47,175 nt of DNA, taken from IMG/VR virus record IMGVR_UViG_3300038379_000329, positions 1 to 47,175 of that record. One strand, written 5' to 3'. A program made the translations under genes and the position numbers. Below are positions 1 through 47,175 of the stretch, piece after piece. Numbering within the stretch: the first letter of the stretch is position 1; each line of letters opens with the position of its first letter. This DNA is from a virus. Lineage: Duplodnaviria; Caudoviricetes. The notes beneath the pieces were generated by a model. It worked only from the letters and a program-made list of their open reading frames with translations, had not been told where the DNA came from and did no database searches.

Positions 1-23
1 GGCGTGCGGGCGCGCTCCCCACG

Positions 24-533
24 GTGGGCGAGTACGTGCGCCTGAACGGCGCGCTCATCGGCCGCTACGAGGCGAGCGGCAACTGGCGCATCACGGTGGC
101 GCTGGCGAGCGCCGACACGTTCACGCTCGTCCCGGTCAGCCCCGACCGGCGCGTGCTCATCCCGGCCGAGGCGCCTGGGGAGCATTACCTCGTCACCGTG
201 ACCGCTGCCGAACTGGAGACGGCGCGCATCGGCTACGACGATGAGCTTACGCTCGCGTGGGGCCGAGTGGATTGCCCCCGGTGCGGCGCCGAGGCCGGCG
301 ATGAGTGCTCGACGCCGAGCGGGCGCACGCGGCGCACGCCGCACGCGGCGCGCGGGACGGTGCCCCCGCTCCAGCCCCCGCCGCCTCCGCTGCCCGTCTA
401 CGTGGGCGAGCCGCGTCAGCGGCCGAGCAAGGTGCGCGTCCTGGAGTCGAGGAACCGGAACGCGGACCTCCGCATCACGGCCGCAGACCTGGCCGAGCGG
501 CGGGCCGTGCGTGACATCGACAGCGGGACTTGA
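24..533 (+). CDS. Hypothetical protein with phage zinc-finger motif (probably 5'-truncated by the window edge)
   Basis: CPRCGAEAGDEC...PHAAR (C-x2-C-x7-C...H-x2-R) motif; the frame is open back to the window start. Confidence 0.6.
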   Translation: MGEYVRLNGALIGRYEASGNWRITVALASADTFTLVPVSPDRRVLIPAEAPGEHYLVTVTAAELETARIGYDDELTLAWGRVDCPRCGAEAGDECSTPSGRTRRTPHAARGTVPPLQPPPPPLPVYVGEPRQRPSKVRVLESRNRNADLRITAADLAERRAVRDIDSGT

Positions 534-558
534 CGGTCGGATCAGAGACGGCTATGCT
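530..558 (+). promoter_or_regulatory. Sigma70-type promoter, conserved phage cassette copy 1
   Basis: TTGACG (530-535), 17 bp, TATGCT (553-558); followed by hairpin GCCC-AAGAC-GGGC and GGAGGACAAC-GTG. Confidence 0.75.
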
Positions 559-589
559 GGGCATCGCCCAAGACGGGCAGGAGGACAAC

Positions 590-1474
590 GTGGCGACCAA
601 GAGCAAGCGCAAGGTGACGTTCGACGCGAAGCGGGCCGCGGTGCTGGAGTCGAAGGGGGTCCGCGTGGACACCATCGACCCCCGGCAGGTCGCAATCGGC
701 CTGGACGGGTACGAGGACGGCGGGGCGAACTGCACGCTCTGCGACCACGACATCAAGTGGCTCTACGTGCTCCACCTCGGGCTGACCGACGGGCGCGTGG
801 TGACGTTCACGCCGGTGGGCTCGTCCTGCATCGGCACCTGGGCCGAGTCGCTCCCCGTGAGCGAGGCTCAGGCCGCCATCGTGGCCGCGCTCAAGGTGGC
901 GGAGGAGGAGGCCGAGGCGATCAAGGCGCGCATCCGCGGGTTCAACGCGCAGGCGCAGCAGGGCCACATCACGGAGGGCGAGCGCGACGCGCTCGTGCGC
1001 TTCGTGTCGGCCCCGAAGCGCATCCGCGAGAACGAGTTCCTCGGTGACGTGGCCTCGAAGGTCGAGCGGTTCAAGGGCTGGGCCTCGGACCGCCAGCGCG
1101 ACGCCTGGCTCGGCGCGCTGGACCGCGAGTTCCGCAAGCTCGGGCGCCCGGGCCTCCCGGCCGCGTCGCGCTTCTCGCCCGAGGACGCGGACCTCATCGA
1201 CCGCGCGGCGAAGATCCTCGGGGATGAGGCGCTGCTCGCCCGGCTAAACGAGGTGGAGCAGGGCGCGCTCAAGGACATCCACGGCAAGGTGGTCCAGTTC
1301 GGCTCGTTCATCTCCCCGAAGCAGAAGGGCTTCTTCGCGTCGATCATCAAGCGCGCGGAGGGCTCGGGCCGCGCGAAGCCGGTGCAGGTCGAGGCCGAGC
1401 CGAACGGCCGGCCGACGAACCACACGGCCGCGCTCAAGGCGGCCGAGGACTACGACGGCGAGGTGCCCTTCTAG
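590..1474 (+). CDS. Hypothetical early protein (Zn-binding N-terminus, two helical repeats, acidic EVPF tail)
   Basis: GGAGGA SD then GTG 590; CTLCDH..VGSSCI motif; two F-x-x-D/S...S-x-K/R-Q repeats; C-terminal DYDGEVPF resembles SSB-type tails. Confidence 0.75.
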   Translation: MATKSKRKVTFDAKRAAVLESKGVRVDTIDPRQVAIGLDGYEDGGANCTLCDHDIKWLYVLHLGLTDGRVVTFTPVGSSCIGTWAESLPVSEAQAAIVAALKVAEEEAEAIKARIRGFNAQAQQGHITEGERDALVRFVSAPKRIRENEFLGDVASKVERFKGWASDRQRDAWLGALDREFRKLGRPGLPAASRFSPEDADLIDRAAKILGDEALLARLNEVEQGALKDIHGKVVQFGSFISPKQKGFFASIIKRAEGSGRAKPVQVEAEPNGRPTNHTAALKAAEDYDGEVPF

Positions 1475-1486
1475 GGCGCCCTACCT

Positions 1487-1518
1487 GGCGCGCGCCGGAG
1501 TGGAGACCGGCGCGCGCC
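1487..1518 (+). terminator. GC-rich intergenic hairpin (terminator or processing site)
   Basis: GGCGCGCGCCGG / CCGGCGCGCGCC 12-bp stem, 8-nt loop; no U-tract. Confidence 0.4.
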
Positions 1519-1549
1519 TCAACCCCGCGAGAGCAACAAGGAGCCGACG

Positions 1550-2176
1550 ATGACTGACACGAAGGCGTTCACGAAGGAAGCCAAGCCCCGCCGGCCGGTC
1601 ACCGACGAGCACTACGTCATCCAGGGGGCCGTGGCCGTCCTGGAGGAGCAGCAGGCGCCGATGACGAGCGTGGCCATCTTCCGCCGTGGGGTCGAGCGCG
1701 GGCTGTTCAAGGAGCACGAGTACAACACGGTCCGCGCGCGCCTCTCGCAGCACTGCGACCTCCCCGACGCGCGCATCGTGCGCGCCGCCGGGACGAAGGT
1801 GGGCGTGCGCGGGTCGCGGACCACGGCGTGGGTCCTGGCCGAGCAGGGCGGCATCCAGGTGCTCTCGACGCGCGAGGGGCCGGTGGTCGTGCCGGTGCGC
1901 ATCGCGCGCCCCGCGCGGCGCGCCATCCCGGCGCTGCGCATCCTGCTCACCGACAAGGTGCTCGTCGGCGCTCCGGCGTCGGTGCGCGCGGTCAGGGGTA
2001 GGACGGCGCGCGAGGCGCTGCTCTCGAACATCAACCCGGCCGCCGTGCGGTGGCTGGTCAAGCGGCTCCGCCTGGAGCGGCGCCTCGGTGAGCGCCTCGT
2101 GGCGCTCGCGCGGGACGTGGACGGGCGGAGCGCGCTCATCGAGGTGGCCGAGCGCCGCCGTGCGAGGACCGCGTGA
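1550..2176 (+). CDS. HARE-HTH (HB1/ASXL-like) winged-helix protein
   Basis: AVAVLEEQQAPMTSVAIFRRGVERGLF...NTVRARLSQH matches the HARE-HTH pattern; AAGGAG SD. Confidence 0.6.
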   Translation: MTDTKAFTKEAKPRRPVTDEHYVIQGAVAVLEEQQAPMTSVAIFRRGVERGLFKEHEYNTVRARLSQHCDLPDARIVRAAGTKVGVRGSRTTAWVLAEQGGIQVLSTREGPVVVPVRIARPARRAIPALRILLTDKVLVGAPASVRAVRGRTAREALLSNINPAAVRWLVKRLRLERRLGERLVALARDVDGRSALIEVAERRRARTA

Positions 2177-2352
2177 GCGAGTGCGAGGAGTGCGGCTGCG
2201 AGAAGCGCGTGACCACCGACCGTCACGGCGCGACGCTCTGCGCGTGGTGCCGCTGCGACCTGCGGGGCCGGCCCTACGGGACCTGCCCGTACTGCCGAGG
2301 CGCGAAGGCGCACGACGGTACGTGCGCGTGCAAGCCGGGGAGGAAGTCGTGA
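2173..2352 (+). CDS. 59-aa Cys-rich microprotein (absent from ORF track)
   Basis: Manual translation MSECEECGCEKRVTTDRHGATLCAWCRCDLRGRPYGTCPYCRGAKAHDGTCACKPGRKS; GTGA overlaps at both ends. Confidence 0.65.
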   Translation: MSECEECGCEKRVTTDRHGATLCAWCRCDLRGRPYGTCPYCRGAKAHDGTCACKPGRKS

Positions 2353-2537
2353 GCGAGTCGTGGTACAGGAACGCGGGCCGTCGGACGAAGTACCACCTCG
2401 CGGCGCCGGGGTGGGTCAGGAGCGGGCGCGCCGTCTGCGGCGCGAACATCGCGCGCCCGGGCTACGTGGCCGACAAGCGCGAGCAGATCCCGGCGTGCGT
2501 CGGGGCCTGCAAGCGGTGCGAGCGGGGGGTGTCGTGA
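2349..2537 (+). CDS. Small Zn-binding hypothetical protein
   Basis: GTG coupled to the upstream stop; KYH...AVCG...CKRC motif. Confidence 0.65.
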   Translation: MSESWYRNAGRRTKYHLAAPGWVRSGRAVCGANIARPGYVADKREQIPACVGACKRCERGVS

Positions 2538-3142
2538 CCGAGCCGGCGCGGAAGAAGTTCACCATCACGAAGCAGGCCGTCGAGGCGGTGCAGGCCGCAC
2601 CCCCGCGGCGGTTCGTGGCGAGCTTCGACGCCACGCACCTCGACACCTCGGGCGTGGCTGCCGCGCTTCGCGCGCTGGCGGACCAGGTGGAAGCGCCGGC
2701 GAAGCTCGCCGCGCGCGCCGAGGAGCTTCGCCTGCGCGTCGCGGCGCTGGACCCCGACCTCGCGACCACCACGCGCATCACGCCGAAGGAGCACGATGGC
2801 GCCTACCCCATCGTGGCGAACGGCCAGCAGGTGGGGAGCGCGAGCTTCGCGACCCTGCGCGCGCTGCCCGGACGCCAGGGCTCCCTGTTCGACCTCGCGG
2901 ATGAGGACGAGGAGCAGGACGAGGAGCCGACCGATGAGGAGTGGGCCGCGCTCGACGCCGAGGAGCGCGACGAGCCGCCGACCTTCTCGGAGGACGATGA
3001 CATCGAGTTCTACCAGCACGACACCTGGAAGCCGGGCATCGTGCTCGACCAGGCAAGTCAGTTCACCTATCTCATCGAGGACAAGCACGGCCGCCGGTGG
3101 GAGGTGAACGTCCAGTGCCTCCGCAAGCCGGACGAGGAGTAA
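2534..3142 (+). CDS. Hypothetical protein with acidic linker and C-terminal SH3/Tudor-like domain
   Basis: C-terminal FSEDDDIEFYQHDTWKPGIV...YLIED...EVNVQCLRKP fits a Tudor/Agenet barrel pattern. Confidence 0.55.
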   Translation: MTEPARKKFTITKQAVEAVQAAPPRRFVASFDATHLDTSGVAAALRALADQVEAPAKLAARAEELRLRVAALDPDLATTTRITPKEHDGAYPIVANGQQVGSASFATLRALPGRQGSLFDLADEDEEQDEEPTDEEWAALDAEERDEPPTFSEDDDIEFYQHDTWKPGIVLDQASQFTYLIEDKHGRRWEVNVQCLRKPDEE

Positions 3143-3145
3143 GCG

Positions 3146-3538
3146 ATGAAGGTTACGACCGTGACGCTCTACGACGAGAGGGGCGAGCCGCTCCCGCCGG
3201 TCACGTTCCCGAGCGCGCGCGAGGCGCGCGAGGCTGAGGCGGCGTGCCGGGAGAAGATCCTGGCCGCGCTCGGCTGGACGCAGCACAGCGCGAAGCTGGC
3301 CGAGTTGGCCTGGTTCCTGCACGAGAAGGTGGCGCGCGAGTTCTACGACACGCACGGCTACCCGTACGAGACGCCGAGCCTGGCGTGGCTGGAGGAGCGG
3401 CTCTCCGTCATGAGCCGCCAGATGATGCAGTTGTCCAGCCTGAACGCGCCCCCGGTGATCCTGGAGAATCAGCGTCGGCTCATCGCACAGCGCGAGGGCT
3501 GGATCAAGGCGTGGAAGAAGGAGCACGGCGATGAGTAA
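3146..3538 (+). CDS. Hypothetical protein
   Basis: GAGGAG SD, ATG, typical codon usage, coupled to the next gene. Confidence 0.7.
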   Translation: MKVTTVTLYDERGEPLPPVTFPSAREAREAEAACREKILAALGWTQHSAKLAELAWFLHEKVAREFYDTHGYPYETPSLAWLEERLSVMSRQMMQLSSLNAPPVILENQRRLIAQREGWIKAWKKEHGDE

Positions 3539-3965
3539 CGAGGAGCGCATCGAGAACCCGTTCGGGCAGGCGGTCTGCGACTTCTGCCTCAGCCCCGGCC
3601 CGCGATGGTCGTACGACCCGAAGGACCCCTCGCTCGGGGCGGAGCCGATCCTCGACGGGAGGGCCATCTACTTCCCGGGCACGAGCGCGTGGGCCGCCTG
3701 CACGCGGTGCGCGACCATCTTCGACCGCGGCGACCTCGCCACGCTCGCGCGCGTCTGCGCCGAGACGGCCGCGCGGCGGCTCGTGGCCGTCGGCATCCCT
3801 CCGGCCCCGGACCTGGAGGCGGACATCAAGCGCCTGGAGAAGATCCACGCCGAGTTGAAGGCCGGGCTCGGCCCCCGCCGGCGCGCGTCCGCCGTCGAGC
3901 AGGCCGTCCCGGCTCCGGGCGCCACGCTCCGGCCGCAGCAGCGCCACCGGCCGGAGGCGAACTGA
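3531..3965 (+). CDS. Hypothetical Zn-finger protein
   Basis: CDFC...WAACTRC motifs; AAGGAG SD. Confidence 0.7.
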   Translation: MSNEERIENPFGQAVCDFCLSPGPRWSYDPKDPSLGAEPILDGRAIYFPGTSAWAACTRCATIFDRGDLATLARVCAETAARRLVAVGIPPAPDLEADIKRLEKIHAELKAGLGPRRRASAVEQAVPAPGATLRPQQRHRPEAN

Positions 3966-4762
3966 TGACCTCCCTGCCGATGACCAAGTGCCAGATGGAT
4001 GGCTGCGAGGAGCGCGTCGAGCCGGGCCGCGCGCTCTGCGCGACGCACAGCGTGGCCGGGGCGCTCGACGCGGCCTTCGGGCGCGCGCGGAGCGGCAGCA
4101 CCACGGCGCCGGTGTGGGTCATGGTCTGCGAGCCGCGCCGCTCCGAGGGCGGGCGCGCCGACTCGTTCCTCGTGGCGTGGAAGGGCGAGGCGTTCGACGG
4201 TGAGGTGAACGCCATCGGCTCGATGAACGCCGGCGACTACGGCCTCGATGACGTGCCCGGCCCGGGCCTGTGGGTCCTGGAGGGCACGGTCAAGCTCTCC
4301 GCCTACCGCTGCAACAACCCGCTGGACCCCGAGGAGTGGGACACGTCCATCGAGTTCGACGGCGAGTTCCGCCGGCCGACGCAGGGTGAGTTGACGGCGG
4401 CGGCGCGCGGCTATGCGCCTGGCGGCGTCAAGCCGGCGAAGGCGTTCCCCCCGGAGAAGCATCAGTGCCCCGACTGCCTCGCGCTCCACTGGCGCCCCGA
4501 GGAGCGCGAGGCGGTGCGCGAGCGGTGGGAGCGGTGCGCCGCCTGCAAGGAGCCGGTGACCGACGACTACATGCTGCGGGATGAGGTGTGGCTCGCCGCG
4601 GGCGGGAAGCTCGGGCCGGGCGGCGGGGTGCTCCACCTGCGATGCGTCGAGAAGCGCCTCGGGCGCAAGCTCGCGCTGGAGGACTTCGCGGACGTGGGGA
4701 TCAACAACGCCATCCGCTGGGCGTGGGACAGGGCTCAAGTTCTCGGTCGGTCCGACCGATAG
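3965..4762 (+). CDS. Multi-Zn-finger hypothetical phage protein
   Basis: TGATG coupling; C-terminal CAAC..YMLRDEVW..CVEKRLGR.L..EDF motif typical of phage small Zn domains. Confidence 0.7.
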   Translation: MTSLPMTKCQMDGCEERVEPGRALCATHSVAGALDAAFGRARSGSTTAPVWVMVCEPRRSEGGRADSFLVAWKGEAFDGEVNAIGSMNAGDYGLDDVPGPGLWVLEGTVKLSAYRCNNPLDPEEWDTSIEFDGEFRRPTQGELTAAARGYAPGGVKPAKAFPPEKHQCPDCLALHWRPEEREAVRERWERCAACKEPVTDDYMLRDEVWLAAGGKLGPGGGVLHLRCVEKRLGRKLALEDFADVGINNAIRWAWDRAQVLGRSDR

Positions 4763-4779
4763 GGGGGCAGGAGGCCGTC

Positions 4780-5091
4780 ATGGAGTTGTCGTACAGGGAG
4801 CGGCATCGCGAGCGCGAGGCCCCGGGCGTCTACTGCAAGCTGCACGTCGGGCACGCGGTCATGTACTGCGACGGGTGCAAGGTGATGTGGTCGCCGTGCT
4901 GCGGCGAGCAGTCGCCCCACCCGGTGGACATGAACCTCGTGAAGCACCTGCGCGCGCAGATCGCGCAGAACCCCGAGGGCTACGCGAACGCGGCCAAGCT
5001 GCGGGCCGTCGCCGGTCGGCTTGCTGCCGACTTGACGGGCGGACCAAAGCACGGTAGAACCTCGCCATGCCCCGAGGGCGCAGGAAGCTGA
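4780..5091 (+). CDS. Hypothetical Cys/His-rich protein
   Basis: GGAGG SD, ATG 4780; its 3' end overlaps the HNH gene and that gene's promoter. Confidence 0.6.
5032..5060 (+). promoter_or_regulatory. Putative promoter for a leaderless HNH transcript
   Basis: TTGACG, 17 bp, TAGAAC; ATG 6 nt downstream; no SD. Confidence 0.5.
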
Positions 5092-5432
5092 CCCCGAAGC
5101 AAGAGGCACATCTAGCGCGTATACGCCAGAAGCCGGAGGACTTTTGGCGGAACACGGTGAAGTTGCCGAACGGGTGCTGGGTATGGACTCTTAGCCGAGC
5201 CGGAAAGTGGGGGCGTTACGGGCAAGTGAAGCGCGGCGGGACCGTGTGGGGCGCGCATCGCTACGCCTACTTCTTGGTGCACGGAAAGATCCCACCCGGA
5301 AAGATGGTCCTGCATCGCTGCGATAACCCGCCGTGCGTGAACCCGGAGCATCTATTCCTCGGGACGCACGACGACAACATGGCGGACGCAGTTCGGAAGG
5401 GGCGGATGAAGCGGAAGGCTGGGGAGCCATGA
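5067..5432 (+). CDS. HNH homing endonuclease (HNH_3 type)
   Basis: [43 protein letters not shown]; visibly lower GC than neighbours. Confidence 0.9.
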
Positions 5433-5713
5433 GCGACGCGCCGGAGTTGGAGTTCAAGAGCTACAGCCCGCCGGGTGGTGCGCGGATGCGCCGCCTCTCG
5501 TTCTCGTGGACTGCCGAGGACGTGCAGAACTTCATCGAGTTGCACGGAGTCGGTGCTGAGGTGGGGATCGCTGAGGCGGTGGCGGAGGAGATTCGCCGCG
5601 AGATTGCCGTCCTCGCGGAGCGCGCGCGCAAGCGGTGGGAGCGGCTGCGGCGCTACCAGAAAAAGTGCAAGAAGGGGCAGCGCCGCAACCGCAAGGAGCG
5701 GGCGGCGCGATGA
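5429..5713 (+). CDS. Hypothetical protein
   Basis: ATGA overlap with the HNH stop; GGGGAG SD. Confidence 0.6.
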
Positions 5714-7089
5714 GCCAGGCCGGCGACTGCAAGGCGTGCGGGAACACGCGGAAGAACAGCAAGGGCGGCGAGTGCTGGCCGTGCGTGAACAGGGGGTTGA
5801 CCGTGACCGGAACGACGACGATGACCAAGGGCCCGACGCTGCTCGCGCAGATCGGCAACGTCGAGGACGGGGCGCCGTGGATCGCGGACGAGAGCATCGA
5901 CCTCGCCGTGATGAGCCCGCCCTATTTCGAGGCCGACGGCGCGACCGTCCAGATGTTCACGGCGCTGGGCGCGCTCCTCGCGCGCACGCTCAAGCTCGGC
6001 GCGCGGGCCTTCGTGAACATCGGCCAGGTCAGCGAGGACTACGACCGCATCTTCGACGCGCGGGCGTTGATCTTCCGTGGCGCGAGCAGGCGCCTCTCGA
6101 CGTGGCAGACCATCGCGTGGGTCAAGAGCTTCGCGGCCCCGGGTGAGGCGACGCAGGGCCACTACACGCCGATCAGCAACAGCGAGCACATCCTGTACAG
6201 CGGGCACGAACTCGTGTTCCAGTTCGTGAAGGGCATCCCGAAGAAGGCGCCCCCGCTGGCGAAGCTCGCGGTGGGCGTGCCCTACGCCGACAAGAGCAAC
6301 CTCGACCGCGGCACGCGCGGGAAGAACGGCGACCTCCACGACCCGGGCGACACCTGGTTCATCCCGTACGACACCACGGGCTCGAAGGACAAGAAGGCGC
6401 ACCGGCACAGCTACCCGGCGGAGCTTGTGCGCCGCCTCATCGTGCTCGCGAACCTCCCCGCCGGCTCGACGGTGCTCGACCCGTTCATCGGCGGGGGCAC
6501 CACGGCCGAGGTGGCGCGCTCGCTCGGGCACAGCGTCGTGGCGATGGACCGCGACCGCGCTTGCATCGACTCGCTCCTCCTGGCCTGGGGCCTGCCGCCG
6601 CACGAGCACACCGACGAGCCGCTCGTCACGAGCACCATCGAGCGCGTCCCGGCCGAGAGCGCCGGCGACTTCACGCCGCCGCGCCGCCGGAAGATGAGCA
6701 AGACGCTCGCGGCGTTGATGGACAACACGTTCCCGGACCCCGTGAGCGACGGCGGGACGCCGATGCACCCCGACGACACGCTGACCGGCGAGGAGCCCGA
6801 CGGCCCGGGCGACGACCCGACCAACCCGCCCCCGATCCCCGGGAGGATGTGCGGAACGCCCGGGTGCTCGAACCCGCAGATGCACCGGACCAACAGCGGC
6901 GACCTGTGCATCAACGGGCACGGCGAGTTCACGGGCAAGCCGGCGAAGCCGAAGCGCAAGAAGCGCGAGCCCGAGCCGCAGCCGGACGAGACGGACGCGG
7001 CGAACGGCGACGGCTACCCCGAGCCCGAGCCGCCGCGCCGCCCGCTCAAGAAGAAGGTGCTGCTCAAGAAAGTGAAGGCGAAGAAGTGA
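5710..7089 (+). CDS. DNA amino-methyltransferase, beta class (probably N4-cytosine), with long disordered C-terminal extension
   Basis: Motif IV SPPY precedes motif I DPFIGGGTT; H..SYP.ELVRRLI. Confidence 0.88.
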   Translation: MSQAGDCKACGNTRKNSKGGECWPCVNRGLTVTGTTTMTKGPTLLAQIGNVEDGAPWIADESIDLAVMSPPYFEADGATVQMFTALGALLARTLKLGARAFVNIGQVSEDYDRIFDARALIFRGASRRLSTWQTIAWVKSFAAPGEATQGHYTPISNSEHILYSGHELVFQFVKGIPKKAPPLAKLAVGVPYADKSNLDRGTRGKNGDLHDPGDTWFIPYDTTGSKDKKAHRHSYPAELVRRLIVLANLPAGSTVLDPFIGGGTTAEVARSLGHSVVAMDRDRACIDSLLLAWGLPPHEHTDEPLVTSTIERVPAESAGDFTPPRRRKMSKTLAALMDNTFPDPVSDGGTPMHPDDTLTGEEPDGPGDDPTNPPPIPGRMCGTPGCSNPQMHRTNSGDLCINGHGEFTGKPAKPKRKKREPEPQPDETDAANGDGYPEPEPPRRPLKKKVLLKKVKAKK

Positions 7090-7328
7090 AGAAGCCGAAC
7101 GCGCGCGCTTGCTACGGCAATCCACCGCAGAGCCCCGAGGAGATTCGTGGGTTTCTGTGCAACCCCATCTACGCTGGCATCCCGCCGTACCCCGCGGTCG
7201 TGCGGGATGAGCAGTGGGTCAAGGCTGCGCTCAAGCTCATCAAGGAGGAGGGCGCCGAGCAGTTCCTTGTGAACTTGCTTCATCTCCTCCGCGGCAGCAT
7301 GGAAGAAGCCCGGAGTCTGGGCGCGTGA
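7086..7328 (+). CDS. Small protein resembling the serine-recombinase 'Recombinase' DNA-binding motif
   Basis: LCNPIYAG..PAVVRDEQW resembles L.NP.Y.G...PII..E.W; no catalytic domain. Confidence 0.5.
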   Translation: MKKPNARACYGNPPQSPEEIRGFLCNPIYAGIPPYPAVVRDEQWVKAALKLIKEEGAEQFLVNLLHLLRGSMEEARSLGA

Positions 7329-7335
7329 TTCACCA

Positions 7336-7554
7336 GGAGCCGGCCCACCCGTGCCACGGCTACGTCCGCGAAACTACGCCGGCCGGCGGAGTACACAAGC
7401 AGGCGATGCCCCCGCGGTACGTGCCGCGTGGGCGTGACCCGCGCTCAACGGGTGGGCTGGCTCCGCTTCCGCATCATGGGACCCTTGGCGTGCGCGGGGC
7501 GGGTTTTCCTCCGACCTAACCTCACGACCCCAACCCTTCGGCGCCAAGGGCCCC
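7336..7554. ncRNA. Candidate structured non-coding RNA (two rod-like domains)
   Basis: 17-bp stem 7336-7352/7448-7464 enclosing nested stems; second stem 7482-7490/7542-7550; fills the whole intergenic gap. Confidence 0.45.
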
Positions 7555-7577
7555 ACCGTTCACCAAGAGAGACGACG

Positions 7578-8006
7578 ATGAGCTACGACCACGACGACGA
7601 GAACGACAACCGCCCCCGCACGCTGCTCGACATCCTCAACCGCATCTTCACCGGCGACAGCCAGCAGCGCGTCTACGCGCAGCGCCAGCCGCAGCCCGAC
7701 CCCGAGGCGCGCGAGCGGGCGCGCTACCAGGAGGGGCTCATCACGGAGCTTCTCACCACGTTCGCGGGCAAGGGCCTGCTCACGAACGCCGAGGCGCGCG
7801 ACGTGATCGCTCGGGCGAAGGAGCGGGTGGCGAAGGCGAAGGCCGAGACGCCCATGTCCTCCTCGCCCACGGGGTGCCTGTGCCCCATGCACGACATGCG
7901 CCCGCACAAGGTGCTCGACTGCGCGCCGTGCCACGCGCCCATGCCGCATCTCATCGAGGGCACCGTGGCCCGCTGCCGCCGCTGCCTCACGGCGCGGTCG
8001 GTGTAG
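7578..8006 (+). CDS. Hypothetical protein with C-terminal Zn ribbon
   Basis: ATG 7578; CLCPMH..CAPC..CRRC. Confidence 0.65.
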   Translation: MSYDHDDENDNRPRTLLDILNRIFTGDSQQRVYAQRQPQPDPEARERARYQEGLITELLTTFAGKGLLTNAEARDVIARAKERVAKAKAETPMSSSPTGCLCPMHDMRPHKVLDCAPCHAPMPHLIEGTVARCRRCLTARSV

Positions 8007-8008
8007 CG

Positions 8009-9037
8009 ATGGCTCAGGACGACCTCGTGCCGGACGGCGCGCTCGCGAAGCGCGCCGAGGTGCTCGCGCAGGCGGCGCAGAGCCTCTACGACATTGTGCT
8101 TACCAGGAGCCACCTCCGCGAGACGGCGGCGCTCCTCGGCAGCGCGCGGTCGGACCTCCTCGCGGCGAAGGGTGGCATCGAGGAGAAGTCCCACGACGAC
8201 CCCGACCAGGTGAAGTACCGCTCGCGCATCCGCAAGGAGGGCTTCCCCACGTACTCGGGCGTCTGGTTCTACCCCTTCGACCCGAAGCCGGAGGAGGTGC
8301 GCCACGACGACATCGTGATGGGGCTGCTCCACGAGTGCCGCTACAACGGGCAGGTGCCGCGCTTCCTCTCGGTGGCCGAGCACAGCGTGAAGGTGGCCGC
8401 GATGGCGGAGCACCTCATCATGCTCGACGTGCGCGCCGGCCGCGTGGCGGAGGAGTACGCTTTCCACGCCGCGCTCTACGGGCTCCTGCACGACGCCCAC
8501 GAGGCGTACCTGGGAGACATCATCTCCCCGCTCAAGAAGTGCATCATGCACGCCTCGGGCGAGGCGTGGGAGGTGATCGAGGGCCGGGTCCAGGCGGCGA
8601 TCCTCGACGCGTACGGGCTCCCGCCGCCCACGCCGGAGGTGGAAGCGGTGGTGGACCTGGCCGACCGCTTCGCGCTCTACTGCGAGGCCATCGTGCTCAA
8701 GAGCAACTCGCAGCCGGAGGAGTGGCCCGGCATGAAGGTGCCCCCGGCGGAGGTGCAGGCCGTGGGCTTCGTGCGCCGCGAGTGGCCCGAGTGGGCGAAG
8801 GTGCGGGCGCTCTACGACGGCGAGGTGCGGCGCCTCGTGGCGACTCTCGGCGGCGTCATCCCGGGCGACCGCACGAGCCACGAGCAGAAGCTCCGCGAGC
8901 ACGTCCAGGCGAAGATCGAGGCCCCGCTGCATCAAGCTGCGCGGCAGTCCGGCTCGTGGCGCAACAAGGTGCAGTCGGCCTCGGTGGACATCCCGCCGGA
9001 GTTGATGAACGAGCCCGAGTTTCGGAAGGAGCAGTAG
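8009..9037 (+). CDS. HD-superfamily phosphohydrolase (YfdR/YfbR-like 5'-deoxynucleotidase)
   Basis: [39 protein letters not shown]. Confidence 0.88.
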
Positions 9038-9038
9038 C

Positions 9039-9773
9039 ATGGCCCTGTTCGATGACCTGACGGACGAGCAGCGCCAGCGCAGCGCCAGCGACCGCCTCCC
9101 CACCTGCTACAAGCCGGCGGACGGCACGCGCGTCGGGCACGGGCAGTGGCCGCCCGGCCTGCTCTGCGACGCGCAGATCCGGCACCTCGCGGAGTGCCAC
9201 GGCATGATCGAGCCCTTCGAGCCGCAGGCCGTGCGGCGCAAGGGCGGCCTGTCCTCGGCGGAGGCCATCGTGGACGGTCCGAAGCACCGCGTGGTGAGCT
9301 ACGGCACCACGAGCTACGGGTACGACCTCCGCGTGGCGGACGAGTTCAAGGTGTTCACGAACGCCCATTGCGCCATCGTGGACCCGAAGGAGATGGACCA
9401 GCGGGCGTTCGTGGACGTGAAGGGCGAGGGCGAGGTGCTCATCCCGCCCAACAGCTTCGTGCTGGCGCGCTCGCTGGAGCGGTTCAAGATCCCGCGCGAC
9501 GTGCTCGCCATCGTCCTCGGCAAGTCCACGTACGCGCGCTGCGGTCTCGTGGTGAACTGCACGCCGCTGGAGCCCGAGTGGTGCGGCTACCTCACCATCG
9601 AGATTAGCAACACCACGCCGCTGCCCGCGCGCGTCTACGCGAACGAGGGCATCGCGCAGGTGTTGTTCTTCAAGGCGTCGGTGCCGTGCGCTACGAGCTA
9701 CGCCGAGAAGAACGCCGGCCAGCCCGGCAAGTACCAGGACCAGCCCGCGTCGATCATCACCCCGAGGATGTGA
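9039..9773 (+). CDS. dcd: dCTP deaminase
   Basis: [65 protein letters not shown]. Confidence 0.96.
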
Positions 9774-9783
9774 GGAGGGAATC

Positions 9784-10113
9784 GTGGCGAAGAAGAACGT
9801 GAAGATGAACCCGCTTCCAGACGAGTCGGCGCGAATCGCGGCGGTGCTGCGCAGCTTGGAAGTGGCGCAGGGCTGGATGCTGTCGCGCCAAGCGGGCAGC
9901 GAGCCCGAGTGTCTGTGCGAAGCGGACGACCTCATCCCGCATGGCGACGGCCCGTGCAATCGGTGCGAACAGGCGATTTTCGCGTGGGACGCTCTCAAGC
10001 TCGCCGTCGCGACGATGCGTCCGATGGTCCGCAAGCGGTGGGCGGGAGAGGTGGAGTCGTCGGAGACTCGTCGCCTCGCGGCGGACTTCGTGGCGGCGCA
10101 GGAGGCGAAGTAG
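9784..10113 (+). CDS. Hypothetical protein
   Basis: GAGGAGG SD, GTG; CLC..H..CNRC. Confidence 0.65.
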   Translation: MAKKNVKMNPLPDESARIAAVLRSLEVAQGWMLSRQAGSEPECLCEADDLIPHGDGPCNRCEQAIFAWDALKLAVATMRPMVRKRWAGEVESSETRRLAADFVAAQEAK

Positions 10114-10662
10114 ATGCACACGGAGCACTGTTGCCATGTCGGCGCGCAGACGCGCGGTGACCACCACACCGAGCATTGCCACAACACGCGGAAGCTGATG
10201 AACCTCGTCGGCCTTCTGGGCGACCAGACCTTCAAGGGCACGTCGCGGATGCGGAAGTTCGTCATCACCGACCCGAGCGGGAGCCCGTACCTCACCCGCT
10301 ACGTGGTGGAGGAGTTCCCCGACGGCTCTGGGATCTACCTTCACTTCATCCACCGCTCCGACAGCGACCGCGAGTTCCACGACCACCCGTGGGACTTCCG
10401 CTCGTTCATCGTGCGCGGCGGGTACATCGAGCACACGCCCGAGGGCTCGCGCGAGTTCTACCCTGGCAGTTGGAACGTGCGGCAGGCGGAGCAGCTTCAC
10501 CGGCTGGAGTTGTTCTGCCCCGAGGACACCATCACCATCCTGTTCCGCGGGCCGAAGCGGCGGGAGTGGGGCTTCAAGGCCATCGGCGGTGAGTGGACGC
10601 ACAACGAAGCGTACCTCGACGCCAAGTTCGGCAAGGGGAATTGGAACAAGGAGTACGAGTAG
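10114..10662 (+). CDS. Phage cupin-fold (double-stranded beta-helix) protein
   Basis: YLTRY..IYLHFIHRSD.DR.FHDHPW.F.S.I..GGY.E..HRLEL..TI..RGPK.REWGF. Confidence 0.75.
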   Translation: MHTEHCCHVGAQTRGDHHTEHCHNTRKLMNLVGLLGDQTFKGTSRMRKFVITDPSGSPYLTRYVVEEFPDGSGIYLHFIHRSDSDREFHDHPWDFRSFIVRGGYIEHTPEGSREFYPGSWNVRQAEQLHRLELFCPEDTITILFRGPKRREWGFKAIGGEWTHNEAYLDAKFGKGNWNKEYE

Positions 10663-10665
10663 GCC

Positions 10666-12996
10666 ATGAAGCCGCAGGCGCTCAAGCTCACGCAGGATCA
10701 GCAGAACGTCATCGCCTGGCTCAACGCCGGCCACAACGTGTTCCTCACGGGCGTGGCTGGGACCGGCAAGACGGCGTGCCTGAACGCCTGGCTCGACCAG
10801 CTTCCGAAGGGGAAGAACGTCGCCATCACGGCGAGCACCGGCATCGCCGCGACGCACATCGGCGGAGGCACGCTGCACTCGTGGCTCGGGGCCACGCCCG
10901 AGCGCGACACGATGACCAGGCTGTGCAACGCGACCTGGGCGAAGCAGCACGGGCCGCGCCTGCGCGGCATCCACGCGCTGGTCATCGATGAGGTGAGCAT
11001 GGTGGACGCCGCCCTGTTCACGCTGGCCGAGGGCGCGCACCGCTCGGCGCGCCGCGACTCCGCCCGGCCGTGGGGCGGGGTCCAGGTGGTCCTCGTGGGC
11101 GACCTCGGGCAGCTTCCGCCCGTCGAGGCGGAGGAGAAGGGCTGGTGCTTCCAGTCGCCGGCGTGGGCCGAGTCGAACATCCAGGTGCTCGAACTCACGC
11201 AGGTGATGCGGCAAGGCGATCAGCGGTTCGCGGACATCCTCCGGCGCATCCGCGTGGGGTGGGTCGATGACGAGGTGCTGAACGTGCTCGCCTCGCGGCG
11301 CGCGGCCTTCGACCCGGACAGCCCCGGCACCGTGCGCCTCTACTCGCACAACCGGCAGGCCGATGAGGTGAACGAGGCCAAGCTCGCCCAGGTACCTGGC
11401 GAGGCGGTGGAGTTCCGGGCGCAGGACACCGGGAAGGAGCCGCACATCTCCCATCTGCGGAAGTCGTGCCTCGCCCCCGAGGTGCTCCGGCTCAAGGTGG
11501 GCGCGCGGGTCATGTTCGTGAAGAACGACATGGACGGCCGATGGGTCAACGGTTCGATGGGCGAGGTGGTGGACCTCGACGGCGGCGTCACGGTCAAGCT
11601 CAACTCGGGCACGGCGGTCCAGGTGGACCCCGTGACGTGGGGCAAGAAGCAGTGGGAGGACGAGAACACGCTGCGCTCGGTCGCCTCGCGCACGCAGTAC
11701 CCCCTCCGGCTCGCGTGGGCCATCACGATCCACAAGTGCGTCCACCCGGACACACTCGTGACGACTGAGGAGGGCCTCATCCCGCTTGGGGAGGCGGCTG
11801 AGTGCGGGCGTATCGCTACGCTGTCCGGGATGCAGAAGTACTCGAACTACGTGCGCAACCCGGTCCGCTCCGGCCTGCGCATCACCACTCGGCGCGGTTT
11901 CGAGCTTGCCGTCACGCCGGAGCACGGCCTGACGGCGTCCAAGGATGATGGTATGTTCACGCGCGTCAACGCGGAGGCGTTGGTCGTGGGGGATCGTCTG
12001 CGCTTGGTGCGGGGCATGTCCTACGGCGGCGTGAAGAACTTGACGCTGCCTCCCGCGACGGAGACGAGGGACACGCGCCGCGTGCCGTTCCGCGTTCCCG
12101 AGAAGATGTCCGCCGAGTTGGCGGAGTTTCTTGGGCTCATGGTCGCGGACGGGACGCTCTACAGTCGCGGCTTCCGTCTCGCGAAGCGTCATGCTGATGT
12201 GGTCGCGCGGTTCGCGAAACTCGGTGGCGCTCTCTTTGGGTTGCGCCCGAAGCTCTCGCAGCCGAAGCGGACCAGGGCCGACTTCGCGGAGTTCAACTCG
12301 ACGCCGGTAGCGGACTGGCTGCGCGCGATTGGTGGCATGGCTCCAAACGCCAAGGCCGTTCCAAGCGTCGTGCTGCGCAGCCCTGAGGCGATTCAGCGCG
12401 CGTTTCTGCGCGGGCTGTTCGAGGACGGCTCGGTTCACGTCAAGCGCGAGAACTTCTCACACATCGAGTGGTCCACGGCGTTCAAGCGCATGAGCTACGT
12501 CGTGCAGGTCATGTTGTTGCACCTCGGGATCCTCTCCTCGCGCCGCCGCATCACTCGTGTGATGCGCGGTGAGGAGCGGAGTTCGTGGCGGCTTTGGATC
12601 TACGGGGCGGACGCGCGCGCCTTCATTCGTCGGATCGGGTTCGTGTCGAGCTTCAAGATGTGTCGTGCGCAGTATGCGCTCGACGTGGACGCGAGCGACG
12701 ACATGGAGCAACTCGTCCCGGACAAGATTGTGTCCATCGAGCGGATCGAGATGCCGTCGGTGTGTGTCACGGTCCCTTACGCCGGTCGATTCATCCAGGA
12801 CGGCTTCGACGGGTTCAACTCGCAGGGCATGACCATCGACCGGGTGAGCATGAACCTGGCGGACGTGTTCGCGCCGGGCCAGGCGTACGTGGCGCTCTCG
12901 CGCTGCCGCAGCCTGGAGGGCGTCAACATCGAGGACTGGCGTGGGGCGGAGTCGATCATCGCTCACCCCATGCTCAGGCAGACTGTGAGGGCGTAG
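10666..12996 (+). CDS. PIF1/RecD-like SF1B helicase containing an intein
   Basis: FLTGVAGTGKT, ASTGIAA, TLHSWLG, IDEVSM, GDLGQLPPV, QVMRQ, QYPLRLAWAITIHK|SQGMT, GQAYVALSR. Confidence 0.93.
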   Translation: MKPQALKLTQDQQNVIAWLNAGHNVFLTGVAGTGKTACLNAWLDQLPKGKNVAITASTGIAATHIGGGTLHSWLGATPERDTMTRLCNATWAKQHGPRLRGIHALVIDEVSMVDAALFTLAEGAHRSARRDSARPWGGVQVVLVGDLGQLPPVEAEEKGWCFQSPAWAESNIQVLELTQVMRQGDQRFADILRRIRVGWVDDEVLNVLASRRAAFDPDSPGTVRLYSHNRQADEVNEAKLAQVPGEAVEFRAQDTGKEPHISHLRKSCLAPEVLRLKVGARVMFVKNDMDGRWVNGSMGEVVDLDGGVTVKLNSGTAVQVDPVTWGKKQWEDENTLRSVASRTQYPLRLAWAITIHKCVHPDTLVTTEEGLIPLGEAAECGRIATLSGMQKYSNYVRNPVRSGLRITTRRGFELAVTPEHGLTASKDDGMFTRVNAEALVVGDRLRLVRGMSYGGVKNLTLPPATETRDTRRVPFRVPEKMSAELAEFLGLMVADGTLYSRGFRLAKRHADVVARFAKLGGALFGLRPKLSQPKRTRADFAEFNSTPVADWLRAIGGMAPNAKAVPSVVLRSPEAIQRAFLRGLFEDGSVHVKRENFSHIEWSTAFKRMSYVVQVMLLHLGILSSRRRITRVMRGEERSSWRLWIYGADARAFIRRIGFVSSFKMCRAQYALDVDASDDMEQLVPDKIVSIERIEMPSVCVTVPYAGRFIQDGFDGFNSQGMTIDRVSMNLADVFAPGQAYVALSRCRSLEGVNIEDWRGAESIIAHPMLRQTVRA
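11737..12819 (+). mobile_element. Intein with LAGLIDADG homing endonuclease (361 aa) in the helicase
   Basis: Splits the conserved TIHK-SQG motif; begins CVHPDT, block B TPEH, LAEFLGLMVADG and FLRGLFEDG, ends GFN followed by Ser. Confidence 0.92.
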
Positions 12997-13274
12997 TGGC
13001 GAAGGCGAAGAAGGCGAAGCCCAAGACCGTGAAGGCCGTCATCTACGTGGCCGTGCTCGCCAGCGGCGAGTACAACGCCGCGGGCTGGGGCCACGGCAAG
13101 AAGCTCGGCAAGCCTACCGAGAGCGACTGCAACGACATGATGAGCACCGCCGTCGAGGGCCTGCACGGGCCCGGCGGCTACCACTTCGTGCGCGTCGAGG
13201 TGGACCTCCCCGTGCCGGACGAGGTGGTGGAGGCCAAGGGCAAGGTGGCCGGCGTGGAGCCGGGCGAACCGTGA
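12996..13274 (+). CDS. Hypothetical protein
   Basis: TAGTG coupling to the helicase stop; typical codon usage. Confidence 0.7.
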   Translation: MAKAKKAKPKTVKAVIYVAVLASGEYNAAGWGHGKKLGKPTESDCNDMMSTAVEGLHGPGGYHFVRVEVDLPVPDEVVEAKGKVAGVEPGEP

Positions 13275-13765
13275 TCGACTACAGCAAGCTCATGGGAGGA
13301 CCGGATGGCGACGCAGCGGGAGACGGACCTGGCCTCGGTGGAGGAAGCGAACAACATCGAGGAGGGCCTGAGCGATTGGGAGGTGGAGTTCATCGAGAGC
13401 CTGAACAAGTGGCTCAAGGGGAACGACACGCTGACGCCGAAGCAGCGGGCGAAGCTGGAGAGCATCCTGACGGCGAAGGGCTGACCTACGACCCGCTCGC
13501 GGACGCCCCGGCGCCCGACCCGGCCGGCGTCTGGGAGCGGCTCGCGGTCCTGGAGCAGCAGGTGGCACACCAGCGCACGATCATGGCGGCCCTGCGCGCG
13601 GCGCTCCGGCCGGCGCTCGCGCTCATCGAGCGCAGCGCCGACCAGGGCACGCTCCTGGCCCTGCCCTGGTACCGCCAGGGCAAGCAGGCGCTCAACGCGC
13701 GCCTGGACGACGCGGCGGACGACTACCCGCCGTGCAAGCACTGCGGGCTCGTCGGGGGGCACTGA
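13271..13765 (+). CDS. Hypothetical protein; only 13481-13765 looks protein-like (start uncertain)
   Basis: GTGA coupling at 13271; the middle part overlaps the gene at 13305; the 3' part is coiled-coil plus CKHC..H. Confidence 0.5.
   Translation: MIDYSKLMGGPDGDAAGDGPGLGGGSEQHRGGPERLGGGVHREPEQVAQGERHADAEAAGEAGEHPDGEGLTYDPLADAPAPDPAGVWERLAVLEQQVAHQRTIMAALRAALRPALALIERSADQGTLLALPWYRQGKQALNARLDDAADDYPPCKHCGLVGGH
13305..13484 (+). CDS. 59-aa helical phage protein (absent from ORF track)
   Basis: GGAGGA SD, ATG 13305; MATQRETDLASVEEANNIEEGLSDWEVEFIESLNKWLKGNDTLTPKQRAKLESILTAKG. Confidence 0.75.
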   Translation: MATQRETDLASVEEANNIEEGLSDWEVEFIESLNKWLKGNDTLTPKQRAKLESILTAKG

Positions 13766-13768
13766 CCG

Positions 13769-14116
13769 ATGGCGAGCGAGGACTACTACGCGCGCAAGCT
13801 CGCGCAGCGGCAACGGCTCCGCGCGCAGGCCGAGGCCGAGTCGATCCCGCCCCCGCCTCCCGAGGAGCCCGCGCCGCCCCTGCGCAAGAAGAAGCTCATC
13901 AAGAAGAAGGCGGCCCGCCGGCAGATCGTTGACGAGTCGTTGACAGCACCCGAGCCGGTCGTTGACGAGTCGTTGACGGACGAGGACGAGGAGCCCGAGG
14001 CGCCGCGCAAGGGCGTGGGCGACGACCTCGACGCGGAGACGCGCGAGGCCATCGAGTGGTACATGGAGCAACGCTACCCGGGGTGGAAGGCGCGCCAGCA
14101 GGAGAAGGACAAGTGA
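13769..14116 (+). CDS. Hypothetical low-complexity protein
   Basis: ATG 13769; Pro, Lys and acidic tracts. Confidence 0.65.
   Translation: MASEDYYARKLAQRQRLRAQAEAESIPPPPPEEPAPPLRKKKLIKKKAARRQIVDESLTAPEPVVDESLTDEDEEPEAPRKGVGDDLDAETREAIEWYMEQRYPGWKARQQEKDK
13926..13977 (+). repeat. Four TCGTTGAC boxes (19-bp direct repeat, two copies)
   Basis: TCGTTGAC at 13926, 13937, 13959 and 13970. Confidence 0.8.
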
Positions 14117-14649
14117 TGAGCTTCGACATGATCCCGACGCCGAAGCTCCCCGAGCCCGCCGGCAACCCGCCCCTCGACCCGACGGTGAAGGCGAAGCTCC
14201 GCCGCGACGCCGGCGACGAGCAGCAGCTTGCGTGGGACGCGAGCCTCGACCCCGCGGAGATGCTCCGGGCGCTGGCCGTCTACCATCGCGACCCGGCCGT
14301 GCTCCTCCCGCCCGCGAAGATGATCGAAGTGGCCTCGCGCCTGTTCCGCGAGCGCGGGCGCAGCGTGGACCCGCTCATCTGGACGCAGACCATGCGCACC
14401 GCCGCGCTCCAGGTCACGCGCGGGAACTTCGCCGGCGCGTCGCTGTGGCTCCGCCACGCCGTCACCGGCGCGGGGCTCGCGCGCGACCCGGACGCCGCCT
14501 ATCAGATGATGGCGGACATGGTGCGTGAGTTCTTCCCCGAGGCGCCGGGGTCGTTCGGTGCCATCCGCGTGAACGGTCGCGTCTACCCGCCCAGCATCAT
14601 GCAGGCGGAGATGCGCAAGCTGATGATGAAGCGTGAGGAGGAGCGATGA
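14116..14649 (+). CDS. Hypothetical protein
   Basis: GTGATG coupling; AAGGA SD. Confidence 0.7.
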   Translation: MSFDMIPTPKLPEPAGNPPLDPTVKAKLRRDAGDEQQLAWDASLDPAEMLRALAVYHRDPAVLLPPAKMIEVASRLFRERGRSVDPLIWTQTMRTAALQVTRGNFAGASLWLRHAVTGAGLARDPDAAYQMMADMVREFFPEAPGSFGAIRVNGRVYPPSIMQAEMRKLMMKREEER

Positions 14650-15230
14650 GGTTGAGGCTGTCCCCCCAGGCTGCGAAGCAGTTGGGCCGCGCGCCCAAGA
14701 CCGAGGAGGAGCGGAAGGCCGAGGCCGCCGCGAAGGAGAAGGAGCGCGCCGAGCGCGAGGCGCAGGCGCGCCTCGACCGCGAGGAGAAGGAGCGCGCCCG
14801 CGTGCAGATGCGCGAGCGCGTGAAGGCCGAGCGCGCCGAGGCGGACACCGCCGACGCGGCGCTGGCTTGCGCGCTGCACAGCTACCGCGAGACGGAGAAG
14901 GCCATCTCCCCGAAGGAGCGCGAGAAGGCGCGCCTCGCCGCCGAGGAGTCGGTGCGCGCGGTCGCGGCGGCGCAGGAGGCGCTCAAGCGCGCCGAGGCGA
15001 AGCTCGCGGAGGCGGCGGAGGAGCGCGAGCGTGCCCGCGAGGAGCACGCGCGCCTGGAGGCGCTCGCGAATGAGCGGCTCCCCGAGGCGCGGGAGAAGCT
15101 CCGCCAGGCGTGGTACGAGAACGACACGACCTGGAAGCGCATGGCGCCCGCCTACCGGAAGAAGAACCGCGACCGCCCGCTCAAGAACGAGGTGAAGGCG
15201 ATCCTTGGCCTCAAGGGCGGGGAGGACTGA
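14646..15230 (+). CDS. Coiled-coil hypothetical protein
   Basis: E/K/R/A-rich heptads; GAGGAG SD. Confidence 0.7.
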   Translation: MRLRLSPQAAKQLGRAPKTEEERKAEAAAKEKERAEREAQARLDREEKERARVQMRERVKAERAEADTADAALACALHSYRETEKAISPKEREKARLAAEESVRAVAAAQEALKRAEAKLAEAAEERERAREEHARLEALANERLPEAREKLRQAWYENDTTWKRMAPAYRKKNRDRPLKNEVKAILGLKGGED

Positions 15231-15583
15231 TGGGCCGCAAGAGCCGGCTCAAGCGCGAGCGGCGGGAGGAGCGGAAGGCGAACACGCTCCCGCCGTGCTC
15301 CTACCAGCACTGCGCGAACGGGCGCCCGCCCGGCACGCACCTCATCCGCAAGATGCAGGACGACGAGGGCGCGGGCGAGTTCCTCACCTCGTGCGACGAC
15401 TGCCTCGAACCGATGCTGGCCGTGGTCCGCGCCCAGGGCATCGACGCCCAGGTGTTCACCGTCGCTGCGCTGGCGCAGTTGAGCAAGGGGGCGCAGCGTC
15501 GGGCCAAGGGCCGGGGCGTCGCGGTCGCCGTGCGCCAGGGGGAGAGCTTCCAGCAGGTGCCCCCGACCCCTCCCGCTGGATGA
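15230..15583 (+). CDS. Hypothetical Zn-binding protein
   Basis: TGATG coupling; CSYQHC..CDDC. Confidence 0.65.
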   Translation: MGRKSRLKRERREERKANTLPPCSYQHCANGRPPGTHLIRKMQDDEGAGEFLTSCDDCLEPMLAVVRAQGIDAQVFTVAALAQLSKGAQRRAKGRGVAVAVRQGESFQQVPPTPPAG

Positions 15584-15794
15584 GGTAAGCCGCTCGCTCG
15601 ACCTCCGGCCTCGGCTCCAGGGACATCGGCGTTCCTGGGGCCGGGGCCGTCGGCTCGTACGTGACCATCGCGTAGAGCCCGAGCCACACGAGCGCGCACC
15701 ACGCGAGCCCGCACCCCCACCCCCCGCACCCCGCCACGTTCCGGGCCATGCCCCACCCTAGCCGGAGGGCGCCATCAAGGCCGCTTCCCGGGAC

Positions 15795-15823
15795 TTGACG
15801 GTTCGACCTGGGCCTGCCATGCT
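15795..15823 (+). promoter_or_regulatory. Sigma70-type promoter, conserved cassette copy 2
   Basis: TTGACG, 17 bp, CATGCT; hairpin TGTCC-CAAGA-GGACA; GGAGGACAAC-GTG. Confidence 0.75.
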
Positions 15824-15853
15824 GTGGATGTCCCAAGAGGACAGGAGGACAAC

Positions 15854-16645
15854 GTGGCGAAGGGTGAGACGACCTGGACGGTGACCCTGGACAACGGCGA
15901 GACCGCGAAGCGCAAGTCGCCCCGGGCGTACACGCACGCGATCATCGCGGAGACGACCCCGGCCGAGAAGGCGGCCTACATCGCGGACGCCGAGCGCGCC
16001 GTCGAGAAGGCGAAGGCGGTCCTGGCCGAGCGGACCGGGCCGGGCTCGACCGCGAAGGCGAAGGCCGAGTACGAGGCCATCCTGGCGCTCGACGCGTACT
16101 GGCACGCGCAGGTCCAGGACGGCGACCGCACCATCGACCGCTGGCTCACCCTGAGCAAGTACTCGCACGACCTCAAGGACCAGGCCGGCATCGACGCGCA
16201 CTACGCGCGCGTGCGCGAGCACCTCGCGTTCATCCCCGAGGGGCTCGACAGCGACGGCCGGAACATCCGGGCGCTCGTCACCGGCCCGACCCCCACCGTG
16301 CTCGGGCTCAAAGCGGAGGACAGCGACTACCGCGGGAACTGGCGTCAGCGGCGCACGTTCGTGGACGGGCTCGCCATCTCCGGGCTCGTGAGCCGCCAGA
16401 AGTATGACCACCCGGTCCACAAGCTGGCCGACGCGCGCGAGGAACTGGCTCGCGCCGAGCGGCTCCTCCAGGCGGCGCGCGACCTCACGACCGGCCCCGA
16501 GTCGCAGGGCGTCCTCGGGTGGTCGCAGAGCAAGCGCAACGCGGACAACCGCGTCGCGACCGAGAAGGCCCGCCGCCCGCTCGCGCGCATCTTCACGCGC
16601 GAGTCGGTCGCGAAGCCGGTCGCCAGCCGCGCGAAGCGCGGCTAG
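15854..16645 (+). CDS. Hypothetical early protein
   Basis: SD plus GTG 15854; RKSPRAYTHAI...VLGWSQSKRNA motif. Confidence 0.75.
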   Translation: MAKGETTWTVTLDNGETAKRKSPRAYTHAIIAETTPAEKAAYIADAERAVEKAKAVLAERTGPGSTAKAKAEYEAILALDAYWHAQVQDGDRTIDRWLTLSKYSHDLKDQAGIDAHYARVREHLAFIPEGLDSDGRNIRALVTGPTPTVLGLKAEDSDYRGNWRQRRTFVDGLAISGLVSRQKYDHPVHKLADAREELARAERLLQAARDLTTGPESQGVLGWSQSKRNADNRVATEKARRPLARIFTRESVAKPVASRAKRG

Positions 16646-16667
16646 GCTCGGGGCAGAGGGCAGAACG

Positions 16668-16964
16668 ATGAGGCGCTGGAACGACGAGGAGGAGAGCAAG
16701 CTCATGAACACCGAGTGCATCATCTGCAACGGCCCCCTGGTCCCGCTCGGGCAACTCGGGGCCTTCATGCACTACCGCTGCCGGAACTGCGGGCACGACC
16801 AGCACGCCGTGCCCGAGGCGCCGGACGACCCCGAGGAGTGCCCGAGGTGCTTCGGGCCGGCGACGCCCGAGGGCTCGCTCATGATGACCGACCGCCGGTG
16901 CGAGCACGAGTGCCACGGCGACGAGTCCCGTCAGGACGAGGACGCTCCGGCGTCGGGAGGGTAG
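16668..16964 (+). CDS. Double Zn-ribbon microprotein
   Basis: CIIC..LGQLG..CRNCG and CPRC..CEHECH; alternative ATG at 16704. Confidence 0.65.
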   Translation: MRRWNDEEESKLMNTECIICNGPLVPLGQLGAFMHYRCRNCGHDQHAVPEAPDDPEECPRCFGPATPEGSLMMTDRRCEHECHGDESRQDEDAPASGG

Positions 16965-16972
16965 GAGGTACG

Positions 16973-17263
16973 ATGGCAGAGCAGCAGAAGGCCGGTCAGC
17001 ACTACATCACGGTGTTCGACCGGCTCGGCAAGGTGGTGTTCGGGGGCTTCGGGGTGCGCGTGGCCGTGGAGCCCGCTGGCGCGTGCGACTGCACGCACGA
17101 GCCCGACCACCACGACCGCCTGACCGGGGCGTGCCTCTACACGAGCCCGGTCCACGGCCCCTGCCCGTGCGCCGCGACGCCCCCGAGCACGCGCGCGGCG
17201 CTCACCAGCGCGCACCTGGCGCTCAAGCGGGTGCTGGAGTCGCAGGGCCTCCGGCTGCGCTAG
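16973..17263 (+). CDS. Small Cys/His-rich protein
   Basis: AGGAGG SD; CDCTH...H..C..CPC. Confidence 0.7.
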   Translation: MAEQQKAGQHYITVFDRLGKVVFGGFGVRVAVEPAGACDCTHEPDHHDRLTGACLYTSPVHGPCPCAATPPSTRAALTSAHLALKRVLESQGLRLR

Positions 17264-17286
17264 CTCATCCCGCCCTCCCGCATGGA

Positions 17287-17325
17287 CCGTCCTGGCCTTC
17301 CTCGCTACGGTGAGGGCCAGGACGG
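17287..17325 (+). terminator. Hairpin with cUACGg tetraloop (terminator or processing site)
   Basis: CCGTCCTGGCC/GGCCAGGACGG outer stem with an inner stem closing TACG. Confidence 0.45.
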
Positions 17326-17349
17326 CGGCATGTACGGGCCCTTCGATGC

Positions 17350-17409
17350 GCTCTCGTGTAGTGCTGCGACTTCGCTATACTCGGCGGAGGCGCAGCAGCA
17401 CGAGGGAGC
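17350..17409 (+). promoter_or_regulatory. RBS-sequestering hairpin with TATACT in its loop
   Basis: TGCTGCG/CGCAGCA and CTTCGC/GCGGAG stems; TATACT 17376-17381 in the loop; SD GAGGGAG in the 3' arm. Confidence 0.6.
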
Positions 17410-17415
17410 CCGCCC

Positions 17416-17700
17416 ATGTCTGAGTCGTCGCTCATCGAGGAAGCCTTCAAGGGCCTCGTCGCCGCTGGTCCTGTGGCGACCATCCTGGGCATCTTTTGCT
17501 GGGTTCTCTGGAAGCAGAACCAGATGCTCATCAACAAGATCGACAAGCAGAACACCAAGATGCTCAAGCTCGCCGTGCGCGTCCAGCGCGCGGTCGAAGT
17601 GCTCGCCGGCATCGAACATGAGGACACCGAGGTGGACCGCGTGCTCGATGAGGACGAGAAGGCCGAGCGCGAGCGCGAGCGCAAGCACACGGACGACTAG
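17416..17700 (+). CDS. Holin-like membrane protein (BhlA/UviB-like architecture)
   Basis: Single hydrophobic helix GPVATILGIFCWVLW, then coiled coil and a highly charged tail. Confidence 0.5.
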   Translation: MSESSLIEEAFKGLVAAGPVATILGIFCWVLWKQNQMLINKIDKQNTKMLKLAVRVQRAVEVLAGIEHEDTEVDRVLDEDEKAERERERKHTDD

Positions 17701-17712
17701 GGAGGTACGGTC

Positions 17713-18072
17713 ATGAGCGCGATGCCCGAGCCGGCGCCGAAGCCGGCCAGCGAGTCTGATGTGGATGCCGTGCTGGAGAAGATCGACGCCTGCCTCCCGA
17801 AGATCCACAAGCGGGCCGCCGAGGCGGCGAAGAATGGCGACACGCCGACCGACGGGTTCTCGCCGGCCAAGATCAAGCAGACGAAGATGGCTTTCCAGGC
17901 CATGAGCGAGGACAAGCTCCTCTCCGACTCGAACGAGAAGATGCTCGATGAGATGGAGAAGGAAGCCCAACGCGCCGCCGAGGAGCGGCGCAAGGACGAA
18001 GCAGTCGAGCGCCTCTACGGCAAGAAGCCGGAGCCGCAGAAGCGCACGCTGTTCTTCCGCGGGCGCCGCTAG
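17713..18072 (+). CDS. Hypothetical protein
   Basis: GGAGG SD, ATG; converges on the minus-strand block. Confidence 0.65.
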   Translation: MSAMPEPAPKPASESDVDAVLEKIDACLPKIHKRAAEAAKNGDTPTDGFSPAKIKQTKMAFQAMSEDKLLSDSNEKMLDEMEKEAQRAAEERRKDEAVERLYGKKPEPQKRTLFFRGRR

Positions 18073-18347
18073 CGGGGGTCGGGGAAGCGCAGCAGCTTCC
18101 CCATCTCCTCGCGCAGCGGGCCGTCCTTCACGCGCGCGACGCCCGGCGACGTGTAGCCGAGGCACATCACGGGGTGGTAGCAGTGGCCCCACCCGCAGGT
18201 CGCGCACAGGTCATCACGCCTGCCCTTGAAGCTCTCGCAGGGCTCGTCGCGCTCGCGCGGCTTGCGCGCCGGCCGCGCGGGCTCGGCCGCGTGCGCGCGC
18301 TCGAAGTAGTCCTGCATGTCCGGGTCGGTCGCCATGTCGGTCGCCAT
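18069..18347 (-). CDS. Small Zn-finger protein
   Basis: PCESF...LCATCGWGHCYH; GGAGG SD. Confidence 0.6.
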   Translation of the reverse strand: MATDMATDPDMQDYFERAHAAEPARPARKPRERDEPCESFKGRRDDLCATCGWGHCYHPVMCLGYTSPGVARVKDGPLREEMGKLLRFPDPR

Positions 18348-18550
18348 CACGGCCTCCGGGCGACGCGGAAGCGGTCCGGGGCGAGGCGGAAGGCGTTCTG
18401 AGAGATGACCCCGGGCTCGCGCGTGTCGAGCCACCACACGCGCAGGACGAGCCCGGCTCGCTCCTCGACGCGGAACTGCCGCGAGGCGCGAGCACCGCCG
18501 CCCACGTCCTCCCACACCTCGCCCACCTTCGGCTCATCGAACGTGCTCAT
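18347..18550 (-). CDS. Small SH3-like hypothetical protein
   Basis: PKVGEVWED...FRV; coupled overlaps. Confidence 0.6.
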   Translation of the reverse strand: MSTFDEPKVGEVWEDVGGGARASRQFRVEERAGLVLRVWWLDTREPGVISQNAFRLAPDRFRVARRP

Positions 18551-18993
18551 GCCATCGTCTCCGGCTCGTCGTTGTCCCACCCTTTCCACGGGGGGAGCGC
18601 CACCGTCTTGCCCGCGAGCGCGTGCCCGCAGTCACCGAGGAACTGAATCTGTCCGTCCCTGATGAACGAGTGGCAGCGCGGCCTCACCGGAACCTCGGTC
18701 GTCCGGCACGGCCCGCCGTGCCCGAGTTCGCGCAAGCAGCCGGGCACGGCGCCCGGGCTGGCGCCGCACGAGTCCGCGAAGGCGACGGGCTTGACCTTCA
18801 TGTCCGCATCGCCGTGGACGAGCAGCGAGGGCTCGAACGTGGGACGGGTCATCGAGCCGTTCCACTTCCACGCGCGCTGCGGGTGCCGCACGTCCACCGG
18901 GTGCGGGCCGGCGCAGCCAGGGCACCAGAGCAGGTAGCCCTCCCACTTCCCGTCCTCGGACGTGTAGCGGGAGAGCTTGACGGGCTCGCTCAC
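18547..18993 (-). CDS. DUF6527-like protein
   Basis: WCPGC..H.V..WKWNG...PTFEPSLLV...CHSFIRDGQIQFLGDCGHALAG.TV.L. Confidence 0.7.
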   Translation of the reverse strand: MSEPVKLSRYTSEDGKWEGYLLWCPGCAGPHPVDVRHPQRAWKWNGSMTRPTFEPSLLVHGDADMKVKPVAFADSCGASPGAVPGCLRELGHGGPCRTTEVPVRPRCHSFIRDGQIQFLGDCGHALAGKTVALPPWKGWDNDEPETMA

Positions 18994-20168
18994 TTGTGGC
19001 CGCCCCCGACCAGCGCCTCGCCCATGCCGTCGCTCGCCGGCCCGAGCACCAGGTCCGCGAAGCGGTCGCCGTAGCGGGACGCCTTGAGGCACCGCACGGC
19101 CTCGGAGATGACCACGCGAATCTCAGCGTCGGCCGCGTCGGCTGCTCTCATCGAAGCGATGTGCCGCCAACCCCACACCGGGGCCGTGAAGCACATCTGC
19201 GTCTCCAGTGCGTTGCCGAGGAACCCACGTGCGGCGCCCCGCGCCTGCTTGCGTGCGTGCTTCTTTCGATAGGGCGTCTCCTTGGGGAGCTTCGCCGCGA
19301 GCCACTCCTGCAACTCGTCGCAGATGGCGCGGTAGGTCTCCTGGGCCGCATGCTGCGCCCCGCGGAGCACGTCTGCGAACACCGGGACGTGCGGGTGCTC
19401 CTCGATGAACTTGTGGATCAGCGGGTGCCAGTGCCACGCGCTCTCGCCCTCTTCGCAGTAGCGAGTCGAGCGCTGCGACATCGCGAAGCGATGTCTGACT
19501 TGTTCGTGGCTCATTCCACGCGAGCCCACCAAGTAGAGCGTGAGCCACTTCTCGCTGTCGGTCTCGGGCTCCGCGAAGGCGAGCGGGCTGTGCAGGAGCC
19601 ACACGGGCCAGGTGTCGCCCACGTCGTGCGCCTCGACCAGCAGCGGCACCAGCGCCGTCCAGAGCGTGCGCAGGCGGTAGCCGATGCAGCGCCAGAGCGT
19701 GGGCGTCTCGCCGTGCGCCGGGAAGCCGTGCTCGGTGCGCAGGCGCTCGCTCCACTCCTCCCACTCGACCACGGCGCGCACGTTCATCGTGACGCGGATG
19801 TTCACCTCGTCGCCCACGGGGCCGGTCACGTCGAGCTTCCAGCGGAGCCAGCAGCCCGGGCGGTTCGTGAACGCGAGCACGATGTCCTCGCGCGCGCCCG
19901 GCGGGACGTGCTGGAACTCGACCGTGCGGACGTAGTGCTCCAGCACCGAGTGATGCCCCGTCTCCATCACGTTCTTGAGCGTGTCCTTCGTGCCGCGCCC
20001 CTTCGGCTGGCCCTCGTCGTCCAGGCCCATCGAGTCGTAGCAGAGCCGGGTGCAGACCTCGATGAGTTGCTCCCCGCTCGTGCCCTTCATCTGCTCGCTG
20101 TGCGGCTTGCCGACCTGCGGCGGGACCATGATTTCCGGCCCGCCGTCCCACACCAGGAACGCCTTCAT
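18990..20168 (-). CDS. thyX: Flavin-dependent thymidylate synthase with a large internal insertion
   Basis: RLCYDS, GHHSVLEH, SRGMSHEQVRHR..SQRSTRY, AR.AAR.FL, W.H...R....A.AEIR; GGAGG SD before ATG 20168. Confidence 0.88.
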   Translation of the reverse strand: MKAFLVWDGGPEIMVPPQVGKPHSEQMKGTSGEQLIEVCTRLCYDSMGLDDEGQPKGRGTKDTLKNVMETGHHSVLEHYVRTVEFQHVPPGAREDIVLAFTNRPGCWLRWKLDVTGPVGDEVNIRVTMNVRAVVEWEEWSERLRTEHGFPAHGETPTLWRCIGYRLRTLWTALVPLLVEAHDVGDTWPVWLLHSPLAFAEPETDSEKWLTLYLVGSRGMSHEQVRHRFAMSQRSTRYCEEGESAWHWHPLIHKFIEEHPHVPVFADVLRGAQHAAQETYRAICDELQEWLAAKLPKETPYRKKHARKQARGAARGFLGNALETQMCFTAPVWGWRHIASMRAADAADAEIRVVISEAVRCLKASRYGDRFADLVLGPASDGMGEALVGGGHK

Positions 20169-20272
20169 GCTGTGCCTCCCAAACGCTGCGGCGAGCCCGC
20201 CGTTGGGCTCGCCGCGGTCGGATCGAGTCTCGCACGCCACGCAAGCGGCGCGTGGCTTATCTCATCCCGGCG

Positions 20273-20572
20273 CTACGCCTCGCCGCGCAGGTACTTGCGC
20301 ACGTCGGCCTTGATCTTCGCCTTGCGGCGCTGCTCGGCCTTCGTCGGCGGCTTCTTGGGCTTCTTCGGCCGCGACGTGAGCATGAACGTCACGTCGAACG
20401 TGAGCGCCACCTCGACCACGCAGCCGCAGGAGCACTCCACCTCGTCGGTGTTCTCCGTGTCATCGAACTCGACTTCGTAGACGATGAAGCTCTGCTCGCA
20501 CTCGGGGCACGCGAGCTTCACGTCCACGACCGGCGGACCGGAACGGGTTAGGTCGATGATGGGGTTCATCAC
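20273..20572 (-). CDS. Zn-ribbon protein with basic tail
   Basis: CPEC...ECSCG. Confidence 0.65.
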   Translation of the reverse strand: MMNPIIDLTRSGPPVVDVKLACPECEQSFIVYEVEFDDTENTDEVECSCGCVVEVALTFDVTFMLTSRPKKPKKPPTKAEQRRKAKIKADVRKYLRGEA

Positions 20573-21087
20573 GCCGCCTTCCCGGCCGCGCTCTCGCGCG
20601 TGATGACCACGCGGACCACGAGCGGTGCCTCGACCTCGTGGCCGTTCAGGTCCACGACCACCACGGCGGCGTTCGTGTCCTCGGCCGCGACCAGCCCGAG
20701 GAGGTGCGCCAGGGCGCGCGCGTCCACGGTCGCCTCCACCTCATCGATGACCCGCTGCTTGCGCTGGACGTGGATGCCCAGGGCTGAGAGCTTCTGGTCC
20801 GCGATGTTCACCGCCACCGACTTCACGTCCGACGCCATCTCGTCCTCCTCGTCCTCGCGCTCCTCGAACTTGACGCCGGCCGCGCGGAGCGCGCGCTTGA
20901 TGTCGGCCAGCGTGTTCTTCCAGGCCCGCCAATCGGCGGCCCGTGATGATGGGTTGTCCTCGGTGTACACCGTGAGGGTCTGCCCACCTGGGAGCCCCCA
21001 CAAGTCGCCGTGAGTCACACGGCGGATCTTCTTGCCGAAGCGCGCGAGTAGCTCACGCGCTGCGACCTCCTCACTCGTCGCGCCCAT
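20569..21087 (-). CDS. Protein with an N-terminal HicA-like domain
   Basis: RRVTHGDLWGLPGGQTLTV...PSS...RAWKNTLADIKRA resembles the phage HicA-like pattern. Confidence 0.5.
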   Translation of the reverse strand: MGATSEEVAARELLARFGKKIRRVTHGDLWGLPGGQTLTVYTEDNPSSRAADWRAWKNTLADIKRALRAAGVKFEEREDEEDEMASDVKSVAVNIADQKLSALGIHVQRKQRVIDEVEATVDARALAHLLGLVAAEDTNAAVVVVDLNGHEVEAPLVVRVVITRESAAGKAA

Positions 21088-21373
21088 GCAGCCTCCACGA
21101 GTACGATGTGGCGTGGCGCCCGTCCGGCGTCGTGCCGGCCCAATGCGCCTCCACCGGGTTCTCCGCGGCCGTGGCGAGCGCCATGCGCGCCTGCTCGATG
21201 AGCCGGCTCCAGACCACTACGGCGTCCAGGGAAGCGTGGTCGCCACCGTCGAGCGCGACGATGACCTGGCCGAGCATCACGTCCGCGGCGACCAGCGCCT
21301 CCTGCGCCTTCGCCAGAGCGATGACCACGGGCTCGAAACGCGCGTGGTCCTCCGTTGTCGGTGACCGCCTCAT
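21071..21373 (-). CDS. Hypothetical helical protein
   Basis: AAGGAG SD; ATGA coupling. Confidence 0.55.
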   Translation of the reverse strand: MRRSPTTEDHARFEPVVIALAKAQEALVAADVMLGQVIVALDGGDHASLDAVVVWSRLIEQARMALATAAENPVEAHWAGTTPDGRHATSYSWRLHGRDE

Positions 21374-21546
21374 GACGCCTTCTCCTTCCGCTCACGCTCG
21401 CGCTTCACCACGCGGCGGATGCGGTTCTGGCCGTAGTCGTCCGCGCGGAGCCCCAGGCGCTCCGCGATGAGCCTGTTCGAGAGGCCCTGGCGGTGGAGCG
21501 CCATGATGCGCTCCACCTGGGCCGGGGTGAGTTGCTCCCGGGGCAT
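21370..21546 (-). CDS. 58-aa helix-turn-helix protein (absent from ORF track)
   Basis: MPREQLTPAQVERIMALHRQGLSNRLIAERLGLRADDYGQNRIRRVVKRERERKEKAS; Hin/HTH_38-like pattern. Confidence 0.7.
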   Translation of the reverse strand: MPREQLTPAQVERIMALHRQGLSNRLIAERLGLRADDYGQNRIRRVVKRERERKEKAS

Positions 21547-21550
21547 CGCT

Positions 21551-22045
21551 CTACCCCTGGAGCCTGGCCGCCGCCTCGCGCGCGGCGCCGAGCGTCTTGA
21601 ACGTGGTGGCCCGCTCGGTGAGCGAGGAGACGGCGTTCTGGCCGGACCACACCTCCACGAAGGTGAAGATGCTCTGGCCGAGCCCGTCCTGGCCGTGCTG
21701 GATCGCGATGGGGTTGCCGCGCGCCGTGCGCTTGTCGGTCACCAGGAGCCCGCCCACCTCCGCGATGTGGGCGAAGCCCCCGGCGACGAACGTGGACGTG
21801 AGCAGCAGCGAGTCGCCCGTCTTGGTGCCCTCACCGCCGAGCGTCGTGCCCTCCTTGTACTCGCGCCCCGTGCGCTTGTTCGACAGTTCGTACGCCACCT
21901 GGTTCCCGTCCGGGCCGGTGAGCGGGAGCCCGAGTTCCTTCACGAGCGCGGGCAGAAGCTCCGCGACGTTCGCGTCGTCGGGAAGCTCGACATCGAACTC
22001 CTGATTCGTGTCGGCGCGCACGAGAGTCACTGACACCTGAGCCAC
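21551..22045 (-). CDS. Ubiquitin-like (EsaB/YukD-type beta-grasp) domain ending in VAGG, fused to a 74-aa C-terminal domain
   Basis: aa 1-90: DVELPDDANVAELLPALVKELGLP..GPDG..VAYEL..KRTGR....TTL..EG.KTGDSLLL...VAGG. Confidence 0.8.
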   Translation of the reverse strand: MAQVSVTLVRADTNQEFDVELPDDANVAELLPALVKELGLPLTGPDGNQVAYELSNKRTGREYKEGTTLGGEGTKTGDSLLLTSTFVAGGFAHIAEVGGLLVTDKRTARGNPIAIQHGQDGLGQSIFTFVEVWSGQNAVSSLTERATTFKTLGAAREAAARLQG

Positions 22046-22090
22046 GTTGTCCTCCAGTTCGTCGGGGGTTGTTGATGTCCGACGAACCGG

Positions 22091-22119
22091 AGCATGGCAT
22101 ACCCAGGTCGCCCCGTCAA
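22091..22119 (-). promoter_or_regulatory. Sigma70-type promoter, conserved cassette copy 3 (drives the Ubl gene)
   Basis: TTGACG, 17 bp, CATGCT; hairpin TTCGTCGG/CCGACGAA; GGAGGACAAC-GTG. Confidence 0.78.
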
Positions 22120-22129
22120 GCCCCCTGTT

Positions 22130-22345
22130 CTAGTCCGCTCGGATCGGGGCGCCGTCCTCGTCGTAGCTCACGATGCGGCCGGGCGGCTTCTGCCTCCGAT
22201 GCCGCTCCTGGAACTTGCAGGTCGGGACGTGGATGCTGCGCCCGCAGTAGTCGCACTTGCCATCGGCGCGCAGCTTCGCGCGGCGGTCAAGCTCCGCGCG
22301 AAGCTCTTCCTCCTCGTACTCGTCCAGGTCGCGCGGGTAGCCCAT
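22130..22345 (-). CDS. Small Zn-finger protein
   Basis: CDYCG...CK...H; TGATG coupling. Confidence 0.65.
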   Translation of the reverse strand: MGYPRDLDEYEEEELRAELDRRAKLRADGKCDYCGRSIHVPTCKFQERHRRQKPPGRIVSYDEDGAPIRAD

Positions 22346-22668
22346 CAGTCCGGCTCCCGCGGGTCGTAGTCGTCGTACGGCTCGTCGTGGTGGACGATGG
22401 TGATGGTGAGCCCTTCGGTGCTCCGGCCCTTGAGCATCTCGCGCGCCTCGACCTCGACGCGCCGCGGGCGGTCGCGCTCCTCGCGCGGCCCGAGGAGCTT
22501 CGCGAGCGCGTCGAGGCACGAGTCCACGGTCTGCGGGCTCATCTCCGCCACCTGCGCCATGCCCTCGCGGTAGGCGAGCAGGCACGAGCGGCAGCGGCCC
22601 ACGCCGTCCGCGCTGGTGACGAACATGATGCCCGCACAGCCGGGCGTCTCGCAGTCGAGGTTGCTCAT
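22345..22668 (-). CDS. Hypothetical protein with N-terminal Zn ribbon
   Basis: GGAGGAG SD; CETPGC..CRSC. Confidence 0.65.
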   Translation of the reverse strand: MSNLDCETPGCAGIMFVTSADGVGRCRSCLLAYREGMAQVAEMSPQTVDSCLDALAKLLGPREERDRPRRVEVEAREMLKGRSTEGLTITIVHHDEPYDDYDPREPD

Positions 22669-22958
22669 CGACTCTCCTCCGCTGCCAGGGCCGCAGCCCC
22701 AGCGAACCCGTCCACGAACTCGCGAATCTGCGCCTCGCTGTAGCCCCGCTTCTTCCTGGTCTGGAACCACCCGAAGCTCGTGAAGAACACCGCGGGGTCC
22801 AGGAAGCCCGCGAAGCTCGGCTCGGCCGCCGCCTTCTTGCGAAGCTCCAGGAAGGTCAGCGCGCCCTGGTAGTAGATGGAAAGCTCCGCGGCCGTCTTGG
22901 CGTGCGTGACGCACTTGCCCTTGGGGCCGCACTTGTCGCATCCCGGGCGGTTACCCAT
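22665..22958 (-). CDS. Hypothetical protein
   Basis: CDKC...C..H; coupled overlaps. Confidence 0.6.
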   Translation of the reverse strand: MGNRPGCDKCGPKGKCVTHAKTAAELSIYYQGALTFLELRKKAAAEPSFAGFLDPAVFFTSFGWFQTRKKRGYSEAQIREFVDGFAGAAALAAEESR

Positions 22959-23286
22959 TGGAACGAGCCCGCAGCGCCGCGAGCGCCTTCGCGTGACCAG
23001 CGCGCGCCTGCTCCTCCGTGGCGTACCGCACGGACGAGTTCCCCGGGAAGATCATCGTCTCGAAGATCATGGGCGGCACGTCCGCGCCGAGCATGTAGCC
23101 GATGCCGTGGTCCAGGCCGAGCCAGATGGTGGACACCGCCACCTCGCCCACCTTGTCCTGTGCGAGCACGCGGTAGCTGTCGTCGTTGATGCGCTCGCGC
23201 CAGAACGCGGTCGTGCAGGGCTTGCCCTCACGGTCGTAGATCATGGCACGGTCGCCCACCTTCACGATGTCGTCGTCGCTACCCAT
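22951..23286 (-). CDS. Conserved-looking phage hypothetical protein
   Basis: VSTIWLGLDH...P.IFETMIF...RYATEEQARAGH, a motif seen in phage small proteins. Confidence 0.7.
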   Translation of the reverse strand: MGSDDDIVKVGDRAMIYDREGKPCTTAFWRERINDDSYRVLAQDKVGEVAVSTIWLGLDHGIGYMLGADVPPMIFETMIFPGNSSVRYATEEQARAGHAKALAALRARSNG

Positions 23287-23656
23287 CGGTCACCTCCGAC
23301 TGGCCGAGCGCGGCCGTCGTCTCGCTGGGGCCCGCGCAGGACGTGCAGACGTGCTGCACCTTCTTCCGCTGGCCGGTCATGCGGTCCTTGACCCACGCGC
23401 GCGTCGTGGCCGTCACGCCGCACACGTAGCAGCGCGGCGGAGGTGCGGGCTCGCCCTCCACGAAGGGCACGAAGCGCGGCACGCCAGGGCGCGCCTCCTC
23501 GTGCCACTCCGCGAGCGGGCGCGCCCACAACTGGCCCGCCTCGTCGCCGGCGCGCTGGTAGACGACGAGTTCCTCGCGCGTCTCGCTGTGCAGGGCCACG
23601 CCATGCACGAGGTAGATGCGACCTTCCTTCCAGTGTCTCCAGCGGGTGTTCTTCAC
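23279..23656 (-). CDS. DUF1653-family protein plus C-terminal Zn finger
   Basis: WRHWKEG..Y.V.GVALHSETREELVVYQ....LWARPL..W.E....PRF. Confidence 0.8.
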   Translation of the reverse strand: MKNTRWRHWKEGRIYLVHGVALHSETREELVVYQRAGDEAGQLWARPLAEWHEEARPGVPRFVPFVEGEPAPPPRCYVCGVTATTRAWVKDRMTGQRKKVQHVCTSCAGPSETTAALGQSEVTDG

Positions 23657-23892
23657 TTGGCCCCCTTGTTGGCGATGCGCTCCAGGCGCTTCGCGTCCGC
23701 CTCGTTCGCCGCGCCCTTACGGATGCGCGCCGCCACCTCCTGCAAGAACTCGCGGTCGTCGGGGTAGCTGTAGTCCACCTGCTTGTGGATCGGCCCGCGG
23801 CAAACCGCGCAGACCATCACCTCGCCGGCCGCGAGCGGCTTCCCGCAGCCGTTGCAGACCAGCGCCACCTCTCTCGCGCTCTCCCTACTCAT
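23653..23892 (-). CDS. Small Zn-ribbon protein
   Basis: CNGCG...CAVC. Confidence 0.6.
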   Translation of the reverse strand: MSRESAREVALVCNGCGKPLAAGEVMVCAVCRGPIHKQVDYSYPDDREFLQEVAARIRKGAANEADAKRLERIANKGAK

Positions 23893-24205
23893 CGTCGTCC
23901 TCCTTGAGCTTCTTCCACTCCTCGCCGCTCTCGTCGCCGTCCTCGACCTTGTGGCCGAACAGCATCGTCGTGCGCGTCTCGCTGGACGACGTGAAGGGCT
24001 TCCCGCACCACGGGCAGTAGCGGAAGCCGAGCACCGGCTTCGTCGTGCCGTCCGGCGCCTGCGCGTCGGGCAGGTCGAAGCGCATGAAGTCCGCGAGGAG
24101 CGTGTCCGGCACGCCGCACACCTCCTCGGGGAGCACCGGCCCCAGGAACACGGTCACCTTCCTGCGCATGTCGCAGCAGGTCGTCGGCTCGTCGCTCATC
24201 GTCAC
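23885..24205 (-). CDS. Small Zn-binding protein
   Basis: CCDM...FRYCPWCGK. Confidence 0.65.
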   Translation of the reverse strand: MTMSDEPTTCCDMRRKVTVFLGPVLPEEVCGVPDTLLADFMRFDLPDAQAPDGTTKPVLGFRYCPWCGKPFTSSSETRTTMLFGHKVEDGDESGEEWKKLKEDDDE

Positions 24206-24417
24206 TCCCCCCGGTTGCGCATGTCCTGCGCCATCTCGTTCTCGGCTCCCTGCTCACCCTGCGCATACGCCTGCGTGAAGATGAGCTTCGCGACGCCGGG
24301 CTGGAACACCTCGACGGCGCAGATGGTCTGCCACACCTCGGGCGCTTGGCGCGCCGCGAACTTCTTCCACTCCTCGAAGTCGCGCGCGGTGCGCCGAGCA
24401 GCGCGGCTCGTGCTCAT
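24202..24417 (-). CDS. Hypothetical protein
   Basis: GAGG SD; GTGATG coupling. Confidence 0.55.
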   Translation of the reverse strand: MSTSRAARRTARDFEEWKKFAARQAPEVWQTICAVEVFQPGVAKLIFTQAYAQGEQGAENEMAQDMRNRGE

Positions 24418-25247
24418 CACTTCCTCGCCTTCTTTACGCGCGCCTCGACGCGCTTGCGGTTGCCGTAGAACCCGTCTCCCATCGCGACCTCGCGGCAGTC
24501 CACGGGCACGAGCGCCGAGTGGCCGAGCGCGTCGAGCGCTTCGTACACGGTGCGAGCGTGCGGCCCGAGGAGCGCGAGCGGGAGGTTCGCGACCCACGCC
24601 ACCTGCATGATGGTCATGACGAAGCGGCCCTTCTTGTCGTGCTTGGGCTGGAGCGGCCCACCCCTCATCGAGATGAGCATGGCGAGGTAGTGGGCGGCCT
24701 CGCGCGGTAGCGCCAGCCGGTGGAGCTTCTGCACGCGCGACTGGAAGTGGGGCGCTTGCTCGTCATCGCCAGGGTACGGGCGCTGGACGGCTGCGCGCAG
24801 TCCGTCGCCCGCCATGTCGTAGTAGCCTCGCGTGTCGCGGTCATCGTAGAGGTACGGCTTCACGTTCTCGAACACCCATCGCGTGGGGTCGAAGATCCTC
24901 GGGCCGTGAGGCGGCGGGTCGAAGTCGGGGCAGTCGCACCTCTGGCACTCGTTGATGAACCCGCGCGCGTGCTCGTCCTTGAGATGTCCGCACCCGCGGC
25001 ACTCGGCCACGTCGGTGAGGAGCGGGTCGAAGTCGTCGGGCTCGACTTCAACCCACCCGTGATGCGTGATGCCGCGCCCCGCGAACGGCGACTGCTTGGA
25101 GACGGGACCGCGCCACAAGCCGTAGCGCAGGGTCCCCTCGGTCACACCGGCGGCGAGGCACAGGCCGGCAATCTCGTGGCAGCGTCCCGGCCATTGCTCG
25201 ACCGGAACGCCGATGAGCTTCGCCACGTCGTGCGGGTCCAGCTTCAC
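24417..25247 (-). CDS. Papain/transglutaminase-like protein (Cys-His-Asp) with an inserted Zn finger
   Basis: GRC23HEIA, HH63GWVE and IFD120PT match the G.C...A / H.W.E / DPT signature; GGAGGT SD. Confidence 0.6.
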   Translation of the reverse strand: MKLDPHDVAKLIGVPVEQWPGRCHEIAGLCLAAGVTEGTLRYGLWRGPVSKQSPFAGRGITHHGWVEVEPDDFDPLLTDVAECRGCGHLKDEHARGFINECQRCDCPDFDPPPHGPRIFDPTRWVFENVKPYLYDDRDTRGYYDMAGDGLRAAVQRPYPGDDEQAPHFQSRVQKLHRLALPREAAHYLAMLISMRGGPLQPKHDKKGRFVMTIMQVAWVANLPLALLGPHARTVYEALDALGHSALVPVDCREVAMGDGFYGNRKRVEARVKKARK

Positions 25248-25265
25248 GTATCACCTCCGGCGCGG

Positions 25266-25294
25266 AGCATGACACGCTCCGGTCGCACCGTCAA
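25266..25294 (-). promoter_or_regulatory. Sigma70-type promoter, conserved cassette copy 4
   Basis: TTGACG-GTGCGACCGGAGCGTGT-CATGCT on the minus strand, then GGAGGTGATAC-GTG. Confidence 0.7.
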
Positions 25295-26157
25295 GCCCAG
25301 ATCAACTCCGCGAGCGCGAGCAGGCGCTCGAACTGCGCCATGGCCACCAGACCTGCGCCGCGCTGGACACGTACTGCGTCCCGACCGAGCGCCGCCAGGT
25401 CGCGCAAGGTCATCGTCCCGTGCATGGTCTGGAGCTTCCGCACCACGCTCCCCGCGGGGCCCTTGATGCCCAGGTCGTCCAGCTTCGCGTCCGGGTCGCA
25501 CCACGTCGGCTTGCGCTCCTCCAGCACGCACGGCGCGCAGAACAGCCCGCCGCATCCAGGGCCGCCGGGCTCCCCGAAGATCGGAGCGTAGAACACCCCC
25601 TTGCGTCCGCAGCCCCGAGAGCAGATATTCGGGTCCTCGGGAGTCGGCGCCGAGACGATCCGCCGGGCCCCACCAGGTACCTGGCGAGGCTCCTCCCAGG
25701 CGCCGGCGCGCTTCTTGACCAGCCGCTCCGCCATCTCGCACGCCTCGGTGTCCGGCGCGTCGATGTCCCGCAGGCCGTTCTCAGCGGCCTCGGTGCCGGT
25801 CTGGAAGTAGATGTCGCTCTCGTCCTCAGTGGGGATGTCCTCGGGGCGGATCGCGCCGAACGCCATCGCGAGGTTCACCGCCGCGTGGTGCCGATGCGCC
25901 GAGAGCCAGCCCCGACACGCCGTGGGCTGGCCCGTGCGGTTCGTCTGATGGCACCAGAACGTGGCAAGCTCGGGCACGCGCACGGTGGCCGGCGTGCCGT
26001 CCGCGTTCGGGCACGGCACCTCGTGGCCCGTGTCGTACAGGCGGAGCTTCTCGTACTCGTCGCGCGACCACACGCCGCTCGGGTGCGAGCGCAGGTAGGG
26101 GCACGACGAGCACGCGCGGCCCGTGACCTTGAGCGGCTTCATCCGGCGCTTGCTCAT
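25291..26157 (-). CDS. DUF6283-like protein with a C-terminal RNA polymerase alpha-CTD-like (HhH) domain
   Basis: CSSCPY...PSGVW...EYEKL..YD...F.CHQ...C.GW; C-terminal LDDLGI...TLRDLAAL.......GAG....QFERLL. Confidence 0.6.
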   Translation of the reverse strand: MSKRRMKPLKVTGRACSSCPYLRSHPSGVWSRDEYEKLRLYDTGHEVPCPNADGTPATVRVPELATFWCHQTNRTGQPTACRGWLSAHRHHAAVNLAMAFGAIRPEDIPTEDESDIYFQTGTEAAENGLRDIDAPDTEACEMAERLVKKRAGAWEEPRQVPGGARRIVSAPTPEDPNICSRGCGRKGVFYAPIFGEPGGPGCGGLFCAPCVLEERKPTWCDPDAKLDDLGIKGPAGSVVRKLQTMHGTMTLRDLAALGRDAVRVQRGAGLVAMAQFERLLALAELIWA

Positions 26158-26414
26158 CGCATCCCCTTCGCGCGCTTCTCGAACTCCGCCACGCGCTTCT
26201 TGTCCGCCTCGGTCATCTTCTTGTGGCACCTCGGGCACCGGAACGTCCCGTCCGGCTCGTGGTACCAGCCGATGGGGTGGTCGCACTTCGCCACGCGCTC
26301 CTTGTGAGGCGCGCGAGTCTGCCACCCCGGCGTGCGGCAGGGATCGCCCTGCCACGCCCCGCACTTCGGACACGGCGGGAGGTTCCACTTCGCCGCGTGC
26401 ATGATGTGGCTCAT
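26154..26414 (-). CDS. Double Zn-finger microprotein
   Basis: CPKCGAWQGDPCRTP...PHKER (same motif as 24..533) plus CDH..CPRC. Confidence 0.65.
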   Translation of the reverse strand: MSHIMHAAKWNLPPCPKCGAWQGDPCRTPGWQTRAPHKERVAKCDHPIGWYHEPDGTFRCPRCHKKMTEADKKRVAEFEKRAKGMR

Positions 26415-26686
26415 GGCGCTTCCGTGAACGGCAGCATCACCTCGATCCACTTCCGCCGCGTGTACGCGTCCTTGTGCTGGAACACGCGCCCGTTCGACGT
26501 GAGCGCGAACATGCTCGTCTCCGCCACCTGAATCTGGACGATGCGCTCCTTCCCCGTGCCGTTGCAGCGGGCGCAGACCATCTCCAGCAACACGCCCGGC
26601 CCGACATGGCGCCTCAGCGCGTCCGCGTCCTTCGCGCTGGGCTGGCAGGCGTCGCACGGCCCCAGCGTCGCTTCCTTCTCGCTCAT
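26411..26686 (-). CDS. Small Zn-finger protein
   Basis: CDAC...CARCNGTG (DnaJ-type repeat). Confidence 0.6.
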   Translation of the reverse strand: MSEKEATLGPCDACQPSAKDADALRRHVGPGVLLEMVCARCNGTGKERIVQIQVAETSMFALTSNGRVFQHKDAYTRRKWIEVMLPFTEAP

Positions 26687-27090
26687 GCATCACCTTCCAG
26701 CTTCTTCGCGAGCAGATCGCACGCATCAGCGATCCCCGCGAGGCGGTAGTACCCCACGTCTCGGTCGTAGTGCACGGCGTCGAGGCGCTCCATGAGCCAG
26801 ACGACGAGGTCCGCGTGGTCGCACTTGGGGGCGTTCGATAGCAGGTTCGCCACCTCCCACCAGTCCGCAGTCCCATCAGCCCACCGGACGTAGGCGTGCT
26901 TCCGATTTTTCAGCGCGAGCACTGTCCCGCTGCCACTTGCCGACTCCGATAGCCGCTCACGGTTGAGCCACACGGTGTCGCCGGTGTCGATGTCGATAGT
27001 CACTTGATCTTCCTTCGTGGCCCGGAGCGCCCGGAGCTTCTCGGTCTCCTCATCGTTCATGGGCTTCTCGCTCTCCCCTCTCGCCCCCAT
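26683..27090 (-). CDS. Hypothetical protein with SH3-like segment
   Basis: GDTVWL...GTV...AYVRWADGT; alternative start at 27060. Confidence 0.6.
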   Translation of the reverse strand: MGARGESEKPMNDEETEKLRALRATKEDQVTIDIDTGDTVWLNRERLSESASGSGTVLALKNRKHAYVRWADGTADWWEVANLLSNAPKCDHADLVVWLMERLDAVHYDRDVGYYRLAGIADACDLLAKKLEGDA

Positions 27091-27212
27091 GAAGGGGGCG
27101 CTGCTATGCTCGCCCGGGGAGCCTAGATTGTTTTCAGTGGACCCGCGAGCAGAATCGTCGGATCAGTGCATCTCCAAGCACGCACGGTGTCGGACGAAGG
27201 GGAGGATGTGAC

Positions 27213-28670
27213 ATGCCCAGGGAAGCACGGCCGAAGGGGCCCAAGATCATCACGCATCGTGAGCCTGACGCCAGGAAGGAGCGATGCCAGGTCTGCAAGC
27301 AGACGATGGAGAGGGTCACGCCAGGGCACCTGCGCGAGCACGGACTGAGCATCGCTCGCTATGAGCGTATGTACGGGGCGCGTCGCGCGCCTTCGCGTGC
27401 CGAGCGCGGATCGGTGAGTGATCCGACCGACCCGCCGACGGACCTCATCGCGACTGTAGGCGAGCGCCTCACCGAGTCGAAGGTCTGGATCGCGTGCCTC
27501 GCGGACGAGGTGGGCGAGAGGATGCTCAACGGCCCTCTACGCCATCGCCTGACCGCCATGCTCGCCACCATGCTCCACCAGCGGGCGCGCGTTCACGGCG
27601 AGGCCATCGCGATCCTCTCCTCGGCGCTGGAGGAGGTGCGCCAGGAGTGGCGGACTACGCACGGCGGCGCCGGTGGTGGCCCCACGGACACCGACACCCT
27701 CCTGCGCATGATCGACCGCGCGGCGAAGCTCGTGGAGTCGAGCGAGGACGCCGTGCAGCGGACCATCAAGCTCGCCCTGGAGGAGCAGAAGGCCGCGCAC
27801 CAGTACGCCGACAACATGGGGCCGACCCTGTACACGGGCACCGGCGAGAAGCTCGACATGCCCGCCGGCCTCCCGGCGAGCGACCGCGAGACCATGAGGA
27901 ACCTGCTCGCCTTGATCGGCAAGGCGGCGAACGAGCGGGGCACCCTCGACGCCGAGGTAGTCGAGCGCGGCGATGCGCATACCAGCGTACCTGGCGATGC
28001 GCAAGCCCCCTCCCCCACCCCCCACCCCTCCCCCCTCGTGGACGACGATGGGCATACCCGTGTACCTGGCGATGCCCATCGCGACCCTCGCGAGTTCGCC
28101 CAGGGTAACGAGCCCCCCACCCCCCTCCCCCACCCGGCCCCTGGGGGGCCCACCACCCCCGCCGGCGCCCCCCACCCCCCTGGCCCTGGGAAGCGGACCG
28201 CGACGCGCACGCGGGGATCGGTGACTGATCCGACCGCCTCGACGGCCACGGCGAGCACCTCGACCCCCACCCCCTCCCGGCGCCCCCACCCCCGGCCGCT
28301 CGATGCGGACGAGCCCGTCAACGACCCCGGGCCGCGGAGCGCGCAGGCGGGGGGCCCCGCACAGCACCGGAAATCTGTGAGCGAAGTCCAGGGGGTCGGA
28401 CCGGGGGGTCATCGTCAAGGCGCTCCCGACGAAGGGGGCGGTGATGGGAGCGATACTCCCTCCCCTGCCGATGCATCGCTGGGTGAACCTGGACGGAAGC
28501 GCCGGGGCGGTCCGAGGCCGCCGGGTGACGGGGGGCGGGCCAAGCGGGAGAAGCATCGTCAGGAGTGGCAGGCGTTCCGTGCTGCCGAGCAGACCGCCAA
28601 GGTGGGCAAGGGGCGGAAGGGGAAGCGGGGGCCGAACCGAGGGAACGACCGGGGCGGGCGCAGGGCGTGA
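27213..28670 (+). CDS. Zn-finger/helical protein with a long low-complexity C-terminus (possible small terminase or regulator)
   Basis: CQVC...HLREHGL...YERMYG; helical core to about 27960, then C-rich and G-rich tracts; GGGGAGG SD. Confidence 0.55.
   Translation: MPREARPKGPKIITHREPDARKERCQVCKQTMERVTPGHLREHGLSIARYERMYGARRAPSRAERGSVSDPTDPPTDLIATVGERLTESKVWIACLADEVGERMLNGPLRHRLTAMLATMLHQRARVHGEAIAILSSALEEVRQEWRTTHGGAGGGPTDTDTLLRMIDRAAKLVESSEDAVQRTIKLALEEQKAAHQYADNMGPTLYTGTGEKLDMPAGLPASDRETMRNLLALIGKAANERGTLDAEVVERGDAHTSVPGDAQAPSPTPHPSPLVDDDGHTRVPGDAHRDPREFAQGNEPPTPLPHPAPGGPTTPAGAPHPPGPGKRTATRTRGSVTDPTASTATASTSTPTPSRRPHPRPLDADEPVNDPGPRSAQAGGPAQHRKSVSEVQGVGPGGHRQGAPDEGGGDGSDTPSPADASLGEPGRKRRGGPRPPGDGGRAKREKHRQEWQAFRAAEQTAKVGKGRKGKRGPNRGNDRGGRRA
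27972..28080 (+). repeat. Two copies of a hairpin-forming element with a shared 16-nt loop
   Basis: TGCGCAT-ACCAGCGTACCTGGCG-ATGCGCA and GATGGGCAT-ACCCGTGTACCTGGCG-ATGCCCATC. Confidence 0.65.
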
Positions 28671-28828
28671 GCGGAGCGGAGGACGGGGGCGGGGGGAGGT
28701 GGAGAGGAGAGCGCCACGACGCGGCCCTGCGACGATGGGAACACGCGCCCCACCAGCCCAAGGGCGGAGGCGGGAACGGGGGGCGAGCGAAGCGGCGGCG
28801 GGGAGAGGACGAAGGGAGCGAGGAGGAC

Positions 28829-29068
28829 ATGGAGGCAGTGGGGAGCGAGGGGGCGAGCGGGAACGGCGAGGAGCCCCCATCGCCAGGACGGAGGAAGCGC
28901 CGGCGGGTGGCGGGGCAGGCGGTGGCGGGCCGGCTGCCGCGACCGTGCCGGGAGTTCGTGGCAGGCGGGGAGCGCGGGCTGTGTCCGCGATGCGGATGGG
29001 GCCTGTATCCGCACGGGGTGTCTCGGGTGGTGGACCGGAAGAAGGATCGAGAAGGACCGGAGGAGTGA
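28829..29068 (+). CDS. Small Zn-finger protein
   Basis: GAGGAGG SD; PCREF...LCPRCGWGLYPH, same motif as 18069..18347; may start at GTG 28667. Confidence 0.55.
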   Translation: MEAVGSEGASGNGEEPPSPGRRKRRRVAGQAVAGRLPRPCREFVAGGERGLCPRCGWGLYPHGVSRVVDRKKDREGPEE

Positions 29069-29070
29069 CG

Positions 29071-30513
29071 ATGCGAAGCTGGGTGCGTTCTAGCGTGATG
29101 ACCGCGGGGCGAAGCGACAAAGTGGTAACGGCCATCGTCAGCCTGGCGGCGTGCCTGGCGACGAGCGGCTGCCTGTCTCCGGGGGAGACGTGGCGCGAGG
29201 CGGGGGAGGGGGTAGAGATGCCGACCTCGCCGCCCGGGGCCGACACGCGCTGGCTCCTGGGCCTGGAGGAGCGGCCGGTCGATCCGCGTGGGTTGGCGAT
29301 GTGGGCCGAGGCGGCCGAGGCCCGCGTGACCGGCGCCACGGTGGAGGGGGTGGTGTTCCAGCCCCGCGTGGACGGGGGGTACGGGACGGGCGGCGACTCG
29401 ATGCTGTTCTCGGGGACCGCGCTCGCCGGGTGGTGCTGGAAGTACGCGGCGCTCGGGCGGTGCGAGGAGGACCGCGCCGGCGTGCTGGCCGGGCTGCGCG
29501 GGCTGTGGTGGCTCACGCACGCCGCGGGGCGCGGGGTGCTCGCGCGGTGCGTGTTCCCCAAGGAGCGCGAGCGCGAGTTCGGCTGGCCGGAGCAATGGAG
29601 CGGACGGGAGTTCCTCGGGGAGAGCCCTGTGACGAACGACCCTCTCGGCGGGGCCTTCCCGGCCGGGCGGTGGTACACGCGCGCGACCCGCGACCAGTTG
29701 ACCGGCCTCGTGCTCGGGCTGTCCGTGGCCTGGCGGACGTGCGTGCTGGACGAGCCGGACGCCGAGTTCGCCGGGAAGGTGCGGGCGGTCGTGGCGCCGC
29801 TCGTGGCGGACGTGCTCGCGCACCTCGACGCGCACGGTTGGAGCATCCGCGACGCTCAGGGCGAGAACGACACCGGAGCGGACGACGTGGACGGGCTGCT
29901 CAAGGTCGGACTGCTCGGGCTCGGCTGGCGGACCGGGGTGGTGAGCGCCGAGCAGTACGCCGACGAGTTCTCTGGATGGGAGTCGTCGTACTGGTGGTCC
30001 GGGATGTTCGACGGCTGGTCCAACCTCTCGCAGTACTACGCCCACAACCTGCGCGTGCATCGCTCCCTGGCGGTGTGGACGCTGGACGACGACCCGCGCC
30101 GGAAGATGGCGGTGCAGGAGTACGCCGAGGCGCACTGGCGCGAGCCGACGCGCGGGCACCTCAACGCCTGGTTCGCGCTCGCGTGGTACCGGATGAGCAG
30201 CGACACCGACGGGCTCGCGGAGGGCGTCACGGCGCTCGGCCAGTTGATGTCCAAGCCCACGCGCCTGTGGTCCTCGCCGCTCGCCGGCGTGTGGGACGAC
30301 GCGCCGCCGTTCACGGCGGTCTTGTTCGGCACCGAGGGGCGATGGGTCCTGCCCGTGTACTTGCGTGAGCCCGCGTGGTACTGGACCTGGCAGGACGGAC
30401 CGTGGGAGGTGGGCGAGCTTCCGCACGACGACCGCGGCGAGCGCGCGTGGACGGGGCTCGACTTCTTCGTCCCGTACTGGCTCATGAGGGCCTCGGGCTT
30501 CCCCGGCGAGTGA
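29071..30513 (+). CDS. Predicted lipoprotein, Trp-rich helical (alpha/alpha toroid, glycosidase-like) enzyme
   Basis: GGAGGAG SD; hydrophobic stretch plus lipobox-like LATSG-C; GDS.LFSG..LA, G.LAR, TRDQLTG motifs. Confidence 0.6.
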   Translation: MRSWVRSSVMTAGRSDKVVTAIVSLAACLATSGCLSPGETWREAGEGVEMPTSPPGADTRWLLGLEERPVDPRGLAMWAEAAEARVTGATVEGVVFQPRVDGGYGTGGDSMLFSGTALAGWCWKYAALGRCEEDRAGVLAGLRGLWWLTHAAGRGVLARCVFPKEREREFGWPEQWSGREFLGESPVTNDPLGGAFPAGRWYTRATRDQLTGLVLGLSVAWRTCVLDEPDAEFAGKVRAVVAPLVADVLAHLDAHGWSIRDAQGENDTGADDVDGLLKVGLLGLGWRTGVVSAEQYADEFSGWESSYWWSGMFDGWSNLSQYYAHNLRVHRSLAVWTLDDDPRRKMAVQEYAEAHWREPTRGHLNAWFALAWYRMSSDTDGLAEGVTALGQLMSKPTRLWSSPLAGVWDDAPPFTAVLFGTEGRWVLPVYLREPAWYWTWQDGPWEVGELPHDDRGERAWTGLDFFVPYWLMRASGFPGE

Positions 30514-30537
30514 GGTAGGATCGCTCGGCGGAGAGCG
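30497..30537 (+). promoter_or_regulatory. RBS-sequestering hairpin with TAGGAT at its loop
   Basis: CGAGTGA/TCGCTCG stem, TAGGAT 30516-30521, SD GGAGAG in the extended 3' arm. Confidence 0.45.
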
Positions 30538-30539
30538 CG

Positions 30540-32588
30540 ATGAACAAGAAGCACGAGTCGCTGGCGCTGTTGCGCAAGGGGGCGATCATGTCGATGTCTG
30601 TTGAGCCGTTCGAGCGCGCGGTGCGCGAGAGCCAGATGCCCGTCGGCGCGCTCGTGGAGACGCCGAAGGTGAACGCGGTGACCGCGCGGGTGGACGGCGA
30701 GTTCGACCTCCGCGGGATGCTGAGTCACATCAGCAAGACCGCCAAGAGCGGCCACTCGTTCACGATCATCGTGGACCCCGAGGACGTGACGAACAAGAAG
30801 GTGTTCGGCGTGGACGGCGACGGCCAGGACCGGGTGGAAGTCATCGAGCGGTTGAAGGAGCGCGCCGGCGAGGACGGATGGGTGGACCTGCTCGAAGCTG
30901 CCCCGCTCGATGAGAAGATCCTCCTCCCGCCGGTGAAGCCCGGCCACGTTCGCCTATACCGCGGCACGCCAGTGAAGCACAAAGTGCAATCGCTCGCGAA
31001 GGCCGACCCATACGCGTTGTTCGGGCCAGGGATCTACCTCACGTCGAGCAAGCGCATCGCCGGAGACTACACCACGAAGGGAGCGCACAGCGACCAGGGC
31101 GTCATCTTCCGTTACCAGGGTAGGCGCGGAGTGGTCAGCAAGCAGGAAGTCATCGACACGTTCATCCGGCAGACGGCGCGATATATGGACGACGAAGGCC
31201 GCCCGTCGTGGGAACAGCCGATGGGACACCTCGGCCGCGAGTACGAGAAGTTCCACTTCTCGGACGACCCCGGCACGCGGCAGCGTAAGACGCAGGCGGC
31301 AGCCCTTTGGAAGAAGATGGAGAAGGACCACGAAGTGCGCATCGGGGCTGACGGTGTGGCTGTCATCCGCAAGAAGCAAAACCCGGCCGACGTGGCGGTG
31401 TACGACGTGCCGCAAGCGTGGATCGCCGCGACCATCGACGCCGAGGCGGAGACGGACGAGCGCGTGGCGCTCGCCATGCACGACGCGCTCAAGGCGTACT
31501 ACGTGAACCCGCGCGACGCCGGCGAGGTGTACGACTTCGCGATGGGCAAGGACAACGACACGGGCGACCGGCCCGCCTTCCGCCAGGTGTACGCGCGCTG
31601 GCGGCACGAACTTGGCGACAAGCACGCGATCTTCCGCCGCGAGTTGAAGGACCGCGGCGTGAAGGTCAAGGGCGTGCGTTACCAGGGCGGCGTCACGATG
31701 GGCGGTGGTGGCCGCCACGAGGCGTTCGCGTTCTGGGACGAGCAGGGCCTCGCGAAGCTGCGCGTCAACGAGTCGATGGACGAAGCGAAGGCGCCGCCCG
31801 GCGCGAAGCGCGCGAAGAAGTTGGTCGCCATCACGCAGAAGGCCCGCGAGAAGGAGACGGCCGCCGGGGAGCGTCATCGGGCGACCCTGGCGAAGATCCG
31901 CCAGGCGACGGCGGACGCGCAGCGCAAGGCGCTGATGACGACCGAGGCGCACGAGCGGATGCTGGCCGAGGCCGCGATGAAGGTGAGCGACCTGCCGGCG
32001 AACGTCGGCGTGCAGGTGAAGCGCGAGCGCGGCACCGCCATGCGCGTGACGTACTGGAACCTCTCGGCCGACCGCCGCGCGTTCAAGAAGCAGCGCGACC
32101 CGGTGGAGGGCTACATCCTGATGGACCAGAAGGCCCTCGGGGGGAAGCCCATCGGCAAGTGCGGCGAGGCGTTCATGATCCAGTGGGCTGGCGCGACGAA
32201 GGGCTGGGGGCCGCTGCTGTACGACGTGGCGCTCGAAGTCGCCACGAAGCTCGGCGGTGGGCTCATGGCCGACCGGCACAGCGTGAGCCCGGACGCGCAC
32301 GGCGTGTGGTCGTACTACGTCACGCGCCGGCCGGACGTGAAGGTGCATCAGCTTGACGACATGGACCCGCCGCACCTCACGCCGACGAAGAAGGACGACT
32401 GCGCGCAGGTGTCCGCGAAGTCCTGGGGGCAGAACATGGTGCCGCCGACGGAGTGGCCCGGCACCCCCGAGTCGAAGCGCATCACGAAGTCGAGCATGAC
32501 GACGCTGCTGGCGCTCGTGGACGCCGGCCGACTCAAGCTCGACCACATCACCGCGGCGGAGCTTGGCCTCTCGCTCGCGGCGGTCTGA
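30540..32588 (+). CDS. Polyvalent protein: small unknown domain + ADP-ribosyltransferase-like domain + GNAT acetyltransferase-like domain
   Basis: LYRGT..FGPGIYLTSS...AGDY...GVRY...HEAFAFWD (ART); GWGPLLYDVALE...GLMADRHSVSPDAHGVW (GNAT). Confidence 0.72.
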   Translation: MNKKHESLALLRKGAIMSMSVEPFERAVRESQMPVGALVETPKVNAVTARVDGEFDLRGMLSHISKTAKSGHSFTIIVDPEDVTNKKVFGVDGDGQDRVEVIERLKERAGEDGWVDLLEAAPLDEKILLPPVKPGHVRLYRGTPVKHKVQSLAKADPYALFGPGIYLTSSKRIAGDYTTKGAHSDQGVIFRYQGRRGVVSKQEVIDTFIRQTARYMDDEGRPSWEQPMGHLGREYEKFHFSDDPGTRQRKTQAAALWKKMEKDHEVRIGADGVAVIRKKQNPADVAVYDVPQAWIAATIDAEAETDERVALAMHDALKAYYVNPRDAGEVYDFAMGKDNDTGDRPAFRQVYARWRHELGDKHAIFRRELKDRGVKVKGVRYQGGVTMGGGGRHEAFAFWDEQGLAKLRVNESMDEAKAPPGAKRAKKLVAITQKAREKETAAGERHRATLAKIRQATADAQRKALMTTEAHERMLAEAAMKVSDLPANVGVQVKRERGTAMRVTYWNLSADRRAFKKQRDPVEGYILMDQKALGGKPIGKCGEAFMIQWAGATKGWGPLLYDVALEVATKLGGGLMADRHSVSPDAHGVWSYYVTRRPDVKVHQLDDMDPPHLTPTKKDDCAQVSAKSWGQNMVPPTEWPGTPESKRITKSSMTTLLALVDAGRLKLDHITAAELGLSLAAV

Positions 32589-32598
32589 GGAGGGCATC

Positions 32599-33033
32599 AT
32601 GGGCAAGGTCTGGACCGACGAGGAGTGCGAGCCGTTCGACACCGTGTTCCGCTCGGCGCTCGTGAACAAGGTCGTGGACGCGGACACGTTCGACCTGCGC
32701 GTGTTCACCGGCTTCGGCACGCTCGCGGACACGCGCGTGCGCCTGCTCGGTGAGGGCGTGCTCCTGACGCCGCTCGACGCGCGCGACGACGGGGTGGACG
32801 CCTGGGAGGTGAAGGGCGAGGAGCGCGAGAAGGGCGTCGTGGCAAAGGCGCGCGTCGAGGCGCTCGTCCACCCGGGCGACGAGGTGCGCATCTTCTCGAA
32901 GCGCGGCGGGAAGCTCGACGGCCTGCGCCGCTACCTGGCGATGATCCTCGTGAACACCATGCCGGGCGGGTGGGTCAGCCTGGGCGACCTGCTCGTGGAG
33001 GAGGGCCACGCCACTCCCTGGACGCGCGCGTGA
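32599..33033 (+). CDS. Thermonuclease (SNase-family) nuclease
   Basis: KVVDADTFDL..RVRLLG..VDAWE...G..AK....KLDGLRRYLA...LVEEGHA. Confidence 0.85.
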   Translation: MGKVWTDEECEPFDTVFRSALVNKVVDADTFDLRVFTGFGTLADTRVRLLGEGVLLTPLDARDDGVDAWEVKGEEREKGVVAKARVEALVHPGDEVRIFSKRGGKLDGLRRYLAMILVNTMPGGWVSLGDLLVEEGHATPWTRA

Positions 33034-33230
33034 CCGACCGGCGACTGGCGGGGCTCTCCCCGAAGGTCATCTGCGAGCAGCTTGAGTGGATGGCCTCGCG
33101 CGTGCGCGACATGGAGGAGGCGGCCCGCGCCCACAACTGGCTCACGCCCGCGGCGCTCGACAAGCTGACGATCATCGCCATCGCGCTCGACAAGACGCAC
33201 GCCGAGGTGTCGCGTGACCTCCGCGCATGA
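33030..33230 (+). CDS. Hypothetical helical protein
   Basis: GTGA coupling to the nuclease stop. Confidence 0.55.
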   Translation: MTDRRLAGLSPKVICEQLEWMASRVRDMEEAARAHNWLTPAALDKLTIIAIALDKTHAEVSRDLRA

Positions 33231-33450
33231 CGCTCTCCCCGAGCGCATGTCGTTCGCGGCGGTGTCGCGCTTCCTCGGCGTGCCCGTGCGCTGTCTGCAT
33301 GGGAAGTACGTCAGGGCTGGGCTCCTGCCGTGGCCCGACCGCGCGACGCTGACGTGGGCGAAGGCTGACGTGCTCGCGCTCTGGCGCTGGTTCGAGGCCC
33401 AGCGCGTGGGCGACGCCAGCGTGCCTCGACCGCATCACGTCACGCACTGA
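33214..33450 (+). CDS. Excisionase/AlpA-like winged HTH protein
   Basis: MSFAAVSRFLGVPVRCL...VRAGLLPWP.....W...DV. Confidence 0.55.
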   Translation: MTSAHDALPERMSFAAVSRFLGVPVRCLHGKYVRAGLLPWPDRATLTWAKADVLALWRWFEAQRVGDASVPRPHHVTH

Positions 33451-33559
33451 TCCGACGGTCGCCCTTGACATCCGCTGTGCGCTGGGCAAAGGTGCAAAGT
33501 GGTAGCGTCATGACAGGGGGTGTCATGATGCGCGTCAGGGGTCGGGGTCGGAGGCAGAG

Positions 33560-33739
33560 ATGACCGTCGCGGATCGCTACGAGGGACAGGAGGCCGGCGC
33601 CTGCGGGTGCGGGTCCCTGCTCGTCTGGACGATGGGCGCCGACGGCCAGTGGCACGTCGCGCACGCGGACCCGGAGGCGGAGCTTGCGTGCTCGGCCATG
33701 ACCGACACGCCGAGCGACGTGGACGAGGTGGCCGTCTAG
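33560..33739 (+). CDS. 59-aa hypothetical protein (absent from ORF track)
   Basis: GGAGG SD; MTVADRYEGQEAGACGCGSLLVWTMGADGQWHVAHADPEAELACSAMTDTPSDVDEVAV. Confidence 0.6.
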   Translation: MTVADRYEGQEAGACGCGSLLVWTMGADGQWHVAHADPEAELACSAMTDTPSDVDEVAV

Positions 33740-33770
33740 GGAAGGGTGCGTTGATCGCCCCTTCAAGTCT

Positions 33771-33833
33771 CGGGTCGCGTTTGCTAACCTTCTCCGGCCG
33801 GGTATCCTCCCCGGCCTGAGAGGACGCGACCCG
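33771..33833 (+). promoter_or_regulatory. RBS/start-sequestering hairpin with TATCCT in its loop
   Basis: CGGGTCGCGT/ACGCGACCCG and GGCCGGG/CCCGGCC stems; TATCCT 33803-33808; SD GAGAGG and the GTG start lie in the 3' arm. Confidence 0.6.
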
Positions 33834-34396
33834 TGAGCACCGAGCAGCCGATCCCGACCCCACCCGCCTCCCTGCCGCCCATCCCCGCCGGACCTTGGCG
33901 GCGGTGGGACGGCGCCGAGGTGGTGGTCCTCCTCGTGGCGCAGTCGCCCATCGACGGCGGCTGGAGCGTCGTGTACGTCCCGCGCGGCGGGCGCGGCTGG
34001 GAGGTGTACGTCGAGCCCGCCGCGTCGTGGTCCGCCGAGGTGAAGCCCGGCGTGGCGAAGTACGTCCCGGGCGGGCCGGCGGCCGAGGTGCTCGCGCGGC
34101 GCGGCGAGAAGAACGGCGACGGCCAGGGCGCGCGGCGCATCATGCTCTCGACCGTCACCTGCGCGTACAAGGTCCCGAGCGACGAGCAGGCCGCCATCCA
34201 GATGAACGCCCAGGCCGGCATGGGCATCGGCCAGGGGATCGTGAACGCGCTCGCGTCGCAGGCGCAGCACCTCCGCGGCAACGTGCTCGTCTCGATGGTC
34301 GTGCAGGCGCAGGCCGACGGCGAGGAGATGAGCAACCTGGTCATCGCGCCAGCCAACGCGCTGCCGAAGGACCCCATCAACCGCCTGCCTCGCTGA
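33833..34396 (+). CDS. Hypothetical protein
   Basis: GTG start; N-terminus loosely resembles DUF1653 (GPWRRWDG...VVY). Confidence 0.65.
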   Translation: MSTEQPIPTPPASLPPIPAGPWRRWDGAEVVVLLVAQSPIDGGWSVVYVPRGGRGWEVYVEPAASWSAEVKPGVAKYVPGGPAAEVLARRGEKNGDGQGARRIMLSTVTCAYKVPSDEQAAIQMNAQAGMGIGQGIVNALASQAQHLRGNVLVSMVVQAQADGEEMSNLVIAPANALPKDPINRLPR

Positions 34397-34411
34397 ACCG
34401 GGAGGTGGGGG

Positions 34412-34687
34412 GTGGCAGACGAGGCCGACACCGAGTGGTGTCTCATCTGCGAGCAGCGTCCCGCTGAGGGCACGCTGCGGCGCATCTTCGCGGACACGCA
34501 CGCTCCGGTCACGCCGAACCCGCGCGGGCCGGTGCCGCGGGTCTGTCAAGGCTGCGCGGACCAGGCGCACGGGATGCCGTCGTTCTTCGCGAACGGCCGC
34601 GCGACGGCGTGGGAGTTCGTGCTGGAGGACCCGGCCCCGTGGGAGCGTCACGGGGAGCGCCACGGGGAGGAGGACCATCCCTTGTGA
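34412..34687 (+). CDS. Small Zn-finger protein
   Basis: CLIC...VCQGC; GGAGG SD. Confidence 0.6.
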   Translation: MADEADTEWCLICEQRPAEGTLRRIFADTHAPVTPNPRGPVPRVCQGCADQAHGMPSFFANGRATAWEFVLEDPAPWERHGERHGEEDHPL

Positions 34688-34980
34688 GCCGGCCCCGCCT
34701 GTTCGCCACCTGCAAGCGATGCAGCTTTGAGCGCGAGCACTACACGCGCGCCGACGGCACGAAGGTGTCGCCGTGCGTGATGTGCTCCCGCGAGCTTGCT
34801 GCGAAGCGCGAGGAGGCGAAGGCGGCCGACCCGGACCACGCGGCGAAGCGGCGCGAGGTGTACCGCCGCTACAACAACTCGGAGAAGGGCCGCGCCCGGC
34901 TGCACAAGCACCGCGCCGGGGAAGGCGACGACAAGGCGGCCGACGCATCCTCGCTTGACCGCGAGCGCAGCACCGGATAG
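34684..34980 (+). CDS. Small Zn-finger, basic helical protein
   Basis: CKRC...CVMC...YNNSEKGRA; GTGA coupling. Confidence 0.6.
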   Translation: MSRPRLFATCKRCSFEREHYTRADGTKVSPCVMCSRELAAKREEAKAADPDHAAKRREVYRRYNNSEKGRARLHKHRAGEGDDKAADASSLDRERSTG

Positions 34981-34984
34981 CTTC

Positions 34985-35335
34985 CTGGCGGCTTCGCGCT
35001 GCTCTCGCGGGCCACGTACTCTCCAAGTGCCGCCCCCTGGCTCCACCAGGGGGCGGTACCCTGTACGGCCGCTTCGATGAAGTCGCGACGAGGACACTTT
35101 CCGCCCATTTCTCCCCGCGAGCCGTTGCGGTGCCTGCGCTTGGCCCCGCAAGTCGCTCTCACCTTCCGATCCAGGAGGTGCGCCGGTTCACGAGGGACCC
35201 GCGACCCGGGGCGACCGGCCGGCGCGTCGTAGGCGTCTCCGGTGGCCGCCCCGGGGGCGGGGGAACGTGGCCGAAGCCACCTCGGCGCCGTGCTTCACAC
35301 CCTGTAGACGAGGGCCGATGCGCCCGCTGACGCGA
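34985..35335 (-). ncRNA. Candidate structured RNA or extended terminator region
   Basis: About 350 nt without a convincing ORF; 14-bp stem 35027-35059; GTGGC-TTCG-GCCAC tetraloop hairpin on the minus strand. Confidence 0.3.
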
Positions 35336-35336
35336 G

Positions 35337-35600
35337 CTAGGGCTTCTTCGGCGTAGGTGTCGGTGTCCACGAGGGTTCGGTGCAGAACCGCGCCTGCGCC
35401 CACTGGAGGACACGGCGCCGCGCCACGGGGTCGTCCAGGGCCTCCAGGGCCGCCGCCACGCGCGCGAGGCAGGTCACCTCGGGGTCAGGGCCCACCCCGG
35501 TCGTCCGCGCGAGGTGGCTTATCTCATCCCGCCGGTCCGCTCGGGTGGGCGTCTCGTCGGGGAACATCCTGTCGATGGCTTCCGAAGGCACGTTGCTCAT
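35337..35600 (-). CDS. Hypothetical protein
   Basis: GGAGAG SD; DPEV..LA.V..ALE.LD...RRRVLQWA..RF helical motif. Confidence 0.6.
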   Translation of the reverse strand: MSNVPSEAIDRMFPDETPTRADRRDEISHLARTTGVGPDPEVTCLARVAAALEALDDPVARRRVLQWAQARFCTEPSWTPTPTPKKP

Positions 35601-35703
35601 CGTGACTCTCCGGGCCACCACGCTCGCTCCGAACGGGGCAGGAGTCAAGCATCCCCCTGGCCCGGTCGGTTAGCCTGAGTCGGATCAGTCGAAGGAGAGC
35701 TAC

Positions 35704-38700
35704 GTGAGCGAGCTTCGCACCGTCCTCGTGCCGCTGGATGAAGTCGCCGCCACCCTCCGCGCGAAGGACGCCGTGGCGCACGGCGCGGAGGGGCGCGCGT
35801 TCGAGGCCGTGTTCATGAAGGCGCTCCGCCTGCTCGGGCTCCAGTTCGAGGAGGCCGCGGGTGCGACGAGCGCCGTGTGGGACATCCGCCCGAGCGGCCC
35901 CGGCTGGTCGCCGCTCCTCGCGGACACGAACGTGAACCTCAAGATCAAGGGCACGCGGTGGCTGTTCACGGCCCGCGCGGTGTACGACGCGATGAAGGCC
36001 GGCGCGAAGAACGTGCGCGACGGCACCTGGTCGCCCTCGCGCGCATCGGCCCATGTCGAGAAGGCCGTGCGCGACGCCTTCAAGGCGAAGGGTGTCCTCG
36101 GCACCGCGTTCATGAAGCCGAAGGACGCGGCGACGCAGAAGGCCATCGACGCCGCCGTGCGCAAGAAGGACAAGGCCGCGCTGCGCGCGCTGCTCTCGGG
36201 GAAGAACTTCTCCATCAAGAAGCTCGGGCGCTCCTTCGACGTGAAGGTGGACGTGGACTGGACCGGCTTCGACTGCGAGGCCGACCCCGCGTGCGCGCGC
36301 AGCGCCGACAAGCGCGAGGGCTCGTGGCAGCGCACGGCGAAGATCATCGTAAACGGCGGCGTGCGCGCGGCCCCGTTCAACATCCGCACCGAGGTGAAGT
36401 GGAACCTCGACCCGCGGCGCGCGGCGGCCGACGGCGGGCCGGTCACGTACCCGAACATCATCTTCCGCGACTCGAACCCGGACGAGACGAAGCCGTGGCA
36501 GGCCGCGATCCTCGCGAGCGTCGAGGAGGCGCTCATCGAGGCGAGCGGCAACGAGCCGAGGCTGACCCACTCGATGTTCTCGTGGGGCGCCGTCATGAAC
36601 GGGCTGGACGACGCCGAGGGGGAGATGTCGGACGCCGTACAGACGTTCGGAGACGGGAGGCGGTGGAAGGACACGCCGCCGAAGTGGGCCTCCGCGGTGT
36701 CGGACGCGATCAAGTCCATCAGCGCGCTGGACGACTGGATGAGTTCCATCGCGTGGATCGGCCGCGACATCCAGAAGCTCAACTACTACGCCGACAAGGA
36801 GAACCTCGGCCCCGAGAACGGCTTCGATACGACCGCGGGTGACAAGGCCATCGCTGCACTGGAGCAGGCGCTCGACCTGTGGAAGAAGGTGCGCGACGAG
36901 GTGCGGGCCGGGTTCGTCAAGGCGAAGGACATCTACCTCAAGGACGAGCCCGCCGCCGCGTTCTCGGTCGATGTCACGAAGAACCCCGGCCAGTACAGCG
37001 ACGCCACGAAGGAGGTGGCGACGCTCATGCGCAAGCACGGCGGGGAGTGGTCCGACTTCGCGCGCATCATCAACCCGACATACGACCCGGTGTCCGAGGT
37101 GCTCATCGGCGCCATCATGCCGCTCAAGACGCGCCGCGAGCAGGACACCGCGAAGGGGCGCACCGATTGGGTCCAGGACGCGGTGTATCACTACGCGAGC
37201 GCGCTCCACCCCGATTGGGAGAGCGGCTGGCACGACATCGAGCACAAGGTCCGCGAGCTTGTCGCTTCGCTGGCGTCCGTCGTGTTCGTGTTGCCGCGCC
37301 TCGCGCACGCGATGAAGAAGGCTCCGGCTGACAAGCTCCGTGCGGCGCTCCTGACCGGCAAGGAGGTGCTCCAGAAGGACGTGCCGACGCCGCGCAAGGA
37401 TCGCAACGCGTACGAGGTGTACGACCTCGGCCGCTCGGCGCTCGCGCTCGCCAAGGCGATGAACCTCAAGCCAACGCCGGCGAACCAGCTTGCCCCGAGC
37501 ACGCGCCAGGTGCTCAAGAGCTTGAAGGAACTCGTGGCGGAGATGGAGGACGCCGACGCCGAGTGGAAGAAGTACCGCGAGGCGTCCGGCGCGGCGTCGG
37601 AGGAGACCTCGCGGCAGTACCGCGCTGCGGTGGACGCGGAGTTGAAGGCCACCGGCAAGTACTACTCCGACATCCGAGTGAAGTACCCGAACTACACGCC
37701 GGAGGTGGTGGAGAAGCTCTCCACGCTCCTAAACACGGCGATGCTCAAGATCATGCACCTCTATCCGAAGCTGGGCAATCGGACGGAGGCGCTGCGCGAC
37801 CTTCCCATCACGGCCGACTACGGCTCGCCCATGTACCGACTGCTCACCGCCGTGCAATGGGTCGGGAAGGCGTGCGCGGGTCAGGCGCTTCGGTGGCGCG
37901 ATATGCTGCGCCCGCCGCAGCTTGAGATGAGCATGTTGCTCGGCGCGAACAAGCCCGAGACGCAGGAGATGCTGCACCTCGCGTACGTGAAGGCTAGCAA
38001 CGCGATGGACAACCTCTATCGCGGGGCCACGCACGAGGACACTTCGTGGCCGCGCCTCCTCGACGCGCTCAAGATCGCGACGCAGATCATCCCCCTCCTG
38101 CACACGGCCGGTGCCGAGCGCGCGGAGGCCAACCCGCCCGACTGGCAGACCGACATCGGCAAGGTCGGTCCGTGGGACTTGAAGCTGTTCGTGCCCGGCG
38201 GGGCCCGCGCCACGGAGTACAAGGACAACCCGAACAAGCTGCCGTGGGGCGCGCAGAACTACGGCGACGGGAGCCTGGTCAAGAACATCAAGAAGGTCGC
38301 GGAGTTCGCGCTCAAGGCGTTCCGCCGGGTCGGCGTGAAGGACCGCGCGCTCGCGGGCCCCATCATCGTGAAGTGGCGCGACCCGAGCAGCGAGGAGGAT
38401 CAGGGCTCTCGCGGACAGCGCGCCGGCGGGTGGTACAGCCATAGCGACGGAAGCATCGTCGTCTACTTCGACATGATCGACGTGGACGCGCCGGACGTGG
38501 GGCCGGCTGACGCCACCTGGATCTTCATTCACGAGGTGGCCCATCGCGTGTACTACAAGGGCCTCACGACCAACGCGAGGAACTACTGGCACACGCTCAT
38601 CCAGAAGTTGGGCGACCCCATGAGCGTGACGATGAAGAAGCTCGTGTTCTCCATCGCAGCGGAGGACGGCGGCCGGCTCTTTGACGGACAGCCCCTCGAC

Positions 38701-41700
38701 GCATCGACCACTGAGGTTGGGGTCAACGAATGGGGCGGCATGTTCAAGCCGAAGGCCGTCATCGCTTCGGCCAACGCGAACGACCGGCACTTCGCTGAGA
38801 CCATCTGGTGGTGGTACAAGGACCGCTGGCCGCACGCCAAGCTCGATGCGTGGCTCAACGCGAAGCGGTACACGAAGGAGCTTCCCACCGAGTACGCCAA
38901 CATCACGCCGACCGAGGCGTGGCCCGAGGCGGTGGCGAACACGCTGCTCAAGCGTCCTCGCGCGAAGGAGGGGCGCGACACCACGCCGTTCGTGCGCGCT
39001 GTCATCCACCGGCTGCTCGGGCAGGTGCGCGAGAACGTCGAGGAGGCGACCGCGACGGCGGTGCGCAAGCCGCCGGTGCGGCGCCGCAAGAAGAAGGTGC
39101 CGAAGCCGGCGCTCGACCGCATCCTGAACTCGCAGTCCATCGAGCAGGTCGCGCAGGTCGGGCCGGTGCGCGTGTCCGTCGTCATGCGCGACGAGCCCAT
39201 GCTCACGTACGACCGCTCGATGAAGCCCTCGAAGCAGAACGCCGTGAGGGCGGCGATCCGCGCGGCCGGCGCCGAGGTGGCGTACTCGGACGACATCATC
39301 GGAGATGTCATCGACAAGGTGAAGCGCGCCGTGGCGATCATGCGCAAGGGCGGCATCCCCGACCGCGCGCTGGCGGCCCGCGTGGTGTTCGACTTCACGC
39401 GGCGGATCGACGCGTACGCTGACGCCGACTACACGTACTCGATGGACGTGGTGGTGGCGAAGGTCGGCGTGGACGTGCCGACGATCATCCACGAACTGGC
39501 CCACCGCATCTGGTTCAAGGCGCTGGGCGAGCGCGGGCGCAAGGCGTGGCTCGCGTTCGTGGACTCCATCGGTGAGCCGCTCCCGGAGAAGCTCCAGGCG
39601 GTGGCCTTCGCGCTCGCGCTGCGCGAGGAGTGGGAGATTCTGGAGGAGCAGTCGGAGGACGAGGACGACTTCCGCGAGATGTGGGTCGCTACGATGACGC
39701 GCCTGGAGCACTTCATGAACAACCGCCCGCACCTGTACGCGGGTATGCCCATCGAGGAGTACGAACCGCAGAAGGTCATCGACCGCGCGCCGCAGGCCAT
39801 GTTCAACAAGGCCGGCACGCTCTGGCTCGCGTTCAAGGCGCAGCACAGCACGAGCCCGCGGGAGTTCGGGGAGTGGCTCGAAGCGAAGAAGTACGCCACG
39901 AAGCTCCCGAGCGCGTACGCGAACACCGACGAGGCCGAGGCGTGGGCTGAGGCCGTGATGGACACCCTGTTCGCGAAGTGGAACGGCCTCGACCCCGCGA
40001 CGCACGCGCAGGTCCGCGAGCAGGTCATGAGGCTGCTTCACCACATCCGCGAGGACGTGAACGAGGAGGACGAGGAGCCCGTGACGAAGCTCATGCCCCT
40101 GTCGGCGCTGACCGAAGCTCGGCAGTCGCTCATCGAGTGCCTGCGCAGCGCCGGGCTGGACGAGGCCGCGTTCAGCGAGACGAGCACGGCTGTCACGCTG
40201 CGGGTGCCGTCGAGCATCGCGCGGCAGTTCCCGGACAAGGGCGACACCGACCCCACGCCGGCGCACGTCACCATCCTCGTGGTGGGCGACGCGCCGACGG
40301 AGAAGTGGAAGCGCGTGCAGGAGGTGGTGCGCGACCTCGCCGCGGAGACGCGCCCCTTCCAGGCGTCGCTCGGGGACTACGGCGAGTTCAAGCCGAAGCC
40401 CGACTTCATCGTCTCGCATATGCAGGTGGAGTCGAGCGGGCTGCGCGCGTTCTACCAGCGGCTTCTCGTGGCGCTGCGCGAGGGCGGCGTGAGCTTCGAG
40501 TTGAAGTTCCCGCAGTTCAAGCCGCACGTCACGCTGTCGTACGGCGCCGAGCCGTGGAAGGGCCGCCGGCCGTCCGGCTCGTGGACGGTGGACGAGGTGG
40601 AGGTGTGGAGGGGCACGAAGCAGAAGGTCAAGATCCCGCTCGGCGTGCCGGCGAAGGTCGTGGCCGAGTCGCTGGACGAGGCGGAGGACGCCCGCATCGG
40701 GGCTGGCGCGAGCGCGCTGTACACCAACCCCTCGGGCGAGAAGTTCTGGGGCTCGCAGGGCGCCGGCGTGCTCCCGGTCGCGCGCTCGACGGGCCGCGTG
40801 CTCGTGAGCTACCGCTCGTCGCGCGTGAACGAGCCGCACACCTGGGGCGTGTTCGGCGGGGCCATCGACGCCGGCGAGGACCCCAAGCGCGCGGCCATGC
40901 GCGAGATGCAGGAGGAACTCGGGTGCTGCCGGGACGTGGACCTCATCCCCGGCTTCGTGTTCACGAGCAGCGGCGGCGGGTTCAAGTACTACAACTTCCT
41001 CGGGCTGGTCGATGAGGAGTTCAAGCCGCGCCTCGATTGGGAGACCGAGAAGGCCGTGTGGATGTCCTGGAGCGAACTCGTCGCGCTCCGGCCGAAGCAC
41101 TTCGGCCTCGAAGCGTTCATGAAGAACTCGAAGCCGCTCCTCCAGAGGCACATCACCGAGTCCATGCTGGAGAGCACGATCATCGAGCGCAGCTTCACCG
41201 AGAAGGACATCCCCGAGTACTTCTTCCTGCTCACGCACCCGAAGCGCGTGAAGCTCGCGGACCTGGAGAGCGGGGTGCTCAAGGGCGTGACCGGGATCGC
41301 CGGCGACGGTCGGATCATGGCGAGCATCAACATGGGCGAGGCCGGCTTCGTCATCACCATGCCCGGCGCTGCGACCGTGAAGCTCAACAAGCTCTCGCGG
41401 GTCATGTACGAGAACCCGGAGTACTGGGTTCAGGACGACTTCAAGGCGGCGAAGCGCGTGCTCAACAGTCACGACGCCAAGAGCGCCGGCGGGAAGATCC
41501 TTCGCAACGCGCACGAGAAGGCGCGGAAGCGCGGGCTGTTCCCGGACACGCTCGGCGTTCGTGAAGTCCCGTTCGAGTTCGACTCGTGGGGCGACGCGCC
41601 GGTGCGCAACCTCGCGGCGTGGGCGCGCCGCCTTGCGCAGAACGCGAAGAACGTCGCGGCTGCGCGGCGGAAGGCCGATCCGCAGTACGGCTGGCCGTAC

Positions 41701-42738
41701 GCCGACAAGATGGCCGCGCTCACCGAGAAGGACTGGATGGAGTTCATCAAGCTCGGCACGGCGAAGCTCGCGGACCGCTTCGTCATCGAGGGCGAGTGGC
41801 TCGTGAAGGACGGCCAGCTTCGCCTCCCGCCCGGGACGGACATCCGCGTGATGATCCCGGACCACCCGCGCGAGGCGGCCGAGGTGGAGGAGGTGCTGGC
41901 GAAGATCCCGGCGAAGTACCCGGTGCAGCGGTTCTCGCAGCAGGAGTGGGGCGAGACGTTGAAGGCCATCCGCGACGAGGAGGCCGCGCGCTGGTCGAAG
42001 GTCTACAACGAGGGCGTGACCGAGGCCCAGATGTGCGACATGCCCATCTACGGCGGGCTCCCCTCCTCCGGCGACTTCTCCTCGGCCACCGAGTACGAGA
42101 TTGGCGCCCAGCGTGCCGCGTGGCAGCGGTACCTCCGCGTGTTCAAGGGCAAGCCCGGCCCGGAGCACCTCTCGATGGGTCAGAAGGAGATTCCCGAGGA
42201 GGAGCGCGTCTACCCGTTCGACCACCCGCTGGCCTTCGAGCCGTGGGCGAGCCAGCTTCGCGAGCGGGCCTTCCTCCTCGACCGGCTGCGCTCGCTCGGC
42301 ATCACGAAGAAGTACCGCGTGGTGTTCGTGAAGCGGGCCGACTTCAAGGCGGCGCAGCGGGCGTGGTGGGCGGCGCGCGACCGCGCGAAGCAGGAGGACC
42401 CCACGCCGGCGTACCATCCGCCCGAGGGCGCGGTCGTGGAGAACGCGAGCGCCGACGTGGCGGACGTGTTCGCCGTGCTCAAGCACGCCTTCGATGACGG
42501 CGTGTGGGACGGGCTCCCGTGGGACGACCTGCGCAAGCGCACGCGGCTCCCGAAGGACCGGCTGCGCGGGGCGCTCGACACGCTCGTGAGCCGTGGGAAG
42601 GCGGTCCGCAACAAGGGGCCCGACGGCGTGGTGCGCGCCCGCGTGCGCCCCGGCGCGAGCGAGGAGGAGGGGCCCAGGGCCACGCTCGCGGACGCGGCCC
42701 CTCGGGTGGTCACGGTCCCCCTGGCGAGCCTCACGTAG
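35704..42738 (+). CDS. 2344-aa polyvalent protein: PD-(D/E)xK-like, two zincin metallopeptidases, 2H phosphoesterase, NUDIX hydrolase, winged HTH
   Basis: HEVAH (38530) and HELAH (39490), each followed by YAN...EAW.EA; HVT (40264) and HVT (40525); GGAIDAGEDPKRAAMREMQEELG NUDIX box; AAGGAG SD. Confidence 0.85.
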   Translation: MSELRTVLVPLDEVAATLRAKDAVAHGAEGRAFEAVFMKALRLLGLQFEEAAGATSAVWDIRPSGPGWSPLLADTNVNLKIKGTRWLFTARAVYDAMKAGAKNVRDGTWSPSRASAHVEKAVRDAFKAKGVLGTAFMKPKDAATQKAIDAAVRKKDKAALRALLSGKNFSIKKLGRSFDVKVDVDWTGFDCEADPACARSADKREGSWQRTAKIIVNGGVRAAPFNIRTEVKWNLDPRRAAADGGPVTYPNIIFRDSNPDETKPWQAAILASVEEALIEASGNEPRLTHSMFSWGAVMNGLDDAEGEMSDAVQTFGDGRRWKDTPPKWASAVSDAIKSISALDDWMSSIAWIGRDIQKLNYYADKENLGPENGFDTTAGDKAIAALEQALDLWKKVRDEVRAGFVKAKDIYLKDEPAAAFSVDVTKNPGQYSDATKEVATLMRKHGGEWSDFARIINPTYDPVSEVLIGAIMPLKTRREQDTAKGRTDWVQDAVYHYASALHPDWESGWHDIEHKVRELVASLASVVFVLPRLAHAMKKAPADKLRAALLTGKEVLQKDVPTPRKDRNAYEVYDLGRSALALAKAMNLKPTPANQLAPSTRQVLKSLKELVAEMEDADAEWKKYREASGAASEETSRQYRAAVDAELKATGKYYSDIRVKYPNYTPEVVEKLSTLLNTAMLKIMHLYPKLGNRTEALRDLPITADYGSPMYRLLTAVQWVGKACAGQALRWRDMLRPPQLEMSMLLGANKPETQEMLHLAYVKASNAMDNLYRGATHEDTSWPRLLDALKIATQIIPLLHTAGAERAEANPPDWQTDIGKVGPWDLKLFVPGGARATEYKDNPNKLPWGAQNYGDGSLVKNIKKVAEFALKAFRRVGVKDRALAGPIIVKWRDPSSEEDQGSRGQRAGGWYSHSDGSIVVYFDMIDVDAPDVGPADATWIFIHEVAHRVYYKGLTTNARNYWHTLIQKLGDPMSVTMKKLVFSIAAEDGGRLFDGQPLDASTTEVGVNEWGGMFKPKAVIASANANDRHFAETIWWWYKDRWPHAKLDAWLNAKRYTKELPTEYANITPTEAWPEAVANTLLKRPRAKEGRDTTPFVRAVIHRLLGQVRENVEEATATAVRKPPVRRRKKKVPKPALDRILNSQSIEQVAQVGPVRVSVVMRDEPMLTYDRSMKPSKQNAVRAAIRAAGAEVAYSDDIIGDVIDKVKRAVAIMRKGGIPDRALAARVVFDFTRRIDAYADADYTYSMDVVVAKVGVDVPTIIHELAHRIWFKALGERGRKAWLAFVDSIGEPLPEKLQAVAFALALREEWEILEEQSEDEDDFREMWVATMTRLEHFMNNRPHLYAGMPIEEYEPQKVIDRAPQAMFNKAGTLWLAFKAQHSTSPREFGEWLEAKKYATKLPSAYANTDEAEAWAEAVMDTLFAKWNGLDPATHAQVREQVMRLLHHIREDVNEEDEEPVTKLMPLSALTEARQSLIECLRSAGLDEAAFSETSTAVTLRVPSSIARQFPDKGDTDPTPAHVTILVVGDAPTEKWKRVQEVVRDLAAETRPFQASLGDYGEFKPKPDFIVSHMQVESSGLRAFYQRLLVALREGGVSFELKFPQFKPHVTLSYGAEPWKGRRPSGSWTVDEVEVWRGTKQKVKIPLGVPAKVVAESLDEAEDARIGAGASALYTNPSGEKFWGSQGAGVLPVARSTGRVLVSYRSSRVNEPHTWGVFGGAIDAGEDPKRAAMREMQEELGCCRDVDLIPGFVFTSSGGGFKYYNFLGLVDEEFKPRLDWETEKAVWMSWSELVALRPKHFGLEAFMKNSKPLLQRHITESMLESTIIERSFTEKDIPEYFFLLTHPKRVKLADLESGVLKGVTGIAGDGRIMASINMGEAGFVITMPGAATVKLNKLSRVMYENPEYWVQDDFKAAKRVLNSHDAKSAGGKILRNAHEKARKRGLFPDTLGVREVPFEFDSWGDAPVRNLAAWARRLAQNAKNVAAARRKADPQYGWPYADKMAALTEKDWMEFIKLGTAKLADRFVIEGEWLVKDGQLRLPPGTDIRVMIPDHPREAAEVEEVLAKIPAKYPVQRFSQQEWGETLKAIRDEEAARWSKVYNEGVTEAQMCDMPIYGGLPSSGDFSSATEYEIGAQRAAWQRYLRVFKGKPGPEHLSMGQKEIPEEERVYPFDHPLAFEPWASQLRERAFLLDRLRSLGITKKYRVVFVKRADFKAAQRAWWAARDRAKQEDPTPAYHPPEGAVVENASADVADVFAVLKHAFDDGVWDGLPWDDLRKRTRLPKDRLRGALDTLVSRGKAVRNKGPDGVVRARVRPGASEEEGPRATLADAAPRVVTVPLASLT

Positions 42739-42976
42739 CCGCCAGGTACCTGGTGAGAAGGACCCCTCCCACCACCTCGCCCTCTCCCAAGAAGGGGCTC
42801 GTCCCGGGACCCCATGCTACCACTTTGCGCGTACATCAAGCTCGTGAGAGCTAAGTACGAAGAACTATTCTGTTTAGAGTACGTACCTGCCCACGATGAC
42901 AGGGGGGAGGGCGTGAGGTAGGTGCGCGTGTCCTGGCGATGTGATACCACTTTGCAGTCTGGCTCAGGAGGTGGTC

Positions 42977-45900
42977 GTGAGTGAGCGCATCCCCGAGGGC
43001 GTGCATCGCCTTCTGGAGTCGATTGGCAAGGGCTCGTTGGGGATGTTCCAGCGGCTCACCCCGGCGGGGCGGCACTACTTCCTCGCGAAGTTCGACCACC
43101 TGCTCACGGACCCCGAGGCGCGGAAGGCGCTGTACTCCATCGACTATGACCGCGTGCCCCCGGACGTGGACACGTTCCTCGACCACGCGGACTACCTCGG
43201 CGGGACGGGCTTCGAGCTTTACCCCGGCTGGCGCCCCGTGCTCCGCGCCGCGTGCGCTCCCGGCTCGCGGATCAGCGAGTGCATCTTCACCGGCGCCCAG
43301 GGCCGCGGAAAGACGAGCGCGGCGATGGTCGCGCTCGTGTACAAGATCATCCGCTTGTCCTGTCTGCGCGACCCCGCCGTGTTCTATGGCCTGGCGCCGC
43401 GCACGCAGATCGTGTTCGGTCTGTACATGGTCACGAAGAAGCAACTCGCGAACACGGGCTTCTACATGATCCGTGACCAACTCATCGACAACATGGCGTA
43501 CTTCAAGGACGTGTTCCCGCGCTCGCCCTTCGGCAAGGAGAACGTGCTGTTCTCGCACGGCGACAAGAACATCATCATATCCACGTCCTCGAAGGCGTGG
43601 CACGTCCTCGGCGTCTCGCTGTTCGCGGTTGTGGCCGACGAGATGAACTACTACGACCAGGGCCAGGCCACGGCGGAGTCGGCGCGCGAGATTGTGACCG
43701 AGTGCTCCTCGCGTCTGGAGTCGCGCTTCCTGGACGAGCACGGCGACATCCCTGGGCTCGCCATCTTCATCTCGCAGACGCGCACCGAGGCGGACTTCCT
43801 GGAGCAGCGCGCCCAGACTATGAAGGGCACGGCGCACGTCCTCGTGGACCGCGGCCCGCGCTGGGAGCGCGGCTCGCCCAAGCCGTACAAGAACCTCGCG
43901 ACCGACCAGGCCCGCGCCGGCGCGAAGTACCTCACCGAGACGATGGTGGGGAAGGTGCCGAGCTTCCGCGTGTTCCGCGGCTCGGAGACGGCGGAGCCGC
44001 GCATCCTCGACAACGTGGCGCAGCAGGCCGACGGCTCGTGGGCCGTCGAGCCCATCGACCGCGCGGACAAGCCGCAGGACTCGCTGGTCATCTACCCCCC
44101 TGTGAACCACTTCAAGCGGTTCCGTGAGGACATCTACGGCGCGCTCCGCCTCGTGGCGGACTGCCCCTCGAACACCGCGAACCCGTTCTTCCCGCGGCGC
44201 GAGGTCATCGAGGCCGCGTTTGACTCGACGCTCATCCACCCCTGCACCATGCAGACGGTGCGCTGCTACGAGAATCAGCCTGGCGACTTCCGGCTCGCGG
44301 AGGTGTTCCAGCACGAGAAGGTGACGAAGGTGTACATGGGCCGGCGCGCGGCGATCCGCCACCCCGAGGCGCCGCGGTACATCCACCTCGACCCGGCCTC
44401 CGGCGGCTCGGGCACGCACAACTGGTTCGGCCTTGCGATGGTCCACCCGGCGCGCTTTGCGGTCGTGGAGCGCCCCAACCGCCCGAGCGATGACTACGAC
44501 CCGGCGGAGGTGGGCGAGGGCTTCGTGGCGAAGGACGTGGAGGTGGACTTCTACATCCGCCTCGACGCCGGCCCGCGCGGCGAGCCCATCGACTTCAAGA
44601 AGGTGCGCCGCTTCATCGAGTGGCTCCGCCGCGTGGGCTTCTGGGTTCGGAAGGTCACGGCGGACGGCTGGCAATGCCTCGCTGCCGGCACGCTCGTATC
44701 CACGGATCGCGGGATCATCCCCATCGAGGAGGTACGCACGGGGGACCGCGTGCAGTCGCGCTCCGGCGCGCGTCCGGTTACCAAGACGTGGGCCTTCGGG
44801 CGGCAGCCTACGTTGATTCTGCGCACGCAGCACGGTGACAGGCTTGAAGGCACAGGTCGGCATCGTATCGAAGTTCTGGGCGGATGGGACTACGGCGCGG
44901 AGCAGCGCGAGCGCAAGACGCTCGGTAGCGCCGGACGTGTTCCTGTGTGGGTGTGGCGCAGATTCGATGAAATCCGCGTCGGAGACGTGGTGCGTGTGTG
45001 GGATCGGCCGACGGACTTGGACGCCCCACCTGCGGTGCTCGCATACTCCGACCCCGGAGAGTTGGGCAAGCGCGTCCGCGGTGGTCCCCCCTCGTCAATC
45101 GACTCGTGGGCGTTCCCCGAGAAGATGACCTATGAGCTTGCTGAGTGGCTCGGGCTCGTGTGGGGAGACGGGCACATCAACGAGGACAGCGTCGTGGTGA
45201 CGGTCGAGTGGGAGGATGTCGATGATGCTTGCGCGGTGTTCGAGCGGTTGTTCGGCGTGCCGTTCCTGCCGCACAAGGGGCGTGACTCGTCCACGGTCGT
45301 CGGCGTGTCTGCGCGATGGCTTACTCGGTGGATGGCGCTCAACGGCTTCGTCAAGCCTTTGATCCCGTCACCGATCATGCGTTCGGGGAAGAACATCAGG
45401 GCAGCGTTCTTGCGCGGCTTATTCGCGACTGATGGATCCGTGAAGGCCCGCGATGGTCAGGTGTCGTTCTCGACGATCCACTATGATCTGGCGCAGCAGG
45501 TTCGCATCGTCTTGATGGAGGATTGGGGGATTGGCTCTTCGCTCACGACGCGCTCTCATGATAGGGATGGATGCTTCGTGCGCGATGGATCAGAGCACAT
45601 CGTTAGTATTCGAGGCTCGCGCGCGCAGTTGATGGAGGCAGTCGGATTCTCGTACACGCGCAAGGCGGATCGGTTGGCGGAGCACATCGCACGAGATGGG
45701 CGTCGGATCTTCACGAAGATCGAGTCCATCGAGCAGGGAGAAGCGGAGGTGTTCGACCTGTCTGTAGACGGTGACCCGTCCTTCCTGGCGAACGGAATCG
45801 TCAGTCATAACAGCTTGGAGACGCTCCAGCGGCTCCGCGACAAGGGTTTCATCGCGGACGGGCTCTCGGTGGACCGCACCTCGAAGCCGTACACGCTCGT

Positions 45901-46258
45901 GCGCCAGGTCATGAACGAGGCGCGCCTCGCCATCCCCTTCCCGCAGGGCTACGGGCCCGAGCGGTGGGGCGACTCGGAGCAGGCGCTCCGCCGGGTTATC
46001 CTGTTCAACGAGCTTGCGGGCCTGGAGCACGACGTGGACAAGGACAAGGTGGACCACCGCGACCGGAACCCCGACGGCTCGCCGGGCTCGAAGGACATCG
46101 CGGACGCGCTCACCGGCGCCGCGTTCACCTGCTTGCTGGACGAGGTGGCTCCGGGCGACAATCCCGACGCAGGGAGCAACGGACGGCGGATGGTGGAGGA
46201 GCGCCTCGGAGGCTTCCTCGGCCAAGACATCGTGAAGAAGTACCTGCCAGGAGTGTAA
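42977..46258 (+). CDS. terL: Terminase large subunit containing an intein
   Basis: Walker A GAQGRGKT, Walker B VVADE, nuclease YIHLD, TADGWQ|SLETLQ, GSKDIADA; AGGAGG SD before GTG 42977. Confidence 0.85.
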   Translation: MSERIPEGVHRLLESIGKGSLGMFQRLTPAGRHYFLAKFDHLLTDPEARKALYSIDYDRVPPDVDTFLDHADYLGGTGFELYPGWRPVLRAACAPGSRISECIFTGAQGRGKTSAAMVALVYKIIRLSCLRDPAVFYGLAPRTQIVFGLYMVTKKQLANTGFYMIRDQLIDNMAYFKDVFPRSPFGKENVLFSHGDKNIIISTSSKAWHVLGVSLFAVVADEMNYYDQGQATAESAREIVTECSSRLESRFLDEHGDIPGLAIFISQTRTEADFLEQRAQTMKGTAHVLVDRGPRWERGSPKPYKNLATDQARAGAKYLTETMVGKVPSFRVFRGSETAEPRILDNVAQQADGSWAVEPIDRADKPQDSLVIYPPVNHFKRFREDIYGALRLVADCPSNTANPFFPRREVIEAAFDSTLIHPCTMQTVRCYENQPGDFRLAEVFQHEKVTKVYMGRRAAIRHPEAPRYIHLDPASGGSGTHNWFGLAMVHPARFAVVERPNRPSDDYDPAEVGEGFVAKDVEVDFYIRLDAGPRGEPIDFKKVRRFIEWLRRVGFWVRKVTADGWQCLAAGTLVSTDRGIIPIEEVRTGDRVQSRSGARPVTKTWAFGRQPTLILRTQHGDRLEGTGRHRIEVLGGWDYGAEQRERKTLGSAGRVPVWVWRRFDEIRVGDVVRVWDRPTDLDAPPAVLAYSDPGELGKRVRGGPPSSIDSWAFPEKMTYELAEWLGLVWGDGHINEDSVVVTVEWEDVDDACAVFERLFGVPFLPHKGRDSSTVVGVSARWLTRWMALNGFVKPLIPSPIMRSGKNIRAAFLRGLFATDGSVKARDGQVSFSTIHYDLAQQVRIVLMEDWGIGSSLTTRSHDRDGCFVRDGSEHIVSIRGSRAQLMEAVGFSYTRKADRLAEHIARDGRRIFTKIESIEQGEAEVFDLSVDGDPSFLANGIVSHNSLETLQRLRDKGFIADGLSVDRTSKPYTLVRQVMNEARLAIPFPQGYGPERWGDSEQALRRVILFNELAGLEHDVDKDKVDHRDRNPDGSPGSKDIADALTGAAFTCLLDEVAPGDNPDAGSNGRRMVEERLGGFLGQDIVKKYLPGV
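44675..45811 (+). mobile_element. Intein with LAGLIDADG homing endonuclease (379 aa) in the terminase nuclease domain
   Basis: CLAAGTLV start, TGRH block B, LAEWLGLVWGDG and FLRGLFATDG, VFDLSV...FLANGIVSHN followed by Ser. Confidence 0.95.
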
Positions 46259-46260
46259 GC

Positions 46261-46674
46261 ATGGCGACCCCGATCAGCGCAGTCCTCCAGGGCACCCTCA
46301 CCGGCGCGACCGCGCAGGGCGCTCTCACCCCCATCCCCCTCGCGTACCAGCTTTCGGCCCAGGGCGGCCATCAGCAGAACAACGCTCAGGTGGAGGCGGG
46401 CGAGACGAAGGTGGTGACCATCCCCACGAACCTCGCCGGGCCGGTCGCCAGCCCGAACCCGCAGACCATGCTCGTGGTCACCTGCGACGTGGGCAACGTG
46501 AACATCACGCTGAACTCGCTCGGCGTGGCGGTCGGCCCGTTCAACTTCACGAAGCCGGGCGGCGTGCTCGTGCTCCCGGGGCGGATCAACAACCTCCCCG
46601 TCTCCGACCTCTCCATCCAGAACGCCGGCACGCAGCGGGCCACGGTCAGCTCCACCGCCCTCTACGGCTTGTGA
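46261..46674 (+). CDS. Beta-rich hypothetical protein, possibly virion-associated
   Basis: AGGAG SD; rich in T/V/G/N/P, few charges; directly follows terL. Confidence 0.65.
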   Translation: MATPISAVLQGTLTGATAQGALTPIPLAYQLSAQGGHQQNNAQVEAGETKVVTIPTNLAGPVASPNPQTMLVVTCDVGNVNITLNSLGVAVGPFNFTKPGGVLVLPGRINNLPVSDLSIQNAGTQRATVSSTALYGL

Positions 46675-46677
46675 CCT

Positions 46678-47175
46678 GTGGCCCGCGAGAACTGGAGCAA
46701 GCCCACCCTGGCGCAACGCCGGAAATGGCGCGCCGCTTCCGACGCGCGGAATCGCGAACGTCGCCGCGAGCAGAATCGGCGCGCGTACTTTGCGCTACGC
46801 GCCGAGGTGCTGCGTCACTACGCTGGGGGAACCGGGCCGGCGTGTCGGTGCTGCGGCGAGGAGATGATGGAGTTCTTGCAGTTGGATCACGTCATGGGCG
46901 ATGGGGCAGCGGATCGTCGGAGCAAGACCGGGAAGATGCCGCACGCACACGCGCTCAAGAAGGCAGGATTTCCCAATGACCCGCCGCTGCAAGTGCTGTG
47001 CGCGAACTGCAACGCCGGGAAGCGGGTCGGCCGTTACTGCCCGCACGAGATGCAGCGCGGAGTCTCGATAGACGGCGTGACGATTCCCGACGAGCTTCGC
47101 GGGCGGTTCGCTCCGCTTCATCGCCTGCGCGTGGGGAAGAACGTCGCTCGCGGAACGGAGCATCCGAACTCCAAG
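46678..47175 (+). CDS. HNH endonuclease, 3'-truncated by the window (absent from ORF track)
   Basis: Manual translation: EVLRHY..CRCCGE...FLQLDHVMGDG...GFP...QVLCANCN..K...CPH...RGTEHPNSK. Confidence 0.85.
   Translation, partial: MARENWSKPTLAQRRKWRAASDARNRERRREQNRRAYFALRAEVLRHYAGGTGPACRCCGEEMMEFLQLDHVMGDGAADRRSKTGKMPHAHALKKAGFPNDPPLQVLCANCNAGKRVGRYCPHEMQRGVSIDGVTIPDELRGRFAPLHRLRVGKNVARGTEHPNSK

Follow-up and report, generated by a model that had tools for sequence, protein, structure and literature searches.

A phage gene joining a Planctomycetota-type ubiquitin-like protein in frame to exchangeable cargo

Ubiquitin-like (Ubl) pathways of bacteria are known mostly from the host side, through the Bil, Bub and CBASS systems. 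In Bil (type II) operons the Ubl, E2, JAB and E1 are separate genes in the order Ubl-E2-JAB-E1 (bilA-bilB-bilC-bilD), and BilA ends in V-A-G with a short tail that is trimmed by the JAB. The end of E. aridi BilA is reported to read V95-A96-G97-A98, with the JAB (BilC) cutting after G97, also when BilA is fused to GFP (bioRxiv 2023.09.26.559546), and the Bil DUB of Hor et al. is described as cleaving a Ubl-GFP fusion (bioRxiv 2023.09.04.556158). The Bub (type I) system includes a linear Ubl fusion, BubAB, that is processed by a JAB at a conserved Gly; cleavage of this Ubl-E2 fusion by BubCD has been reported (bioRxiv 2024.11.21.623953). In the available part of a survey of cellular Ubl architectures by Gong et al., the add-ons are N-terminal, not C-terminal (bioRxiv 2024.11.21.623966). 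Eukaryote-like operons of Ubl, E1, E2 and JAB genes are also found in prokaryotes (Iyer 2006; Kaur 2020; Caldiarchaeum ubiquitin-Rpn11). Kaur et al. describe Ubl systems in Planctomycetes, one of them coupled to Pup, as well as the release of Ubls from fusions by JABs; the available part of that paper makes no mention of phage capture of a Ubl (PMC7159879).

On the viral side, pestivirus ubiquitin insertions (BVDV Osloss, CP Rit) and other viral ubiquitin fusions join a host tag in frame to the front of a viral protein. In cytopathic pestiviruses a cellular hydrolase is reported to release the authentic viral N-terminus from the ubiquitin insertion (PMC8310069). As an older, unrelated case, lambdoid phages encode TAPI, a beta-grasp protein with an internal Gly that is fused to a further domain and was proposed to be cut by the TAPK JAB (PMC1779556), and Asgard viruses are described as carrying E1-like genes rather than a tag (bioRxiv 2021.07.29.454249). 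Another paper (PMC11354881) contained nothing relevant. Within the open-access literature, we found no report of a phage with its host's conjugation tag fused to a swappable cargo; the operon tables of the Bil and Bub papers could list the host operon described below.

The phage gene presented here likewise puts a host-type tag in frame before a viral protein. It differs from the pestivirus and eukaryotic fusions in its likely bacterial host, in a bacterial Ubl with a single conserved Gly, in the putative JAB metalloprotease and in a cargo that varies between related phages. TAPI is ThiS/MoaD-like and belongs to a tail module with its own JAB and a fixed partner, whereas the present protein closely copies a host conjugation tag, and its gene lies among small genes in the neighbourhood of ThyX, in a record where no JAB was found. 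Unlike the Bil Ubls, which are cellular, this fusion is phage-coded, and while Bub fuses its Ubl to an E2 within the operon, the tag here is joined to a phage protein that varies, and the gene belongs to no operon.

The Ubl-cargo gene and its junction

The window, that is, the whole stretch of DNA analyzed (47,175 nucleotides), is a linear virus record of IMG/VR, about 32% complete, in which a Pfam scan found phage-type genes for a Pif1/Dda helicase, a dCTP deaminase, ThyX and a DNA methylase. The Ubl-cargo gene is a single open frame at 21551-22045 on the minus strand, with a GTG start and a product of 164 aa that reads ...TSTFVAGG-FAHIAE... across a stop-free junction. Its features, all on the minus strand, are as follows.

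22091..22119, minus strand: promoter-like motif TTGACG-17-CATGCT, common to two further window sites and to the Ubl genes of loci L009 and L019; below the threshold of a consensus scan
22054..22090, minus strand: 12-bp inverted repeat between the -10 box and the ribosome-binding site (predicted fold)
22051..22055, minus strand: ribosome-binding site GGAGG, 5 bases 5' of the GTG start (sequence)
21779..22045, minus strand: Ubl domain, beta-grasp, residues 1-89, ending TSTFVAG (Pfam PF08817, AlphaFold2 pLDDT, Foldseek, 85-88% identity to operon copies)
21779-21781, minus strand: Gly89 codon (sequence)
21776..21781, minus strand: junction Gly89-Gly90, putative cleavage site (similarity to L009 and L019 ends after codon 89; BilA precedent)
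21554..21778, minus strand: cargo, 75 aa from Gly90 (GFAHIAE...; GC3 1.00)

An earlier note, made from the letters alone, had described a Ubl that runs without a stop into 74 further residues. This proved correct, as there is one open frame and the tail is coding: its codons have a GC content of 1.00 at position 3 versus 0.52 at position 2. The open frame alone would be weak evidence, because at the 70% GC of the window 44% of random junctions into this DNA run for 74 codons without a stop, and 12% are open and also coding-like. Two assemblies carry the junction. A contig from run X1, which is possibly the source sample, spans 21000-22515 with 0 differences, and a 160-base contig from a second study (run X2) crosses 21663-21822, also with 0 differences. 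The read-through sequencing error that the note had named as a refutation is thereby ruled out, and the Ubl-cargo gene is real rather than an assembly error.

It is extremely unlikely that the gene is an accident, in which a host gene, once captured, was deprived of its stop and runs into adjoining DNA, or the join was misassembled. The share of random junctions that stay open would allow it, and cellular read-through probably explains some of the longer-tailed database entries (the Ubl of P0048 is identical to that of operon copy L032). Against it stand the second study's contig, the GC3 of 0.77-1.00 in the tails of all six phage-type genes checked, the matches of five of six queried cargos to genes of cultured or complete phages, and the low dN/dS of the Ubl, given below. 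An internal start of the cargo was rejected as well; in-frame GTG codons occur at codons 97 and 102, and the nearest SD-like sequences lie 0 and 14 bases away from them.

No E1, E2 or JAB gene was found in the record by Pfam on 72 ORFs, by tblastn with the host enzymes or by a Prok-JAB search, which bears out what had been read from the window's letters; as the record is about 32% complete, a protease could still be encoded elsewhere in the phage genome.

The gene had also been credited with a strong promoter of its own. A consensus promoter scan of 17000-28000 returned 0 promoter-like sites and so lends no support to the claimed strength. The site is still a real motif: TTGACG-17-CATGCT has 3 copies in the window and 0 in 100 shuffles, and it precedes the Ubl gene in L009 and L019 as well. 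The other window copies lie at 15795-15820 (plus strand) and 25269-25294 (minus strand), and the ribosome-binding stretch GGAGGACAACGTGGC is common to the Ubl gene and the copy at 15795. L009 has a hairpin of different sequence (about 2034-2078) at the position equivalent to the inverted repeat of the window, with fold energies, taken without a shuffle control, of -20.8 (window) and -17.6 kcal/mol (L009). The repeat could possibly act as an operator or in translational control.

Elsewhere in the window, a 2344-aa protein (35704-42738, plus strand) has 2H phosphoesterase and NUDIX domains and otherwise no family match; it may be a polyvalent phage protein. LAGLIDADG domains lie inside the Pif1-like helicase (10666-12996, plus strand) and inside a 1105-aa protein (42941-46258, plus strand) that also has intein splicing and Hint matches.

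A beta-grasp tag with one conserved glycine and its source operon

Residues 6-82 match Pfam YukD (PF08817, E 4.6e-11), and AlphaFold2, run with a 48-row alignment, models residues 1-90 as a beta-grasp with high confidence (pLDDT 83-97) and the tail with low confidence. Foldseek matched the Ubl model to Caldiarchaeum ubiquitin (6FNO, 6FJ7), ubiquitin, SUMO and BilA (8TYX), with target TM of about 0.7-0.8 versus ubiquitin, SUMO and BilA; the nearest true fold matches were Caldiarchaeum ubiquitin, at 24-25% identity. BVDV insertions stood at rank 1 among the viral fold matches, where a baculovirus GP37 entry was also present. A sequence search of the PDB with the Ubl gave no match. The model and its matches confirm the beta-grasp that had been proposed for the N-terminal half.

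The VAGG end that had been pointed out is present in the sequence, but the pair of glycines is not what is conserved. Among aligned relatives, Gly89 shows no variation (28/28 and 48/48), and several host Ubl genes stop directly after it, while residue 90 is Gly in 11/27 long-tailed and 8/43 short-tailed relatives (19/70 overall). By alignment, the conserved end is VAG, with Gly89, and not Gly-Gly. The domain thus has two marks of a ubiquitin-like modifier, the beta-grasp fold and a conserved reactive terminal Gly, and lacks a conserved di-Gly.

A first protein search returned 66 proteins including the window's own, all matching over the Ubl (56-98% identity). Scans of genomes and metagenomes gave 12 and 28 loci, and 37 of these 40 were tabulated, two partial matches and one distant match being left out. 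At 30 of the 37 loci the Ubl has a tail of 0-16 aa after Gly89 and an E2 gene directly downstream, with E1 upstream and JAB after the E2 wherever the contig extends. Six loci (5 distinct) have no E1, E2 or JAB match and tails of 61-176 aa, and one (L030, on a 1.1 kb contig) has a 1-aa tail and no enzyme match. Over residues 1-89, the phage Ubl is 85-88% identical to the operon copies. The operon enzymes match ThiF, UQ_con and JAB, the JAB being of the Rpn11 type, and the catalytic motifs GxGALG/CYEC/SC, HPN..C and HTHPG..S..D are intact in operons L001, L002 and L008. The earlier note had proposed to look at where cellular homologues end and sit: they end at or just after VAG and lie in E1-Ubl-E2-JAB operons. 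Its suggestion of a Ubl captured from an operon with E1, E2 and JAB is supported.

Planctomycetota MAG titles are attached to 7 of the 10 full, close loci from the genome collection. The Ubl was found at an E of about 1e-50 in 13/18 genomes of one Planctomycetota class, as a single copy in these incomplete assemblies. In a sample of the phylum, 30/251 genomes matched; 11 did so at the 1e-50 level, all in that class, and 19 were distant. The distant loci that were fetched have Ubls adjoining E1 and JAB in 7/7 cases. By homology and gene order, the source of the Ubl is shown to be a conserved, near-core E1-Ubl-E2-JAB conjugation operon of this class, which makes a member of the class the likely host of the phage. 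The operon (L001-L008, L048-L056) often precedes an FHA or TPR Ser/Thr kinase gene, and no RING E3 was found among the operon neighbours scanned. In appearance it is a ubiquitin system for housekeeping or signalling, and seemingly an uncharacterised one.

There is next to no probability that the Ubl is an accessory protein of type VII secretion (YukD/EsaB) with no conjugation role. The name that Pfam gives the domain points that way, as do the ubiquitin-like domains of ESX-5 EccD among the fold matches. YukD loci are described as adjoining ESAT-6 and FtsK genes in Firmicutes and Actinobacteria (PMC1779556); here, however, no family of ESAT-6/FtsK type was seen among 30 neighbouring proteins scanned, and the close relatives belong to E1-Ubl-E2-JAB operons and have an invariant terminal Gly. 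Membership in type VII secretion was rejected, as the neighbours are E1, E2, JAB and kinases.

The host operon is of the same general kind as the eukaryote-like prokaryotic operons mentioned above. Like Bil, it has separate Ubl, E2, JAB and E1 genes, but the order differs, and PADLOC gave no match for the Ubl or the E2 and weak ones for BilC (best E 2.7e-5) and BilD (about 2e-7 over part of the profile). Identity with Bil was rejected on both gene order and profiles. Bub forms Tyr and Ser oxyesters and carries BubE, whereas the E1 and E2 here have Cys-type motifs and are separate genes; DUF6527 was not found in host genome G001. Identity with Bub was rejected on these three grounds.

A fixed joint and swapped cargo

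Locus L009 has the same promoter, Ubl, upstream genes, ThyX and genes at 17416-18072 as the window, and its cargo of 142 aa is unrelated. The similarity of the window to L009 and L019 stops after codon 89, for L009 at the DNA level. L014 and L041 have downstream genes in common and different cargos, and P0003, 98% identical over the Ubl, has a third cargo. Altogether, the 24 cargos of the close clade, for few of which the genomic context was seen, fall into 17 unrelated groups at E 1e-3. These alignments show cargo swapping at an orthologous locus and a junction fixed at Gly89. Of the 24 cargos, 23 open with G, A, V, S or T and none with F, L, W, Y, R or K, compared with a small residue after Gly89 in 16/43 short-tailed copies.

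Five of six cargo queries match INPHARED phage genes, the window's own cargo being the miss. The alignment of the L009 cargo to UOF79200, a free-standing phage protein, begins at residue 2 of the latter (E 1e-11), and that of the P0017 cargo (DUF7417) to SEA_DEXERS_62 likewise begins at residue 2 (E 3e-26). For two others the junction is not at residue 2: in the P0003 comparison, cargo residue 10 pairs with residue 28 of the relative, and the match of the L019 cargo falls inside a 291-aa protein. The cargo start is thus residue 2 of a free gene in 2/4 pairwise comparisons, the window's own cargo being outside these as it has no relatives. It should be noted that a junction at residue 2 is equally expected if a cassette of promoter, ribosome-binding site and Ubl was inserted before a gene, without cleavage.

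Searches of Pfam, PHROGs, a large protein collection, the ESM Atlas and INPHARED returned no relatives of the window's cargo. A fold search of each half had been suggested in the earlier note; the Ubl half answered clearly, with Foldseek matches to ubiquitin and BilA, and the cargo half did not, its matches being weak and to uncharacterised phage proteins of 60-80 aa (best E 0.08). The single-sequence model of the cargo (pLDDT 69.5) predicts a small beta-sheet and a C-terminal helix. A common role of the cargos as DNA mimics was considered and dropped, because they have no charge pattern in common. The label 'OCR-like' on the match of P0017 belongs to a neighbouring gene and not to the DUF7417 cargo family.

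The Ubl has a dN/dS of 0.11 (range 0.06-0.18; 15 pairs among 6 phage-type copies) versus 0.08 among 16 host copies, although, if there were several captures, selection acting in hosts may account for part of the pairwise phage-type values. These substitution ratios show purifying selection on the tag. Val4 occurs in 16/22 and Thr76 in 17/22 long-tailed copies, and both in 0/16 host copies; together with the purifying selection, these common residues suggest residence in phages rather than a fresh capture each time. A quick tree on 89 columns, from which P0044 and P0061 were removed by a motif filter and in which L030 is labelled 'operon' despite having no enzyme match, nests the long-tailed copies among Planctomycetota-type copies; the number of captures was not drawn from it.

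The phage status of these loci varies. Among them, the window alone comes from a record classified as viral. Synteny or ThyX connects L009 and L027 to the window, and the others are phage-like by inference; most long-tailed proteins are known without genomic context, although contigs of 75-113 kb exist for P0005 and P0025. INPHARED gave no match to the Ubl. IMG/VR yielded no confirmed further viral locus when searched with the Ubl, a Ubl alignment, the distant long-tailed P0085 or the QPEITAG subfamily (see below), and nothing when scanned with the L009 cargo. The contig of L009 (JAHFBW010000099.1) is binned in a Candidatus Eisenbacteria MAG, in which the operon E2 was not found, and is likely misbinned.

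Other fusions were seen at greater distance. P0202, a Ubl-E2 fusion within the same Ubl family that is joined at IAG, recalls BubAB. P0061, P0062, P0065, P0066, P0070, P0072 and P0074 form a more distant Ubl branch (SH-aLRT 98 in the quick tree) with long unrelated tails, possibly a second capture. P0085, P0087-P0092, P0094, P0097, P0098 and P0102 belong to a distant subfamily that ends QPEITAG, in which many near-identical Ubls carry unrelated tails of zinc-ribbon, membrane and lipoprotein-like types. Ubl-cargo fusion may, on this subfamily, be wider than phages.

Proposed cleavage and alternative readings

A cargo in frame right after the reactive Gly is the arrangement of a linear ubiquitin fusion. 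We consider it probable, if only just, that the Ubl-cargo protein is a linear Ubl-fusion precursor, cut by the host JAB into a host-compatible Ubl and the cargo. The gene would be expressed from the phage promoter, and the host JAB would cut the fusion after Gly89, as BilC cuts BilA-GFP. The expected products are Ubl(1-89) and a cargo that begins Gly-Phe, a start that would be native-like; the freed Ubl would feed into the E1/E2 pathway of the host, where it would supplement the host tag or compete with it. The tag would then be the constant, selected part and the cargo a passenger that gains a leader for expression or folding, as the passengers of eukaryotic ubiquitin-fusion genes do.

The pro-protein design put forward in the earlier note agrees with the in-frame cargo after the reactive Gly and with the BilA-GFP precedent. 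Its cleavage after Gly-Gly does not hold, since the conserved residue is Gly89 and BilA is cut at V95-A96-G97, before A98. Because Gly89 is conserved and BilA is cut after VAG, the cargo would start Gly-Phe, and with a cut there the N-terminal Phe that the note had read as an N-degron does not arise. The ClpS N-degron rule calls for a bulky hydrophobic first residue after cleavage; the window's cargo would start with Gly, and 0/24 cargos begin with F, L, W or Y.

A broader proposal goes further than maturation and is one that we make tentatively: phages of one Planctomycetota class may use the tag of a near-core operon as a mobile N-terminal cassette, with the host JAB maturing many phage proteins and the freed Ubl being conjugated by the host E1/E2, reprogramming or swamping host tagging.

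The fusion might instead be left largely uncut, or cut slowly, and occupy the host JAB, E1 or Ubl partners, blunting a Ubl-based anti-phage response. We regard this decoy or inhibitor reading as rather unlikely. In its favour, all six full-domain copies known from their context to lie outside operons (window, L009, L014, L019, L023, L027) are fused, and Val4 and Thr76 set the phage-type copies apart from the host copies. Bil is reported to conjugate its Ubl to phage tail proteins and to require its DUB (bioRxiv 2023.09.04.556158). In phage Lorelei, a gene of the DUF7417 cargo family adjoins one with the annotation 'OCR-like antirestriction protein', and the L019 cargo has a weak match (E 8e-4) to a protein labelled as an inhibitor of type I restriction. 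However, an intact VAG with a small next residue in 23/24 cargos fits a substrate better than a blocker, a blocker has no need of 17 unrelated cargos, and the host operon is single-copy, near-core and often beside Ser/Thr kinase genes, unlike patchy defence loci. The idea of the earlier note that the protein both senses and counters ubiquitin-based immunity is, for an operon that is not Bil and is single-copy and near-core, a guess.

Somewhat less probable again is that the Ubl is solely a leader that aids early phage proteins in their translation, folding or stability, the later fate of the tag being immaterial to the phage. Unrelated, freely swapped cargos would suit a leader, as would a gene placed directly behind the phage promoter motif with a good ribosome-binding site, and the eukaryotic ubiquitin-ribosomal protein fusions are explained likewise. 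The whole Ubl is nevertheless held at a dN/dS of about 0.11 (hosts 0.08), tighter than a generic leader seems to need, and relatives of several cargos occur as free genes in other phages.

The cut could in principle be made by the phage itself. About 2.6 kb downstream of the Ubl-cargo gene, on the same strand (18547-18993, minus), the window encodes a stand-alone DUF6527 (BubE-like) protein with invariant CxxC/H, PS, CH and D..H motifs, which narrowly passes the Pfam cut-off (24.3 versus 23.6 bits; 35.2 bits in another scan). BubE is described as a Ser-His protease that cuts BubA-GFP (bioRxiv 2024.11.21.623953), and Ser56, His108, Asp121 and His124 are invariant in 9/9 sequences of the window protein's subfamily. 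Its motif reads C-H-S-F, though, in place of the C-x-S-H register of BubE; its relatives occur in 66 INPHARED phage records, whereas the Ubl matches nothing there; no Ubl lies near the 9/9 related genes examined; and it was found neither in seven Ubl-fusion loci, including the syntenic L009, nor in the L009 assembly. Because of the different register, the occurrence in Ubl-less phages and the absence from the seven fusion loci, we rate self-cutting by this protein as highly unlikely. The predicted complex of the Ubl with it scored 0.01, a value that gives no verdict and carries no weight in this rating. Independently of the fusion, the protein could be a Ubl isopeptidase encoded by the phage.

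Under the preferred reading, the Ubl-cargo protein is a precursor that the host JAB would mature. Whatever the fate of the fusion, phage-like elements repeatedly keep a host tag under purifying selection, fused exactly at its reactive glycine, in a field where a phage-coded counter to Bil has appeared as speculation (bioRxiv 2023.09.04.556158). This retention of the tag suggests that a bacterial ubiquitin operon which is highly conserved and uncharacterised matters in infection. If the cut is real, the logic of the ubiquitin-fusion gene arose independently in bacterial viruses. If phages do turn the freed tag on host tagging, bacteria would offer a case of ubiquitination hijacked by viruses, one that converged with the ubiquitin fusions of pestiviruses and baculoviruses and that would mark the operon as important enough to be a phage target.
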